Shown one piece after another: positions 1-57,365 of a stretch of 57,365 bases of DNA. The DNA is from Christensenellaceae bacterium (GTDB taxonomy: Bacteria > Bacillota > Clostridia > Christensenellales > Borkfalkiaceae). The notes beneath the pieces were generated by a model. It was not told the origin of the DNA. It worked only from the letters and a program-made list of their open reading frames with translations, and did no database searches. The stretch spans positions 1 to 57,365 of the forward strand of contig JAZONZ010000018.1 of the NCBI GenBank assembly GCA_045654765.1, given 5' to 3'. Positions within the stretch are counted from its first letter, which is position 1; every line of letters begins with the position of its first letter. A program made the translations under genes and the position numbers.

Positions 1-1265
1 GTAGTAAAAATATTATCGTTATTAAATTCTTTAATTTCTTCAACGCCTTTAATAATTAAAGGTAAAAGTGTTTTTGCTACTTCTATAGAAGATTTTTGTT
101 TACTGTTTTCATATAAAGAGTTATCAAAACTATTATATTCAACTAAAAATTTAGTTTTTTCTTCAATTTCAGATAAAACTTCTATTCTCGTACGAATAAG
201 TTTTGAAATTTTTAATAAATCAAATTTTTCAACGAGTTTAGTTTTTTCAAAGAAAGGTTTTGAACGCTTTAAAAATTCCTCATCAGTCATAGCCTTTAAA
301 TATTCGCCGTTTAACCAACGAAGTTTAGTATCGTCAAAAATTGAAGGAGATTTTGAAATTCCAGATAAATCAAACAACTCTATCATTTCTTGTAAATTCA
401 TTTTTTCAGCGTTGTTTTTAGGACACCAGCCAAGTAACGCAACGTAGTTTAAAATAGCCTCTTCTAAATAACCTTTATTAACAAAATCGTCAAAGTTTGC
501 ATCGCCGTACCTTTTTGAAAGTTTTCTCGTTGCATCTTTCATAATGGTAGGAAGATGTATATAAACGGGTCTTTCCCAACCAAACGTATCGTACATAAGA
601 TTGTATTTAGGTGTAGAAGATAAATATTCAGTACCCCTTATAACGTGTGAAATTTGCATTAAATGGTCATCAACAACGTTTGCAAAATTGTAAGTAGGCA
701 TACCGTCAGACTTTATTAAAATATTATCTTCAAGGTCGGCGTAATCAACGTCAATAGAGCCGTAAATTAAATCATCATAATGGCTTGTACCTGTAAGTGG
801 AATATTTTGTCTAATAACGTAAGGCTCGCCGTTTTTTAATCTTTCTTCAATTTCTTCTTTAGAAAGTTTTAAACAATGTTTATCGTATTTTCTATTACCG
901 TTTTCATCAGTTAAACTCTCTAAACGTTCCTTAGTACAAAAACAATAATATGCTCCGCCAAGTTCTATTAGTTTTTTAGCGTATTCTAAATAAATATCTT
1001 TTCTTTCGCTTTGAATATAAGGTCCAAAATCGCCACTTTTTGACGGACCTTCATCAAAAATAAGCCCAGAGTTTAAAAGGGAAGAATAAATAACTTCTAA
1101 TGCGCCTTCAACAAATCTTTCTTTATCGGTATCTTCAATTCTTAAAATAAAATCGCCGTTATTGTGTTTTGCAAATAAATACGCATAAAGAGCGGTTCTT
1201 AAACCGCCAAGGTGCATAAAACCCGTTGGGCTTGGAGCAAATCTTGTTCTTACTTTTTTATCCAT
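1..1265 (-). CDS. gltX: glutamate--tRNA ligase; N-terminal ~421 codons in the window, C-terminus runs off the left edge
   Basis: Absent from the ORF track because it is edge-truncated. Reverse translation from the ATG at 1265 reads MDKKVRTRFAPSPTGFMHLGGLRTALYAY (HIGH-type motif). Further on it reads RKLSKRYGD (KMSKS-type motif). The frame stays open to position 1. Confidence 0.9.
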   Translation of the reverse strand, partial: MDKKVRTRFAPSPTGFMHLGGLRTALYAYLFAKHNNGDFILRIEDTDKERFVEGALEVIYSSLLNSGLIFDEGPSKSGDFGPYIQSERKDIYLEYAKKLIELGGAYYCFCTKERLESLTDENGNRKYDKHCLKLSKEEIEERLKNGEPYVIRQNIPLTGTSHYDDLIYGSIDVDYADLEDNILIKSDGMPTYNFANVVDDHLMQISHVIRGTEYLSSTPKYNLMYDTFGWERPVYIHLPTIMKDATRKLSKRYGDANFDDFVNKGYLEEAILNYVALLGWCPKNNAEKMNLQEMIELFDLSGISKSPSIFDDTKLRWLNGEYLKAMTDEEFLKRSKPFFEKTKLVEKFDLLKISKLIRTRIEVLSEIEEKTKFLVEYNSFDNSLYENSKQKSSIEVAKTLLPLIIKGVEEIKEFNNDNIFT

Positions 1266-1273
1266 AATAACTC

Positions 1274-1990
1274 CTATAATAATTCGTTTTTAATTTTGTT
1301 TTTTATAAGTTGAATTCTATTATCGTAAAAATAACTGTAAATTTCGTTTCCGCTAACTATTAAATGGTCGTAAAAGTTTACCCTTAAAGAATTTAATAAA
1401 TAAATTAGTTTTGCCGTCGTTTTATCATCGTCAAGCGAAGGTTTTGGGTACTTTGCAAAATGATTGTGAGCAATTATTATTGATGCGGGATTATTTATCG
1501 CTATACTTTTTGCTAATTTTTGCATATCAATAACTACTTGATTTTTATCGTTTGAATCAAATTTTTCTATTTTTGCAACTAAATCTTTCTTGTTTAAAAA
1601 TAGTACGTAAAAAAGTTCGTGGTCGGCTTGCTTGAATAAATCTATAATAGTTTGTTTAGATTTTTCAATAGTAGAAAGTTTGCCTTGTGATTGTTGGCTA
1701 CTTTTAGTTTTTTCAAAAATATAACTTATTAAATTTATAAGTAGAGCGGAATTTTCACCTAAACCGTCAATTTCTTTAAGTCCGTCAATATCGGCGTTTA
1801 AAACATTTTCAAGTGAGCCGAAAGTTTTAAGTAGGTGGTGAGCAATATCGTTAGTGTTTTTACGTGGAATAGAATAGCAAAGCAAGAGTTCTAAAATCTC
1901 GTGCTCTTGTAAAGAGTTTTTAGATAAATAATATCTCTCTTTTAATCTTTTTCTATGACCGGCGTGTAAATTTTCCTTTTCTATACTCAT
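1274..1990 (-). CDS. radC: RadC-family JAB/JAMM domain protein
   Basis: The N-terminal helix-hairpin-helix-like region (GHRKRLKERY, LLELLL) matches RadC. The C-terminal segment IIAHNHFAKYPKPSLDDD fits the JAMM pattern H-x-H-x7-S-x2-D. Confidence 0.8.
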   Translation of the reverse strand: MSIEKENLHAGHRKRLKERYYLSKNSLQEHEILELLLCYSIPRKNTNDIAHHLLKTFGSLENVLNADIDGLKEIDGLGENSALLINLISYIFEKTKSSQQSQGKLSTIEKSKQTIIDLFKQADHELFYVLFLNKKDLVAKIEKFDSNDKNQVVIDMQKLAKSIAINNPASIIIAHNHFAKYPKPSLDDDKTTAKLIYLLNSLRVNFYDHLIVSGNEIYSYFYDNRIQLIKNKIKNELL

Positions 1991-2094
1991 AAAACGACCT
2001 ATTTAATGTTTTTTTTAACAAATACACGAATATTATAGCACAAAAGTCAAAAAAAGTGTATAATATAAGCATACTATTTTAGGAGTTTTTTAAA

Positions 2095-3381
2095 ATGGAC
2101 AAACATTTTAATGAAAGTATTGAATTTTTAAAGCAATTATTAAAAATTAAAAGTGTTTATTCAACACCTTTAAAAGATATGCCGTTTGGTAAAGGGGTTT
2201 ACGATGCGTTAAATTTTACACTAAACAAAGCAAAAAATTTAGGGTTTGAAACGATAAATTATCAAAATTACGTTGGAGAAGTAATATTTGGCAAGGGAAA
2301 TGATGAAGACGGTCTTGCAATTTTATGCCATTTAGACGTTGTTCCCGAAGGCGATGAAAGTTTATGGACTTATCCACCTTATTCTGGAGCGGAAGTTGAT
2401 GGTAAAATTTATTCAAGAGGCGTTATTGATAATAAAGGTCCAACGGCAATTTGTTTATACGCTTTAAAGCAACTTAAAGACGAGGGTTTTATTCCAAACC
2501 GAAAAATAAAACTTATTTTAGGGTGTAACGAGGAAAGTGGTTTTTTATGTATGAAACATTATAATAAAGTTGCAAAAGCGCCTATTCAAGGCTTTGTGCC
2601 AGACGGACACTTTCCTGTAATTTATGCCGAAAAGGGAATTTTAAATTATACCTTAAAGGCTAAAAAAGATAAAAGACTTTTAAAAATTAGTGGCGGAAGC
2701 GCTATTAATATAGTTTGTGATTTTGTAGAGTGTGAAATTGATAAATTAACTGATTTTGAAACGGAAATTGCTAAAAAACACAATTTAAAAGTAGAAGGAA
2801 ATAAAGTTTATTCCTATGGAAAAAATGCACACGCATCAATTCCAGACGAAGGCGAAAACGCATTAGATAAAATGACTGAATATTTAGGCGAAATAAATTT
2901 AATTTCAACGGACGTTCATAACGGACTTTTTAAAGATTGTTATAAACTTAAACAACAAAGTGACCACTCAGGCTGTTTAACAATGTCGCCAGATATTGTT
3001 AAAAACGATAACGAATATATATATATTGAAGTAGACGTACGTTATCCGGTAAGTGTTGATGCGGAATATTTAATAAATACAATAAATAAACTTGGCGAAG
3101 TTGAAATAAGCGAAAATAAAGCGCCACATTACGTTGATAAAGAAAGTGATATAATTAAAAAATTACTTAAATGTTATAGAGAAGTAACGAACGATTATAG
3201 TGAGCCTATCGCTATGGGTGGCGGAACTTATGCTAAAACGTTAAAGCAAGGCGTTGCGTATGGGCCTATATATTCACAAGGAACGGGTGCGCATATAGTA
3301 AATGAATTTGAAGAAATTAAAGATTTAAAAACGACTTACGAAATATATTATAAAGCAATAAAAGAATTGTGTTCAAACTAA
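2095..3381 (+). CDS. M20-family dipeptidase (PepV/Sapep-like)
   Basis: M20 metal-ligand motifs are present: HLDVVPEG, GVIDNKGP and GCNEESG. Length and overall layout are typical of PepV-like dipeptidases. Confidence 0.8.
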   Translation: MDKHFNESIEFLKQLLKIKSVYSTPLKDMPFGKGVYDALNFTLNKAKNLGFETINYQNYVGEVIFGKGNDEDGLAILCHLDVVPEGDESLWTYPPYSGAEVDGKIYSRGVIDNKGPTAICLYALKQLKDEGFIPNRKIKLILGCNEESGFLCMKHYNKVAKAPIQGFVPDGHFPVIYAEKGILNYTLKAKKDKRLLKISGGSAINIVCDFVECEIDKLTDFETEIAKKHNLKVEGNKVYSYGKNAHASIPDEGENALDKMTEYLGEINLISTDVHNGLFKDCYKLKQQSDHSGCLTMSPDIVKNDNEYIYIEVDVRYPVSVDAEYLINTINKLGEVEISENKAPHYVDKESDIIKKLLKCYREVTNDYSEPIAMGGGTYAKTLKQGVAYGPIYSQGTGAHIVNEFEEIKDLKTTYEIYYKAIKELCSN

Positions 3382-3386
3382 AAAAA

Positions 3387-3412
3387 AGTGTTTTGCAATT
3401 TTGCAAAACACT
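3387..3412. terminator. bidirectional intrinsic terminator between convergent genes
   Basis: Perfect 11-bp stem agtgttttgca/tgcaaaacact with a 4-nt loop. An A-run lies upstream and a T-run downstream. Confidence 0.75.
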
Positions 3413-3426
3413 TTTTAATTTTTAGA

Positions 3427-3870
3427 TTATAAAGCCACAACATCAACCGTAATTTTTGCTATAACTTCAGGCAAAAATTTAATTTCAACGGCATAAGAGC
3501 CTAAATTTTTAATAGTATCTTTAAGTAAAACTTTCTTTTTGTCAACGTTGAAACCAAGTTCGTTAACAGCATCAGCAATTTCTTTAGAAGTAACAGAGCC
3601 GAAAATTTTACCATTTTCACCGCATTTAATTTTTACGGTAATTTTTTTGCCCGTTAAATTTTTTGCTTGTTCTTTTAATGCTTTTATTTCTTCATTTTTA
3701 TGAAATTCAAGCGATTTATTTTTAATGTTTAAACTATTTAATTTTACGGGAGTTGCTTCTTCACAAAGACCTTTTTTAATTAAAAAATTCCTTGCATAGC
3801 CATCAGATACTTCTATAACTTCGCCCGCTTTACCCGTGCCCTTAACGTCTTTTAATAAAATAACTTTCAT
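3427..3870 (-). CDS. rplI: 50S ribosomal protein L9
   Basis: [30 protein letters not shown] is the canonical L9 N-terminus. I placed the start at the internal ATG at 3870, which has an AGAGG RBS, rather than at the track start of 3918. Confidence 0.95.
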
Positions 3871-4088
3871 AATAATACCTCTTAATTTTATTGTAAACCA
3901 AAAAAATAAAAATGTCAATAAGTATATGCTTAAAGCAATAATTATATATTAAAATTTTTTAAAATATAAAACAGATAAATTGTTGATATTATTATTTAAA
4001 AAAGTCTTTACAAATAATAATATATAAAGTATAATCAAAAAGAAAATAGGCAAAAACGCTGTAAAAACAGGTAAAGAGGTAATTTTAA

Positions 4089-5408
4089 ATGGTAAAAAAA
4101 TTTAAGGAAAAAAGTGGAGTTATATATAATCCGTACATAGGTTTTACAAGTTTTCAACATTTTCGTGGCGAAAGTTTGTATTCAGATTGTATCGTTAGCG
4201 TAAATTCGGGTATTGCAACTTGTGAAACGGAAGATTACGAGTGCTATCCCGTACCAGAAGGCGTAGAAGAAAATGGTAGAAGTCAAGGCTATTATCCTGA
4301 TACGACTGTGGCGTATATAAGAGTGCTTTGGAAAGAGTTTGAGAAAGAACAAGGCGTTTACGACTATGATTTTATTCAATCTATATTAGATAAAGCAAAA
4401 GAAAAGGGTCAAACGGTAATGTTTAGACTTATGCCTCACAGCACTTGTAGCAGAGATGACGTTCCAGACTGGTTAAAGGAAATTATGCCTTGTCCTGAAA
4501 GACCTGACGGAATGAGGGTTAAAGATTCTCCAACCGACCCAAGATATTTAAAATTATTTGGCAAGGCTGTCGAAGCGTTTGGATTAAAGTTTGATAGTAA
4601 TAAAACCTTAGACTGTATGGACGTTTCTTTAGGCGGAGCGTGGGGCGAAGGACATCAAAAATTCCCAAAAGAAGATACTGAGGCACTTATGGATATATAC
4701 ATTAAAGTGTTCAAAAATACTAAACTTTTAGGACAATGTAGTAACGGCACAATGCTTAATTATATTGCTAAACAAAGGGCTGTAGGTTGGCGTTCAGATG
4801 GAACGGGACACCCTAACCATACTAATATTTGGCTACCAACGGCACTTGAAAAACTAAAACACGAACACTGGAAAACAGCGCCTATATCTTTTGAAAGTTA
4901 TTGGTGGATAAGCGAGTGGTATCGTCACGGTTGGAATATTGATGAAATTATTGAACGCACTTTATCGTTACATATAAGCACTTTTAATACAAAATCGTTT
5001 CCTATTCAGTATGAAATAAAAGATAAAATCGAATACTGGCTTACGAAAATGGGTTATCGTTTTAATTTAAAAGAAATTGAACATAATGAAAGTGTAAAAG
5101 CGGGCGAAAACTTAAAAATTTCATTAAGCGTAGAAAATTTAGGCGTTGCGCCTATATATAATAAACTTCCATTAACTTTAAAACTTAAAGGTGAAAAGGA
5201 ATATATTATAGAAACAAACGTTGATATAACTAAATGGCTTCCTGGAAGTTATAACGAAGTTATAAACGTAGATACGAGCAATTTTGAAAAAGGCGAATAT
5301 TTTATAGAACTTGCAATAGGTGGCGGTGAAATGCCGGTTGTTAAACTTGCAACGGAAGTAGACTTTGACGGCTTATATCACAATTTATCAAAAGTAGAAA
5401 TTAAATAA
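4089..5408 (+). CDS. hypothetical protein, probable glycoside-hydrolase-like TIM-barrel protein (DUF4832/GH42-like)
   Basis: Intact 439-aa ORF with no signal peptide. Motifs such as NPYIGF and YIRVLWKEFEKEQGVYDYDF resemble the DUF4874/DUF4832 family from memory, but this is not verified. Confidence 0.45.
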   Translation: MVKKFKEKSGVIYNPYIGFTSFQHFRGESLYSDCIVSVNSGIATCETEDYECYPVPEGVEENGRSQGYYPDTTVAYIRVLWKEFEKEQGVYDYDFIQSILDKAKEKGQTVMFRLMPHSTCSRDDVPDWLKEIMPCPERPDGMRVKDSPTDPRYLKLFGKAVEAFGLKFDSNKTLDCMDVSLGGAWGEGHQKFPKEDTEALMDIYIKVFKNTKLLGQCSNGTMLNYIAKQRAVGWRSDGTGHPNHTNIWLPTALEKLKHEHWKTAPISFESYWWISEWYRHGWNIDEIIERTLSLHISTFNTKSFPIQYEIKDKIEYWLTKMGYRFNLKEIEHNESVKAGENLKISLSVENLGVAPIYNKLPLTLKLKGEKEYIIETNVDITKWLPGSYNEVINVDTSNFEKGEYFIELAIGGGEMPVVKLATEVDFDGLYHNLSKVEIK

Positions 5409-5416
5409 TAAAAACC

Positions 5417-5450
5417 AACCCCCTTAACTCAGTTAGTTGCTAAGGGGGTT
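5417..5450. terminator. hairpin between convergent genes
   Basis: 10-bp stem aaccccctta/taagggggtt with a 14-nt loop. Confidence 0.6.
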
Positions 5451-5547
5451 AGTCATTTTAAGGTGGTTCAATTGATAGTATAATTCAACCTTATTATTAA
5501 AGATAGCATTGCATTTTGCAACGTTGTTTTTAATTATTGTTTGCGTA

Positions 5548-7386
5548 TTATTTGTTGTTGTAAACAACAGTAACGCCGTCGTGCGTAGCCTTGCCGTAAA
5601 CGCCTTGCCCACCACCAAATAATTGGTCAAACTCGCAAAGGATATGGTGGTCCTCGCCGTCATTGTGAACGTGATTATCGTCAACAACTTTGTTTCCGTT
5701 AGCGTCGGTAGGTTGTCCGTATCTAGGGTTAGAGTATGCGCTATTGCTAACGCCTTCTTGAACTCTAACGTAAGGCCAATTTGTTCCTGCAAATTCACAG
5801 TAAGTGTAATTTGCCCACTCGCCGTAAATAACGGTAACGTTTTCACAAGTGAGTTGTGGAGCGCTGGCAACGGTAGTGCCGTCAATTTCTTCGGTTGCGC
5901 CCGTATTACCTATAATCATTCCTGCACGACGATAAGCATACCATTGATAAGAAGAAGTAACGTCGTTAAAAGCATCAATTCTACAAGATATAGTACAATC
6001 TTTTAACAAGATTTCCGCATTAGTACTTGCTCCGCCTATAACTCCACCAATAGAGTTGTCAAAATCGCCCCATTGTGCAGCGACGTTAGTTGAAGAGTCT
6101 ATATTGCAGTTTGTAAAAGTTGATTTACCCGAAGCCCAGCCAACTATACCGCCTGCATAATATTGATAATCGGCAACGTTAGCGTTTTTAATGGTAATAT
6201 TTTCAAAAGTACAATTGTCACCTGCAACGGAAGCAACGCTACCACATAAAGCGCTTTCGCCTGAAATTTCTACACCGTCAAGAGTTAGGTTTTTAATCGT
6301 AGCGTTTTCAATTGCACCAAATAAACCTAAACCAAGGTCTCCGTAATAATATCCGTTATTAAGAGCCCACGTGTTTTGATAAAGGTTAGAAATTGTGTGC
6401 CCATTTCCGTCGAAAGTACCCATAAAAATATTGTCGTTTCTATACGAGCCGATAGGGTCGAAACAAACGTATTCGCCGTTTGCGTCTTTTATGCCAAGGT
6501 CTAAATCAGCGTTAAGGGTAATTGTTTTACCTTCAAACGTATTGCCTTCGTCAACTAACTTTCCTAAACCTGCAAACTGCTCTGCAGTTGTTAAAGTGAA
6601 TTTTGTATCTTCTTCATTATACCAAGTTGTGTCAATTGTTCCGTTCCAAGTTGAAGGAATTGATGGAAGTGACGGATAAGTGGCGTTTATATCGTAATAA
6701 AAGCCGTCGCCATCGTTTTCATAACTTACTTGCGTTGCTACAAGTGCAACGGCAAAGTCAATAGATAAACCACCCGGAACGTTAAATTCGTTGTCGTTTT
6801 CAGTAGGCTCCCAAAAAACTCCTATTTCGTAAGTGATAGACTCTTGTGGAAGTAGGTACGCTTCTAAAGTAAAGCCGTTTTTAAAAGAAGGCATATTTAT
6901 AGGGTCGTAGTTGGGAACAGCAGTATCTAATTGTAATGCTTCAAGATTAGAGTCACCCATAACGTTATCCGTACCCGTATTTTTGTTACGTGTTAATGCG
7001 TAAATGGTGAGCGCATCTGCAAGTGATTTACCTGTTGGGGTTAAAGTTTCGTTTGCGCTGATAATACTTAATTGATATTTAAGGGCAAGCGAACCGTTGT
7101 TAGATACTTCAAAGCGTCCACTTGCAAAAGAACCTGGTTCCCACGTTATAGTGTCGCCGTTTATATCAGTGAAAATTTTGGTATTTTCATTAACTTCTTC
7201 GGCTGTGCCGTTGTATGAATTACTATAAGTTAACGAGACGTCTAAATTGCCAGAGTGAATTTTATTTATTCCACTCGTTGATGAGTCCGTAAACCATGCA
7301 AAAGTAGTTCCAATGAGCGAACTAAAACTAATAGCAATAGCAATAAGACTGCTAATTATAATTTTTCCTGCGTTTTTAACTTTCAT
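5548..7386 (-). CDS. secreted TasA/camelysin-like protein with a SipW-cognate signal peptide, fused to a C-terminal beta-helix (GLUG-motif-like) region
   Basis: The N-terminus MKVKNAGKIIISSLIAIAISFSSLIGTTFAWFTDSSTSG carries the AWFTD signature of SipW-dependent TasA/camelysin proteins. The C-terminal ~370 aa has repeated FDGNGHTISNL, GLGLFG, IKNLTLDG and GGIVGWASG motifs. The gene lies directly downstream of a SipW-type peptidase. Confidence 0.8.
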   Translation of the reverse strand: MKVKNAGKIIISSLIAIAISFSSLIGTTFAWFTDSSTSGINKIHSGNLDVSLTYSNSYNGTAEEVNENTKIFTDINGDTITWEPGSFASGRFEVSNNGSLALKYQLSIISANETLTPTGKSLADALTIYALTRNKNTGTDNVMGDSNLEALQLDTAVPNYDPINMPSFKNGFTLEAYLLPQESITYEIGVFWEPTENDNEFNVPGGLSIDFAVALVATQVSYENDGDGFYYDINATYPSLPSIPSTWNGTIDTTWYNEEDTKFTLTTAEQFAGLGKLVDEGNTFEGKTITLNADLDLGIKDANGEYVCFDPIGSYRNDNIFMGTFDGNGHTISNLYQNTWALNNGYYYGDLGLGLFGAIENATIKNLTLDGVEISGESALCGSVASVAGDNCTFENITIKNANVADYQYYAGGIVGWASGKSTFTNCNIDSSTNVAAQWGDFDNSIGGVIGGASTNAEILLKDCTISCRIDAFNDVTSSYQWYAYRRAGMIIGNTGATEEIDGTTVASAPQLTCENVTVIYGEWANYTYCEFAGTNWPYVRVQEGVSNSAYSNPRYGQPTDANGNKVVDDNHVHNDGEDHHILCEFDQLFGGGQGVYGKATHDGVTVVYNNK

Positions 7387-7416
7387 TGTTGTTTCTCCTA
7401 TATAATTAAAAACATT

Positions 7417-8976
7417 TTATTTTTTGTTTTTTAAAATTTTTATAAAATTTATTTCCTTGAAATTGGGATTTTTTTCAAGGCTGTATCTTTCAGCGATTAT
7501 ACTTGTTAGTTTTATAGCGTTATTGCAAGCACGCTCGCTTTTGATTTTAACTGCAAAAGGAACTTCTTCATAAGCCTTTACGTCAGACATATCTTTTTGA
7601 AAATATACGTTAGGGTTAAATTCGTTTACGTCTAAATTAAAATATGCCGTTAGAGTTTTTCCACGAATACCTATCTTTGCAAGCAAAACCCTTCCTTTTT
7701 TATAAGACATGCCTCTAAACGAAATCCTTGAGTTTACTTTTTTATAAGACGCAAGTTCATTGTGTAATTTATTAAAAAAGTTGCGTACGTCTTTTTTTGA
7801 GTTAATCAATTTTTCTGAAAATGGTTTTTTTTGCGTTTCAGGAATACTTAATTTATCATTGTCAACAACAGAGTCGTCAAGCGTGGTAGCAATTGTATCA
7901 ATCGTAGAAGATTCTTTTGTTTGTTGTGAGTCACAAGGTTTGTTGTTTGATGTAGTCATACTTTGACAAATAGTTGAAGCGGGCTGTACGTTAAGTTGTG
8001 GTATTTGCACATCATTACCTATTATTTGATATATAGTTATAGGTGTTTGATACGTAGCGTGCGAATTCATTGGAACGGCGTTTTCCATCGTTTGATTCGC
8101 CATAGGCATTTGTGCCGGTGCAATTACTATATCTTGATGAGCCGTCGTTTCTTGGTTTGGCGCCATTTGATATATGGTAGGTTGCGACATATAAGGCGAT
8201 GGAGTATACGTTATCGATATCGTTTGGCGTATTGTAGGCGTTTGAACTTGTTCAATAGTTACTGGTGTTTGATTTTGTTCTACGATAGGAGGCTGAGTTG
8301 ATTTAGATTCAACCGTTTCTAACGTAGAAGAATCAGTTTGAGTAGCGTTTGTAAGTGTGTTGTTGCTTTGTTCTTTTTCAAATTCTTTCATGCCGAGGAC
8401 CTTTCCTATTCTAATGCTAAAAAATATTATTAGTGATACGCCGGGGATTAAAATACTTAAATAAAATCCACGTGGCGTTTTTAAAGCAGAAAACAAGTTG
8501 CCTATTACGGGGATTTTAAAAACGTATTTTCCTACAAGGTGTTCGGGTTTAACTTCAACAACGTCGTTTGCCCCCGTGTTTATACCGTACGTAACAAAGC
8601 CCGTTACTTGTCCTGCGCTTGAATATTTTATTTCACGTATTTTATGCGATACCGTTTTCCCCATACTTTCAGAGTTGTAAGATAAAAACGAAATAACGTC
8701 ACCAACCTTAAGGTCGTTAGGGTTATCAATTCTACTAATAACTATAACGTCACCAGCGTTAAACGAGATAGGTTCGTTTTCGCTAATAGCAGACTTACTC
8801 ATTGAGTTTGTGTTAACTAATAATATTTTGTGGCCAAAAATTTCTTTTCCGTTATTTTCACCACTCATTACGGCAAGCGTAGTTAAAATGGCAGTAATAA
8901 CGGCTACAAAAAGAGAAACCCAAGCAAATACCGATAATATCTTATCAAATATAAATCTATTTTCTATTTTCCTCAT
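7417..8976 (-). CDS. sipW: SipW-type (ER/archaeal-type) signal peptidase I with a ~330-aa C-terminal extension
   Basis: The first ~190 aa comprise an N-terminal TM, the catalytic Ser context VNTNSMSKS, the His context VSHKIREI and a second TM (FYLSILIPGVSLIIFFSI). A Q/T/P-rich linker follows. It ends in a ~125-aa basic globular domain (ISFRGMSYKKGRVLLAKIGIRGKTLTAYFNLD). Confidence 0.8.
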   Translation of the reverse strand: MRKIENRFIFDKILSVFAWVSLFVAVITAILTTLAVMSGENNGKEIFGHKILLVNTNSMSKSAISENEPISFNAGDVIVISRIDNPNDLKVGDVISFLSYNSESMGKTVSHKIREIKYSSAGQVTGFVTYGINTGANDVVEVKPEHLVGKYVFKIPVIGNLFSALKTPRGFYLSILIPGVSLIIFFSIRIGKVLGMKEFEKEQSNNTLTNATQTDSSTLETVESKSTQPPIVEQNQTPVTIEQVQTPTIRQTISITYTPSPYMSQPTIYQMAPNQETTAHQDIVIAPAQMPMANQTMENAVPMNSHATYQTPITIYQIIGNDVQIPQLNVQPASTICQSMTTSNNKPCDSQQTKESSTIDTIATTLDDSVVDNDKLSIPETQKKPFSEKLINSKKDVRNFFNKLHNELASYKKVNSRISFRGMSYKKGRVLLAKIGIRGKTLTAYFNLDVNEFNPNVYFQKDMSDVKAYEEVPFAVKIKSERACNNAIKLTSIIAERYSLEKNPNFKEINFIKILKNKK

Positions 8977-9047
8977 TATTTTCCTTGAACGTAAAACGTG
9001 GTTGATTTTATTTTAAAAACGCATGCAAAAAACAAACGATAAAATCA

Positions 9048-9076
9048 ATTATATGTGTGTTGCACATTTTTGTCAA
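9048..9076 (-). promoter_or_regulatory. sigma-A-type promoter of the sipW/tasA-like operon
   Basis: On the minus strand, TTGACA (9076-9071), a 17-nt spacer and TATAAT (9053-9048) are all consensus. The element lies ~75 nt upstream of the sipW start. Confidence 0.7.
9053..9067. promoter_or_regulatory. inverted-repeat operator O1 (ATGTG-N5-CACAT)
   Basis: The sequence atgtgtgttgcacat sits inside the -35/-10 spacer of the sipW promoter. A second copy occurs at 9151-9165. Confidence 0.55.
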
Positions 9077-9150
9077 ACGTTTTTATTTAAATTTTGAAAA
9101 TTTTTTATTTAAAATAATAGAAAATATCGTATTTCATACACCATATAGTT

Positions 9151-9165
9151 ATGTGTTGTACACAT
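9151..9165. promoter_or_regulatory. inverted-repeat operator O2 (ATGTG-N5-CACAT)
   Basis: The sequence atgtgttgtacacat overlaps the -35-like ttgtac (9156-9161) of the XRE gene promoter, whose -10 TATAAT is at 9179-9184 after a 17-nt spacer. Confidence 0.55.
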
Positions 9166-9204
9166 ATTTGAATAAAAATATAATTGTTGTGATAAAATAA
9201 AATT

Positions 9205-9411
9205 ATGACGTTTGGGGAAAATTTTAGAAAATTGAGACGTGAAGCAAGATTGTCTCAAAATGAAGTTGCCGAAAAACTTGGTATATATCAATCAAACGTA
9301 AGCGATTGGGAAAACGACGTGTCTCGCCCAGAATATGAAAAACTTATCCAATTAGCCCGTCTATACGATTGTTCTATTGCCGAACTTTTAGGCGTTGAAG
9401 AAAAGTGTTAG
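9205..9411 (+). CDS. XRE-family helix-turn-helix transcriptional regulator (68 aa)
   Basis: FGENFRKLRREARLSQNEVAEKLGIYQSNVSDWENDVSRP is a canonical Cro/C1-type HTH. The gene is divergent from the sipW operon. Confidence 0.85.
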   Translation: MTFGENFRKLRREARLSQNEVAEKLGIYQSNVSDWENDVSRPEYEKLIQLARLYDCSIAELLGVEEKC

Positions 9412-9440
9412 GGTATTATGTATATAAAGGCGTATTATGC

Positions 9441-9458
9441 ATATAATGCGCATTATAT
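9441..9458. repeat. 18-bp perfect palindrome within a cluster of GTATTATG(T/C)ATATA direct repeats
   Basis: atataatgcgcattatat is self-complementary. Direct repeats lie at 9413-9426 and 9432-9445, with a partial copy at 9450-9461. Confidence 0.6.
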
Positions 9459-9841
9459 ATAGAAAACCATAACGGGTTTTAGTGACGTTAAAAATAAACT
9501 TAAAAAATTAAGCACGCTGTATAAAAATACAACGTGCTTTTTTAAGGGTGCATTTATTGAGCTACGGAAGGTGTAGCTTTTTTTATTTAAATATTACTTG
9601 TGCTTGATTGTCTTTATAAATAATTCTATCGCCACTACTAAAAATTTTTCTTTATTTATAAATAAAGGCTTGTAATTGGCTATATTTTCATTTGCTCTTT
9701 CGCCGTTATTTGAAAGTAAAAGTTTAATCATATATACCTTTCGGCATCTAAAATAAGTTGACGATTTTTTTGAACCGCATCAATTATACGTTGCATTTTT
9801 ACCTCCAAATTAAAAAAATTATTTTATTATAACGTTATCGT

Positions 9842-10123
9842 TTAGTTTGTTTCATTTATTATTAAATTTTGTAATTGCTGTTTTGCTTTTTCAAAAAGAA
9901 CTTCGCCTTCTTCTGCTAATTTTGAAGTTTCCTCACCCTCGCCAAGTTCGTGGTTTGGCAAGTTTTTAACGCTTTTTAAATGTATATACGCTTCTTCAAG
10001 TGCTTTAAAACTTTCTTGCGCCTTTTCTACGTTTTTATTTTCTATCGCCGTAGAAAAATTTTCGTAGCGTTTATTCATTTCTTTTTGTATTATAATTATC
10101 GCCATTTTCTTTACAGATGCCAT
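9842..10123 (-). CDS. hypothetical helical protein (93 aa)
   Basis: Intact ORF with a coiled-coil-like E/K-rich composition. I recognise no family. Confidence 0.4.
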   Translation of the reverse strand: MASVKKMAIIIIQKEMNKRYENFSTAIENKNVEKAQESFKALEEAYIHLKSVKNLPNHELGEGEETSKLAEEGEVLFEKAKQQLQNLIINETN

Positions 10124-10354
10124 AATATTTTTCCTTTTTACTTCGTTTTGATAGTATGTTAATTATATCATTATAATAACAATAAATCAACACCTTATAA
10201 AATATAATTTTAAAAACCAAATGATAAAAAGAAATTGTGATTTTCAATTGAAATTTTGAAAAAATATTGACATCAATAAAGTTTTAATGTAAAATTAAAT
10301 CAATAGAAGTATTATATAAATACAAATAAAAAACTAAAACTAAAGGAGGCACTT

Positions 10355-10816
10355 ATGAAAAAATTACTTAGGACAACAACTCTTTTAATTGTTTTAACAA
10401 TGCTTTTAAATCTCGTTGGTTGTTCATCTATTGGCAAAGTGAAAAGAGCACTTGAAGATAAAGGTTATGATATAGTTGAAAATGAAGAAAACCAAGCATC
10501 TAAAGAGGCGAAAGATGATGAAAGGGTAACTAATTTTCACATTTTCACCAACAAAGATTCTTTATCTTTATCTAATGCGTATAAAATAACGGTAGTTGTA
10601 GTTGCCGAGTTTAAAGCAACTGACGAACTTATTGATTATTACAAAGATAGCGAAACTATGCAAGGTATAGTTGCTGATATTCAAGAAGACGGTACTGCCG
10701 AGCAAATATACGAAAACTTAAAAGAAGTAGGTTTGGCTTGCGGAAATTGTTTAATTATTCCTATCGGTTTAGATGCTGACAACGTTTTAGGCGCAATTAA
10801 AGAACTTAATAAATAA
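10355..10816 (+). CDS. lipoprotein, function unknown
   Basis: Signal peptide with lipobox LNLVGC. GGAGG RBS 7 nt upstream. Consensus TTGACA-17-TAAAAT promoter at 10267-10295. Confidence 0.7.
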   Translation: MKKLLRTTTLLIVLTMLLNLVGCSSIGKVKRALEDKGYDIVENEENQASKEAKDDERVTNFHIFTNKDSLSLSNAYKITVVVVAEFKATDELIDYYKDSETMQGIVADIQEDGTAEQIYENLKEVGLACGNCLIIPIGLDADNVLGAIKELNK

Positions 10817-11048
10817 AATAAGCGTTTTTAGTTGATTTTAAAATATCACTCTACTTAAAATTGACTCTATATAATAATTTTATGAGTGATAGCATTTTAA
10901 TAAAAAAGAAGAGTAGCAAAATTTTTGCTACTCTTTAATTTTTTACTTTTTTAAACATACGACTTTCTTTTGAAAGTATAGTGTACTACACTTTTGAAAA
11001 TTTTTCCACAAGTATTAACTATTCGCCAAATTTGAATTTGTTTATTTC

Positions 11049-11330
11049 TTATTGCGTGCGATACTTTTGAAACCATTTTTTGAAACGCCGTTTGTTGAAT
11101 ATAAGGATTTTATATTTTTCTCCGTTTTTCATATGTAACGTTGCTATCGGAAAAACAACCCATTGCCATGTAAGTTCCGCGATTTTATCAAGCGGTAATA
11201 TAAGATTCCTGTACGCTTTATCAACTGTAAGTTTATTCGTTTTATAAGTAACCGAATTTTTGTCAAGATATAAAGCACCGCCTAATATGCCGTTATGGCA
11301 TATTAAACTACACATAAATAATTTTTTCAT
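11049..11330 (-). CDS. hypothetical small protein (GRAM/bacterial PH-like?)
   Basis: 93-aa ORF in an operon-like position downstream of the methyltransferase. The fold assignment is tentative. Confidence 0.35.
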   Translation of the reverse strand: MKKLFMCSLICHNGILGGALYLDKNSVTYKTNKLTVDKAYRNLILPLDKIAELTWQWVVFPIATLHMKNGEKYKILIFNKRRFKKWFQKYRTQ

Positions 11331-11357
11331 TATACACCTTAATAAATTGAAATTTGT

Positions 11358-12113
11358 TTATTTTCTCGCAACAATAATGGGTTGATAAAATCCTGTTTCT
11401 TCGGGGAATAGCCAAATTACTTCTTTGCAACCTTTGGCGGTAAAAAGTTTCGTTAATTCCTCTCGACGAGTCGCTCTATATTCACATTCAAATTTGTTGA
11501 TTTCCAAGGTTTCCCCGTCATCAATGATATACTGCGTAAGTTTATAGCGGTCATTATTCCAAATCCAAGTTTGAAACGATACTCGTTTGCCTTTTTCTGT
11601 TTCGTGGATATATGGCGGAGAGTATGGCGGTTTATCTTGAAGCAAAGCGTCATAATCTCGAATGCTTCCTACGAAAATTCCGTTTTCTTTGATTTGGTTT
11701 GCAATACTTTCTACGGCTCTTTCCAAATCCTTGCTTGTCAGCATATGCGGTAACGCATTGTCCATAGCGATAATAATATCAAACTTTTCAATAAAGACTT
11801 TAGATAACGCACGAAAGTCAGCATTCTCAAAGCGAATGGCAACATTAGCGTTTGATGCTCTTGTTATCGCTTCGGCTATTTCGCCGTTACTGATATCGGA
11901 AGCGGTAACGTTATATCCAAGCGATGCAAGACCTATCGCTTGCGTGCCTATTCCACACGCACAATCAAGAATACTTACGGTTTGACCAAAATTGAATTTT
12001 TGAAATATACTTTGCAATAATACGGCTTGTTCTTTGGTTGTAGCCTTCCAGTCAAGGAATAACTTATCGTAATGAGAAGCCATATTATCGTAAAATTTTT
12101 GTGTGATACTCAT
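11358..12113 (-). CDS. class I SAM-dependent methyltransferase
   Basis: Motif I ILDCACGIGTQAIGLA and post-I DISNGEI are present. The length is typical for the class. Confidence 0.8.
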   Translation of the reverse strand: MSITQKFYDNMASHYDKLFLDWKATTKEQAVLLQSIFQKFNFGQTVSILDCACGIGTQAIGLASLGYNVTASDISNGEIAEAITRASNANVAIRFENADFRALSKVFIEKFDIIIAMDNALPHMLTSKDLERAVESIANQIKENGIFVGSIRDYDALLQDKPPYSPPYIHETEKGKRVSFQTWIWNNDRYKLTQYIIDDGETLEINKFECEYRATRREELTKLFTAKGCKEVIWLFPEETGFYQPIIVARK

Positions 12114-12310
12114 TTCGTAATCTCCGTCAAATTCTTATTTATCGGTGAGTTTATTATATCAAAAAAGCAAATTAAATTCAAGCAGTTATGAGTGGGCAAA
12201 AGAAAACTCAGCTTATCAAAAGCCGAGTTTAATAAAAATCTCTATGGGAAGAGCGAAAATATTGCTACTCTTTTAAAACGTTTTAAAAACTTCTAAGTTT
12301 TTGTTATTAT

Positions 12311-13831
12311 TTATGGCAAATCTATTTCGTATAAATCTTTTGGTGGAAGTGGTTTAGTTGACGTGTCGACAACCTTTTTAACTTCGTTAGTTGCTTTCGC
12401 TATTGATACGTTAGTGCCTGCACCTGCAACGCAACCGCCAGGACAACCCATACCCTCGATAAGACAACCGTTCTTTTTGCCCGCTTTAGCAAGGAGCAAC
12501 ATTTTTTTGCATTCCGCCAAGCCTTCGGCGTGTTCAATTCTAACTTCAACGCCAGGGTAGTATTTTTTAACGCATTTTTCAATAGCGTTTGCTACTCCAC
12601 CCGCTATTGCGTAACCTCGACCTGCACCCGTTGCCTCGTGTAAAGAAGTTTGACTTTTATATTTTGAAAAGTCAATTTCTTTTGCTTCAAAAATACCCGA
12701 AAGTTCTTCAAACGTGATAACGAAATCAACGTCACTTCTAACGCTCATTCTTGATGCTTCAAGTTTTTTTGCCGCACACGGACCGATAAACACGACTCTT
12801 GCATTTGGGTTTTTTTGTTTAATTTTTCTTGCCGTTGCAACCATAGGTGTTAAAGATTGAGAAACTTTGTCAATAAGCGTAGGGAATTGTTTTTTAGCAA
12901 GCATCGCCCAAGAAGGACAGCAAGAAGTTAATAAAAACGGAAGTTTACCGCTAACAACTTCTTCAACGTAAGCGTGCGCCTCGGTAGAACATGCAACGTC
13001 CGCACCGCTTGCAACTTCGTGAACTTCTTTAAATCCTAAGTCTATTAAAGCGCCTTTAATCATTGCGATTGTAACGTTTTCACCAAACTGACCAGCTATT
13101 GCGGGAGCAATTTCCGCCACTAAATAATCGCCTTTTTTAAAGGCTTGTATCATTTGAAAAATTTGTGATTTATCCGCAATTGCCGCAAACGGACAACTCA
13201 CCATACATTGACCGCAACCAAGACATTTGTCGTTATCAATTTTGGCTCTACCAAGTTCATCAGTCGTAATTGCGTTAATTCCGCAGGCTTGTGAGCAAGG
13301 GCGAACTTTATGCGCTATTGCATCGTACGGGCAAGCATTTTTACATTTTCCACATTTAACACACTTTTCTTGGTCTATTTTTGCTTTGCCGTCAACGATA
13401 ACGATTGCGTTTCGTGGGCAAGCAACAACGCAAGCTTTTGCAACGCAATTTCTACATTGATTAGAAACTTCGTAAACGTTGTCCTTACACTTATCGCACG
13501 CAGACGGAATAACTTGCATTAGCGGAGGCTCGTAATATTTATCTGATATATTGCTTTCAGTTATGCCCTCCGTAATGTGAACGGGTTTATCTAAAGGTCG
13601 TAAACTCATACCCATAGCAAGCCTCACTCGTTCGGCGGCAATCGCTCTTTCACGATAAATGCTTTCAAAAAATCTTGGGGTTTCCGTTGGTGTGATTTTA
13701 TACGGTATTGCCTCGATTTTATCGTTTACGTTTTCGGGTTCGCTTTCAAAAGCGACTTTTGCAACTTCTTTAAACACTTCACGTCTTAAAAGTTTAACTG
13801 AAGTAGGGAGTTCTCTTAATTGTCCTGCCAT
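12311..13831 (-). CDS. [FeFe]-hydrogenase-family protein with N-terminal ferredoxin-like FeS domains
   Basis: H-cluster motifs are present: TSCCPSW, GPCAAKKLE and EGMGCPGGCVAGAG. At least four CxxCxxCxxxCP ferredoxin motifs lie upstream of them. Confidence 0.8.
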   Translation of the reverse strand: MAGQLRELPTSVKLLRREVFKEVAKVAFESEPENVNDKIEAIPYKITPTETPRFFESIYRERAIAAERVRLAMGMSLRPLDKPVHITEGITESNISDKYYEPPLMQVIPSACDKCKDNVYEVSNQCRNCVAKACVVACPRNAIVIVDGKAKIDQEKCVKCGKCKNACPYDAIAHKVRPCSQACGINAITTDELGRAKIDNDKCLGCGQCMVSCPFAAIADKSQIFQMIQAFKKGDYLVAEIAPAIAGQFGENVTIAMIKGALIDLGFKEVHEVASGADVACSTEAHAYVEEVVSGKLPFLLTSCCPSWAMLAKKQFPTLIDKVSQSLTPMVATARKIKQKNPNARVVFIGPCAAKKLEASRMSVRSDVDFVITFEELSGIFEAKEIDFSKYKSQTSLHEATGAGRGYAIAGGVANAIEKCVKKYYPGVEVRIEHAEGLAECKKMLLLAKAGKKNGCLIEGMGCPGGCVAGAGTNVSIAKATNEVKKVVDTSTKPLPPKDLYEIDLP

Positions 13832-13913
13832 AAAAAATTCCTTTGTTGTTTTTTATATTTTTACAAATTTAATTAAATAAATCATTAGTAATTTTTAAAC
13901 GAATTTCGTTTAA

Positions 13914-14555
13914 TTAGCGTAATTGTGCGTTTATCAAAATTTCCCTTTCCGTATCTAATTTGCCATACACTCTATCTTTAACGCTTTTTGTAATAGGGAG
14001 ATTAAGTAAAATCGTTCCGTTTTTTACTAAAATGATAGTATTTGCAAGCGCAAGCGCCTCATCTATATCGTGCGTAACAAATATAACGGTTTTGTTTTTT
14101 GTTTTACTAATAAGCAAGTTTATTAAACTTATTTTTAACTTGACGTCAAGTGAAGAAAAAGGCTCGTCTAATAGCAAAAGGTCAAACTCGCCAAGAAGCG
14201 CCCTTGCAAAATTAACACGTTGTTTTTCTCCGCCTGAAAGTTGGCTTGGATACTTTTTAGCACAATTTTCAAGTTCTACTTCTTTAAGAGCGTCTAATAT
14301 TTTAATTTCTGTATAGCCCATAATTTTTAAGTTTTCATAAACGGTTAAATGGTTAAATAATCTTGGCTCTTGAAAAGCTACGGAAACTTTTAAGTCGTTA
14401 TTTTTCGCAACGTATAAAACGTTGTTTAAAAGTGTGGTCTTGCCAACGCCTGACGAACCTAATAAACAAGTAATTTGCCCGTCAATTATATCTAAATTAA
14501 AGTTTGAAAATACAACCTTTTCATTATATTTAACGTTTAAATTTCTTATTTTCAT
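13914..14555 (-). CDS. ABC transporter ATP-binding protein (NitT/TauT-type)
   Basis: Walker A GSSGVGKTT, signature LSGGEKQR and Walker B LLLLDEP. Confidence 0.9.
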   Translation of the reverse strand: MKIRNLNVKYNEKVVFSNFNLDIIDGQITCLLGSSGVGKTTLLNNVLYVAKNNDLKVSVAFQEPRLFNHLTVYENLKIMGYTEIKILDALKEVELENCAKKYPSQLSGGEKQRVNFARALLGEFDLLLLDEPFSSLDVKLKISLINLLISKTKNKTVIFVTHDIDEALALANTIILVKNGTILLNLPITKSVKDRVYGKLDTEREILINAQLR

Positions 14556-15310
14556 TTATACTTTTTCTCCATATTATAACATACGAGTTTGCCAATCGTT
14601 TCAACGGCTATGCCTATTATACATATAATTAAGGTTAGTGAAAATAACTCTACTACGTTTGAGTATATAGATGCGTTTGAAATATCACCGCCAAGGCTTT
14701 TATATACGTTTGCTAAAATTTCTGCAGAAACGACAAGTTTTAACGAAAATGAAAATAGAGCAGTAATTTCTTTTATAAATAAAGGCGTATATCCCTTTAA
14801 ATAAACGCTAAAAATTTGAGTTTTTAACGATACGTTATATATTTTTAAAACTTCTTTTTGTTTACTATCAATAGAGTTTAAGTAGTTTAAAGTTTGAGTG
14901 TAACAAATAGGCAAAACTGATAAAACACACACGATAATAGGCGCAACTCCCCTTGGCAAACACACTAAAATTATAAGTAATATCGCAAGCACGGGAAGTG
15001 AGCGAATTATAGAAACAAACGGCAAAATTATACCTTCAAAATTGCTATTTAAGTGAGAAAAAACCGCCAAACTAACTCCGAGCAAGAACGAAATTATAAT
15101 TGCTATCAACACTCTTAAAAGGGTGTTTAATAAATGAGAGTAAAAGTCGGGATTAAGAAGGTTTAAAAAACTTTCTTTTATAACGATTAGCGGAGATGGT
15201 ATTAAATGATTGTTAGAAACTATAAAATAAAGAAAAAACCATAATAAAAACACAAGAAACAAGCCTAAAATGGAAGGTATTAAGTTGTTTTTTAGTGTGT
15301 TGCTTTTCAT
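14552..15310 (-). CDS. ABC transporter permease
   Basis: Six-TM BPD-type permease. It overlaps both neighbours by 4 nt, suggesting translational coupling. Confidence 0.85.
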   Translation of the reverse strand: MKSNTLKNNLIPSILGLFLVFLLWFFLYFIVSNNHLIPSPLIVIKESFLNLLNPDFYSHLLNTLLRVLIAIIISFLLGVSLAVFSHLNSNFEGIILPFVSIIRSLPVLAILLIILVCLPRGVAPIIVCVLSVLPICYTQTLNYLNSIDSKQKEVLKIYNVSLKTQIFSVYLKGYTPLFIKEITALFSFSLKLVVSAEILANVYKSLGGDISNASIYSNVVELFSLTLIICIIGIAVETIGKLVCYNMEKKYK

Positions 15311-16284
15311 AAATCACCTAAATAGAAAAAGTTTTGGTTAAATTCTTGAACTGAAGTTGGCTCGATAGTTTTTAGGTTGTGAATAAAAAGTTCAACGGTG
15401 TCTTTTGAGTTTTTTGCGCTAATAAACCTAATTTGCGAGCGTTCAATACTTTCTTTAGTTACGTTATTTTCATTAAATACAGGAGTTAAACCACTTTCAA
15501 GTTTAGAAGTTACAAGTTGACAAATTTCTTTTTTGTTTTCTTCTTTTAAAAATTCTTCTACGTTTTTAATTTTATCAACGATATCTTTAACGGCTTGTAA
15601 ATCACTTTCTAAAACGCTATTTTTTACAACTATTATCGCTTGCGGAAAACCTAAATCACTATAAAGCGAGCCTAAACTACCAACAAATTTTAAGTTGGTG
15701 GTTTTAACTTTTGCGTCCGCTTGTGGTGACGGAACTACAAATAAATCAATATCTTCTCTTAAAGTTTCAACCTTGTTTATAGCCATTAAATTTACTTTAT
15801 TTGATTGTTTTTGACTTGCGTCTTGTATCGTAATAAACGAAACGCCAAGTAAGTTTAATGCGTACTTTAAAGTTAGCCCGGGAACATTTTGTAGTTGCAT
15901 AACGCCTATCGTTTTTCCAACTAACTCGTTTACGTTTTTAGTGCTTACGGTAATTTCGCTACTTGATAAAAAATAAAAATTGCCGTGAGTGATAGTTCCT
16001 ATCATTTTATAATTTTCGCCACTGCCAATTAACTTTGACGCCATATTAACGGGCAAAATACAAACGTCTGCCACTAAGTTTTTGCCTGTAACTACGCTTG
16101 AAATTTTATCTTTTGAAATTACGTTTATTTCGGTGTTTTCTAAATTGCTTTTCATTAAATAGGAAAGAGCAAGCGCAGGCGCACCATCAGGCGCGTAAAT
16201 TGTAATTTGAGTATTATTTTTACACGCTGTTAGCGAAAATAAAGAAAGTAATAAAGTTAAAATCAAACAAGTAAATTTTTTCAT
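15307..16284 (-). CDS. ABC transporter substrate-binding lipoprotein (NMT1/THI5-like)
   Basis: Lipobox SLTAC. It is the first gene of the three-gene transporter operon. Confidence 0.75.
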   Translation of the reverse strand: MKKFTCLILTLLLSLFSLTACKNNTQITIYAPDGAPALALSYLMKSNLENTEINVISKDKISSVVTGKNLVADVCILPVNMASKLIGSGENYKMIGTITHGNFYFLSSSEITVSTKNVNELVGKTIGVMQLQNVPGLTLKYALNLLGVSFITIQDASQKQSNKVNLMAINKVETLREDIDLFVVPSPQADAKVKTTNLKFVGSLGSLYSDLGFPQAIIVVKNSVLESDLQAVKDIVDKIKNVEEFLKEENKKEICQLVTSKLESGLTPVFNENNVTKESIERSQIRFISAKNSKDTVELFIHNLKTIEPTSVQEFNQNFFYLGDL

Positions 16285-16381
16285 ATTGTATAAAGCGAAT
16301 TACGCTGTAAATTCTCCTAAAAATTATTATATCATTTAATAACGATATTTGCAATTCTATTGATTAGGTTTTTTATTTAAA

Positions 16382-16414
16382 AAACAAAAAAAGCAGTAGG
16401 TTTTACTACTGCTT
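16382..16414 (-). terminator. intrinsic terminator of rpsF-ssb-rpsR
   Basis: The minus strand reads aagcagtag-taaaac-ctactgctt followed by a T-run. Confidence 0.8.
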
Positions 16415-16427
16415 AATTTATTAAATC

Positions 16428-16679
16428 TTATTCACCTTTAAATGGAAGAAGGTCAGCAAGTCTTGCTCTTTTAATTGCAGAAGCAAGCATTCTTTGGTGT
16501 TGTGCACACACACCTGTCATTCTTCTTGGAAGGATTTTACCTTTTTCAGTTATAAACTTTTTAAGTTTAGCAACGTCTTTATAATCTATTTTATCAGCTT
16601 TATCAGCACAGAAAACACAAATCTTTTTTCTTGGTGTTTTTCTTATAGGCTTTTTAGCAACTACGTTTTTTTCTTCCAT
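16428..16679 (-). CDS. rpsR: 30S ribosomal protein S18
   Basis: [46 protein letters not shown] is the canonical S18 sequence. Confidence 0.97.
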
Positions 16680-16693
16680 AATATTCTCCTTTC

Positions 16694-17095
16694 TTAAAAT
16701 GGTACGTCATCATCAGCAACTTCTTCTAACGGAGCTTTTGTTGACTTAATATCAGCGATAGATTCTTCTTCGCCACGGTTAGTAGTGTTTAAAAACTCTA
16801 CTTCACTTGCCAAAATTTCAGTAATAGTTCTTTTAGCGCCGTCTTTATCTTCATAAGTACGGTTTTGTAAACTACCAAAAATAGCAACTTTGCTACCTTT
16901 CTTTAAAAATTTACCGCAATTTTCAGCAAGATTTCTCCAAACAATAATGTTAAAGAAATCAGTTTCCCTATTACCATCAGCATTTGTGAAATTTCTATTT
17001 ACCGCAATTGAAAAACGGCAAAATGCAATACCACTTGTTGTTTCTGAAAGTTCAGGGTCACGAGTTAAATTACCTATTAAATAAACTTTATTCAT
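16694..17095 (-). CDS. ssb: single-stranded DNA-binding protein
   Basis: [18 protein letters not shown]-fold N-terminus with an acidic DDDVPF C-terminal tip. Confidence 0.95.
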
Positions 17096-17108
17096 AATTC
17101 ACCTCTTA

Positions 17109-17390
17109 TTAAACTCTTGTTATTAATCTTCTTAAAATACCGGTAGTAATACCAGCAACTCTCTTAAGTTCAGTAATTAAACTTACGTCACTTTCAAAAG
17201 TCATAAGTACGTAATAACCTTCGGTTTCGTAATTGATAGGATAAGCAAGTTTTTTAACTCCCCACTTGTCAACCTTTTCAACTTTACCACCGTTAGATGC
17301 TACAACACTTTCAAATTTAGAAACAACAGAGTTAATTTCTTCTTCACCGAGTTTTGTAGAAAGGATATAAAGCATTTCATACTTTCTCAT
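17109..17390 (-). CDS. rpsF: 30S ribosomal protein S6
   Basis: MRKYEMLYIL...KWGVKKLAYPI is the canonical S6 sequence. Confidence 0.97.
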   Translation of the reverse strand: MRKYEMLYILSTKLGEEEINSVVSKFESVVASNGGKVEKVDKWGVKKLAYPINYETEGYYVLMTFESDVSLITELKRVAGITTGILRRLITRV

Positions 17391-17526
17391 ATTTTTTACC
17401 TCCTGGACTTATTGGAATACAGTTGACCTTGTATTCAAGGTAAATTTTTTGCGAATTAAAAACTGCACGCAAAAAATTGCTTTATTAAAGCATTATAATT
17501 ATATAAAATACGTTTTAAAAAGTCAA
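17391..17526 (-). promoter_or_regulatory. rpsF promoter plus ~100-nt structured leader (candidate S6:S18 autoregulatory leader)
   Basis: Minus-strand TTGACT (17526-17521), 17-nt spacer, TATAAT (17503-17498). The leader contains a perfect 11-bp hairpin aattttttgcg/cgcaaaaaatt and a second hairpin accttg-aata-caaggt just before the GGAGG RBS. Confidence 0.45.
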
Positions 17527-17610
17527 ACGTTTTTTATGCCTTTATTATTAACAATATATATAGTGTGTTAATTGTAATTAAATACAATATATAAGTTTTT
17601 GTTAAATAGT

Positions 17611-17934
17611 TTATAGATTTATTAAGCCTGCAATTTCTTTAATAATTTCATCTTTAGGTCTATATCCTATAAAAGTGGTAACAATTTCACCTTTATTGTA
17701 TAAAACGACCATAGGAATTGAACTAACCCTAAATTTAATAGCAAGTTCTTCTTCTTCGTCTACGTTAACTTTCGCTACTTTTAATTTTCCGTCATATTCA
17801 CTTGCTATGCTTTTAAGTTCAGTGCCAAGCATTCTGCAAGGATAGCACCAAGTTGCCCAAAAATCTACAAGTACGGGAATATTTGAATTTATAACTTCAC
17901 TTTCAAAATTGTTTTTCGTAACTTTAATTTCCAT
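17611..17934 (-). CDS. trxA: thioredoxin with an atypical WCYPC active site
   Basis: VLVDFWATWCYPCRM is the thioredoxin fold context. The protein is 107 aa. Confidence 0.85.
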   Translation of the reverse strand: MEIKVTKNNFESEVINSNIPVLVDFWATWCYPCRMLGTELKSIASEYDGKLKVAKVNVDEEEELAIKFRVSSIPMVVLYNKGEIVTTFIGYRPKDEIIKEIAGLINL

Positions 17935-17957
17935 AATAAGCGTCCTATTAGTTTTAT

Positions 17958-17989
17958 AAAAAAATAATTCCCGAAAAAATCGGGAATTA
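17958..17989 (-). terminator. intrinsic terminator downstream of rubrerythrin
   Basis: The minus strand reads taattcccg-atttttt-cgggaatta followed by a T-run. Confidence 0.75.
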
Positions 17990-17996
17990 CAAAATT

Positions 17997-18653
17997 TTAG
18001 TAATTTTCTTCACGAAGTTCAAAATAACTTTGTGGATGTGCGCAAGTTGGACAAAGCTCAGGTGCTTTTGTGCCTACTACAAGGTGACCGCAATTTCTAC
18101 ATTCCCAAACTTTAATCTCACTCTTTTCAAAAACTTTTTTAGTTTCAACGTTATTTAAAAGTGCACGATATCTTTCTTCGTGAGTTTTTTCAATAGCGGC
18201 AACTAAGCGGAATTTTTCAGCGAGTTCAGGAAAACCTTCTTTTTCAGCAGTTTTAGCAAAACCATCATACATATCAGTCCACTCATAATTTTCGCCTTCT
18301 GCAGCAGCTAAAAGATTGTCTGCAGTAGTACCAAGTTCGCCAAGTTCTTTAAACCACATTTTAGCGTGTTCCTTTTCGTTTTCAGCAGTTTTTAAAAAGA
18401 TTGCTGAAATTTGTTCAAAACCCTCTTTTTTAGCAACGGAAGCAAAATAAGTGTACTTATTTCTTGCTTGTGATTCACCAGCAAATGCAGTTTGTAAATT
18501 TTTTTCAGTTTGTGTGCCAGAATATTTATTCATTTTTTTCTCCTCTATTAAAATTAGTTTATCGCCAGATTGTTTACATACAGGGCAAACGGCAATTGTA
18601 GCATCAGGTGCTTCAAAAACTTCGCCACATACTTTACATTTATATTTAGCCAT
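17997..18653 (-). CDS. rbr: rubrerythrin with an extra N-terminal rubredoxin-like Cys4 domain
   Basis: Di-iron four-helix motifs ([28 protein letters not shown]). C-terminal CRNCG...CPTC plus N-terminal CKVCG...CPVC. Confidence 0.9.
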
Positions 18654-18808
18654 CGTAGAAAATCCTCCTTTACTTTACATTATTATCGTTTTTTTTGATT
18701 ATATCATATTTTTTTTTGCTTGTAAATAATTAAATAAAAAATTTTATTAGCATTTTATATTAATATCATATAATATTTCAAAAATTGTTAAAAATAGACG
18801 TAAATTCA

Positions 18809-18837
18809 TTGACATAAATAAAATTCAGTGTTACAAT
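18809..18837 (+). promoter_or_regulatory. promoter of the lysine operon leader
   Basis: TTGACA (18809-18814), 17-nt spacer, TACAAT (18832-18837). Confidence 0.7.
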
Positions 18838-18857
18838 AAGCGTAACTTAATAATAAA

Positions 18858-19018
18858 ATGAGATAGAGGTGCATTTATTTAATAGTAGAGCATATATTAC
18901 GTTGCCAAAACTTTGCTTGAAAGGAAATAGATGCCGAAGTTAAGTAAGGTGGCACTTATTTTGCTGGCAGTATAAATAACATTTATCCTGTTGTCGCAAC
19001 GTTTTTGCGGAGAGCTAT
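18858..19018 (+). promoter_or_regulatory. lysine riboswitch (L-box)
   Basis: Conserved L-box blocks occur in the right order: agaggtgc, gaaaggaaatagatgccgaag, cctgttgtc and gcggagagcta. A weak GU-rich hairpin plus T-run at ~19043-19072 follows. The element sits directly upstream of dapA. Confidence 0.8.
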
Positions 19019-19095
19019 TGTTTGTTATGATTTAAAATTTAACGGGGTGGCTTTCGTGCTGTCTCGTTTTTTGTTTGATATAAGGAGAGTTTATT

Positions 19096-19980
19096 ATGAG
19101 AAAACCTATTTTTACAGGCGCTGCTACCGCCATCGTTACACCACTTAATGAAAACGGTGTGGATTACAATCAATTTGAAAGACTTATCGAGTGGCAAATT
19201 GCAAGTGGTATTGATGCAATCGTAGTTGTTGGAACAACCGGCGAAGGCTCTACGTTAACAGATGAAGAACACAAACAAGTTATGAAGTTTTGTGTAGAAA
19301 AAGTAAATAAAAGAGTGCCGGTAATTGCAGGTACTGGTTCAAACGATATAGCCTATGCAATTTCCCTTACTAAATATGCTTGCGAAATAGGAGCAGATGC
19401 TATGCTTTTAGTTACGCCATATTACAATAAAGCAACGCAAAAGGGACTTATAGCTTCGTTTACTGCTATTGCTGATGCAAGTACAAAGCCTTGTATTTTA
19501 TATAACGTTCCATCAAGAACGGGTTGCAATTTACTTCCAGAAACGGTTAAAGTTTTAGCAAAACACCCTAACATTGTTGCTGTTAAGGAAGCAAGTGGAA
19601 ACATTTCTCAAATTGCAAAATTGGCACAACTTTGCGGTGATGAAATTGATATTTATTCTGGTAATGACGACCAAATCGTACCAGTTATGTCGCTTGGTGG
19701 AAAAGGCGTTATTTCAGTATTATCAAATATAATGCCAACTGAGACTAGTCAAATGTGTAAACTTTATTTAGAAGGCAAAGTTAAAGAGGCTTGCGATTTA
19801 CAACTTAAACTTTTACCACTAATTGACGCACTATTTTGTGAGGTTAATCCTATACCTGTTAAAGCGGCTGTTAGCAAAATGGGCTTTTGCGATAATTACG
19901 TAAGGTTGCCTTTAACTACTATGGAAAGTGGTAATGCTGAAAAACTTTACAATTTAATGCGTGAACAAAATTTAATTTAA
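19096..19980 (+). CDS. dapA: 4-hydroxy-tetrahydrodipicolinate synthase
   Basis: GAATAIVTPL...VVGTTGEGSTLT...AVKEASGN (the Schiff-base Lys context) is the canonical DapA sequence. Confidence 0.95.
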   Translation: MRKPIFTGAATAIVTPLNENGVDYNQFERLIEWQIASGIDAIVVVGTTGEGSTLTDEEHKQVMKFCVEKVNKRVPVIAGTGSNDIAYAISLTKYACEIGADAMLLVTPYYNKATQKGLIASFTAIADASTKPCILYNVPSRTGCNLLPETVKVLAKHPNIVAVKEASGNISQIAKLAQLCGDEIDIYSGNDDQIVPVMSLGGKGVISVLSNIMPTETSQMCKLYLEGKVKEACDLQLKLLPLIDALFCEVNPIPVKAAVSKMGFCDNYVRLPLTTMESGNAEKLYNLMREQNLI

Positions 19981-19990
19981 TAGGTGAATT

Positions 19991-20743
19991 ATGAATATAT
20001 TATTGAGTGGTTTTTGCGGTTTTATGGGTAAAGAAGTTATAAAACTATGCGAAAACAATTACGAAAACTGCAAAGTCGTATGCGGAGTAGATGCTTTTTG
20101 TAATCAAACTGAAAGCGTGCCTTGTTTTAAAACTTTTAACGAGGTAAACGTTGAAGTTGATTGTATCGTTGACTTTTCTCATCACACTGTTACAAAAAGT
20201 TTATTAGAATACGCCGTAAGTAAAAATATACCCGTAGTGCTTTGCACAACCGGACATACTGATGAAGAAAAGCAGTTAATTTATAGCGCTAGTAAAAATA
20301 TTCCTATATTTTATTCGGCAAATATGTCGATAGGCGTATCGTTACTCGTTGAACTTGCTAAAAAAACGGCAAGCGTTATGGGTGGCACTGATATTGAGAT
20401 TATTGAAAAGCATCATAATAGAAAAATTGATGCTCCAAGTGGTACTGCGCTTATGATATTCGAGGGGTTAAAAGAAGTTAGACCAAACGCAGTTGCGGTT
20501 ATGGGAAGAAGCGGTCAATCTAAAAGAGCGGACTGTAACGAAGTTGGTATACACTCGCTTCGTATGGGCAACGTCGTTGGCGAGCACGAAGTTATAATTT
20601 CTTCAAATAATCAAACTATAACCTTAAAACACGAGGCTCATAATCGTGGTTTATTTGCTGAAGGTGCGTTGGTTGCGGTAAACTTTATAACTAAACAAAA
20701 AACCGCTGGAATATACAATATGAAAAATATGTTAAATGGTTAA
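19991..20743 (+). CDS. dapB: 4-hydroxy-tetrahydrodipicolinate reductase
   Basis: EKHHNRKIDAPSGTA is the DapB signature. Confidence 0.93.
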   Translation: MNILLSGFCGFMGKEVIKLCENNYENCKVVCGVDAFCNQTESVPCFKTFNEVNVEVDCIVDFSHHTVTKSLLEYAVSKNIPVVLCTTGHTDEEKQLIYSASKNIPIFYSANMSIGVSLLVELAKKTASVMGGTDIEIIEKHHNRKIDAPSGTALMIFEGLKEVRPNAVAVMGRSGQSKRADCNEVGIHSLRMGNVVGEHEVIISSNNQTITLKHEAHNRGLFAEGALVAVNFITKQKTAGIYNMKNMLNG

Positions 20744-21725
20744 AATTATGAATATAGCAATTTACGGATACGGCAATTTAGGTAAAGGCGTTGAACTTGC
20801 AACTCTAAATAACAGTGATATAAATTTAGTTGGAGTGTTTACTCGTAGAGAGCCTTCAACTATAAAAACTCTAACGGGTGTAAACGTTTACTCGGCAAGT
20901 TCGTTAGATGAGTTTGAAAAGGATATTGACGTTTTAATAATTTGTGGTGGCTCGGCAACCGATTTACCTATTTTATCGCCAAGTTTAGCAAAAAAATTTA
21001 ATATCGTTGATAGTTTTGATACTCACGCAAAAATTCCTACTCATTTTGATAACGTTGATAGAAGTTGCATTGAAAGTGGGCATATAGCCTTAATATCGGC
21101 AGGTTGGGACCCTGGTATGTTTTCTCTTGCAAGATTGTATTCAATGGCAATACTTCCAAACGGCGAAGATTATACTTTTTGGGGAAGAGGTGTAAGTCAA
21201 GGGCATAGTGACGCTATTAGAAGAATAGACGGTGTTATTGATGCAAGGCAATATACCGTTCCTATAAGTGAGTCACTAGAAAGAGTAAGAAACGGCGAAC
21301 AACCTATTTTAACTACAAGGCAAAAACATAAAAGAGAGTGCTACGTTGTCGTAGAAGATGGTGCTGATAAAAGCAAAATAGAAAAAGAAATAGTAGAAAT
21401 GCCAAACTATTTTGCTGATTACGATACAACCGTTAATTTTATTTCATTAGAAGAATTAAAAGAAAAACATAGCGGAATTCCTCACGGAGGCTGTGTAATT
21501 AGAACGGGAAAGAGTGGGCTTAATAATGAAAACACTCACGTTATTGAGTATAATTTAAAATTAGATAGCAACCCAGAATTTACGGCAAGCGTGTTAGTTG
21601 CTTGCGCAAGAGCAATTTTCAAAATGTATAATAGAGGCGAAAGGGGTTGTAAGACAATGTTTGATTTATCGCCAGCCGATTTATCAAGTATGTCGCCAAG
21701 CGAAATAAGAAAAAAACTTTTATAG
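20736..21725 (+). CDS. ddh: meso-diaminopimelate D-dehydrogenase
   Basis: IAIYGYGNLGKG Rossmann N-terminus plus GWDPGMFS and WGRGVSQGHSDA blocks typical of Ddh. The alternative start at 20748 (MNIAIYGYG) is equally plausible. Confidence 0.85.
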   Translation: MVKIMNIAIYGYGNLGKGVELATLNNSDINLVGVFTRREPSTIKTLTGVNVYSASSLDEFEKDIDVLIICGGSATDLPILSPSLAKKFNIVDSFDTHAKIPTHFDNVDRSCIESGHIALISAGWDPGMFSLARLYSMAILPNGEDYTFWGRGVSQGHSDAIRRIDGVIDARQYTVPISESLERVRNGEQPILTTRQKHKRECYVVVEDGADKSKIEKEIVEMPNYFADYDTTVNFISLEELKEKHSGIPHGGCVIRTGKSGLNNENTHVIEYNLKLDSNPEFTASVLVACARAIFKMYNRGERGCKTMFDLSPADLSSMSPSEIRKKLL

Positions 21726-21732
21726 GTAACAA

Positions 21733-23043
21733 ATGGATAAAAATTTAATTTGTGATAATTTACAAATAGATAGCAATTATGAATTGACGTTTGCAGGAAT
21801 AAACACTCTTTCACTTGCAAAAAAATACGGCACTCCGCTTTACGTTGTTGACGAAAATAAGATAAGAGAAAATTGTCAAACTTATTACAATGCCGTAAAA
21901 AAAGGCTTTGGAGATAAGGGTGGAGTATTATATGCGTCAAAAGCATTATCTTTTAAGAAACTCTACACTATAATAAATGAAGAAAATTTAGGTATAGACG
22001 TTGTTTCAAGGGGCGAAATTTACACGGCAAAAATGTCAAACTTTCCACTTGAAAAGGCATATTTTCACTCAAACAATAAAACTGATGAAGATATAAAGTT
22101 TGCAATTGATAACGGCGTAGGCTATTTTGTAGTCGATAACAAAGAAGAACTTTTCTCAATAAACGAAATTTCGTATGATAAAGGAGTTAAAAGTAAGGTT
22201 TTATTAAGGTTAACTCCAGGCATTGACCCGCATACTTACGATGCTATTTCAACGGGAAAAGTAGACTCTAAGTTTGGTTTACCTATTGAAACGGGCAAGG
22301 CTTTTGAAATTACTGAACTTGCAACGTATTTAAGAAATATTGAACTCGTAGGTTTTCATTGTCACGTAGGCTCGCAGGTTTTTGATTCAAGCGTATATAT
22401 TCAAGCAACCGAAGTTATGCTTAACTTTATTAAAGAAGTTAAAGAAAAATTAGGCTATAAAACTCTTCAACTTGATTTGGGTGGCGGTTATGGTGTTAAA
22501 TATATAGAAAGTCAGCCAAAAATCAATATAGAAGATAATATTTTACAAGTAGCAAAGTTTATTGATAATAGATGTAAAGAGTTAAATATTGAAAAACCTT
22601 ATATTTTATTCGAGCCAGGTAGAAGTATCGTTGCCGATAGCGGAATAACTTTATATACGGTTGGCGCAGTTAAAAAAATTGAAGGTTATAAAAACTACGT
22701 TTCAGTTGACGGAGGTATGACTGATAATCCACGTTTTGCTTTATATAAAGCAGACTACACTATACTTCCAGCATATTATATGTATGGTCCAAACGATATG
22801 GAGTGTTCAGTTGTTGGAAGATGTTGTGAAAGTGGCGATATTATTCAAGAAAACGTTAAATTACCTTCGACTATTAAACGTGGTGACGTTATTGCTTGTT
22901 TAACGACCGGCGCTTATAATTATTCAATGAGTTCAAATTACAACAAAGTTGAAAAACCACCTATCGTAATGGTAAAAGACGGAGTTGATTATTTGGCGGT
23001 TAAAAGACAATCTCTTGAAGATATGATTAAAAATGAAATTTAA
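21733..23043 (+). CDS. lysA: diaminopimelate decarboxylase
   Basis: YASKALS PLP-Lys context, HCHVGSQ, GGGYG, EPGRSIVA and CESGD are canonical LysA motifs. Confidence 0.95.
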   Translation: MDKNLICDNLQIDSNYELTFAGINTLSLAKKYGTPLYVVDENKIRENCQTYYNAVKKGFGDKGGVLYASKALSFKKLYTIINEENLGIDVVSRGEIYTAKMSNFPLEKAYFHSNNKTDEDIKFAIDNGVGYFVVDNKEELFSINEISYDKGVKSKVLLRLTPGIDPHTYDAISTGKVDSKFGLPIETGKAFEITELATYLRNIELVGFHCHVGSQVFDSSVYIQATEVMLNFIKEVKEKLGYKTLQLDLGGGYGVKYIESQPKINIEDNILQVAKFIDNRCKELNIEKPYILFEPGRSIVADSGITLYTVGAVKKIEGYKNYVSVDGGMTDNPRFALYKADYTILPAYYMYGPNDMECSVVGRCCESGDIIQENVKLPSTIKRGDVIACLTTGAYNYSMSSNYNKVEKPPIVMVKDGVDYLAVKRQSLEDMIKNEI

Positions 23044-23051
23044 TATTTGAA

Positions 23052-23091
23052 AAGGCACTTATTTTAAAAAATTAAAATAAGTGCCTTTTTT
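23052..23091 (+). terminator. intrinsic terminator of the lysine operon
   Basis: 15-bp stem aaggcacttatttta/taaaataagtgcctt, 6-nt loop, T-run. Confidence 0.85.
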
Positions 23092-23205
23092 ATGTTTGTT
23101 TTCAATTCATTAAGCATTGACAAACAAAATTTAAAGGTTTATAATGAATATTACTTAGAACAAATAAAACAATAAGTAATATAATATACATATAAAGAGG
23201 TTTTT

Positions 23206-24465
23206 ATGGGCGGAGATTTAGGAGCAGTAAGCGGAGCAAACGTAAATATAACTACTATACTTTTAATAGTAATAGTGGTGTTTAGTTTATTAGGATTTAT
23301 TCTTGGTATTAAGCGTGGCTTAAGAAGAAGTGTTTTTAGATTTATTTTAACCTTAGCGGTTATTTTATTTTCATATTTTGCAAATAAAAATATCGTAGCG
23401 TGGTTATTTAATTTAAACGTAAACGGCGCAACGTTATTAGAAACAATTTCCACGATGCTTCCAGCAGAAATGGCAAGTTTAGCGGGAATTATTATGATTC
23501 TTATAGAAGTTATAGCAGGACTCATAGTGTTTATTCTTTCAGTTTTATTATTACATTTTGCGTCTTGGTTAGTTTATGGCATTTTAAAGTTTATAATTCC
23601 AAGAGGGGAAAAGAAAAAACGTTTTGCGGGCGGTATCGTTGGTCTTTTAGGTGGCGCTATTTTGTCTTTTTCTTTAATACTTCCTATAAATGCTTTTGCC
23701 GTTGACGTTGTAAAATTTTCAAGCATACAAATAAACGGCACGTCTATTGTTGACGTTCAAACGATAGGTTTAAACGATTACGTTGAATCGGACTTTTCAA
23801 AGACGTTAAACGTTATAGGTGCTCCTATTTATCACGAATTAACAAAATCTAAAAACGCAAACGGTGAAGACGTATCGCTTTCAGGCATTATAGATTCAGT
23901 TAACTCTTCAATGAAAATTGTAGAAGAAATTGGCAACCTTGCAAACGTAGATTTTAGCGGTGGTCTAAATGACGATAATATTGCAAGTTTAAAAGATGCT
24001 TTTATTGCTATTGACGAGCATAAAAATGAAATAGACCCTGTGATTTTAGATGCTATGATAGGTGTTGTGGGCGAGGTTATTCCAGATGCAAATATAAATA
24101 CTGACGGAATAGATTTAAAAGACGTAAACTTTACACAAGAGGCGGAACTTATTGAAAGTTTGCACCAAATTTCGCAAGGGACAAGTGAGGCAAGCGTTAC
24201 GGACACCATTAACGCATTAGCGGACAGTACGTTAATATTACCTGTTGCTGAAAACTCTAAAATAGTAGTTAATCTTGAAGGCGAAGAAAAGGCGGAAGCA
24301 TTAGAGGCTATTAACGCACTTACTGACGAAAATAAAAAGACAACGCTACTTAAATTATTTGGTGAAATTGCTTACGAAGAAAACACTGAAACCGGAACGG
24401 GTGGCGAAGGTGCTGGTGAAGGCGGTGGTGAAGGCGAAGGTGCTGGCGAACCTGCCGTTGAATAA
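23206..24465 (+). CDS. membrane protein with a CvpA-like N-terminal TM region and an acidic G/E-rich tail
   Basis: N-terminal TM helices with a GIKRGLRRSVFRF motif as in the CvpA family. The C-terminus is GTGGEGAGEGGGEGEGAGE. Confidence 0.5.
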   Translation: MGGDLGAVSGANVNITTILLIVIVVFSLLGFILGIKRGLRRSVFRFILTLAVILFSYFANKNIVAWLFNLNVNGATLLETISTMLPAEMASLAGIIMILIEVIAGLIVFILSVLLLHFASWLVYGILKFIIPRGEKKKRFAGGIVGLLGGAILSFSLILPINAFAVDVVKFSSIQINGTSIVDVQTIGLNDYVESDFSKTLNVIGAPIYHELTKSKNANGEDVSLSGIIDSVNSSMKIVEEIGNLANVDFSGGLNDDNIASLKDAFIAIDEHKNEIDPVILDAMIGVVGEVIPDANINTDGIDLKDVNFTQEAELIESLHQISQGTSEASVTDTINALADSTLILPVAENSKIVVNLEGEEKAEALEAINALTDENKKTTLLKLFGEIAYEENTETGTGGEGAGEGGGEGEGAGEPAVE

Positions 24466-24514
24466 TAATTGCGAAAAATAACGAATTTAAAAAGCGACCT
24501 TTTTAGGAGGTGTT

Positions 24515-25429
24515 ATGAAATTTACTTTTACCATAAAAGATGGCGTTTTGGAAAAATATAACGCGCCTATTTTAGGTTGTGACTCTATTGTAAACGTTCC
24601 CGAGGGCGTTACCCAAATTGCTAAATCAGCCTTTTATTACATACGTGGAATAGATTCCGTAGAACTTCCTAACAGCGTGAAACGTATCGGCGAAGACTGC
24701 TTTTATATGTGTGAAGGTATGGGAAAAATTCAAATGCCCACTTATTTAGAGGAACTTGGAGCACGAGCGTTTGCTCATTGTCATCAACTTGAAAAAATAG
24801 TTATTCCAGAGGGTGTTAGTAAAATTTACACCAACACGTTTTATAAGTGCGAAAATTTGCAAGAAGTGTTTTTCCCACGTTCGCTTACTCATATTGAGAG
24901 TGGGGCTTTTAGCGGTTGTTATATGTTACGTAAATATTATTATATGGGTACTGACGCCGAGTGGGATAAAAACGTAACTTGTTCGGTAGGTAGAGGGTTA
25001 ATCGTTTGTCTTGGTTATGACGAAAGTGAAAAAGAAAAAATCAATCTTGACGACTATACTATTGAAGACGGCGTACTTATAGATTATTTTGGCGACAAAA
25101 CAACGGTTTTTGTTCCTGACGGCGTGCATACGATTGCATCAAGTGCATTTCGTGGAATTTTTCGTGATAATCTTATGTATCGCCTTATTTTGCCCGAAGG
25201 TGTTGTTAATATAGAAGAACATGCGTTTGAGTTTGAAGAATTGTTTACTGAAATAGTTATACCGAAAAGCCTTAAAAGTATACCACAAAACGCTTTCTTT
25301 TGTTCAAGAACTGACGGTGTAAAAGTTGTTTATAAAGGCACGAAAGAAGAGTGGCGTAGTGTGAAAGACGATATTAAAATAGAAAATATATGTATTGTCG
25401 AGTGTATAGACGGGGAATATAAAGAATAA
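24515..25429 (+). CDS. leucine-rich repeat (BspA-type) protein with no signal peptide
   Basis: Repeated blocks of the form V.IPEGVT.I...AF..C..L..I.LP.SL..I, about 23 aa each. Confidence 0.75.
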   Translation: MKFTFTIKDGVLEKYNAPILGCDSIVNVPEGVTQIAKSAFYYIRGIDSVELPNSVKRIGEDCFYMCEGMGKIQMPTYLEELGARAFAHCHQLEKIVIPEGVSKIYTNTFYKCENLQEVFFPRSLTHIESGAFSGCYMLRKYYYMGTDAEWDKNVTCSVGRGLIVCLGYDESEKEKINLDDYTIEDGVLIDYFGDKTTVFVPDGVHTIASSAFRGIFRDNLMYRLILPEGVVNIEEHAFEFEELFTEIVIPKSLKSIPQNAFFCSRTDGVKVVYKGTKEEWRSVKDDIKIENICIVECIDGEYKE

Positions 25430-25436
25430 TTTTAAA

Positions 25437-25460
25437 AAAACGTTTACGCTCAAACGTTTT
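25437..25460 (-). terminator. hairpin terminator serving the minus-strand gene 25563-26477
   Basis: aaaacgttt-acgctc-aaacgtttt, with a T-run when read on the minus strand. Confidence 0.6.
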
Positions 25461-25489
25461 TAACAATTTTTATATTTTGCAAATAATAT

Positions 25490-25536
25490 AACCCGCAATA
25501 TTTCGTAAAAAGCGAAATATTGCGGGTTGGTTTTTT
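25490..25536 (+). terminator. intrinsic terminator of the LRR gene
   Basis: 16-bp stem aacccgcaatatttcg/cgaaatattgcgggtt followed by ggtttttt. Confidence 0.8.
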
Positions 25537-25562
25537 AACTAAAAAGTCCTTAAATAAATTCT

Positions 25563-26477
25563 TTATTTATTTTCGTTTTCTATATGATATTTAATTTGGT
25601 CTTCTATCCAGTAAGTAAATTTTGTATTTGTTAAAGTTTTTTCGTAAGGCTTGATATTTTTATAATGAACTGCGCCGTCTATTTGACTTTCCCAAATATC
25701 AGCAAAGCAAAAATCGTAGTCTTTATTATTTGCTTTGCTTAAATAGGCTATCGCATCGGCTTTTACAATTTTAATTTTGTCTTTATAAGGAAAATAAGGT
25801 AAAATATATTTCTCAAACAAGTCGATAATAGTAGGCTCAATTTCTACGATAGTTATGCTTTTTACTTGTTCTTTTAGCGATACCATAAAAGGATAATAAC
25901 CAAGACCTAAGCCTAAAACTAAAACTTTGCCGTAGGCTAAATCAATTTGCTGTTGCATAGAATAAATCTCTGATGGACAAATACTCATCCAAGGCACGTC
26001 GCCTTCGTAAATGGTTGGAAAAGTTACGTCTTCAGTAAAAAAACCTAATTTTGGAACGACTAACGGCTTAGTGAAATCGGGATAGTCGTATTGAAAAAAT
26101 TCCCCCTTTGCATAGTCGCAATTAGTTAAAAGTAAATTGCCTATTTTTACCGTTGGAACTTTTTTAATTGCTTGTAAATACTTATCGTCTAAAAACCATT
26201 GTTTAGTAAATTTCTTTGCATTTTTAAATATTAAAGAAAGGTATTCTTTATCAGCGTATTGTTTAACAAAAGTTGCATTTAAAAAATTATTTATAATGAA
26301 AAATTTTTCAAAATCGCCGTCATAAAATCCATCGTCACTAAGTGCTAAAAGCATTTCGGAAGTGTATAATTTTTTAGCATTTTCTAAATCTTTATTAGTG
26401 TAGGGAAAATACGGCACGTCATTTATTATTATGCTAGTTATATGTTGTTGTAATTGTAAACTTTTTTCTTTATTCAT
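25563..26477 (-). CDS. spermidine-synthase-like class I methyltransferase-fold protein
   Basis: VLVLGLGLGYYPF, ITIVEIEP and FCFADIWE resemble the aminopropyltransferase/MTase core. The N-terminal ~170 aa are unassigned. Confidence 0.5.
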   Translation of the reverse strand: MNKEKSLQLQQHITSIIINDVPYFPYTNKDLENAKKLYTSEMLLALSDDGFYDGDFEKFFIINNFLNATFVKQYADKEYLSLIFKNAKKFTKQWFLDDKYLQAIKKVPTVKIGNLLLTNCDYAKGEFFQYDYPDFTKPLVVPKLGFFTEDVTFPTIYEGDVPWMSICPSEIYSMQQQIDLAYGKVLVLGLGLGYYPFMVSLKEQVKSITIVEIEPTIIDLFEKYILPYFPYKDKIKIVKADAIAYLSKANNKDYDFCFADIWESQIDGAVHYKNIKPYEKTLTNTKFTYWIEDQIKYHIENENK

Positions 26478-26498
26478 AATGTTTTACCACTTTAAAAA

Positions 26499-26519
26499 AT
26501 GCGTTGCTGAGCAACGCAT
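26499..26519 (-). terminator. intrinsic terminator downstream of dfx
   Basis: atgcgttgc-tga-gcaacgcat, with a T-run on the minus strand. Confidence 0.75.
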
Positions 26520-26522
26520 TTT

Positions 26523-26891
26523 CTATGCTTTCCAAACGCCGTGCTTATTGCAAAATTCGTAAACACCTGTAACGTTTTCATTATCGCTTAAAACAAATTC
26601 AGCGTAAGGCTTTGTATCGGGCTGTAAATATTTTACTTGATAGCCTAAGTTTGTTTCAACTATTATCCATTTAATATAATGGTCGCTAACCATAGGGTGT
26701 TCAACAGAACCGATACTTACTTTAACTAAACTACCATCTATACTATATACAGGAAGGTGTTTTTCAGTAGCACCGTCAAAAGTGTTAGGGGCTATTTCTT
26801 TCATTTTTTCGCCACAGCACGTTACGGGTACGCCCGTATTTTCAAGATACGTTATAATATTTTTACAATGATTACAAATATATAATTTCAT
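26523..26891 (-). CDS. dfx: desulfoferrodoxin (2Fe superoxide reductase)
   Basis: N-terminal desulforedoxin-type CNHCKN...CCGEKM. Centre II ligand contexts KHLPV, EHPM, HYIKW and CNKHG. Confidence 0.9.
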   Translation of the reverse strand: MKLYICNHCKNIITYLENTGVPVTCCGEKMKEIAPNTFDGATEKHLPVYSIDGSLVKVSIGSVEHPMVSDHYIKWIIVETNLGYQVKYLQPDTKPYAEFVLSDNENVTGVYEFCNKHGVWKA

Positions 26892-26906
26892 TTTTTTATC
26901 CCCCCA

Positions 26907-27554
26907 TTATTTTTGTAATTCAAAATCGCTTTTTGGATGTTTACATAAAGGACAAGTCCAACTATCAGGTAATTCTTCAAAAGGAATTTTTTCTACGTTA
27001 TCATCATAGGTATAACCGCAAATTTTACACACCCAAACTTTTTTAGCGTTTTGCTTACCCGTTTCAACTTTTTTAGGTTTTGGCTTTATATTAGATAAAT
27101 AATATTCGTAAGTTAACGATGGCTCGTCACTTAAAACCTTACTTTCAGTAACGTTTGCTATAATCATAACGTGAGTGCCTAAATCAATATATTTATCTAC
27201 GTTTGCTGAAATAAAAGCGTTTGTTCCTTTTGTAATATAAGGCAAACCATTTTCGCTATAACTATGCTCAAAATTAGATAGTTTATCTACCTTTTTACCA
27301 CTTTGGAAACCAAAATTTTGAAATACGTCAAAAGTAGAACTTGTAGAAAGCATAGAAACGTTAAACTTGCCTGATTGTATTATGATATCAAGCGTGTAAT
27401 TATTTTTGTTAATGCAAATGCTTATTTTTAGTGGCGAAGACGTTACTTGAATTGCCGTATTTATAATGCAACCATTTTCTTTTCCACCCTTTGAAGTTAA
27501 AACAAAAAGTCCGTATGAAAATTTGTATAATGCTTTATTATCTATATTACTCAT
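26907..27554 (-). CDS. flavin reductase domain fused to a C-terminal rubredoxin (high-molecular-weight rubredoxin, Hrb-like)
   Basis: Flavin-reductase-like core (YGLFVLTS...NGCIINT) plus [12 protein letters not shown]...[14 protein letters not shown] placed the start at the ATG at 27554, since the track start at 27578 is a TTG. Confidence 0.85.
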
Positions 27555-27560
27555 AATTGT

Positions 27561-27569
27561 ATTATAACA
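27561..27569 (-). promoter_or_regulatory. extended -10 box (TGTTATAAT) 6 nt upstream of the hrb-like ATG; likely leaderless transcript
   Basis: The minus strand reads tgttataat-acaatt-ATG. There is no SD sequence between the box and the ATG. Confidence 0.5.
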
Positions 27570-27586
27570 TAAAGACAATTAAATTT

Positions 27587-27604
27587 TTGTTGCAATCGCA
27601 ACAA
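27587..27604. promoter_or_regulatory. 18-bp perfect palindrome TTGTTGCAATCGCAACAA in a divergent promoter region
   Basis: It sits over the -35 position of the hrb-dfx promoter and upstream of the divergent FAD-oxidoreductase gene. The half-sites resemble Rex-type TTGTxxx half-sites. Confidence 0.5.
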
Positions 27605-27724
27605 TTTTTTAATTATTTTTAAGTGAGAGTGAATAATAAAATTTAAACAATTTGCGTAAATGGTGGACAAAACTATAAAGGTATGTTAAAATTAAAAAGT
27701 TAAATAGAAAAAGAGGGCGTTATT

Positions 27725-29098
27725 ATGAAATATGATGTAATAATTATAGGTGCTGGGCCTGGTGGAATATACTCAGCATACGAACTCAAAAAACTTAATA
27801 AAGACGTAAAAATTGCTATGTTTGAAACGGGTAAATGTCTTGAAAAAAGAAAATGTCCTATTGACGGTGAAAAAGTGAAGTCTTGTATAGGCTGTAAAAC
27901 TTGTGCTATTATGAACGGTTTTGGCGGTGCGGGTGCATTTTCTGATGGAAAGTACAATTTAACTAATCAATTTGGTGGAACGTTGCACGAGTTTATAGGC
28001 AAAAAGACTGCTTTAAAACTTATGGAATACGTTGATGAAATTAACTGTTCTCACGGGGGCGAAGGTACAAAACTTTACACAACGGCAAACAGTAAAATAA
28101 AAAAAATGTGTTTAGAGCACGATTTACATTTGCTTGATGCTTCAGTACGTCATTTGGGAACGGATATAAATTACGTAGTGTTAGAAAATTTATATAACTA
28201 TATCAAAGATGGTGTAGATATTTATTTTGAAACACCCGTTAAAACTATTGAAAAGCAAGGCGAAGATTATATAGTAGTTACTAAAAACGGCGAATTCGTT
28301 GGTAAAAACGTTATAGTATCAGTTGGTAGAAGCGGTAGTAAATGGATGGAAGAAGTTTGCGAAAGTCTTGACATACCAAAGAGTTCAAACAGGGTAGATA
28401 TAGGCGTAAGGGTAGAACTTCCTTATGAAATTTTCTCGCATTTAACCGATGAACTTTACGAGAGTAAAATCGTTTACAAAACACAACAATTCCAAGATAA
28501 AGTTAGAACGTTTTGTATGAATCCGCACGGCGCTGTCGTTTCCGAAAACACTAACGGAATAGTTACGGTTAACGGTCATAGTTACGAAGACCCTTCAAAG
28601 CATACTCAAAATACTAACTTTGCACTTTTAGTAAGTAAGCATTTTTCCGAGCCGTTTAAAGATAGTAATGGTTATGGCGAAAGTATAGCAAGACTTTCAA
28701 ATATGTTAGGCGGTGGCGTAATCGTTCAAAGGTTTGGCGATTTAATTAGGGGTAAAAGAAGTAATGCTTCAAGAATAGAAGAAGGTTTTGTAACACCAAC
28801 CTTAGGCGCAACTCCGGGCGATTTAAGTTTAGTAATGCCAAAGCGTATTTTAGATGGTATTATAGAAATGATATACGCTCTTGATAAAATTGCTCCTGGT
28901 ACTGCTAATGACGACACTTTATTATACGGCGTTGAAGTTAAATTCTACAATATGCAAGTAGAAATAAATAACGACTTAATGACTAAGCATAAAGGTTTAT
29001 TCGTAATAGGCGATTGCAGTGGAGTTACTCACTCTCTTTCGCACGCTTCAGCAAGTGGAATTTACGTAGCAAGATACATAACTGAAAATTTATTGTAA
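27725..29098 (+). CDS. FAD-dependent oxidoreductase (COG2509-like)
   Basis: MKYDVIIIGAGPGGIYSAYEL dinucleotide-binding N-terminus, a CPIDGEKVKSCIGCKTC Cys cluster and a C-terminal GDCSGVTHS motif. Confidence 0.75.
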   Translation: MKYDVIIIGAGPGGIYSAYELKKLNKDVKIAMFETGKCLEKRKCPIDGEKVKSCIGCKTCAIMNGFGGAGAFSDGKYNLTNQFGGTLHEFIGKKTALKLMEYVDEINCSHGGEGTKLYTTANSKIKKMCLEHDLHLLDASVRHLGTDINYVVLENLYNYIKDGVDIYFETPVKTIEKQGEDYIVVTKNGEFVGKNVIVSVGRSGSKWMEEVCESLDIPKSSNRVDIGVRVELPYEIFSHLTDELYESKIVYKTQQFQDKVRTFCMNPHGAVVSENTNGIVTVNGHSYEDPSKHTQNTNFALLVSKHFSEPFKDSNGYGESIARLSNMLGGGVIVQRFGDLIRGKRSNASRIEEGFVTPTLGATPGDLSLVMPKRILDGIIEMIYALDKIAPGTANDDTLLYGVEVKFYNMQVEINNDLMTKHKGLFVIGDCSGVTHSLSHASASGIYVARYITENLL

Positions 29099-29114
29099 AA
29101 TTAAAAGCGTTAAA

Positions 29115-29147
29115 AAATGCGTGTGTATTTGATTTACACACGCATTT
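29115..29147. terminator. hairpin between convergent genes
   Basis: 13-bp stem aaatgcgtgtgta/tacacacgcattt with a 7-nt loop. Confidence 0.7.
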
Positions 29148-29177
29148 ATATATATAGTAAATAAAAACTACAAAACG

Positions 29178-29987
29178 CTAAATTTTTTCTAAAACGGGTT
29201 TTCTATTTTCAAAGTAGCAATATTCTTCCACGCCCAAACTCTTTAATAGGTTATAACCTTCTTTTAATCCGTTAGTCATATTAGTCGTATTATGAGCGTC
29301 ACTACCAACGGTAAAATATTTTCCGCCAAGAGATAAAAACATTTTAATATAATACTCGTCTGGCATAAAAATATTGTAATTTATAAAGTTTGAAGTATTT
29401 ATTTCAAGTGCCTTTTTTTGTTTCACTACGCTTTTTAAAATTTCTTTAATTAAATTATCAAATTTAGTTAAATCATAGCCCTTGTTATACTTTCCGTTAA
29501 AATATCTAAGAGGCAACGTTAAATGCGCAACGCTATCAAAATCCGTGTTTTTAACGGCATCTAAAATGGCGGTGTAATATTCTTCACAAAATCTATCTAA
29601 CTTCTTAGTAGACCATAGCGGAATATCGCTAAAACCAAATTCGCTCTCATAAGAAAACGAAGGCATAAAATGGCGAGAAAGCAATATAAAATCAACGTTT
29701 TTAAGCGAATATATTTCTTTTGCTTTAGCAGGCTCTAACGTCGCTTCGCCCATTTCTAACCCAACTAACACTTTCATTTTATCCGCATATTGTTTTTTGG
29801 CTTTTATAGTATCTTCAATACTTTTAGAAATTTCATTAAAAACGTTTCTTAGTTTATATAAAGTTAAATCAACGTGGTCGGTAATAGCAATACCTTTTAA
29901 GCCACGTTTATAAGCCTCTTCACACATTTCAAATACGGTGTTTTTGCCATCGTGCGAATGAGTAGAGTGCGTGTGCATATTAAACAT
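29178..29987 (-). CDS. PHP-domain histidinol-phosphatase-family hydrolase
   Basis: MHTHSTHSHDG, ITDHVD and GSDAHN are PHP metal-binding motifs. Confidence 0.8.
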   Translation of the reverse strand: MFNMHTHSTHSHDGKNTVFEMCEEAYKRGLKGIAITDHVDLTLYKLRNVFNEISKSIEDTIKAKKQYADKMKVLVGLEMGEATLEPAKAKEIYSLKNVDFILLSRHFMPSFSYESEFGFSDIPLWSTKKLDRFCEEYYTAILDAVKNTDFDSVAHLTLPLRYFNGKYNKGYDLTKFDNLIKEILKSVVKQKKALEINTSNFINYNIFMPDEYYIKMFLSLGGKYFTVGSDAHNTTNMTNGLKEGYNLLKSLGVEEYCYFENRKPVLEKI

Positions 29988-30074
29988 AAAATCACCTCTA
30001 ACGTATCAAAATAATACTACATTTATTTTGCTTTGTCAAATATGATAAAAGTTAATTATAAATAGTTAAAAAAC

Positions 30075-30103
30075 TTGAAAATAAAAAATAGTTTTGTTAT
30101 AAT
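30075..30103 (+). promoter_or_regulatory. promoter with an extended -10 placed 6 nt before the ATG at 30110 (leaderless geometry)
   Basis: TTGAAA (30075-30080), 17-nt spacer, TGtTATAAT (-10 at 30098-30103), then aaaaat-ATG with no SD. Confidence 0.55.
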
Positions 30104-30109
30104 AAAAAT

Positions 30110-30283
30110 ATGGTAGACGTAAAAAGAATAAACGAATTAGCAAAAAAATCAAAAGAAGTAGGGCTAACCCCCGAAGAAATTGAAGAACAAAAAGTTTTAA
30201 GAAGAGCGTACATTGATAGCGTTTTAGGCAATATCAAGGGGCAGTTAGGTAATCCGGAAGATTATAAAAAAGGTAAAAAGTAA
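30110..30283 (+). CDS. DUF896/UPF0291 (YnzC-like) small protein, 57 aa
   Basis: Below the ORF-track cutoff. The translation is MVDVKRINELAKKSKEVGLTPEEIEEQKVLRRAYIDSVLGNIKGQLGNPEDYKKGKK, which matches the conserved family pattern. Its stop overlaps the next ATG. Confidence 0.75.
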   Translation: MVDVKRINELAKKSKEVGLTPEEIEEQKVLRRAYIDSVLGNIKGQLGNPEDYKKGKK

Positions 30284-30858
30284 TGGATAATAATTTTGAC
30301 GTTATAGAGACTAATATTAGAGAATATAGGTCTTTAAAATTAAAACTTAATACGTTAAAGCAAACCCTTTTAGAAAATAGAGAAGAAGCGTCTAATTTAA
30401 GGAAAAATTTTTCAAAGTACGATAAAGGCGAGTATAACGAAAAATTAAAACTTTTAAACGCAACTCACGATAAAGTAAAAGGGGAAATTAGTCAAACCAA
30501 AAAAAGAATTAAAGAAGTATATTCTATTACTGAAAAACTTATTTTTGACGGCGTCAATTATCATTACAGCGAAGTTTACGATAAGCAGTTATCAAAACTT
30601 TACGGCTACAACGTAGAAATTTACGTTTTTGAAATGGGCGATAATTTTGACCCGCTTATGTGTAGTTGTGACGTTATGATAGTCACGAAAGACAAGGCTC
30701 AGCACGGCAAAATTTTAAACAGCAAATCGTTTAGCATAAAAGCACTTTACAATAACGTTGTTGAAAAGAAAGCAAAAGTAGAAGTTTGCGTATATTCTAA
30801 AAAGCATAAAGCGGGCGAAGTTTTAACTTATGATGCGCAAATATTTTTAAAAGGTTAA
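30283..30858 (+). CDS. hypothetical protein (coiled-coil N-terminus)
   Basis: 191-aa ORF translationally coupled to the upstream gene. I recognise no family. Confidence 0.45.
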   Translation: MDNNFDVIETNIREYRSLKLKLNTLKQTLLENREEASNLRKNFSKYDKGEYNEKLKLLNATHDKVKGEISQTKKRIKEVYSITEKLIFDGVNYHYSEVYDKQLSKLYGYNVEIYVFEMGDNFDPLMCSCDVMIVTKDKAQHGKILNSKSFSIKALYNNVVEKKAKVEVCVYSKKHKAGEVLTYDAQIFLKG

Positions 30859-30860
30859 TT

Positions 30861-31664
30861 ATGAAATACAAAGTAATAGTAACTGACTATGACGGAACTT
30901 ATATTAAAAATGATAAGTCAGTATCCCCTTCTCAATTAAAAGCCGTTAAAGATTTTATATCAAGAGGGGGTTATTTTATTGTTTGCACGGGTCGTATGAC
31001 GAGCGGTATTGACCATTTTTTACTAAAAGATGGTTTTAACGGATATTTGGCAAGTTTTAACGGTGGTGAAATAGTCAATTTAAAAACGGGTGAAGTTTTA
31101 TATAAAAATCAAATAGACAACGCTACTTGCGTAGAAATAACCGAATATGCAAAAGAGCATAATATCAATATTTACGGATATCCTAATCGTTCGTTTATAA
31201 CTGAAAAAGAAGATGAAAAAACTGAATTTTATAAAAAAATGACGGGGGTTGACTATCAAAAAGTAGAAAGTGTTAGCGGTTATTTTAAAATTAGCAAAAA
31301 TAAATCTTCTAAACTCTTGTTTTTCGACAGCAAAGAAAAACTTGACGAGCATTTTGACGAAATTTACGAAAAATTTTCTCACAAAGTAGAAGTTATTAGA
31401 AGTAACGCTGTGCAAATTGACGTAAACGCAAAAGGCGTTTCAAAAGGAGAGGCGGTTAAAAAAATTAGTCAATTAATAAACGTGCCTATTAGTCAAATTA
31501 TTTGCGTGGGTGATTCTGGCAACGATATACCTATGCTACTTGCGGGCGGTGTGCCGATTGCGGTGGGAAACGCATTAAAAGAAGTTAAAGAAATATGTAA
31601 ACACGTAGTTTGTGATAATGAAAACGATGCAATTAAACAAGTAATTGAAAACTTTTGCATATAA
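30861..31664 (+). CDS. Cof-type HAD-IIB phosphatase
   Basis: VTDYDGT motif I, CTGR motif II and GDSGNDIPM motif IV. Confidence 0.88.
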   Translation: MKYKVIVTDYDGTYIKNDKSVSPSQLKAVKDFISRGGYFIVCTGRMTSGIDHFLLKDGFNGYLASFNGGEIVNLKTGEVLYKNQIDNATCVEITEYAKEHNINIYGYPNRSFITEKEDEKTEFYKKMTGVDYQKVESVSGYFKISKNKSSKLLFFDSKEKLDEHFDEIYEKFSHKVEVIRSNAVQIDVNAKGVSKGEAVKKISQLINVPISQIICVGDSGNDIPMLLAGGVPIAVGNALKEVKEICKHVVCDNENDAIKQVIENFCI

Positions 31665-31676
31665 ATTAAATATTTT

Positions 31677-31708
31677 AACCACTTTGAACTTTTCAAAGTG
31701 GTTTTTTA
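31677..31708 (+). terminator. intrinsic terminator
   Basis: aaccactttgaa-cttt-tcaaagtggtt followed by ttttt. Confidence 0.8.
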
Positions 31709-31807
31709 TATTATATCGCTTATATTTTAAAATATAGTCGCAAAACGTATTGACAAAGTGGTATAAATATGATATCATTTTAATATCACATAATGGAGGG
31801 TATGATT

Positions 31808-32836
31808 ATGAAGGAAAAAATTTTAACTACAAGAAAAAACGGTTTAGCCGTACTAAGTTTAACTATTTTGGTTTACGTAGGGTTAATTGCGTTAACAGTG
31901 TATGGTGCAATAAATATTACTGAGGGTAAATTTTCTATTTACGATATAGTTTTGGCGGGTGCAATAATTTTAATGGGTATTGCGTGGATTCCTTTTTTAG
32001 GTTTAAAAATATTAAAACCGCAAGAAGCGCTCGTTTTAACTTTATTTGGTAAGTATAAAGGCACGTTAAAGGGCGAAGGCTTTTATTTTGTAAATCCATT
32101 TTGCGTAGGATTTAACCCAGCGTCAGCAACAAAGTTAAAACAAAGTGGTGACGTTAATAACTTAGAGCAAGGCGGTTTGCAGTCTTTGGCTGGCTCAGGC
32201 TTACCAAGTATTTCTTTTGCGGATAAAAAAATATCTTTAAAGATAATGACTCTTAACAACAACAAACAAAAAGTAAACGATTGTTTAGGCAATCCGGTTG
32301 AAATAGGTATTGCGGTAATGTGGAAGGTTGTTGATACTGCAAAAGCGGTATTTAACGTAGATAATTACAAAGAGTACTTATCACTTCAATGCGATAGCGC
32401 TTTAAGAAATATCGTTAGAATTTATCCTTATGACGTTGCTCCTAACGTTGATACGACAGGAGACGGCGTTGCTGATGAAGGCAGTTTAAGAGGTTCAAGT
32501 GAAATCGTTGCAAATAGAATTAAAGAAGAAATTCAATCAAAGGTAGACGTTGCTGGTATTGAAATTTTAGAAGCGAAAATTACGTATCTTGCTTATGCTC
32601 CTGAAATTGCGGCAGTTATGTTACAACGCCAACAAGCATCGGCAATTATTGATGCGAGAAAAATGATTGTTGATGGTGCGGTAGGTATGGTTGAACTTGC
32701 TTTAACTCGACTTAAAGAAAATGACGTATGCGAATTAGATGCTGAAAGAAAAGCGCAAATGGTATCTAATTTACTTGTAGTGCTTTGTGGAAATCACGAT
32801 GCTCAACCGGTGGTAAACTCAGGAACAATTTATTAA
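31808..32836 (+). CDS. SPFH/band-7 domain membrane protein
   Basis: Two N-terminal TM helices followed by a stomatin/prohibitin-like core (ILKPQEALVLTLFGKYKGT...AVMLQRQQASAIIDAR). I placed the start at 31808, 8 nt after the GGAGG. The track start is 31793. Confidence 0.8.
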   Translation: MKEKILTTRKNGLAVLSLTILVYVGLIALTVYGAINITEGKFSIYDIVLAGAIILMGIAWIPFLGLKILKPQEALVLTLFGKYKGTLKGEGFYFVNPFCVGFNPASATKLKQSGDVNNLEQGGLQSLAGSGLPSISFADKKISLKIMTLNNNKQKVNDCLGNPVEIGIAVMWKVVDTAKAVFNVDNYKEYLSLQCDSALRNIVRIYPYDVAPNVDTTGDGVADEGSLRGSSEIVANRIKEEIQSKVDVAGIEILEAKITYLAYAPEIAAVMLQRQQASAIIDARKMIVDGAVGMVELALTRLKENDVCELDAERKAQMVSNLLVVLCGNHDAQPVVNSGTIY

Positions 32837-32837
32837 G

Positions 32838-33014
32838 ATGGAAGAAAATAAAAAACAAATACCTTTAAGGTTAACAAAACAATTATATAACGATATTTTA
32901 AAGTGGGCGGAAGATGATTTTCGTTCGGTTAACGGTCAAATAGAATTTTTGTTAACTGAGTGCGTTAAAAAACGAAAGAAATTAAAAGAAGATGAAACTC
33001 AAGGTGAAAAATGA
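32838..33014 (+). CDS. Arc/MetJ-type ribbon-helix-helix protein, 58 aa
   Basis: Below the ORF-track cutoff. The translation is MEENKKQIPLRLTKQLYNDILKWAEDDFRSVNGQIEFLLTECVKKRKKLKEDETQGEK. The IPLRL beta-strand plus RSVNGQIEFLL fits the Arc family. Its stop overlaps the copA ATG. Confidence 0.65.
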   Translation: MEENKKQIPLRLTKQLYNDILKWAEDDFRSVNGQIEFLLTECVKKRKKLKEDETQGEK

Positions 33015-35215
33015 GCAACTTAACAACAAAAAAGTATATAGTTGAAGGTATGAGTTGCTCGGCTTGTTCGTCATCAGTTGAAAGGGTAGTAAATAAAATT
33101 AACGGCGTAAAAAATGCGTCTGTAAATCTTACTTCGAAAATTCTAAGGGTGCAAGCGGAAAACGGCGTTGCTGACGAAACTATTATTAAAGCCGTTTCAA
33201 AAGCGGGATTTACCGCTACTATTTATACTGAAAATTCTTTTAGCGAAAAAGATAATAGTTTAAAAAATCTTTTAATATCTTTAATTTTCTTATTGCCGTT
33301 ACTTTATATTACAATGTTTAAAGACGTATTTATCGAGCCACCGTTTTTAGCGGGGAAAGAAAATATAATTTTAAACGTTTTAGTGCAACTACTTTTAACG
33401 ATACCAGTATACGTTATAGGAAAAAAGTATTTTATAAATGGTTTTTCTAAACTATTTAAGGGGGCTCCTAATATGGACTCTCTTATAGCGATAGGCTGTA
33501 CTTCTTCGTTTTTATACGGGCTTTTTAGTTTTATAATGGTCGTAATAGGCACTATAAATAACAACGATTTAATTATTGATAATTACGCAGGCCATTTCTA
33601 TTTTGAAAGTGGCGTTATGATAATAACAATCATTACTTTTGGTAAATATTTAGAAAGTAAAAGCAAGAAAAAAACGCATAGCGCAATAGAGTCTCTTAAA
33701 AATTTAACGCCTAAAACGGCAACCGTACTAAAAGATGGAAAAGAAGAAGTTTTAGATATCAACTTGGTTTGCGAACAAGACGTTATCGTTATAAAAGAAG
33801 GGGAAAGTATTTCGTGTGACGGCGTTATTATTGACGGTCAATGCGAAATTGACGAGTCAAGCATAACGGGGGAAAGTCTACCCGTATTTAAGAGCGTTGA
33901 CAGTAACGTTATAAGCGGAACAATTTTAGTTAGCGGATATATAAAGGTTAAAGTTACCGCCGTTAAAGAAAATACTTTAATTAGCAAAATTATCGAATAC
34001 GTAGAAAATGCCGAAAGCACGAAAGCGCCTATTCAAAGGTATGCCGATAAGATTAGTGGGATTTTTGTTCCCATAGTAATGACTTTAAGCGTAATTACTT
34101 TAATAGTTTGGTTAATTATAGGCAAGGCTTTTGATTTTTGCTTATTAAGGGCGGTTTCAGTTTTGGTTATTTCTTGTCCGTGTGCGCTTGGCTTGGCAAC
34201 ACCCGTTGCTATAACGGTTGCTACGGGAAAGTGTGCTAAACGTGGAATACTTGTAAAAGATGCTTTAACGTTAGAAGCGTTAGATAATATAAAAACGGTT
34301 ATTTTTGATAAAACGGGAACTATAACTACGGGCGATATTAAGGTGGTAGATATATACAATTTAGATAATGCTACTTTGAATATTTGTTCAAGTATAGAAA
34401 GTTTAAGTTCCCACCCACTCGCAAAAGCAATAGTTAAATATAACGATAATTTTGAAAGTTGTAGCGTGCAAAACTTTAAGTCTACGATAGGCTATGGCGT
34501 TGAGGGTTTTGTAAATAATGCTCTTTACAAAATAGGCAGTTACAATTTCGTAAAACAAGACAATTTTTCAAAACAATTATTAGAAAAATTTAACGAATAT
34601 AAAGATGGCGGAAAAACAATTTTATTTGTTAGTAAAGACGGCGAAGTTTTAGGTTTTTACGTTTTAACTGATGAAATTAAGGAAAATGCAAAAGTTTTAA
34701 TAGAGTATTTAAAAAGACAAAATATAAAAAGCGTATTACTATCGGGCGACAATAACTGCGTAACGAATTTAACAAAAGAAATTTTAAATATAGACGAGGC
34801 GTACGGCGAAGTTTTACCTAAAGATAAGGCTTTAAAAGTTGAAGAATATAATAGAGTTGGTAAAACAATGTTTATAGGTGATGGAATAAACGATAGTCCA
34901 GCGTTAACGAAGGCAACGATAGGTGTAAGCGTTCAAAGCGGAAAAGATATTGCTATTGATAGCAGTGATATCGTTTTGTTAAAAGACGATATTTTAAAAG
35001 TTGAAAAGGCGTTAAAGATAGGCTCTAAAACGGTAAAAATAATAAAACAGAATTTATTTTGGGCTTTAATTTATAACGTTTTAACAATTCCTATCGCTAT
35101 GGGCGTATTAGTTCCGTTAGGAATAACGTTATCGCCTATATTAAGTTCAATTTGTATGAGTTTAAGTAGTCTGTTTGTAGTTACTAACGCTTTAAGATTA
35201 TATATAATGGAGTAA
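33011..35215 (+). CDS. copA: copper-translocating P1B-type ATPase
   Basis: N-terminal GMSCSACS metal-binding domain, membrane CPC, DKTGTIT and GDGINDSPAL. Confidence 0.93.
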   Translation: MSNLTTKKYIVEGMSCSACSSSVERVVNKINGVKNASVNLTSKILRVQAENGVADETIIKAVSKAGFTATIYTENSFSEKDNSLKNLLISLIFLLPLLYITMFKDVFIEPPFLAGKENIILNVLVQLLLTIPVYVIGKKYFINGFSKLFKGAPNMDSLIAIGCTSSFLYGLFSFIMVVIGTINNNDLIIDNYAGHFYFESGVMIITIITFGKYLESKSKKKTHSAIESLKNLTPKTATVLKDGKEEVLDINLVCEQDVIVIKEGESISCDGVIIDGQCEIDESSITGESLPVFKSVDSNVISGTILVSGYIKVKVTAVKENTLISKIIEYVENAESTKAPIQRYADKISGIFVPIVMTLSVITLIVWLIIGKAFDFCLLRAVSVLVISCPCALGLATPVAITVATGKCAKRGILVKDALTLEALDNIKTVIFDKTGTITTGDIKVVDIYNLDNATLNICSSIESLSSHPLAKAIVKYNDNFESCSVQNFKSTIGYGVEGFVNNALYKIGSYNFVKQDNFSKQLLEKFNEYKDGGKTILFVSKDGEVLGFYVLTDEIKENAKVLIEYLKRQNIKSVLLSGDNNCVTNLTKEILNIDEAYGEVLPKDKALKVEEYNRVGKTMFIGDGINDSPALTKATIGVSVQSGKDIAIDSSDIVLLKDDILKVEKALKIGSKTVKIIKQNLFWALIYNVLTIPIAMGVLVPLGITLSPILSSICMSLSSLFVVTNALRLYIME

Positions 35216-35217
35216 TT

Positions 35218-35403
35218 ATGGAAATTATAGTAAATGGTATGATGTGTGAAAAGTGCGTAGCAAGAGTTAAAACCGCATTAGAGAATTTAGGCGCAACTAA
35301 TATCGTAATCGATTTAAAAAGTAAAAAAGTTTCTTTTGAAGGTGTAGATACAACTTTGGCTATTAGCGAAATTGAAGATTTAGGTTTTGAAATAGAGGTA
35401 TAA
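35218..35403 (+). CDS. copZ: heavy-metal-associated domain copper chaperone
   Basis: The 61-aa HMA fold carries the motif GMMCEKC. Confidence 0.8.
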   Translation: MEIIVNGMMCEKCVARVKTALENLGATNIVIDLKSKKVSFEGVDTTLAISEIEDLGFEIEV

Positions 35404-35404
35404 A

Positions 35405-35815
35405 ATGCAAAAAAACACCTATAACACGTTACAACGCACGGCAATAGACGGCATTTTTATTGGCAACAAAGAAAAAACTTATTCGGCAATGGAAATATTG
35501 TCTATTCTTCACGAGATAGGCGTTGACGCAAACAAAACGACAGTATATCGCTATTTGCAAAACTTAACTGAAAAAAAGATTTTAATTAAGTTCGTTGCCG
35601 AAAAGGGCGCAATGACGTTATATAAATATAACGACACGAATTTAGGGTGCGATAATCACCTTCATTTAAAGTGTTCAGTTTGTGGCAAAATAGAGCATTT
35701 AGGCTGTGGCGATATGGAAGATTTTAAAAATCATATACTAAAAGAACACGGTTTTTCTTTAGATTGTTCAACTTCTATACTTTACGGAAAATGTAGTGAT
35801 TGTGCTAAAAAATAA
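35405..35815 (+). CDS. Fur-family metalloregulator
   Basis: Winged-helix TVYRYLQNL, then HLHLKCSVCGKIEHL and a C-terminal CSDC, giving the Fur-family structural Zn Cys4 pattern. Confidence 0.75.
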   Translation: MQKNTYNTLQRTAIDGIFIGNKEKTYSAMEILSILHEIGVDANKTTVYRYLQNLTEKKILIKFVAEKGAMTLYKYNDTNLGCDNHLHLKCSVCGKIEHLGCGDMEDFKNHILKEHGFSLDCSTSILYGKCSDCAKK

Positions 35816-35962
35816 ATTAAAAATTTTATTTAACAGCACGTTTATAATGTTTTTTAACGCAAATATTTCATTTAATCACTAAAAAACAATGCAAAAAATA
35901 TAAAAAAATAGCGTTTTATTTAATTTTTTAAGTTAAAAATGCTATGCAATATAAAAAAAATG

Positions 35963-35971
35963 TGTTATAAT
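35963..35971 (+). promoter_or_regulatory. extended -10 element TGtTATAAT, best promoter candidate for the mdh-hdr-frd operon
   Basis: The sequence tgtgttataat has only a poor -35. An imperfect hairpin (36029-36059) lies in the predicted leader. Confidence 0.4.
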
Positions 35972-36077
35972 GTCTTTACGTAAAAAATAATGGCGTTATA
36001 TTTATAAAATAAATATCGTTTTTTAATGGCGTAAATTAAAGGGGGACCCCTTTTTACGCTATATGTTTTAAAAAAGT

Positions 36078-36095
36078 TTGTTAAATTTTTAACAA
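36078..36095. promoter_or_regulatory. Rex (NADH/NAD+-sensing repressor) operator
   Basis: TTGTTAAATTTTTAACAA is a perfect match to the clostridial Rex consensus TTGTTAANNNNTTAACAA. It lies 27 nt upstream of the mdh-like ATG. Confidence 0.65.
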
Positions 36096-36121
36096 TCATT
36101 AAAAGTTGAGGAGGTAACGCT

Positions 36122-37066
36122 ATGAGAAAGGTTACAATTATTGGGGCTGGCGCAGTAGGCTCGGCAATAGGGTATTTATTAGTTGCTGAAGAGGTGGCGT
36201 CAGAAATAGTTTTTATTGACGTTAATAAAGACAAGGCGGCAGGTGAGGCTATGGATATTTATCAAGCAACGCCGTTTTTAAGTCCTACAAAAGTTATTGA
36301 GGGTAGTTATGAAGACGCTGAAGGTTCGGATATTGTAATAATTACGTCAGGTGTTGCAAGAAAGCCAGGTCAAACAAGAATCGACCTTGCTAAGACAAAC
36401 GTTAATATTATAAATTCAATTTCAAAAGATATTGCAAAAGTATGTCCTAACGCAATATATATAATCGTTGCTAACCCTGTTGACGTTTTAACTTATGCGT
36501 TTATCAAGGCATCAGGAATTCCAGCAAATAAAGTTATAGGCTCAGGCACGAGTTTAGATACTGCAAGGTTAAAAGCCAAACTTGCTGAAATATTTAAAAT
36601 TAACTCAATGCAAATTGACGCTTTTTGTTTTGGAGAGCACGGCGACACGCAATTTATTCCTTGGTCGCTTGCAAGAATAGGTGGCGTTCCTATTGACGAA
36701 TATCACAAGGCTATGACGACTAAGTATACCGAATTAGTTGAGTTTAATAAAGACGAAGTGTACGATTACGTTAAAAAATCGGGTGGATATATTATACAAA
36801 GAAAAGGGGCAACGTATAACGGCGTTGCATCTGCGGTGACGTATATTTGCAAATCTATTTTTAGCGGAGCGGATACCATACTTTGTATATCTTCGTTATT
36901 AAACGGAGAATACGGGGTAAAAGACGTGTGTTTAAGTACGCTTGCAGTAGTTTCAAGCGAAGGCATAAAAACTACGTTAACGCCAGCGCTTACTGAAAGT
37001 GAAGGCGAAAAGTTTAAAGCAAGTGCAATTGCTATGAGAAAAGTAATTGAAGAAATTAACGTTTAA
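36122..37066 (+). CDS. mdh: LDH-fold L-2-hydroxyacid dehydrogenase, predicted malate dehydrogenase
   Basis: KVTIIGAGAVGSA Rossmann N-terminus and the LDH-type active-site motif GEHGDT. The substrate-discriminating loop reads GVARKPGQTRIDL, with Arg at the position equivalent to Gln102 of LDH. The gene lies next to fumC. Confidence 0.7.
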   Translation: MRKVTIIGAGAVGSAIGYLLVAEEVASEIVFIDVNKDKAAGEAMDIYQATPFLSPTKVIEGSYEDAEGSDIVIITSGVARKPGQTRIDLAKTNVNIINSISKDIAKVCPNAIYIIVANPVDVLTYAFIKASGIPANKVIGSGTSLDTARLKAKLAEIFKINSMQIDAFCFGEHGDTQFIPWSLARIGGVPIDEYHKAMTTKYTELVEFNKDEVYDYVKKSGGYIIQRKGATYNGVASAVTYICKSIFSGADTILCISSLLNGEYGVKDVCLSTLAVVSSEGIKTTLTPALTESEGEKFKASAIAMRKVIEEINV

Positions 37067-37077
37067 CGAGGTGAAAT

Positions 37078-38442
37078 ATGGAATATCGTATAGAAAAAGA
37101 TACAATGGGCGAAATGAAAGTGCCTGCCGATAGATATTGGGGTGCGCAAACTCAAAGAAGTTATCAAAACTTTAAAATAGGCGAGGAAGTAATGCCTCGT
37201 GAAATAACTCACGCATTTGGTATTTTGAAAAAGGCTGCGGCAAGAGCAAACTTTAAACTTGGCAAATTAAGTGAAGAAAAGTTAAATGCCATAGAACAAG
37301 CGTGTGATGAAGTTATAAGTGGTAAATTAAACGGTCATTTTCCTCTCGTTGTTTGGCAAACGGGCTCGGGCACTCAATCAAATATGAACGCAAACGAAGT
37401 TATTGCTAATAGGGGCAACGAAATAGTTGGTAAAAAGTTGTTACACCCAAACGATGATATAAATAAAAGTCAATCAAGTAACGATACTTTTCCAACGGCA
37501 ATGCATATTAGTGCCGTTATTGGTATTGAAGACAATCTTTTCCCTGCGATTGATACTTTAATCAATACTTTTACAAGGCTTGAAGAAGAAAATAAAGGCG
37601 TTGTTAAAAGTGGTAGAACGCATTTGCAAGATGCTGTTCCTATCAGTTTTTCGCAAGAAATTAGCGGTTGGAAAAATATGCTTGAAAAGTCTAAAACAAT
37701 GATTGAAAAATCATTAAGTGGACTTAAACAACTTGCTCTTGGCGGTACTGCGGTAGGTACGGGACTTAATGCTCCAAAAGGTTTTTCGGAGGGCGTTGCA
37801 AAAGAAGTTAGCATTTTAACGGGCAAAGAATTTGTAACTGCTGATAATAAATTCCACGCATTAACTTCAAAAGACGAACTTGTTTTTGCACACGGTGCTT
37901 TAAAGGCGCTTGCTTGTGATTTAATGAAAATAGCAAACGATATTAGGTGGTTGTCTTCTGGTCCAAGATGCGGTTTGGGTGAAATTTTTATTCCTGAAAA
38001 CGAGCCAGGCTCATCAATTATGCCAGGCAAAGTAAACCCAACTCAATGCGAGGCTATGACGATGGTATCAGTTCAAGTAATAGCAAATGACGTTGCCGTT
38101 TCTATGGGTGCTTCACAAGGCAACTTTGAACTCAACGTATTTATGCCGGTAATTATTTATAATTTCTTACAATCGGTTAAATTACTTGCTGACGGCATTA
38201 CTTCGTTTAATAATAATTGTGTTCAAGGCATTAAGGCAAATAAAGAAAAAATGAAACACAATTTACATAATTCGCTTATGCTTGTTACAGCGCTTAACCC
38301 ATATATCGGTTATGAAAATGCTGCAAAAACGGCTAAAAAAGCACATAAGGAAAATATTAGTTTAAAAGAGGCGTGTGTATCACTTGGCTTCTTAACGGAA
38401 GAAGAATTTGATAAAGTGTTCCACCCAGAAGAAATGATTTAA
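37078..38442 (+). CDS. fumC: class II fumarate hydratase
   Basis: [15 protein letters not shown] signature. [10 protein letters not shown] and SSNDTFPT blocks are also present. Confidence 0.95.
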
Positions 38443-38453
38443 AGGGGCAAGAT

Positions 38454-39236
38454 ATGAAATTTAGTTATTATCCTGGCTGTACGTTAAAAACGAAAGCCAA
38501 AGACCTTGATTTATATGGTAGAAAATCTCTTGAAATTTTAGGCGTAGAATTTGAAGAGGTTAAAGAGTGGCAATGTTGCGGGGCTGTATATCCTATGGCT
38601 CGTGATGAAATTGCTACAAAACTTTCAGCGGTAAGAACGTTAGTTTCAGCAAAAGAAGAAGATGCAAAACTAATAACTTTATGCTCGGCATGTCATCACG
38701 TATTAAAAAGAGTTAACGATGATATGAAAAATGATGAAAATATCAATTTAAAAGTAAACAACTATTTAAATTTAGATGAAAAATATAATGGTGAAACTGA
38801 CGTTATACACTATCTTGAACTTTTAAGAGATTACGTTGGATTTGACAAAATTAAAGAAAAAGTAACGGACGCTTTTAAAGGTAAAAAAATAGGCGCATAC
38901 TACGGCTGTTTATTATTAAGACCATCGTCAGTATTAGCCTTTGATAACCCTGAAAATCCTAAAATTATTGAAGATTTTATTAAGGCTATCGGTGGAACGG
39001 CTGTAATTTATCCGTTTAGAAACGAGTGTTGCGGTGCGTACGTTTCGCCATCAAACAAGGCTTTAACTATTGATAGGTGCAATAAGGTTATGGATTCTGC
39101 AAGTCAAAGCGGTGCGGAAATTTTAGTAACGGCGTGTCCGTTATGTAAATATAACCTTACTGAAAATAGCAACAATAAAGTAGAAGTTAAATACTTTACT
39201 GAACTTTTATTCGAGGCACTTGGAGGTAAATTATAA
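38454..39236 (+). CDS. hdrB: heterodisulfide reductase subunit B-like protein (two CCG domains)
   Basis: YYPGC...WQCCGA...CSAC and YYGC...NECCGA...CPLC are the two CCG cysteine motifs. Confidence 0.85.
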   Translation: MKFSYYPGCTLKTKAKDLDLYGRKSLEILGVEFEEVKEWQCCGAVYPMARDEIATKLSAVRTLVSAKEEDAKLITLCSACHHVLKRVNDDMKNDENINLKVNNYLNLDEKYNGETDVIHYLELLRDYVGFDKIKEKVTDAFKGKKIGAYYGCLLLRPSSVLAFDNPENPKIIEDFIKAIGGTAVIYPFRNECCGAYVSPSNKALTIDRCNKVMDSASQSGAEILVTACPLCKYNLTENSNNKVEVKYFTELLFEALGGKL

Positions 39237-39239
39237 TTT

Positions 39240-39626
39240 ATGGATAAGTTAGAACAAGTAAAGTTAATAAAAGAAAGAAGTGGAACTGATACTAAAAAAT
39301 GTATGAAATGTGGCAAATGTAGTGGTCGTTGTCCCGTATATAAAGATATGGATATTAAACCGCATCAATTTGTTTCAATGATAGAAAAAGGCGAAATTGA
39401 TAAATTGTTAAACTCTAAATCGCTTTACGTATGTTTAAGTTGTTTTGCTTGCTTAGAAAGATGCCCAAGAGGTGTTGCTCCCGTTCAAGTTATCGAGGCT
39501 GTTAGACAAGAGGCTATTAGAACGGCTGGCGGAAATAAATTAAACAGTGAAGACGTTCCTCAAATAGTTGATGAGAAAATCCCTCAACAATTATTAGTTA
39601 GTATGTTTAGAAAATTAAACAAATAG
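39240..39626 (+). CDS. hdrC: heterodisulfide reductase subunit C-like 2x[4Fe-4S] protein
   Basis: CMKCGKCSGRCP and CLSCFACLERCP. Confidence 0.8.
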   Translation: MDKLEQVKLIKERSGTDTKKCMKCGKCSGRCPVYKDMDIKPHQFVSMIEKGEIDKLLNSKSLYVCLSCFACLERCPRGVAPVQVIEAVRQEAIRTAGGNKLNSEDVPQIVDEKIPQQLLVSMFRKLNK

Positions 39627-39638
39627 GGAAGTGATAAA

Positions 39639-41630
39639 ATGCAAAGAATAGGTGTTTTTGTTTGTTGGTGCGGAAGTAATATCGCATCAACGATAGACGT
39701 AGAAAAAGTTAGTGAAATTTTAAAATTAGAGCCTAACGTCGTAGTTAGTGAAAACTATCAATATATGTGTTCGGAAAACGGCCAAGCGTTAATTAGAAAT
39801 GCTATTAAAGAGCATAATTTAACGGGTGTCGTAGTTTGTTCGTGTTCACCAAGAATGCACGAAGCAACTTTTAGAAAAACTTGTGAACTTGCCGGACTTA
39901 ATCAACATATGGTTGAAATTGCTAATATTCGTGAACAATGTTCTTGGATACATAAAGATAAAGACGAAGCAACTGAAAAAGCAATAATTTTAGGAAGAAG
40001 TGCAATAGCCAAATTAAAATTAAACACACCGCTTACTTCGGGAGAAAGCCCAGTTGTTAAACGTGCGCTCGTTATAGGTGGCGGTATTGCAGGTATACAA
40101 TCAGCGCTTGATATTGCCGAGGCGGGTTTTGAAGTTGATATAGTTGAAAAATCGCCAACTATCGGCGGGAATATGGCAAAACTTGATAAAACCTTTCCAA
40201 CGTTAGACTGCGCGGCGTGTATTTTAACGCCAAAAATGGTTGACTGCGCTCAAAACGAAAAAATTGATATTTTAACTTATAGTGAAATTGAAGACGTAAA
40301 AGGTTTCGTAGGTAATTTTAAAGTAAAAATTAAAAAGAAAGCAAGATTCGTTGACGAGAAAAAGTGTACGGGCTGTGGCGAGTGTATGCAAAAATGTCCT
40401 TCTAAAAAGGGACTTAACGAATTTAATATGGGCTTAAACACAAGACCTGCTATTTATATTCCTTTTGCACAAGCAATTCCAAACGTTGCGGTTATTGATG
40501 CTAACGAATGTATCAAACTTAAAACGGGTAAATGTGGTTTATGTCAATTAAAATGTCAAGTTAAGGCTATTGACTATACGCAAAAAGACGAATATATTGA
40601 AAGAGAATACGGTGCAATAGTAGTTGCAACGGGTTACAAGCCTATTTCATTAGAAAACTTTAACGAATATGGTTATTCAACGTACAAAGACGTTGTTACT
40701 TCGTTAGAGTTTGAAAGAATTATGAACGCGGCAGGACCAACGGGCGGACACTTAGTTTGTCCATCAAATAATAAAGAGCCAAAAGAAATAGTATTTATTC
40801 AATGCGTAGGCTCAAGAGACGTTTCGGGTTGCGGTAAACCATATTGTAGTAAAATTTGTTGTATGTATACGGCAAAACACGCTATGCTCGTTAGAGAAAA
40901 ATATCCAAATTGTAACGTAACCGTATTTTACATAGACGTAAGAACTCCTGGCAAAAACTACGATGAGTTTTTTAGAAGGGCAGTTGAACAATATGACGTT
41001 GAATATATTAAAGGTATGGTTGGTAAAGTTTACGATAAAGACGGCAGACTCGTTGTTCAAGGCGCTGATATTTTAAACGGCGTACAAATTGTAAAAGAGT
41101 GTGATATGGTCGTACTTGCCGCCGCTATCGAGCCAGATCCATCAGTTAGAAAGATAGCAACCTTATTAACGGCAAGTATTGATACTAATAATTTCTTAAC
41201 GGAAGCACACGCAAAACTTCGTCCTGTTGAAAGTCCAACGGCGGGAATTTTCTTGTCGGGCGTATGTCAAGGACCAAAAGATATTCCTGAAACGGTTTCT
41301 CAAGCAAGTGCTTGCGCATCAAAAGTTATTGCGCTTTTAGTTAAAGATAAATTAAAAACAAACCCTTGCGTAGCAAGTGCTGACGATACGTTATGTACGG
41401 GCTGTTCAGTTTGTGAAAACGTTTGTCCATACGGCGCTATTACGTACGTGGATAAAGAATTTAGACTTGGTGGCGGTAGAACGGAAGTTAGAAGAGTTGC
41501 TACAGTTAATCCAGCAGTATGTCAAGGCTGTGGTGCGTGTACGGTAACTTGTCCTTCAGGCGCTATGGATTTAAAAGGCTTTTCAACAAAGCAAATAATG
41601 GCGGAGGTTGATGCAATATGCAAGAAGTAA
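39639..41630 (+). CDS. hdrA: heterodisulfide reductase subunit A-like FAD/FeS protein
   Basis: N-terminal Cys domain (VFVCWCGSNI...CSCSPR), FAD motif VIGGGIAGIQSALDIAEAG, an inserted ferredoxin domain (CTGCGECMQKCP, CGLCQLKC) and a C-terminal ferredoxin domain (CTGCSVCENVCP, CQGCGACTVTCP). Confidence 0.88.
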   Translation: MQRIGVFVCWCGSNIASTIDVEKVSEILKLEPNVVVSENYQYMCSENGQALIRNAIKEHNLTGVVVCSCSPRMHEATFRKTCELAGLNQHMVEIANIREQCSWIHKDKDEATEKAIILGRSAIAKLKLNTPLTSGESPVVKRALVIGGGIAGIQSALDIAEAGFEVDIVEKSPTIGGNMAKLDKTFPTLDCAACILTPKMVDCAQNEKIDILTYSEIEDVKGFVGNFKVKIKKKARFVDEKKCTGCGECMQKCPSKKGLNEFNMGLNTRPAIYIPFAQAIPNVAVIDANECIKLKTGKCGLCQLKCQVKAIDYTQKDEYIEREYGAIVVATGYKPISLENFNEYGYSTYKDVVTSLEFERIMNAAGPTGGHLVCPSNNKEPKEIVFIQCVGSRDVSGCGKPYCSKICCMYTAKHAMLVREKYPNCNVTVFYIDVRTPGKNYDEFFRRAVEQYDVEYIKGMVGKVYDKDGRLVVQGADILNGVQIVKECDMVVLAAAIEPDPSVRKIATLLTASIDTNNFLTEAHAKLRPVESPTAGIFLSGVCQGPKDIPETVSQASACASKVIALLVKDKLKTNPCVASADDTLCTGCSVCENVCPYGAITYVDKEFRLGGGRTEVRRVATVNPAVCQGCGACTVTCPSGAMDLKGFSTKQIMAEVDAICKK

Positions 41631-42055
41631 AAGAATATAAACCTTTAATAGTAGCATTTTGTTGTAACTGGTGTAGTTATGCGGGGGCTGACCTTGCCGG
41701 CTCGTCAAGACTTTCATATCCTGCGAACGTAAAAATTATAAGAGTACCTTGTTCGTGTAGAGTAAATCCAACCTTTATTTTAAAGGCTTTTCAAAAGGGT
41801 GCTGACGGTGTAATTATTTGCGGTTGTCACCCAGGCGATTGCCATTATACTTCAGGTAATTATTTTGCAAGAAGAAGAATGTCATTACTATTTAATATGC
41901 TTGATTTTTTAGGCATTGAAAGAGAAAGAACGAGAGTTGAGTGGGTTTCCGCTGCCGAAGGCGTTAAGTTTTCTAAGGTTATGAACGATTTTGCTAAAAC
42001 TATCAATGAACTTGGCGAAAACAAGAAGTTGGAGGATTTAAGATGCAAGAATTAG
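41618..42055 (+). CDS. mvhD: MvhD/FlpD-family (methyl-viologen-reducing hydrogenase delta-like) protein; FlxD equivalent
   Basis: LIVAFCCNWCSYAGADLAG...RVPCSCRV...ICGCHPGDCHY. It overlaps hdrA by 13 nt. Confidence 0.85.
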   Translation: MQEVKEYKPLIVAFCCNWCSYAGADLAGSSRLSYPANVKIIRVPCSCRVNPTFILKAFQKGADGVIICGCHPGDCHYTSGNYFARRRMSLLFNMLDFLGIERERTRVEWVSAAEGVKFSKVMNDFAKTINELGENKKLEDLRCKN

Positions 42056-43014
42056 AAAAATTGATTATTAAAAGGGCAAAAGAACTTTTAAACGATGGTA
42101 GTGTAAATAGAGTGCTTGGCTGGAAGAGGGGCGAATTTTGTCACGATATATCGCCAGCAGTATTTTATAATGAAGAACAACTTAAAGATTTTACTTACAA
42201 TTGTTTTTGCGGTGCTAATTTATCTAAATATTTAATTAGTGAAAGTAAACTCGAAGGAAAAGTGCTTGTATTTTTAAAGCCTTGTGATACGTATAGTTTT
42301 AATCAACTTGTAAAAGAGCATAGAATAAACAAAGATAACGTGTACGTTATAGGCATAGAGTGTCAAGGCAAAGTAGACTTTGAAAAATGCCAACAAAAAG
42401 GTTTTGACTTTTTAGATAGCGCTATCGAAACGATTGATAAAATTACTTTAACTAACGGAGATAAAACGCAAACTTTTGATAAAAACCAATTAAAACTTTC
42501 AAAATGTCAAGTTTGCAATAAAGAATTAGTTGCAGGCGATGAAAAAATCGTATTACACGAAAAAGTAAAAGCAGTAGACGATAGATTTGATGACGTAAAA
42601 AAATTAGAGGCTATGACGAGTGAAGAAAGATTTGCTTTTTGGAAGGAACAACTTTCTAAATGTATTCGTTGTAACGCTTGTAGAAACGTTTGTCCTGCTT
42701 GTACTTGCACAAAATGCGTATTCGATAATGACGAGTCAACGATTTCTTCAAAAGCAAACAGCGATAGTTTTGAAGAAAAATTATTCCATATAATAAGGTC
42801 TTTCCACGTGGCTGGTCGTTGTACTGATTGTGGCGAGTGTTCAAGAGTATGTCCTCAAAACATACCCCTACATTTGTTAAACCGTAAATATATTATGGAT
42901 ATTGATAGATTGTACGGCGAATATCAAGCGGGTGCTGACGATTGTTCAAAAGGTCCGTTAACAAGTTACGATAAAGAAGATTTAGACCCAAACGATGCGG
43001 GGGGTAAAAAATAA
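42043..43014 (+). CDS. 4Fe-4S dicluster protein (FlxC-like)
   Basis: CIRCNACRNVCPACTC and CTDCGECSRVCPQ. It overlaps mvhD by 13 nt. Confidence 0.6.
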   Translation: MQELEKLIIKRAKELLNDGSVNRVLGWKRGEFCHDISPAVFYNEEQLKDFTYNCFCGANLSKYLISESKLEGKVLVFLKPCDTYSFNQLVKEHRINKDNVYVIGIECQGKVDFEKCQQKGFDFLDSAIETIDKITLTNGDKTQTFDKNQLKLSKCQVCNKELVAGDEKIVLHEKVKAVDDRFDDVKKLEAMTSEERFAFWKEQLSKCIRCNACRNVCPACTCTKCVFDNDESTISSKANSDSFEEKLFHIIRSFHVAGRCTDCGECSRVCPQNIPLHLLNRKYIMDIDRLYGEYQAGADDCSKGPLTSYDKEDLDPNDAGGKK

Positions 43015-44039
43015 TGAAGAAAATTGAGTATTCTAAAATAAACGCATTATATAATGAAATATCTTCTAAAATGCCACTTTATCTTCCTATTAAAAAGGCT
43101 GATAGTTTAAACTTTTTAAAATATGAAGACGGAGCACAAGTAGATATTGAGTCTTTACAAACGGTAAAATCGGCAAAAGATTTATTTTTCCCTCAATCAG
43201 AAGATATAATGTCTTTTAAAACACAAGGTAAAACTATTGAAATTAAAGACGAAAGAGTAAAAAGTGATGAATTTGCTATTTTTGGCGTTAGGGCTTGCGA
43301 TAATAAGAGTTTTGAAGTTTTAGATAGAGTGTTTTTGGCTGAGCCCGTTGACACTATGTATAAAACTAAAAGAGATAATGCAATTATTATGACGCTTGCT
43401 TGTAATAATCCTCAAAAATCATGTTTTTGTAAGGTGTTTGATATTGACGCTTCTTCGCCAAAGGGCGATATAGAAATGTATTTAGATAATGAATATCTTT
43501 ATTTAGATGCTAAAACTAAAAGGGGCGAAGACTTATTAAATAGTTTAACTTGTTTGCAAGATGGTGGCGAAGAAAAAGTTGCAAGCATAAAAGAGCAAAT
43601 TGTTAAAAAGATTGATAATCTTCCTTATTCTAATTTAAAATTAGATGCTTTCAAAGGCGAAAATCTAATGACGCTTTTTGATAGAAAAGAGTGGGATGAA
43701 TTATCTAAGGCTTGTTTAGGTTGCGGAACTTGTACGTTCGTATGTCCAACTTGTCAATGTTTTGATATTAAGGATTTTACTACTAACGAAGGCGTTAAAC
43801 GTTTTAGGTGTTGGGATAGTTGTATGTATTCCGACTTTACTAAAATGGCTGCGGAAAATCCAAGAAAAAATCAAATGCAAAGATTTAGGCAACGCTTTAT
43901 GCATAAACTCGTATATTATCCTTCAAATAACGACGGATTATATAGTTGCGTAGGTTGTGGAAGATGCGTTAAAAAATGTCCGCAAGCGTTAAACATTGTA
44001 AAGGTTATTAAAAAGTTAGGGGGTAGCGAAAATGAATAA
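43014..44039 (+). CDS. 4Fe-4S dicluster protein (AsrA/sulfhydrogenase-beta/FlxB-like)
   Basis: CLGCGTCTFVCPTCQCFD and CVGCGRCVKKCPQ. ATGA overlap with the upstream gene. Confidence 0.65.
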   Translation: MKKIEYSKINALYNEISSKMPLYLPIKKADSLNFLKYEDGAQVDIESLQTVKSAKDLFFPQSEDIMSFKTQGKTIEIKDERVKSDEFAIFGVRACDNKSFEVLDRVFLAEPVDTMYKTKRDNAIIMTLACNNPQKSCFCKVFDIDASSPKGDIEMYLDNEYLYLDAKTKRGEDLLNSLTCLQDGGEEKVASIKEQIVKKIDNLPYSNLKLDAFKGENLMTLFDRKEWDELSKACLGCGTCTFVCPTCQCFDIKDFTTNEGVKRFRCWDSCMYSDFTKMAAENPRKNQMQRFRQRFMHKLVYYPSNNDGLYSCVGCGRCVKKCPQALNIVKVIKKLGGSENE

Positions 44040-44859
44040 TGATGCTTTAATTCCTATGATAGGCGTTATAACTGATATTAGAAAAGATACTCCCGACGTT
44101 AAAACTTTTAGAGTTGTTTCACTTGACGGCAAAAAACTTTTTGAGCATATGCCAGGTCAATGTGCTATGATTTCAATTCCAGGTATAGGCGAGGCTATGT
44201 TTTCAATAACTTCTTCACCTACTAACAAGGAATTTATGGAATTTTCTATTAAAAAATGCGGTTGCGTTACAAGTTGGTTACACTCTTGCGAAGTAGGTCA
44301 ACAAATAACGGTAAGAGGTCCTTACGGAAACGGTTTCCCCGTTGAAGATGCGTTTAAAGGTAAAAACTTATTGTTTATTGCGGGCGGTATCGGTTTAGCA
44401 CCACTTCGTTCGGTAATAAACTACGTTAGAGATAATAGAGAAAACTATAAAACGGTTGATATTGTTTACGGTGCAAGGTCTAAAGACGATCTCGTTGATA
44501 TTCAAGAAATTGAAAACGAGTGGAAGAACGAAGAAAATATCAACGTTTATTTAACTATTGATAGAGAGCAAGAAGGTTGGAACGGCCACGTAGGATTTGT
44601 TCCAAATTACGTAAAAGAAGTAAATATTCCAACGGATAGAACGGCGGTACTTTGCGGTCCACCTATTATGATAAAGTTTACGTTGCAAGCACTTTTAGAA
44701 CTTGGCTTTGATAAAAAACAAGTATATACGACTTTAGAGTTTAGAATGAAGTGCGGTATAGGTAAATGCGGTCGCTGTAACGTGGGCGATAAGTACATTT
44801 GTAAAGACGGTCCCGTATTTAGAATGGACCAACTTGAAGAATTACCTTCTGAATATTAA
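44032..44859 (+). CDS. FAD/NAD(P)-binding oxidoreductase with a C-terminal [2Fe-2S] (PyrK/AsrB/FlxA-like)
   Basis: Ferredoxin-reductase-type fold (RGPYGNGF, LLFIAGGIGLAPLRS) and the cluster motif CGIGKCGRCNV. 8-nt overlap with the upstream gene. Confidence 0.8.
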   Translation: MNNDALIPMIGVITDIRKDTPDVKTFRVVSLDGKKLFEHMPGQCAMISIPGIGEAMFSITSSPTNKEFMEFSIKKCGCVTSWLHSCEVGQQITVRGPYGNGFPVEDAFKGKNLLFIAGGIGLAPLRSVINYVRDNRENYKTVDIVYGARSKDDLVDIQEIENEWKNEENINVYLTIDREQEGWNGHVGFVPNYVKEVNIPTDRTAVLCGPPIMIKFTLQALLELGFDKKQVYTTLEFRMKCGIGKCGRCNVGDKYICKDGPVFRMDQLEELPSEY

Positions 44860-44878
44860 TTAAATGGAGAAAAACAGT

Positions 44879-45553
44879 ATGGAAAAAATGGTTAACGTTT
44901 ATTTTTTCGGTAAAAAATATAGTGTTCCAAGCAGTCTTACTATTATGAAGGCTATGGAATATGCTGGCTATCAACTTATTCGTGGTTGTGGTTGTCGTAA
45001 TGGTTTTTGCGGTGCTTGTTCTACTTTATATAGAATTAAGGGCAAAACCGAACTTAAAACTTGTCTTGCTTGTCAACAACAAGTAGAAGAAGGTATGTAC
45101 GTTGCTACACTTCCTTTCTTCCCACTCGTAAAACAAGTTTACGATATTCAAAAGGTAAAACCAACGGAACAAATTATGATGCAATTATATCCTGAAATTT
45201 ATAGTTGTATAGGTTGTAATGCGTGCACTAAGGCTTGTCCTCAAAGTTTAAAAACTATGCAATATATTGCATATGCTCAAAGGGGCGAATATGAAAAGTG
45301 TGCAGAAGAGTCTTTTGACTGCGTAATGTGCGGTATTTGTTCATCTCGTTGTCCTGCTGGTATTTCACACCCACAAGTTGCTATTTTGGCTCGTAGATTA
45401 TACGGCAAATACATAGCACCTGAGTGCAAACACCTTATTGATAGAGTTGAAGAAATAAATAGTGGTGCTTTTGATAATGATATGAAAACTATTATGACTA
45501 CGCCACTTGAAAAACAAAAAGAACTTTACAATACTCGTAAAATTGAGGACTAA
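44879..45553 (+). CDS. frdB: succinate dehydrogenase/fumarate reductase iron-sulfur subunit-like protein
   Basis: SdhB-type [2Fe-2S] pattern CGCRNGFCGACS...CLAC, then CIGCNACTKACPQ and CVMCGICSSRCPAG. I placed the start at the ATG 8 nt after GGAGA. The track start is 44864. Confidence 0.75.
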   Translation: MEKMVNVYFFGKKYSVPSSLTIMKAMEYAGYQLIRGCGCRNGFCGACSTLYRIKGKTELKTCLACQQQVEEGMYVATLPFFPLVKQVYDIQKVKPTEQIMMQLYPEIYSCIGCNACTKACPQSLKTMQYIAYAQRGEYEKCAEESFDCVMCGICSSRCPAGISHPQVAILARRLYGKYIAPECKHLIDRVEEINSGAFDNDMKTIMTTPLEKQKELYNTRKIED

Positions 45554-45564
45554 GGAGGTAGATT

Positions 45565-47169
45565 ATGTACGTTTATACTGATGAACAACTTAAATCTATG
45601 AAGTTGGTTGAAAAAACAAGACAAGATAGATTAAATAATCTTCATAAAAGAATGACTGCTGAAGAAAAAACTGCAGTTTTACAACAATTTCACCCAGACT
45701 ATATTGAAGGGGCGTATGAAACTCTTAAAGTAGGTCCTAATAAAGGGGATAAAGTTTTACACGAACTTGCATCTTTATTACAAGGTAATCCGCGTAGCGA
45801 AGAAAAGTGCGCTGATTTATCTAATCCTGATTATGACGTTGACGTGTTAGTTATAGGTGGTGGCGGTGCTGGCTCATCTGCCGCTATAACTGCTCATAAC
45901 AACGGCGCTAACGTAATGATAGTTACAAAACTTAGAATAGGTGACGCTAACACTATGATGGCTGAGGGTGGTATTCAAGCGGCTGATAAACCTAACGACA
46001 GCCCTGCAATACATTATCTTGACGCTTTCGGTGGCGGACACTTTGCTGCAAAGCCTGAATTATTAGAAAAACTTGTTTGTGATGCTCCCGACTCTATTCG
46101 TTGGCTTTCTGACCTTGGCGTTATGTTTGATAAAGATGCCGATGGAAATATGATAACGACTCACGGTGGCGGTACTTCAAGAAAGAGAATGCACGCTTGT
46201 AAAGACTATTCGGGTGCTGAAATTATGAGAACTTTAAGAGATGAAGTTTTAAATAGGGGTATTCCTGTAGTAGACTTCACTTCTGCTATCGAAATTATTT
46301 TAGATGATGAAGGTAAGGCAAGTGGCGCTGTATTAAAAAATATGGAAACGGGCGAAATTTTAGTTGCTAAGGCTAAAACGGTAGTTATTGCAACGGGCGG
46401 TGCTGGTAGACTTCACTATCAAGGATTCCCAACGAGTAACCACTATGGTGCAACTGCTGACGGCTTAGTTTTAGCATATCGTGCGGGCGCTAAACTTTTA
46501 TATGCCGATACTTTACAATATCACCCAACGGGCGTTGCTGAACCAACACAAATTTTTGGTGCGTTAGTTACTGAAAAAGTACGTTCACTTGGCGCTCAAC
46601 TCGTTAACAAAGACGGCGAGCCTTTCGTATATTCTTTGGAAACGAGAGACGTTACGGCATCTACTATTATTAGAGAGTGTAACGGTAGAGATAACGGTAT
46701 CAAAACTACTGACGGCGTTGGCGTATGGCTCGATACTCCTATGATTGAACAAATTCACGGAGAAGGCACAATTGAAAAGAGAATTCCAGCAATGATGCGT
46801 ATGTTTGGTAAATATGGCATTGATATTAGAAAAGAGCCTATTTTAGTATATCCAACGTTGCACTATCAAAATGGTGGTATAGATATAAGCGCTAACGGTA
46901 TGACGAGCGTTGAAAACTTATTCGTTGCAGGCGAGGCTGTTGGTGGTATTCACGGAAGAAACAGACTTATGGGTAACTCACTTTTAGATATTATCGTATT
47001 TGGTAGAAATGCTGGTAAAAATGCGAGTGAAAAGTGTAAAAACGTAAAAGTTGGTAAACTTTCGTTAAGTCATATAGACAAATTTGAAAAAGAACTCAAA
47101 GATGCTGGCATAGATACGGGCATTGTTTCACCTAAACTATTACCAGATTATAAAAGAAAGGATATGTAA
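45565..47169 (+). CDS. frdA: fumarate reductase/succinate dehydrogenase flavoprotein-family subunit (soluble, TfrA/FrdA-like)
   Basis: VLVIGGGGAGSSAAITA FAD motif, plus LQYHPTG, LHYQNGGI and AGEAVGGIHGRNRLMGNSLLD. The segment aligned with the covalent-FAD His of SdhA reads ANTMMAEGG, with no His. Confidence 0.8.
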   Translation: MYVYTDEQLKSMKLVEKTRQDRLNNLHKRMTAEEKTAVLQQFHPDYIEGAYETLKVGPNKGDKVLHELASLLQGNPRSEEKCADLSNPDYDVDVLVIGGGGAGSSAAITAHNNGANVMIVTKLRIGDANTMMAEGGIQAADKPNDSPAIHYLDAFGGGHFAAKPELLEKLVCDAPDSIRWLSDLGVMFDKDADGNMITTHGGGTSRKRMHACKDYSGAEIMRTLRDEVLNRGIPVVDFTSAIEIILDDEGKASGAVLKNMETGEILVAKAKTVVIATGGAGRLHYQGFPTSNHYGATADGLVLAYRAGAKLLYADTLQYHPTGVAEPTQIFGALVTEKVRSLGAQLVNKDGEPFVYSLETRDVTASTIIRECNGRDNGIKTTDGVGVWLDTPMIEQIHGEGTIEKRIPAMMRMFGKYGIDIRKEPILVYPTLHYQNGGIDISANGMTSVENLFVAGEAVGGIHGRNRLMGNSLLDIIVFGRNAGKNASEKCKNVKVGKLSLSHIDKFEKELKDAGIDTGIVSPKLLPDYKRKDM

Positions 47170-47184
47170 CAAGAAGGTGAAATT

Positions 47185-48378
47185 ATGGAATTATTTGGTG
47201 GAGCATATTCAATAACGGGTGTAACGTTTTTTCTATTCACTCTATTTGCTATCACGTTCATAGGCTATTTAGTAGGCGGAATAAAAATTAAAGGCGTTTC
47301 TCTTGGAACGGCAGGAGTATTTTTAGTTTCTCTTGCGTTTGGTATGCTTTTCTATGGTGACGTAGAAAATACGTATAAAAGCGCTGAGGCAGGGTATAAG
47401 GTCGTTCAAAATATAGGACTATTACTCTTTATAACTTCAGTTGGATTTATTGCAGGACCTAACTTTTTTAGTGGTTTAAAGAAAAATGCAACAAGTTACG
47501 TTTTGCTTGGCTTTATTATTATTTTAACGGCAGGCTTAGTAACGGGTGGTATTTTGGTTGTTGATAAAAACGTAAATTCAGCAATGGCAACAGGCTTGCT
47601 TGCCGGTGCGTTAACGTCTACACCAGCCTATTCTGCTGCAATTGATTCATTACCATATGAATTTCAAGCGGCTTGTTCGGCTGGCTATGGTATAGCGTAC
47701 ATATTCGGTGTGGTGGGCGTTGTTTTATTCGTTCAACTTATGCCTAAATTATTAAAGGCTGATATGAACAAAGAAAGAGAAAGTCTTAGAGCCATTAGCA
47801 TTGATAATAAAGAAAGAAGAAAAGATTTTTTACAAATTGACGACTACGGCATTTTTGCTTTTGCTTTAGCAGTAGTATTAGGTTTAGTTGTTGGTATGAT
47901 AAAAATTCCGCTTGGTAAAGGTTCGTTTTCACTTGGAACAACGGGCGGTCCGCTTTTAGTTGCTTTAATTATGGGGCATTTTTACAATATTAAAAAAGTA
48001 AAACTTATGCCAGATATAAAACTTTTAAAAGTGTTTAGAGAGTTTGGTTTAATGCTATTTTTAATAGGCGCAGGCGTTCCTGGTGGTGCTAAATTCTTAC
48101 AACATTTAAATGCTATATACTTCTTGTATGGCGCAGTTATAACTATACTTCCTATGGTTGTTGGTTTTATATTTGCAAAGTTCGTTTTAAAATTGCCGTT
48201 ATTAAACAATTTAGGCTCTATCACGGGCGGTATGACTTCAACTCCAGCGCTCGGCACTCTAATAAGTGTTGCCGAAACTGATGACGTTGCTAACGCTTAT
48301 GCCGCAACTTATCCTATTGCACTTGTTTCAGTAGTGGTATTATCACAACTTTTAATTTTAATATTCCCGGTTGTGTAA
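47185..48378 (+). CDS. AAE (aspartate:alanine exchanger/YidE-YbjL-SucE) family transporter, short form
   Basis: Two homologous 5-6-TM halves. The N-terminus FIGYLVGGIKIKGVSLGTAGVFLVSLAFG is typical of the family. There are no central TrkA-C domains. Confidence 0.7.
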   Translation: MELFGGAYSITGVTFFLFTLFAITFIGYLVGGIKIKGVSLGTAGVFLVSLAFGMLFYGDVENTYKSAEAGYKVVQNIGLLLFITSVGFIAGPNFFSGLKKNATSYVLLGFIIILTAGLVTGGILVVDKNVNSAMATGLLAGALTSTPAYSAAIDSLPYEFQAACSAGYGIAYIFGVVGVVLFVQLMPKLLKADMNKERESLRAISIDNKERRKDFLQIDDYGIFAFALAVVLGLVVGMIKIPLGKGSFSLGTTGGPLLVALIMGHFYNIKKVKLMPDIKLLKVFREFGLMLFLIGAGVPGGAKFLQHLNAIYFLYGAVITILPMVVGFIFAKFVLKLPLLNNLGSITGGMTSTPALGTLISVAETDDVANAYAATYPIALVSVVVLSQLLILIFPVV

Positions 48379-48397
48379 AAATTTAATATGGTTTTTT

Positions 48398-48545
48398 GAG
48401 TAAACAACGAAAGTTGTTTGAAAGTAGGGGAAGTAAGGTGTAATTCCTTCGCAACGGTCATTACGGTAAAGCCCGATAACCTACCAAAAAGCGTTCAAGG
48501 TAATAAATTTCGGACAAAGGAAATATAAGCCACTAAACTATAAGT
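48398..48545 (+). promoter_or_regulatory. probable cobalamin riboswitch
   Basis: The core aggggaagtaaggtgtaattccttcgcaacgg matches the conserved GGGAAG..GGTG.AATTCC...GC..GG block. A later gccactaa segment is also present. I could not find a clear canonical B12 box. The downstream genes are of a type often B12-regulated. Confidence 0.55.
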
Positions 48546-48547
48546 TT

Positions 48548-48578
48548 ACGCCCGTATTATCTTGATACGGGCGTTTTT
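48548..48578 (+). terminator. intrinsic terminator (riboswitch expression platform)
   Basis: acgcccgtat-tatcttg-atacgggcgt followed by tttt, immediately before the DUF4430-like gene. Confidence 0.8.
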
Positions 48579-48595
48579 ACGTGGCAAAATATTAT

Positions 48596-49006
48596 ATGAA
48601 AAAATTTTTTGTAGCACTTTTAGTAGTTTTACTACTATTTATGGTTGGTTGCCAAAGAGAAATGGCAAAAGTGGACACTTTAGAAGAAAAAGTAGTTATC
48701 ACGATAACGGGTGATATTGATGAAGATATATCATTATTTGATTATATGCTTCAAATGCAAGAAAATGAAGAAATAGAATTTACTTATTCAAATGGTCAAT
48801 ATGGCGCTTATATTTTATCAATAAACAATATTACCGCTAAACCTAATGAGTTTTGGGCGTTATATACTGATGATGAAGAGTTTTCGTCAACGGAGTGGGG
48901 ACAAGTTGAGTATAAAGAAAAAATTTACGCATCAAGTTCGCTTGGTTGTGAAACTTTAAACGTTAAAAATGGAAACACTTATATTTGGGTTTTAACGAAG
49001 GTGTAA
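48596..49006 (+). CDS. DUF4430-like lipoprotein (transcobalamin-beta-domain-like, putative corrinoid binder)
   Basis: MKKFFVALLVVLLLFMVGC lipobox. Small secreted domain. The family assignment is from memory. I chose the ATG at 48596 over the GTG at 48581. Confidence 0.55.
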   Translation: MKKFFVALLVVLLLFMVGCQREMAKVDTLEEKVVITITGDIDEDISLFDYMLQMQENEEIEFTYSNGQYGAYILSINNITAKPNEFWALYTDDEEFSSTEWGQVEYKEKIYASSSLGCETLNVKNGNTYIWVLTKV

Positions 49007-49007
49007 A

Positions 49008-49526
49008 ATGAAAAGAACGAAAGAAATTGCAATAATAGGTATGTATACCGCCCTTTTAATAGGCGCTCAACTCGTATTATTTGCAGTTAGTGGAATAGAA
49101 GTGGTAACGATATTATTTTGCTGTTTTTGTTATCGCTTTGGGGTAAAAAAAGGCGTGTTATTAGCAATAGCCTTTTCTCTATTAAGGTGCATAGTATTTG
49201 GGTTTATTGTAAACGTAGTTATTTTATATTTAATATATTATCCGCTTTTAGCGATTGTGTTTGGTGTGGTGGGTAAAAAATTAACAAAAGAAATAACTAT
49301 AAAAAAAGTTATTATAGTTAGCGTTATTGCATTTATAATGACTATACTTTTTACTTTGATAGACGATATATTAACGCCGTTAATATATTTGTATAATATA
49401 AAAATGTTTAAGGCGTATTTTGTCGCTTCACTATTAACTTTAATTCCGCACGCAATAACTACGCTTATAATTTTTCTATTGCTATTTTACCCTATCGTTA
49501 AATTACTTTATAAAATAAAAATATAA
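49008..49526 (+). CDS. ECF-transporter S-component-like membrane protein
   Basis: 172 aa with ~5-6 TM helices. The N-terminus KEIAIIGMYTALLIGAQL is typical of S components. It is adjacent to the DUF4430 gene, behind the riboswitch. Confidence 0.55.
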   Translation: MKRTKEIAIIGMYTALLIGAQLVLFAVSGIEVVTILFCCFCYRFGVKKGVLLAIAFSLLRCIVFGFIVNVVILYLIYYPLLAIVFGVVGKKLTKEITIKKVIIVSVIAFIMTILFTLIDDILTPLIYLYNIKMFKAYFVASLLTLIPHAITTLIIFLLLFYPIVKLLYKIKI

Positions 49527-49531
49527 AAAAG

Positions 49532-49577
49532 CCCGCTATTAAGTTTGTTAACTACAACATACTCACTTAATAGCGGG
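49532..49577. terminator. bidirectional hairpin terminator
   Basis: 13-bp stem cccgctattaagt/acttaatagcggg, flanked by an A-run and a T-run. Confidence 0.75.
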
Positions 49578-49597
49578 TTTAATTTTTAAAATGATAT

Positions 49598-50749
49598 TTA
49601 TTTTTTTAAAGAAGAAATTATATTTTTTAAAGTGTCAACACAGTAATTTACTTCGCTTAACGTGTTTTCTTTACTAAAAGTAAACCTTATAGTTGATTTG
49701 GCGTCTTCTTCGCTTAAACCTATTTCCGTTAACACGTATGATGGCTCAATAGAGCCTGCTGAACAAGCCGAGCCCGTTGAAGCGCATATTCCGTTTAAGT
49801 CAAGTAAATAAAGTAAATTATCTCCGTTTATGCCCTTAAAGGTTATATCGGCATTGTTTTGTAAACGCATAGTTTTATCGCCGTTTAAAAAGGCTATATC
49901 TATTTCGTTTAAAACTCTATTTATAAAAGTGTTTCGTAAATTTAAAATATATTCGTTATCTTTATCTAAATTTTTTCTTGTTAATTCTAACGCTTTTGCC
50001 ATACCTATTGCTCCGGCAACGTTAGACGTTCCGCCCCTTCTATTCCTTTCTTGATGTCCGCCATTAAGAAGGGTTTTTACTATCGTGCTATTTTTAATAT
50101 ATAAAAAGCCTACGCCTTTTGGTCCGTTAAATTTATGCGCAGATGCTGAAAGCATATCAACGTTTAAACTTTTAACGTCAATTTCGTTACAGCCTATATA
50201 TTGAACGGCGTCAGTAAAGAATAAACTTCCTTTATCTTTTGCTATTTTGCAAATTTCTTTTACAGGTTGAATAGTTCCTATTTCGTTATTAGCAAACATA
50301 CAGCAAGTCAAAAAAGTGTTTTCATCAATTGCCTTTGAAAAATCTTCAACGCTAACAATTCCGTTTTCCTTTGGTGAAATTTCAATTACTTCAATATTGA
50401 ATTCTCTTAAAGAATTTATAGCGTTTAAAACGGCAGGGTGCTCGATAGTTGTAGTTACAATTTTATTTTTCTTGCCCCTTGCTAAAAAACTTCCTTTTAT
50501 TGCCCAGTTATTACTCTCAGTACCGCCAGACGTAAAATATATTTCATCAGCCTTAGCGTTTATTATTTTGGCTATTTTATCTCTTGCCTCGTCTAAACCT
50601 TTTACGGCATCTCTACCAACGCTGTGTAATGATGATGCGTTTCCATAAATAGTAGTTAAGTATGGAAGCATTTCTTGTAAAACTTCTTTATTTAGAGGGG
50701 TTGTTGATGCGTGGTCAAAATATATAGGTTTTTGTATATTGTTTGACAT
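49598..50749 (-). CDS. nifS: cysteine desulfurase (NifS/IscS class I)
   Basis: SASAHKFNGPKG PLP-Lys motif and STGSACSAG active-site Cys loop. Confidence 0.9.
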   Translation of the reverse strand: MSNNIQKPIYFDHASTTPLNKEVLQEMLPYLTTIYGNASSLHSVGRDAVKGLDEARDKIAKIINAKADEIYFTSGGTESNNWAIKGSFLARGKKNKIVTTTIEHPAVLNAINSLREFNIEVIEISPKENGIVSVEDFSKAIDENTFLTCCMFANNEIGTIQPVKEICKIAKDKGSLFFTDAVQYIGCNEIDVKSLNVDMLSASAHKFNGPKGVGFLYIKNSTIVKTLLNGGHQERNRRGGTSNVAGAIGMAKALELTRKNLDKDNEYILNLRNTFINRVLNEIDIAFLNGDKTMRLQNNADITFKGINGDNLLYLLDLNGICASTGSACSAGSIEPSYVLTEIGLSEEDAKSTIRFTFSKENTLSEVNYCVDTLKNIISSLKK

Positions 50750-50761
50750 AAATTACCTCTA

Positions 50762-53632
50762 TTAAGGTTCTCTAATAAGTTTAACAGGTTTTTCTTTGCA
50801 TATTTTCATAATAGGTATAATTGATGATAATATTGCTGTTACAAAGCAAAGTAATGATATAACTATAACTTGACGCAAGCCGTAAAGTGCAAAGTTTGCT
50901 GAAATCATCATAACCTTTTTAACGTACATATTTACAAATATACAGCCTACAAACGATATTATTACCGCTAAAATAGTGTTTATAAATGCTATAATAATAC
51001 TTTCGGAAATAAACATTCTAAATATATCTTTACTATTTGAGCCTAACGCACGTAAAACACCGATTGATTGCCTTTTTGAAACTATACTTACTGAAATATA
51101 GTTAAACAACATAAATATTGAAAATAACGCTAAAATTATTGCTACGTATAAGAATAAGTTTGATACTTGACCGATAACGTCTTCATTTTCAGTTAACGTT
51201 TCAAGTACGGTATTTTTAAACCATTTATAAGATACGGCATCGTTACTATCTAAGTAACTAGTAATTGCATTTGTGTTTTTACCACTAAGAAGTGGAGCAA
51301 CTATTCTACTGTAATCGCCTTGATTTTTGTAGATGTCAAACTTATCAAAAATAACGTCAGTAGTAGCAATAGGATATAAGTTCAAGTTGCTGGTTATCGT
51401 TTTACTATCTAAGTTGGTTGTGTCGTATTCATCGCTATTTATATCAAAGTAGACGCCAACTATTTTAAAATACTCTGTATCACTATAAAAAGTTGCAGGC
51501 GGTTTTAGTTTTAAAATAGAGCAAGTTTTCTCAAACTCTTTTGAGTAAGAGTAGCCAAGCATAGAGTTAAAAAGATTTCGTACGTTATCGTAGTTACTGC
51601 CGTTCTTTATAATTTGGGCAACGTCTTTAGCCATTTGGTCTATATCTTCTTGACGTCTATAGTTATTTCTATAAAATCTATAAAAATCCCAAATATTTAT
51701 TAACGCTTCATTTTCTTGAAGAATAGCGTATTCATCTGCCCTAATTCCACTATTATTTTTTTCTCTAAAATAATAAACGTTTTTATTAGGAATACTATTT
51801 GCTAAATAAAACCTGTTATCAAGATTTCCAGTATAATTTCCTGACGTTGCTTTGTAACTAGAATCACTAAAATAATAGTTAACTTTATTGTGTTGTTTAG
51901 CGTATTCTTCATGGTAGCCTTTTGCTACGAATACGTTAAGATATAAGCCTGAATTTATAAACGTAGTAAAATCTTGTTGTAGCAATCCGTCAACGTTATC
52001 TCTATTAGAATACGCTAACGCCTTGTATTTTTCAGGTATTTTACCACAATCTATAATACAGTCAATTTTAAAAGTCCTTTTATTAAAAGTAATTTCTTTA
52101 CCAAAAACAAAACTATAATCACCCTCGGTAGTGGCTGAACCAGAATAAAAATGCGTAAGACTGTCGGCAAGATAAGAAGATATACCTATAGGTATCGGGT
52201 AGCCATCAATATTTTTAGGGTAAGAACCTTTTAAAACTTTTAGGTTATAGCCATCTTTATCAATAGTCCAGTTTCCGTATTCGCCTGTAACTTCGGTTTC
52301 AGCGTCAAATTCTACGTAGCCGTTTACCGCATTTGAATAATATAATTCACCAGTCTCATTTTCTTTTTTACTAAATAACGCTCCGCTTGCTATAGTGTCG
52401 GCAACGATAGAAATATTATTATTCTTTTCAGCGTTAAAAGTGTAGATAGGTCTAAATTTATAACCTGAATTTTGTGAAATTTCTTGCATAAAAGAGTCGT
52501 CTAAACTAAATCTGGTAGATTTATTTGATATAGAAGAAGTATAGTCGGCACTAATAGAAATTGAAGAATATTCACCGTTTTCAATAATATCTTCAGCTAT
52601 TTTACTTTTTGAAAATGCAGCGATAGTATCGAACAAGCCGAACACCGCAAACGCAATAGCCGAAAGTAAAATTGTAAATATAAGCCTTAAAGGTTTTACT
52701 TTTAAAGACTTTACACCAAGTTCAAATGAAGATTTGAGTTTCATTTTACTATTTATAAATTTAGCAGGCTTTTCAGGTCTAACCGGTTTAATTTTAGGTG
52801 TTTGTGATTTTTCACGCACAACAACCGTATCTTTAATTTCAACCTCTTTGCCCGTCTCTATTGCTTTAGCAAGTGCAACTTGTTCATCACTACTAAGTTT
52901 AGCACGTGATTTAACGGTAAACGTAGTTTTGTTTTCATAAACGTTGCCGATTAGTTGTTTGTCAGTTAAAATAGTGTCACTTTCAACTTTACCATCTTTA
53001 ATTCTAATAATTCTATCAGCGTATTTTTCGGCAAGTTCCATATCGTGAGAAACAACTATAACGAGTTTTTCTTTCGATAACTTTTTAAGCATAGTAATAA
53101 CTTGCGTACCAGTAACGCTATCAAGCGCTCCCGTAGGTTCGTCCGCCATTATTATACTTGGATTTTTAATTAAGGCTCTTGCTATAGCAACCCTTTGTTT
53201 TTGACCACCAGAAAGTTGAGAAGGCATTCTCTTTTCTAATCCGGCAATGCCAACTTTTTCTAAAAGTTGTTTTAAATATTCTTTATCAGTTTCTATACCT
53301 TGAAGTTCGTTTGCAATACAAATATTCTTCTCAACCGTATAGTCGGGAAGAAGGTTGTACTCTTGAAATATAAAACCAACAAAAGTGTTACGATAGGCAT
53401 CGTATTCTTTATCAGTTAATGAAGATAATTCTCTACCATTAACTATAATTTCGCCTTCTTCAATGCCGTCAAGACCACCTATTACGTTAAGCATAGTGGT
53501 TTTACCACTACCAGATTGACCCGCTATAAAAACTAAGCCTTTTTCTTCAAAATTTAAAGATACCCCGTTTAAAGCATAGGTTAATCCCGCTTTTGTTACG
53601 TATATTTTTTTAACATTTAATAATTCTAACAT
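50762..53632 (-). CDS. fused ABC ATPase / FtsX-type permease (MacB-like) with a very large extracytoplasmic domain
   Basis: N-terminal GQSGSGKTT, LSGGQKQR and IIMADEP. TM1 lies near aa 318-340. A soluble insert of roughly 470 aa follows, then three C-terminal TM helices of the FtsX domain. Confidence 0.85.
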   Translation of the reverse strand: MLELLNVKKIYVTKAGLTYALNGVSLNFEEKGLVFIAGQSGSGKTTMLNVIGGLDGIEEGEIIVNGRELSSLTDKEYDAYRNTFVGFIFQEYNLLPDYTVEKNICIANELQGIETDKEYLKQLLEKVGIAGLEKRMPSQLSGGQKQRVAIARALIKNPSIIMADEPTGALDSVTGTQVITMLKKLSKEKLVIVVSHDMELAEKYADRIIRIKDGKVESDTILTDKQLIGNVYENKTTFTVKSRAKLSSDEQVALAKAIETGKEVEIKDTVVVREKSQTPKIKPVRPEKPAKFINSKMKLKSSFELGVKSLKVKPLRLIFTILLSAIAFAVFGLFDTIAAFSKSKIAEDIIENGEYSSISISADYTSSISNKSTRFSLDDSFMQEISQNSGYKFRPIYTFNAEKNNNISIVADTIASGALFSKKENETGELYYSNAVNGYVEFDAETEVTGEYGNWTIDKDGYNLKVLKGSYPKNIDGYPIPIGISSYLADSLTHFYSGSATTEGDYSFVFGKEITFNKRTFKIDCIIDCGKIPEKYKALAYSNRDNVDGLLQQDFTTFINSGLYLNVFVAKGYHEEYAKQHNKVNYYFSDSSYKATSGNYTGNLDNRFYLANSIPNKNVYYFREKNNSGIRADEYAILQENEALINIWDFYRFYRNNYRRQEDIDQMAKDVAQIIKNGSNYDNVRNLFNSMLGYSYSKEFEKTCSILKLKPPATFYSDTEYFKIVGVYFDINSDEYDTTNLDSKTITSNLNLYPIATTDVIFDKFDIYKNQGDYSRIVAPLLSGKNTNAITSYLDSNDAVSYKWFKNTVLETLTENEDVIGQVSNLFLYVAIILALFSIFMLFNYISVSIVSKRQSIGVLRALGSNSKDIFRMFISESIIIAFINTILAVIISFVGCIFVNMYVKKVMMISANFALYGLRQVIVISLLCFVTAILSSIIPIMKICKEKPVKLIREP

Positions 53633-53747
53633 AGTTACCCCTTAACCAAAATATTTTAGCATATAATACGTTATATGTAAATAATATTTTGTTTAATCAA
53701 TAAAAAAATATTGACAATTTTGCACATTTGTCAATATTTTTATACGT

Positions 53748-54395
53748 TTATTCAATATTAACCTCTAATGAGTGTGGTTTATATAAGTGCCATTTATATT
53801 TACTGGCTAACACTCTTAGAATAAGTATTGCTAAAAAGCCTATCAGCATTGAAATTATTTCGCCTACAATAGTCCATAAAACAGCACACAGTATAGCGCC
53901 TATAATTGATGCCGTGCAGTAAAAGTGTTTTATAAATATGTAAGGCGTATCTTGTGCAAAAACGTCTCTCATAACGCCTCCGCCACAGCCAGTTATTACG
54001 CCAACAAACACTATTAAAAACAAACCGTAATTTGCATTAGTTAAGTAGGCTGTTTTTATTCCTATAACAGTGAAAATTCCAAGACCTAACGAATCGGCAA
54101 AAAATAACGATATATCGTAAAATTTATGCGAACGAATTAGTTGTTTTTGTATGAAAGGTAACGATATTAAAATGCTTGTTACAATAGCCACTATTACGTA
54201 TATGGGATTTATAAAAGTGGTGGGTGGCGTAATGCCTAAAATCAAATCTCTTATTATTCCGCCTCCAACTGCTGTTGTTACGCCAAGCGCTATAACTCCT
54301 AAAATATCCATATGCTTTTTAAAAGCCACCATTGTTCCTGAAATTGTAAAGGCTATCGTGCCTATAATTTCTAATATAAAAAATAATACGCCCAT
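53748..54395 (-). CDS. TRIC/UPF0126-family cation channel-like membrane protein
   Basis: Two internal repeats carry GGGIIRD and GGGVMRD motifs. The protein has seven TM helices. Confidence 0.85.
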   Translation of the reverse strand: MGVLFFILEIIGTIAFTISGTMVAFKKHMDILGVIALGVTTAVGGGIIRDLILGITPPTTFINPIYVIVAIVTSILISLPFIQKQLIRSHKFYDISLFFADSLGLGIFTVIGIKTAYLTNANYGLFLIVFVGVITGCGGGVMRDVFAQDTPYIFIKHFYCTASIIGAILCAVLWTIVGEIISMLIGFLAILILRVLASKYKWHLYKPHSLEVNIE

Positions 54396-54479
54396 AGTAT
54401 ATAATATTCCTTAGTGTCTTGTTTTGCGTGTGTAATTTATCGTATATAAAAGTTGCATTGTTAATGAAATTTGCTTTAG

Positions 54480-54857
54480 TTATTTTGAGTGGTCTTTTAG
54501 CCAGTTGATTAGCGTTTCATAACTTGTTTCGTTTTTAGCGAGTGATAAGCCTAAATTTATTAGTTCTTCATCAGTACATTCAATAGTAACGCCGTTAACT
54601 TCTAAAAAGGTAAGCATTATGAGTATGCCTATTCGTTTGTTTCCATCAAAAAATGCGTGATTAGATATCAAGTTAAATCCAAGCCTTGCGCCTTTTTCAA
54701 GTAGAGAAGGATACAATTCTTGTCCCATAAACGTTTGAAAACTTGAAGATAGGGCGGAGTCTAACAAATTAAAATCTCTAACGCCGTCACTGCCTCCGGA
54801 ATAATCTATTAAAAGAGTGTGCAACGTTGTTGCCAAAGCAGTATCTATTTTTATCAT
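54480..54857 (-). CDS. doc: type II toxin Doc (Fic-fold death-on-curing family)
   Basis: HAFFDGNKRIG Doc-type Fic motif. 125 aa. 4-nt overlap with the upstream small ORF. Confidence 0.88.
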   Translation of the reverse strand: MIKIDTALATTLHTLLIDYSGGSDGVRDFNLLDSALSSSFQTFMGQELYPSLLEKGARLGFNLISNHAFFDGNKRIGILIMLTFLEVNGVTIECTDEELINLGLSLAKNETSYETLINWLKDHSK

Positions 54858-54979
54858 TTTGCTAATTCCTTAAATGCTTTAATGTGTTTTGTTAAGATAT
54901 TTGTGGCAGTTTTTATGATTATATCTTGCTCTTTATTTGTTGTGTTTTTAACGTTTTTACTCGTGTCTTTTTTAGTCAT
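54854..54979 (-). CDS. putative cognate antitoxin (41 aa, unassigned family)
   Basis: ATGA overlap with doc and an AAGGA RBS 7 nt before the ATG at 54979. The sequence is basic and helical (MTKKDTSKNVKNTT...KHIKAFKELAK). The call is by position only. Confidence 0.45.
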   Translation of the reverse strand: MTKKDTSKNVKNTTNKEQDIIIKTATNILTKHIKAFKELAK

Positions 54980-55190
54980 AATTATTCCTTTTACGTTGTA
55001 ATTTAAACAATGTATCTCTATTGTACCATATTTCATAAAAAAAATAAAGGACTTAGTATTGAATTTTTATTCTTATCGTTTTTATGAGTTAAACTACGTT
55101 TAAATTTTTAAAACAATTTTTATAAAACGCTTGATTTTGAGTTTTGATTAGGTTACAATATTTTTAACAATTTTTATTTAGGAGAGAATT

Positions 55191-56369
55191 ATGGCTAAAA
55201 TTATTATAGGAGCAGACGTTGTTCCTACCGAAGTAAATTGTCAACACTTTATAGACGGCACTATGCAAAACGTAGTTACTGAAGAAATTTTACAAATTTT
55301 AAATGATGCTGATTTCGTTGCTATGAATTTAGAAGTTCCTTTAACTGACGTTGAAGACAAACTTTCAAAATGCGGCCCTAATTTAATAGCGTCAACAAAT
55401 ACTATTAAAGGCTATAAGCAATTAGGCATTGACCTAGTAACTTCGGCTAATAACCATATATTAGACCAAAGCAAAAGTGGGCTTGAAAGTTCGTTAAAAG
55501 TGTTAAAAGAAAATGGAATTGACAACGTTGGCTCTGGCTTTACCTACGAAGAAGCATATAAAACTAAATTTTACAATATTGGTGGCAAAAAAGTTGGTTT
55601 TTACGCTACTTGTCAACACGAGTTTTCGTGGGTGCAAGACTACGGCTATGGTGCCAACGGTTACGACCCGTTAGAAACTTTCGACCATATTAAAGAAGCA
55701 AAAAAACAATGCGATTATCTTATAGTTTTATACCATGCCGGTATTGAAGAGTTTAGATATATTGCCCCTTTTGAACGTAAAGTTTGTCGCAAGATGATTG
55801 ATAAAGGTGCTGATTTAGTCGTTTTACAACACTCACACTGCGTAAATTGTGAAGAAGATTATAACGGCGGTAAAATTATTTATGGTCAAGGTAATTTTAT
55901 TTTTGATTGGCGCAACGTTGAATGCTGGAAAACAGGTTTACTTGTAACCGTTGATATTGACGGTGATGATTTTAAAGTTGGCTACCTTCCTTTAGATAGT
56001 CACAACGGCATTATTGAGATTGATAAAACAGGGAAAGTGTTAGACGGCTATTTCAAACGTACGGAAGAAATTAAAGACGATAAAATAGTTGAAGAAAAGT
56101 ATTATCACCACGGCAGAATAAGAATTCACGGTTTTACGAACAATGCAATGGGTGCAATGAGTTATAAATGGATAACTCATATCGTTAAAAACGTAGATAA
56201 AAAAATAGGCAACAAATATTTATTACAAGATGAAAGAACAAGGAACTTTTTAATAAATTACTTAACTAACCCTGCACATACCGAACTTGTTAAAAACGTA
56301 CTTAAGAAATTTTCTACCGAAGTAGAAAAGGACTGGAAAGAAAAAAATCCTGACGAAAGCATTTATTAA
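55191..56369 (+). CDS. CapA-family metallophosphatase-fold protein
   Basis: TSANNHILD and VVLQHSHCV motifs with a PGA_cap-like layout. Confidence 0.8.
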   Translation: MAKIIIGADVVPTEVNCQHFIDGTMQNVVTEEILQILNDADFVAMNLEVPLTDVEDKLSKCGPNLIASTNTIKGYKQLGIDLVTSANNHILDQSKSGLESSLKVLKENGIDNVGSGFTYEEAYKTKFYNIGGKKVGFYATCQHEFSWVQDYGYGANGYDPLETFDHIKEAKKQCDYLIVLYHAGIEEFRYIAPFERKVCRKMIDKGADLVVLQHSHCVNCEEDYNGGKIIYGQGNFIFDWRNVECWKTGLLVTVDIDGDDFKVGYLPLDSHNGIIEIDKTGKVLDGYFKRTEEIKDDKIVEEKYYHHGRIRIHGFTNNAMGAMSYKWITHIVKNVDKKIGNKYLLQDERTRNFLINYLTNPAHTELVKNVLKKFSTEVEKDWKEKNPDESIY

Positions 56370-56451
56370 ACGTATTAAAACAATATTTTGTAAAAGAGGC
56401 TGAGCGTAAGGCAAAAACCTAACGAAAAATAAACAAATAAAGAAAGTTGTT

Positions 56452-56492
56452 TTGAAATGCCCCTAAAAGCATTTAGTTTTGGGGCATTTCAA
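56452..56492 (+). terminator. hairpin terminator after the capA-like gene
   Basis: 12-bp stem ttgaaatgcccc/ggggcatttcaa with a 17-nt loop. Confidence 0.65.
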
Positions 56493-56518
56493 AATGCAAT
56501 TTATTTTAATTTTTTTAT

Positions 56519-56553
56519 TCAAGAGTCAATTTAAAATGTCAAGAGTCAGTTTC
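56519..56553 (+). repeat. two direct repeats TCAAGAGTCA(A/G)TTT, 20 nt apart, upstream of the orphan promoter
   Basis: Copies at 56519-56533 and 56539-56553. The core (T/A)AGAGTC recurs at 56951-56957 and 57169-57175. Confidence 0.7.
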
Positions 56554-56571
56554 TTTTTAGTCAATATACGC

Positions 56572-56600
56572 TTGACATAATTTATCGCTTCCTATATAAT
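56572..56600 (+). promoter_or_regulatory. consensus sigma-A promoter with no downstream ORF
   Basis: TTGACA (56572-56577), exactly 17 nt, TATAAT (56595-56600). Confidence 0.7.
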
Positions 56601-56606
56601 AATTCA

Positions 56607-56706
56607 TAATGCTCATATACCTAAAAACAATTTCTACTCGTTCTACTTTGCAAAGTTGTTATTTGGCAATTATGAGTTAAGCGAGAGTAGAAATAGCCAC
56701 TTTTTA
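56607..56706 (+). ncRNA. candidate ~100-nt structured small RNA (unclassified)
   Basis: A 10-bp outer stem atttctactc (56630-56639) / gagtagaaat (56685-56694) encloses the palindrome actttgcaaagt. A T-run lies at 56700-56705. The only ORF is 23 codons long and has no RBS. Confidence 0.3.
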
Positions 56707-56718
56707 GATAGTTAAAAG

Positions 56719-56742
56719 TTTTAGGAATAATTTTAGGAATAA
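56719..56742 (+). repeat. tandem 12-nt repeat TTTTAGGAATAA x2
   Basis: Exact adjacent duplication, 25 nt upstream of the first tRNA-like fragment. Confidence 0.8.
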
Positions 56743-56766
56743 AAATAAAAAAATTTTATACATTTT

Positions 56767-56788
56767 GGTTCCTTAGTTAAATGGATAT
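56767..56788 (+). pseudogene. tRNA-like 5' fragment (acceptor 5' strand plus D-arm only)
   Basis: ggttccttagttaaatggatat is identical to the start of the 56905 fragment and shares cttagttaaatggata with the intact tRNA-Arg. No anticodon arm, T-arm or 3' acceptor strand follows. Confidence 0.6.
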
Positions 56789-56904
56789 TTGGGCAGTAGC
56801 CCAAGGCGTTCGCAACAAGTTTGCTCGGCTCAACAATTGTTACATCCATTTTAAACAAAGTGTTTGTAAAAACTCATAAAAAATTAAATATATATTTCTC
56901 ATTT

Positions 56905-56947
56905 GGTTCCTTAGTTAAATGGATATAACAAGCCCCTCCTAAGGGCT
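56905..56947 (+). pseudogene. truncated tRNA-Arg(CCU)-like gene (acceptor 5' strand, D-arm and anticodon arm; no T-arm or 3' end)
   Basis: The fragment reads GGTTCCT-TA-GTTA-AATGGATA-TAAC-A-AGCCC-CTCCTAA-GGGCT. It then diverges into gagtagagtcggcttttt. No aggaacc 3' acceptor strand is present downstream. Confidence 0.65.
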
Positions 56948-57049
56948 GAGTAGAGTCGGCTTTTTATCGTTAAAATGCTCAAAAAATGGCAAAAATAGGG
57001 GTTAAAACCCCACAAACGTGCAATTTTTGGTGTTTCGTATTAATACGCT

Positions 57050-57074
57050 GGAATTGATTTGGAATTATTGATTT
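57050..57074 (+). repeat. tandem GGAATT(att)GATTT x2
   Basis: ggaattgattt followed by ggaattattgattt. Same GGAAT core as the other two tandem sets. Confidence 0.7.
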
Positions 57075-57133
57075 CAAAAAGGCTAAATTTTAAGCCTTAA
57101 AAAACGCTGAAATTTTTGCTCGGAAAATTTCAA

Positions 57134-57157
57134 TTTGGAATTATTTTTGGAATTAAA
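57134..57157 (+). repeat. tandem 12-nt repeat TTTGGAATTA(TT/AA) x2
   Basis: tttggaattatt followed by tttggaattaaa, 35 nt upstream of tRNA-Arg. Confidence 0.8.
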
Positions 57158-57191
57158 TAAGGACAAGGTAGAGTCAAAATTTAATATAAAT

Positions 57192-57266
57192 GTACCCTTA
57201 GTTAAATGGATATAACGGAATCCTCCTAAGATTCTATTGGCAGTTCGATTCTGCCAGGGTATACCA
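57192..57266 (+). tRNA. tRNA-Arg (anticodon CCU), CCA-encoded
   Basis: Manual cloverleaf. The acceptor stem is GTACCCT/AGGGTAT, with G1-U72. The D stem is GTTA/TAAC. The anticodon stem is GAATC/GATTC with loop CTCCTAA. The T arm is GGCAG-TTCGATT-CTGCC. The discriminator is A, followed by CCA. Confidence 0.88.
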
Positions 57267-57269
57267 CAA

Positions 57270-57305
57270 AACAGTCTTTTTTATCACAAAAAAGGCTGTT
57301 TTTTG
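57270..57305 (+). terminator. intrinsic terminator after tRNA-Arg
   Basis: aacagtctttttt-atcac-aaaaaaggctgtt followed by ttttt. Confidence 0.75.
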
Positions 57306-57365
57306 TTGCCTACAACTTTTCTTCCATGTGCAGTAACGCATTGCAATTTTTGTCAAAATATGGTA

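Follow-up and report, generated by a model that had tools for sequence, protein, structure and literature searches.

Gene content and organization of the locus

The window, i.e., the whole 57,365-nt stretch of Christensenellaceae DNA that was analysed, contains 12 co-directional, closely packed genes spanning 36122–48378 on the + strand. Their order is mdh, fumC, hdrB, hdrC, hdrA, mvhD, three Flx-like genes, frdB, frdA, and the gene for an AAE-family transporter. The features of the locus are listed below, with the supporting evidence in brackets.

35963..35971, +, candidate extended -10 promoter element TGTTATAAT (read from the sequence; weak evidence)
36078..36095, +, Rex-type operator TTGTTAAATTTTTAACAA, a perfect 7-4-7 palindrome (motif match)
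36122..37066, +, mdh, LDH-family NAD-dependent malate dehydrogenase (Ldh_1_N/Ldh_1_C)
37078..38442, +, fumC, class II fumarate hydratase (TIGR00979, 747 bits vs 665 cut-off; Lyase_1 and FumaraseC_C)
38454..39236, +, hdrB-like, two complete CCG domains (Pfam CCG, twice)
39240..39626, +, hdrC-like, 2x[4Fe-4S] protein (Fer4_8/Fer4_17; TIGR03290 HdrC, 69 bits)
39639..41630, +, hdrA, FAD/Fe-S flavoprotein of the electron-bifurcating type (HdrA2 model, 795 bits)
41618..42055, +, mvhD/flxD, [2Fe-2S] adaptor (FlpD, 190 bits, 1–123 of 123 model positions)
42043..43014, +, flxC-like Fe-S protein, 323 aa, 20 Cys (Fer4_8/9/17; weak HydB match)
43014..44039, +, flxB-like Fe-S protein, AsrA/HydB/ShyB family (Fer4_22, 108 bits; ShyB 162, HydB 150, AsrA 137 bits)
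44032..44859, +, flxA-like NAD(P)H-oxidising flavoprotein (FAD_binding_6, NAD_binding_1 and DHODB_Fe-S_bind; AsrB 216, HydG 205 bits)
44864..45553, +, frdB, small Fe-S subunit (TfrB N-terminus, 39 bits; Fer2_4/Fer2_3)
45565..47169, +, frdA, fumarate reductase flavoprotein with non-covalent FAD (FAD_binding_2, residues 93–473 only)
47185..48378, +, AAE-family transporter (Asp-Al_Ex twice, 211 bits)
48415–48490, AdoCbl riboswitch, downstream of the transporter gene
48548–48574, hairpin, downstream of the riboswitch

All 12 open reading frames reported in the earlier note were recovered at these positions on the + strand, and profile searches (Pfam/NCBIfam) confirmed the domain content it had assigned to every module. 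The 13-nt overlaps described for hdrA/mvhD and for mvhD and the next gene were present, as was the 8-nt overlap at 44032–44039. The junction at 43014 had been read as an ATGA overlap, but it is TAATG, a 1-nt stop/start overlap. The remaining junctions are gaps of 3–15 nt. Within the block, neither promoter-like matches (54, vs 52.5 ± 7.5 by chance) nor terminator-like matches (12, vs 9.0 ± 3.4) were in excess, which agrees with the proposed single transcript. None of the 10 redox proteins had a membrane segment in a hydropathy scan, as expected from the claimed absence of a membrane anchor.

The candidate -10 element lies in the 306-nt AT-rich stretch between a Fur-family gene and mdh, where a consensus promoter scan gave a different site (9/12, at 35975–36002). 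The predicted Rex operator precedes the mdh start codon by 26 nt and is the sole match with ≤1 mismatch in the 57-kb window (0.21 expected). Of the 11 Rex-type sites at this threshold in 80 related loci, 9 fell within the short stretch, 1% of the sequence, that immediately precedes mdh/fumC, and at ≤2 mismatches only 15/52 related loci had a site. The window itself showed no rex gene. Rex is an NADH sensor, and the operator suggests that in this genome the operon is probably de-repressed by Rex as NADH/NAD+ rises. The motif used is the Rex motif for Clostridiaceae (PMC9600882). At the other end of the operon, the hairpin is probably the expression platform of the AdoCbl riboswitch rather than a dedicated operon terminator, because the riboswitch lies upstream of it.

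Assignment of the individual proteins

The mdh product was overall closest to bacterial L-LDH (262 bits) and scored above the NCBIfam L-LDH cut-offs. Despite these scores, its reading as malate dehydrogenase is justified because Arg80 occupies the position of LDH Gln102, and this arginine is kept in 41/41 orthologues upstream of fumC. The gene is present in 41/53 related loci, and fumC lies immediately upstream of hdrB in 52/54. The transporter has two Asp-Al_Ex repeats without TrkA_C domains and about 10 hydrophobic segments, and 49/63 related loci carry a homologue ≤2.6 kb downstream. It is probably a succinate/C4-dicarboxylate carrier; the equivalent gene of Pseudoclostridium thermosuccinogenes was suggested to encode a succinate transporter (PMC7282089).

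Residues 1–235 of the HdrB-like protein align to the HdrB subunit in Mvh-Hdr complexes of known structure, with 10/10 CCG cysteines kept, and two non-cubane [4Fe-4S] sites are predicted. Its NCBIfam scores for SdhE (the type E/MFR CCG subunit; 135 bits) and HdrB (131 bits) were both below cut-off. HdrA residues 3–660 align to residues 5–649 of the 654 in chain A of 5ODC (682 bits), covering the N-terminal, inserted-ferredoxin, and C-terminal ferredoxin domains. Compared with the bifurcating enzyme in that crystal structure, HdrA is thus full length, with all domains kept. In the Flx-like module, the FlxA-like protein is of the AsrB/HydG/PyrK type, with FAD, an NAD(P)-binding domain, and [2Fe-2S]. 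The FlxC-like protein, so named from gene position only, is a distant paralogue of the FlxB-like protein (22% identity in the Fe-S region).

The FrdB translation contains motifs for an SdhB-type [2Fe-2S] cluster and two [4Fe-4S] clusters (CxxCxxCxxxCP), and no [3Fe-4S] motif. Wolinella succinogenes FrdB matches residues 42–92, and RnfC matches residues 76–167. Public frdB gene calls begin 15 nt later and yield 224 aa. A natural FrdB-FrdA fusion was also found (P0122).

FrdA matched TfrA best (338 bits; NadB 275 bits). Its HPTG, TE..R, HY, and GxHGxNR motifs align with the catalytic motifs of fumarate reductases. Asn129 replaces His44, the covalent-FAD histidine of FrdA, and His200, invariant among relatives, aligns to NadB Glu121. 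The protein carries a conserved 90-aa N-terminal extension with dozens of invariant residues, and Pfam searches found no Succ_DH_flav_C domain in it. A low-resolution fold search returned an SdhA/FrdA-like fold from which NadB was not separable. The bit scores and the Glu121-to-His exchange place FrdA with neither L-aspartate oxidase nor APS reductase, the groupings against which the earlier assignment was to be checked. APS reductase was rejected as an identity, the APS/PAPS reductase score being only 38 bits.

Conservation of the gene block

Conservation was counted in the 56 related gut or rumen Clostridia genomes with enough flanking sequence. The nine-gene Hdr/Flx/Frd core was found in the same order and on the same strand in 56/56, so the expected linkage of Hdr/Flx with FrdBA holds in these genomes. 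An hdrA-mvhD-hdrC-hdrB-frdB-frdA core also recurs in Bathyarchaeota and Asgardarchaeia with 33–59% identity. In the Asgard locus, MvhGA ([NiFe]-hydrogenase) occupies the position held here by Flx; in Clostridia as in Asgard archaea, mvhD is directly followed by the variable donor module. In Gammaproteobacteria, FrdBA relatives (47–50% identity) form a compact frdB-frdA-nuoF-like unit without Hdr. The Hdr/Flx-FrdBA linkage is therefore specific to certain clades. Because the gammaproteobacterial FrdBA has only one NuoF-like protein as its partner, FrdBA of this type evidently does not need a bifurcating module to work, and bifurcation is not required for its catalysis.

Proposed mechanism and alternatives

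We propose, with a probability of about 0.6, that HdrABC-MvhD, the three Flx-like proteins, and FrdBA constitute an NADH-driven, soluble, quinone-independent bifurcating fumarate reductase, in which the nine proteins would form one complex. The FlxA-like flavoprotein would oxidise NAD(P)H. The electrons would reach the HdrA flavin by way of both Fe-S proteins of HydB/AsrA type and the [2Fe-2S] cluster of MvhD, and the flavin would bifurcate the pair. One electron would go uphill and reduce ferredoxin via the ferredoxin domains of HdrA. The other, going downhill, would pass HdrC and the CCG clusters of HdrB, move from there directly to FrdB without an intervening thiol, and reach fumarate via the non-covalent FAD of FrdA. 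TfrB, a subunit of a characterised enzyme, matches FrdB, HdrC, and HdrB segments in one polypeptide and therefore sets a precedent for electron flow from CCG domains to fumarate. The overall reaction would be 2 NADH + fumarate + Fd(ox) → 2 NAD+ + succinate + Fd(red). No ferredoxin gene is present in the operon; reduced ferredoxin might be re-oxidised by, e.g., the [FeFe]-hydrogenase that is encoded in the window. The E0' of ferredoxin is about -450 mV. With -320 mV for NADH and +33 mV for fumarate (PMC5861303), the net energy would be about -43 kJ per fumarate. The bifurcation reading is strengthened by the Rex operator, the full-length HdrA, the ten HdrB CCG cysteines, the naturally occurring FrdB-FrdA fusion, and the archaeal Hdr-FrdBA core with another donor.

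A simple soluble NAD(P)H:fumarate reductase, in which Flx, MvhD, and Hdr act as a mere Fe-S/flavin wire and no ferredoxin is reduced, appears unlikely. The gammaproteobacterial unit fits it, and Hydrogenobacter thermophilus has yielded a purified soluble NADH-dependent fumarate reductase of five subunits (summarised in PMC13147460). However, seven genes would be a costly substitute for one NuoF-like protein, HdrA retains every domain of a bifurcating enzyme including the inserted ferredoxin domain, and the Hdr-FrdBA core is kept across domains of life while the donor module is swapped. Moreover, succinate formation by P. thermosuccinogenes is abolished under 85% H2, which fits ferredoxin coupling (PMC7282089). 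Somewhat less likely still is a thiol-mediated route. Here Flx-Hdr would use NADH to reduce a disulfide and ferredoxin by bifurcation, as has been suggested for Desulfovibrio, and the disulfide would be regenerated by a Tfr-like thiol:fumarate reductase; the thiol carrier would be a DsrC-like protein or low-molecular-weight thiol encoded elsewhere. TfrA is the best FrdA model, and the intact disulfide-reductase site of HdrB, with both CCG motifs, hints that thiol/disulfide chemistry could still take part. Archaeal Hdr-Tfr synteny has been read in this way (PMC9635834; PMC8163825), and Rubin-Blum et al. named DsrC as an alternative route (PMC6315080). Against it, no thiol-carrier gene was found in the operon, here or in any of the 56 relatives, in line with the earlier claim that a thiol partner is lacking. 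In addition, FrdB lacks the CCG domains that TfrB carries; a single HdrB would therefore both form and consume the disulfide, making the thiol redundant.

The same proteins might instead run in reverse as a confurcating succinate dehydrogenase, with reduced ferredoxin pulling succinate oxidation to NAD+ reduction. Flavin-based bifurcating enzymes are reversible in principle, and syntrophs face exactly this thermodynamic problem. We consider this improbable: non-covalent FAD, as implied by the asparagine in place of the covalent-FAD histidine, disfavours succinate oxidation, and the Rex operator implies induction at high NADH. The homologous operon, furthermore, belongs to a succinate producer, P. 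thermosuccinogenes (PMC7282089). Least probable of all is that the flavoprotein oxidises L-aspartate or reduces some unsaturated acid other than fumarate. Some relatives are publicly annotated as 'L-aspartate oxidase', and the NadB score nearly equals the FrdA/SdhA scores, with the fold search unable to tell them apart. Nevertheless, an invariant histidine replaces the NadB glutamate, and the APS/PAPS reductase match is poor. The genes linked to frdA also speak against it: in bacteria they encode fumarase, MDH, and a C4 transporter, and in Bathyarchaeota fumarase or malic enzyme.

Relation to earlier proposals

Every computational test named in the earlier note came out in favour of the bifurcating fumarate reductase it had suggested; the novelty it implied for the gene set and mechanism was overstated. 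The same operon, with the same mechanism, had already been put forward for P. thermosuccinogenes in a 2020 paper (BMC Microbiol; PMC7282089), which cites a 2019 preprint for the proposal, and Rubin-Blum et al. (mSphere 2019; PMC6315080) had suggested a related cluster in tubeworm symbionts. The P. thermosuccinogenes operon was co-regulated about 4-fold (PMC7282089). We found no biochemical proof in the literature for any member of this operon type. The operon described here is a new member of the kind proposed in 2019–2020, with a gene set that is real and highly conserved. The twelve genes are best explained as one operon that serves the reductive branch, which would lead from oxaloacetate through malate and fumarate to succinate and its export.

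Organization of the operon

All twelve open reading frames (ORFs) that the earlier note had assigned to the operon were found at 36122-48378 on the plus strand, in the order mdh-fumC-hdrB-hdrC-hdrA-mvhD-flxC-flxB-flxA-frdB-frdA, followed by a transporter gene of the AAE family. The genes overlap by 13 nt at hdrA/mvhD and again between mvhD and the next gene, and by 8 nt at 44032-44039; the other gaps are 3-15 nt. An ATGA overlap had been described at 43014, where the actual sequence is TAATG, a 1-nt overlap. The public gene calls of a 99%-identical strain place the frdB start 15 nt later than ours (44879 instead of 44864), giving 224 aa instead of 229 aa and a flxA/frdB gap of 19 nt instead of 4 nt. 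Internal promoters or terminators that would split the operon were searched for by a consensus scan, and the matches inside the block were at chance level, not above their frequency in shuffled sequence.

The reductase had also been described as anchorless, and this was confirmed by a hydropathy scan, in which none of the 10 redox proteins had a membrane segment. The transporter, encoded by the last gene, was the sole hydrophobic product of the 12. With gaps of at most 15 nt, there is no room for an extra ORF encoding a membrane anchor, so the operon lacks the anchor subunit(s) of complex II. Neither the adjacent Fur-family gene nor the pair of ORFs further downstream was conserved in relatives, and the limits of the unit are therefore mdh and the transporter gene.

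Features downstream of the operon
48415-48490, plus strand: AdoCbl-II (B12) riboswitch (RF01689, 48.9 bits), 36 nt past the transporter stop codon
48548-48574: 12-bp GC-rich hairpin with T-run, downstream of the riboswitch
48581-49006: lipoprotein-like ORF (signal ...LFMVGC), after the hairpin
49008-49526: ORF with ~6 transmembrane segments and no Pfam family, after the lipoprotein-like ORF

The hairpin at 48548-48574, the lone strong one, was rejected as the operon terminator because it sits behind the AdoCbl-II riboswitch; no terminator belonging to the fumarate reductase operon itself was found before this riboswitch. The two ORFs that follow probably form a B12-regulated uptake pair. Of the relatives, the 99%-identical strain alone has this pair in synteny with the operon.

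Conservation in gut and rumen Clostridia

FrdA had >8000 cluster-level homologues. The top 120 share 81-100% identity with it, almost all have 533-536 aa, and their only name is 'FAD-binding protein'. When one genome per species was scanned, at least 600 stretches matched, and 593 were confirmed as hits. Of these, the 80 best came from gut and rumen metagenome-assembled genomes (MAGs) of Clostridia, and at least several hundred species-level gut and rumen genomes of this class (Christensenellaceae, Oscillospiraceae, Ruminococcus and relatives) carry the operon. Within these best 80, the nine core genes from hdrB to frdA had the same order and strand in 56/56 loci with at least 7.3 kb of upstream sequence; the block is thus conserved in relatives, a point on which the earlier note had made its reading depend. 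The surrounding genes were more variable: fumC lay directly upstream of the core in 52 of 54 loci, mdh lay upstream in 41 of 53, and the AAE transporter gene lay downstream in 49 of 63. The nearest public contig (GCA_045536405.1) encodes a 99% identical FrdA and has an identical layout.

Malate dehydrogenase, fumarase and the Rex-type operator

The product of the first gene (36122-37066) has the LDH/MDH fold. Its NCBIfam score exceeded the L-lactate dehydrogenase (LDH) cut-offs, and bacterial L-LDHs were its closest solved relatives (262 bits). However, like LDH-like malate dehydrogenases (MDHs), it has Arg at the position of LDH Gln102 (GVARKPGQTR vs GAPQKPGETR of L. casei LDH), a replacement that we take to be the classic lactate-to-malate specificity switch. 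This Arg was kept in 41/41 evaluable orthologues upstream of fumC, although overall identity was merely 37-66%. The first gene likely encodes an LDH-derived MDH, the Gln102 position alone revealing its probable substrate. NCBIfam/PGAP rules would call it L-lactate dehydrogenase. A lactate-linked Hdr system, conceivable from the LDH score, was rejected in view of the conserved Arg and the adjacent fumarase gene; the second gene encodes a class II fumarase, scoring above the equivalog cut-off.

In the promoter region, TTGTTAAATTTTTAACAA at 36078-36095, 26 nt ahead of the mdh start codon, fits the operator TTGTTAANNNNTTAACAA and perfectly matches the Rex motif in use for Clostridiaceae (PMC9600882). 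It was the only match in the window at ≤1 mismatch, with 0.21 expected. Relatives show a strong enrichment at this position: across the 80 loci, 9 of 11 sites at ≤1 mismatch lay immediately ahead of mdh or fumC, in a region making up 1% of the sequence. Only 15/52 loci had a site at ≤2 mismatches, so Rex control appears to be restricted to certain lineages. The scanned window ORFs included no rex gene. The start coordinate given for the block in the earlier note, 36078, is the start of this operator. A short G/C hairpin-like element, AAAGGGGGACCCCTTTTT, lies at 36040-36060 in the putative 5' leader, between a candidate -10 box and the Rex site, and was not flagged by the terminator scan.

Redox genes and other features elsewhere in the window
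12311-13831, minus strand: [FeFe]-hydrogenase, 506 aa, with Fe_hyd_lg_C and several Fer4 domains
17997-18653, minus strand: rubrerythrin, near the [FeFe]-hydrogenase
26907-27578, minus strand: flavin reductase-rubredoxin fusion, near the [FeFe]-hydrogenase
18856-19025, plus strand: lysine riboswitch (RF00168, 92 bits)
19096-23043: dapA-dapB-meso-DAP dehydrogenase-lysA operon, behind the lysine riboswitch

The [FeFe]-hydrogenase is a plausible sink for re-oxidising reduced ferredoxin. Rubrerythrin and the flavin reductase-rubredoxin fusion are typical oxidative-stress genes of strict anaerobes. Five ORFs of 304-612 aa had no Pfam match at E≤1e-6, namely 5548-7386 (-), 7417-8976 (-), 23206-24465 (+), 25563-26477 (-) and 15307-16284 (-).

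The Hdr-Flx module

HdrB contains two complete CCG motifs, and its ten Cys residues all have counterparts in the HdrB proteins of solved Mvh-Hdr structures. Over its whole length, HdrA aligned with the bifurcating HdrA of the crystal structure 5ODC_A (residues 3-660 with 5-649 of 654; 682 bits). It therefore retains the N-terminal Fe-S, inserted ferredoxin and C-terminal ferredoxin domains, which with the TrxR-like FAD domain make up the full set of a bifurcating HdrA. The FlpD match of MvhD spans the whole model. The next two genes encode distant paralogues of the HydB/AsrA Fe-S type, and the third a HydG/AsrB/PyrK-type FAD-NAD(P)-[2Fe-2S] protein. Together with HdrC, these seven contiguous genes make up FlxABCD-HdrABC in the order hdrBCA-flxDCBA, MvhD being FlxD, the third protein FlxA, and the labels FlxB and FlxC following from gene position only.

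All seven module types of the Desulfovibrio vulgaris FlxABCD-HdrABC system, as relayed from Ramos et al. 2015 by PMC7282089 and PMC6315080, are also contiguous in the window. The window differs from D. vulgaris in gene order, in having no linked DsrC and in the position of FrdBA directly behind the module. Because FrdBA directly follows Flx-Hdr, fumarate rather than a DsrC disulfide is likely the high-potential acceptor. HdrA, HdrB and MvhD also align near full length with methanogen MvhAGD-HdrABC (5ODC, 8RVU, 7BKB), with the cofactor ligands kept, whereas the window HdrB (260 aa) and HdrC (128 aa) are shorter than their counterparts. In methanogens the donor is H2 and the acceptor CoM-S-S-CoB; in the window they would be NAD(P)H via Flx and fumarate via FrdBA.

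The FrdB-FrdA pair

FrdB (229 aa) carries one SdhB-type [2Fe-2S] motif and two CxxCxxCxxxCP motifs, and thus has no [3Fe-4S] site. TfrB and W. succinogenes FrdB match it at the N-terminus, and the C-terminal half is similar to di-cluster domains of the RnfC/HdrC type. An assignment of FrdB as a NuoG/HydA-type Fer2_4 protein was rejected on the basis of the SdhB-type Cx4CGxCx(n)C motif, these N-terminal matches and a natural FrdB-FrdA fusion. This fusion, the 727-aa protein P0122 of the representative library, comprises FrdB (residues 1-220; 35% identity to the window FrdB, E = 1e-54) and FrdA (residues 230-727), and supports the view that FrdB and FrdA are one enzyme.

In FrdA (534 aa), Pfam detected FAD_binding_2 only (residues 93-473); the Succ_DH_flav_C domain of complex II was not found. 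The preceding 90-residue N-terminal extension contains dozens of invariant positions. The best curated model was TfrA, at 338 bits against an equivalog cut-off of 718 and aligned to 6-425 of 546 only. The NadB and SdhA/FrdA models scored about 275 bits, and APS/PAPS reductase was a remote match (38 bits). HMM and PDB scores by themselves failed to separate FrdA from NadB (L-aspartate oxidase), which required residue-level alignment. The catalytic set was conserved and invariant in relatives: the HPTG His, TE..R, the proton-donor Arg, the HY His and the GxHGxNR Arg. The proton donor, Arg361 (LETRDV), was placed by eye, as HMMER gaps vary in that loop. Asn129 occupies the position of His44 in E. 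coli FrdA, the site of the covalent 8-alpha-histidyl FAD. The invariant His200 occupies the position of NadB Glu121, the residue that binds the substrate amino group. FrdA thus does not group with NadB or with APS reductase, the outcome that the earlier note had held to speak against its reading. The AlphaFold model of FrdA was of moderate quality (shallow alignment, pLDDT 66, pTM 0.72). Foldseek with this model placed SdhA/FrdA on top but NadB at an equal TM-score of 0.58, so that it did not tell the two apart, and it said little about the N-terminal extension.

The window FrdBA matches complex II (E. coli FrdABCD, W. succinogenes QFR) in flavoprotein fold, catalytic residues and SdhB-type [2Fe-2S] motif. 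Unlike complex II, it lacks an anchor, covalent FAD, the C-terminal flavoprotein domain and the [3Fe-4S] motif. Methanothermobacter TfrAB, in the account of Heim et al. 1998 given by PMC6315080 and PMC8163825, provides FrdA's best curated model in TfrA; compared with TfrA, FrdA is missing about 120 C-terminal residues and has gained the N-terminal extension. TfrB is one characterised polypeptide whose domains are split over three genes in the window: it matches segments of FrdB, HdrC and HdrB. These matches make TfrB a precedent for electron flow between a CCG site and a flavin that reduces fumarate, and show that the former can feed the latter. In contrast to TfrB, the window FrdB is CCG-free, and the CCG domains reside on HdrB.

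Archaeal and gammaproteobacterial relatives

When 50%-identity representatives were searched exhaustively, the N-terminal extension turned up in about a dozen near-full-length clusters only, the fusion P0122 among them. The clade at 57% identity is archaeal (Bathyarchaeota, Asgardarchaeia and one 'Halobacteria archaeon' MAG), and the clade at 50% identity consists of gammaproteobacterial sulfur oxidisers and symbionts.

Archaeal contigs with hdrA-mvhD-(mvhG-mvhA-hycI)-hdrC-hdrB-frdB-frdA, next to 2-oxoacid:ferredoxin oxidoreductase genes
L090, 2617-11656
L091, 4596-10652
L089, 6440-11662

Gammaproteobacterial contigs with frdB-like, frdA-like (with N-terminal extension) and NuoF-like (Complex1_51K and NADH_4Fe-4S) genes
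L084, 9354-12877
L086, 9366-12891
L088, 9350-12890

On one Bathyarchaeota contig, kor genes are followed by hdrA-mvhD-hdrC-hdrB-frdB-frdA. The Asgardarchaeia contig (L090) has the order hdrA-mvhD-mvhG-mvhA-hycI-hdrC-hdrB-frdB-frdA; its hdrA was missed by the source annotation and recovered with tblastn at 51% identity. This Asgard relative still has MvhGA, as in the methanogen complex, beside the Hdr-FrdBA core. In a complete Bathyarchaeota genome, frdB-frdA occurs together with malic enzyme and class I fumarase genes, and an HdrB-like gene is found 7 kb away. The donor swap lies directly after mvhD, with Flx in Clostridia and Mvh in Archaea. Gene content suggests that the archaeal loci may be an H2-driven version of the window's machine.

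In 3/3 gammaproteobacterial contigs, the genes form an overlapping frdB-frdA-nuoF-like unit without Hdr. Its carriers are the Ridgeia symbiont type, with mdh upstream and korAB downstream of the unit, Thiorhodococcus minor and MAGs; the frdA-like gene is often annotated 'L-aspartate oxidase'. The unit looks like a three-subunit soluble NADH:fumarate reductase, of which no description was found in the literature. FrdBA pairs with Hdr in Clostridia and in Archaea but with a single NuoF-like protein in Gammaproteobacteria; the FrdBA core is thus modular.

Proposed mechanism and alternatives

The best-supported reading of the operon product is a soluble NAD(P)H:fumarate/ferredoxin oxidoreductase, whose assembly into a complex, order of electron transfer and bifurcation we infer. 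The earlier note's view of the operon as a bifurcating fumarate reductase is to this extent backed by the sequence evidence. FlxA would oxidise NAD(P)H, and electrons would pass through FlxB/C and MvhD to the HdrA flavin, which would bifurcate the electron pair. The low-potential branch would lead through the HdrA ferredoxin domains to ferredoxin, and the high-potential branch through HdrC and HdrB to FrdB, the FrdA FAD and fumarate. Ferredoxin has an E0' of about -450 mV. The E0' values of NADH and fumarate are -320 mV and +33 mV (quoted in PMC5861303). From these potentials, the overall reaction would be exergonic by roughly 43 kJ per fumarate. Bcd-EtfAB is a functional analogue, which uses NADH to reduce ferredoxin along with a high-potential C=C acceptor (PMC5861303); its protein families are unrelated to those of the window, and its bifurcating flavin is in Etf, not in HdrA.

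Four main rivals were weighed against bifurcation. The Hdr-Flx module could act as a non-bifurcating wire to FrdBA; a soluble NADH:fumarate reductase without Hdr is what the gammaproteobacterial unit looks like, and the window HdrA keeps every domain of the bifurcating type. The system could instead run a thiol-mediated Hdr/Tfr cycle, given the kinship with TfrAB. Methanothermobacter TfrAB uses CoM/CoB, whereas none is expected in Clostridia, and a DsrC-like gene was absent from the window operon and from the 56 syntenic loci. Reverse operation was the third rival. The fourth, a different substrate of FrdA, for which the similar NadB scores leave room, has to be set beside the invariant His200 and the fumarase gene. 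Bifurcation to ferredoxin and fumarate is the reading that we retain.

The novelty that the earlier note implied was not borne out. The 'succinate operon' of Pseudoclostridium thermosuccinogenes was reportedly already treated in a 2019 preprint by Koendjbiharie and van Kranenburg. By its published description (Koendjbiharie et al. 2020, PMC7282089), this operon, ~4-fold co-regulated under CO2 limitation, has the same inventory, which the window repeats in one co-directional block: fumarate hydratase, seven Flx-Hdr genes, two fumarate reductase genes and a putative succinate transporter. The same mechanism, NADH-driven fumarate reduction coupled to ferredoxin reduction, was proposed for it (PMC7282089). 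Unlike that operon, the window has an LDH-derived mdh first and a Rex operator, and its host, a mesophilic, low-GC gut MAG, differs from P. thermosuccinogenes. For tubeworm symbionts and Thioflavicoccus, Rubin-Blum et al. 2019 proposed an HdrABC-FlxABCD-KorABCD-TfrAB complex with the same idea, Flx-Hdr splitting NADH electrons to fumarate reductase and ferredoxin (PMC6315080), a proposal repeated in PMC13147460. That cluster, unlike the window operon, sits among rTCA genes with OGOR (PMC6315080), and the gammaproteobacterial relatives of the window FrdA that we inspected have frdB-frdA-nuoF-like units without Hdr and are not of its type. Archaeal papers mention a 'thiol:fumarate reductase syntenic to an Hdr-like complex' (PMC9635834), and the STRING partners of Firmicute HdrA include succinate dehydrogenase/fumarate reductase according to a 2024 preprint. 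No biochemical characterisation or assay of NADH-fumarate reduction coupled to ferredoxin by this kind of system was found in the literature, and the enzyme class is still an attractive biochemical target.

With the idea already published, the value of the present analysis is corroboration and breadth rather than discovery. Its new elements are the exact figures on conservation in gut and rumen Clostridia, an MDH derived from LDH, the Rex operator, the distinctive build of FrdA, the fusion of FrdB with FrdA, and a pattern seen across domains in which the Hdr-FrdBA core stays constant and donor modules are exchanged. In a bolder reading, HdrA-MvhD-HdrC-HdrB-FrdB-FrdA would be an ancient cassette common to gut Clostridia and to archaea of the Asgard and Bathyarchaeota lineages. 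This cassette would bifurcate to ferredoxin and fumarate with direct transfer from the HdrB CCG site to FrdB without a thiol, accept interchangeable donors after MvhD (FlxABC for NAD(P)H, MvhAG for H2), and be the main, Rex-switched energy-conserving route to succinate in uncultured Clostridia of the gut and rumen, across hundreds of species. We hold this tentatively, at a probability of roughly 0.4.

Current pipelines label the operon genes 'FAD-binding protein', 'L-aspartate oxidase' and 'L-lactate dehydrogenase'. If the proposed mechanism is true, fumarate reduction in quinone-free anaerobes would conserve energy as reduced ferredoxin, which can feed hydrogenase or Rnf, and not through quinol-linked respiration. 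Fumarate would become one of the few high-potential acceptors by which flavin-based bifurcation is driven, and the HdrB CCG site would be an electron relay too, beyond its role as a disulfide reductase. Because at least several hundred species-level genomes carry the operon, the balance of succinate and H2 in gut and rumen ecosystems would be touched as well.
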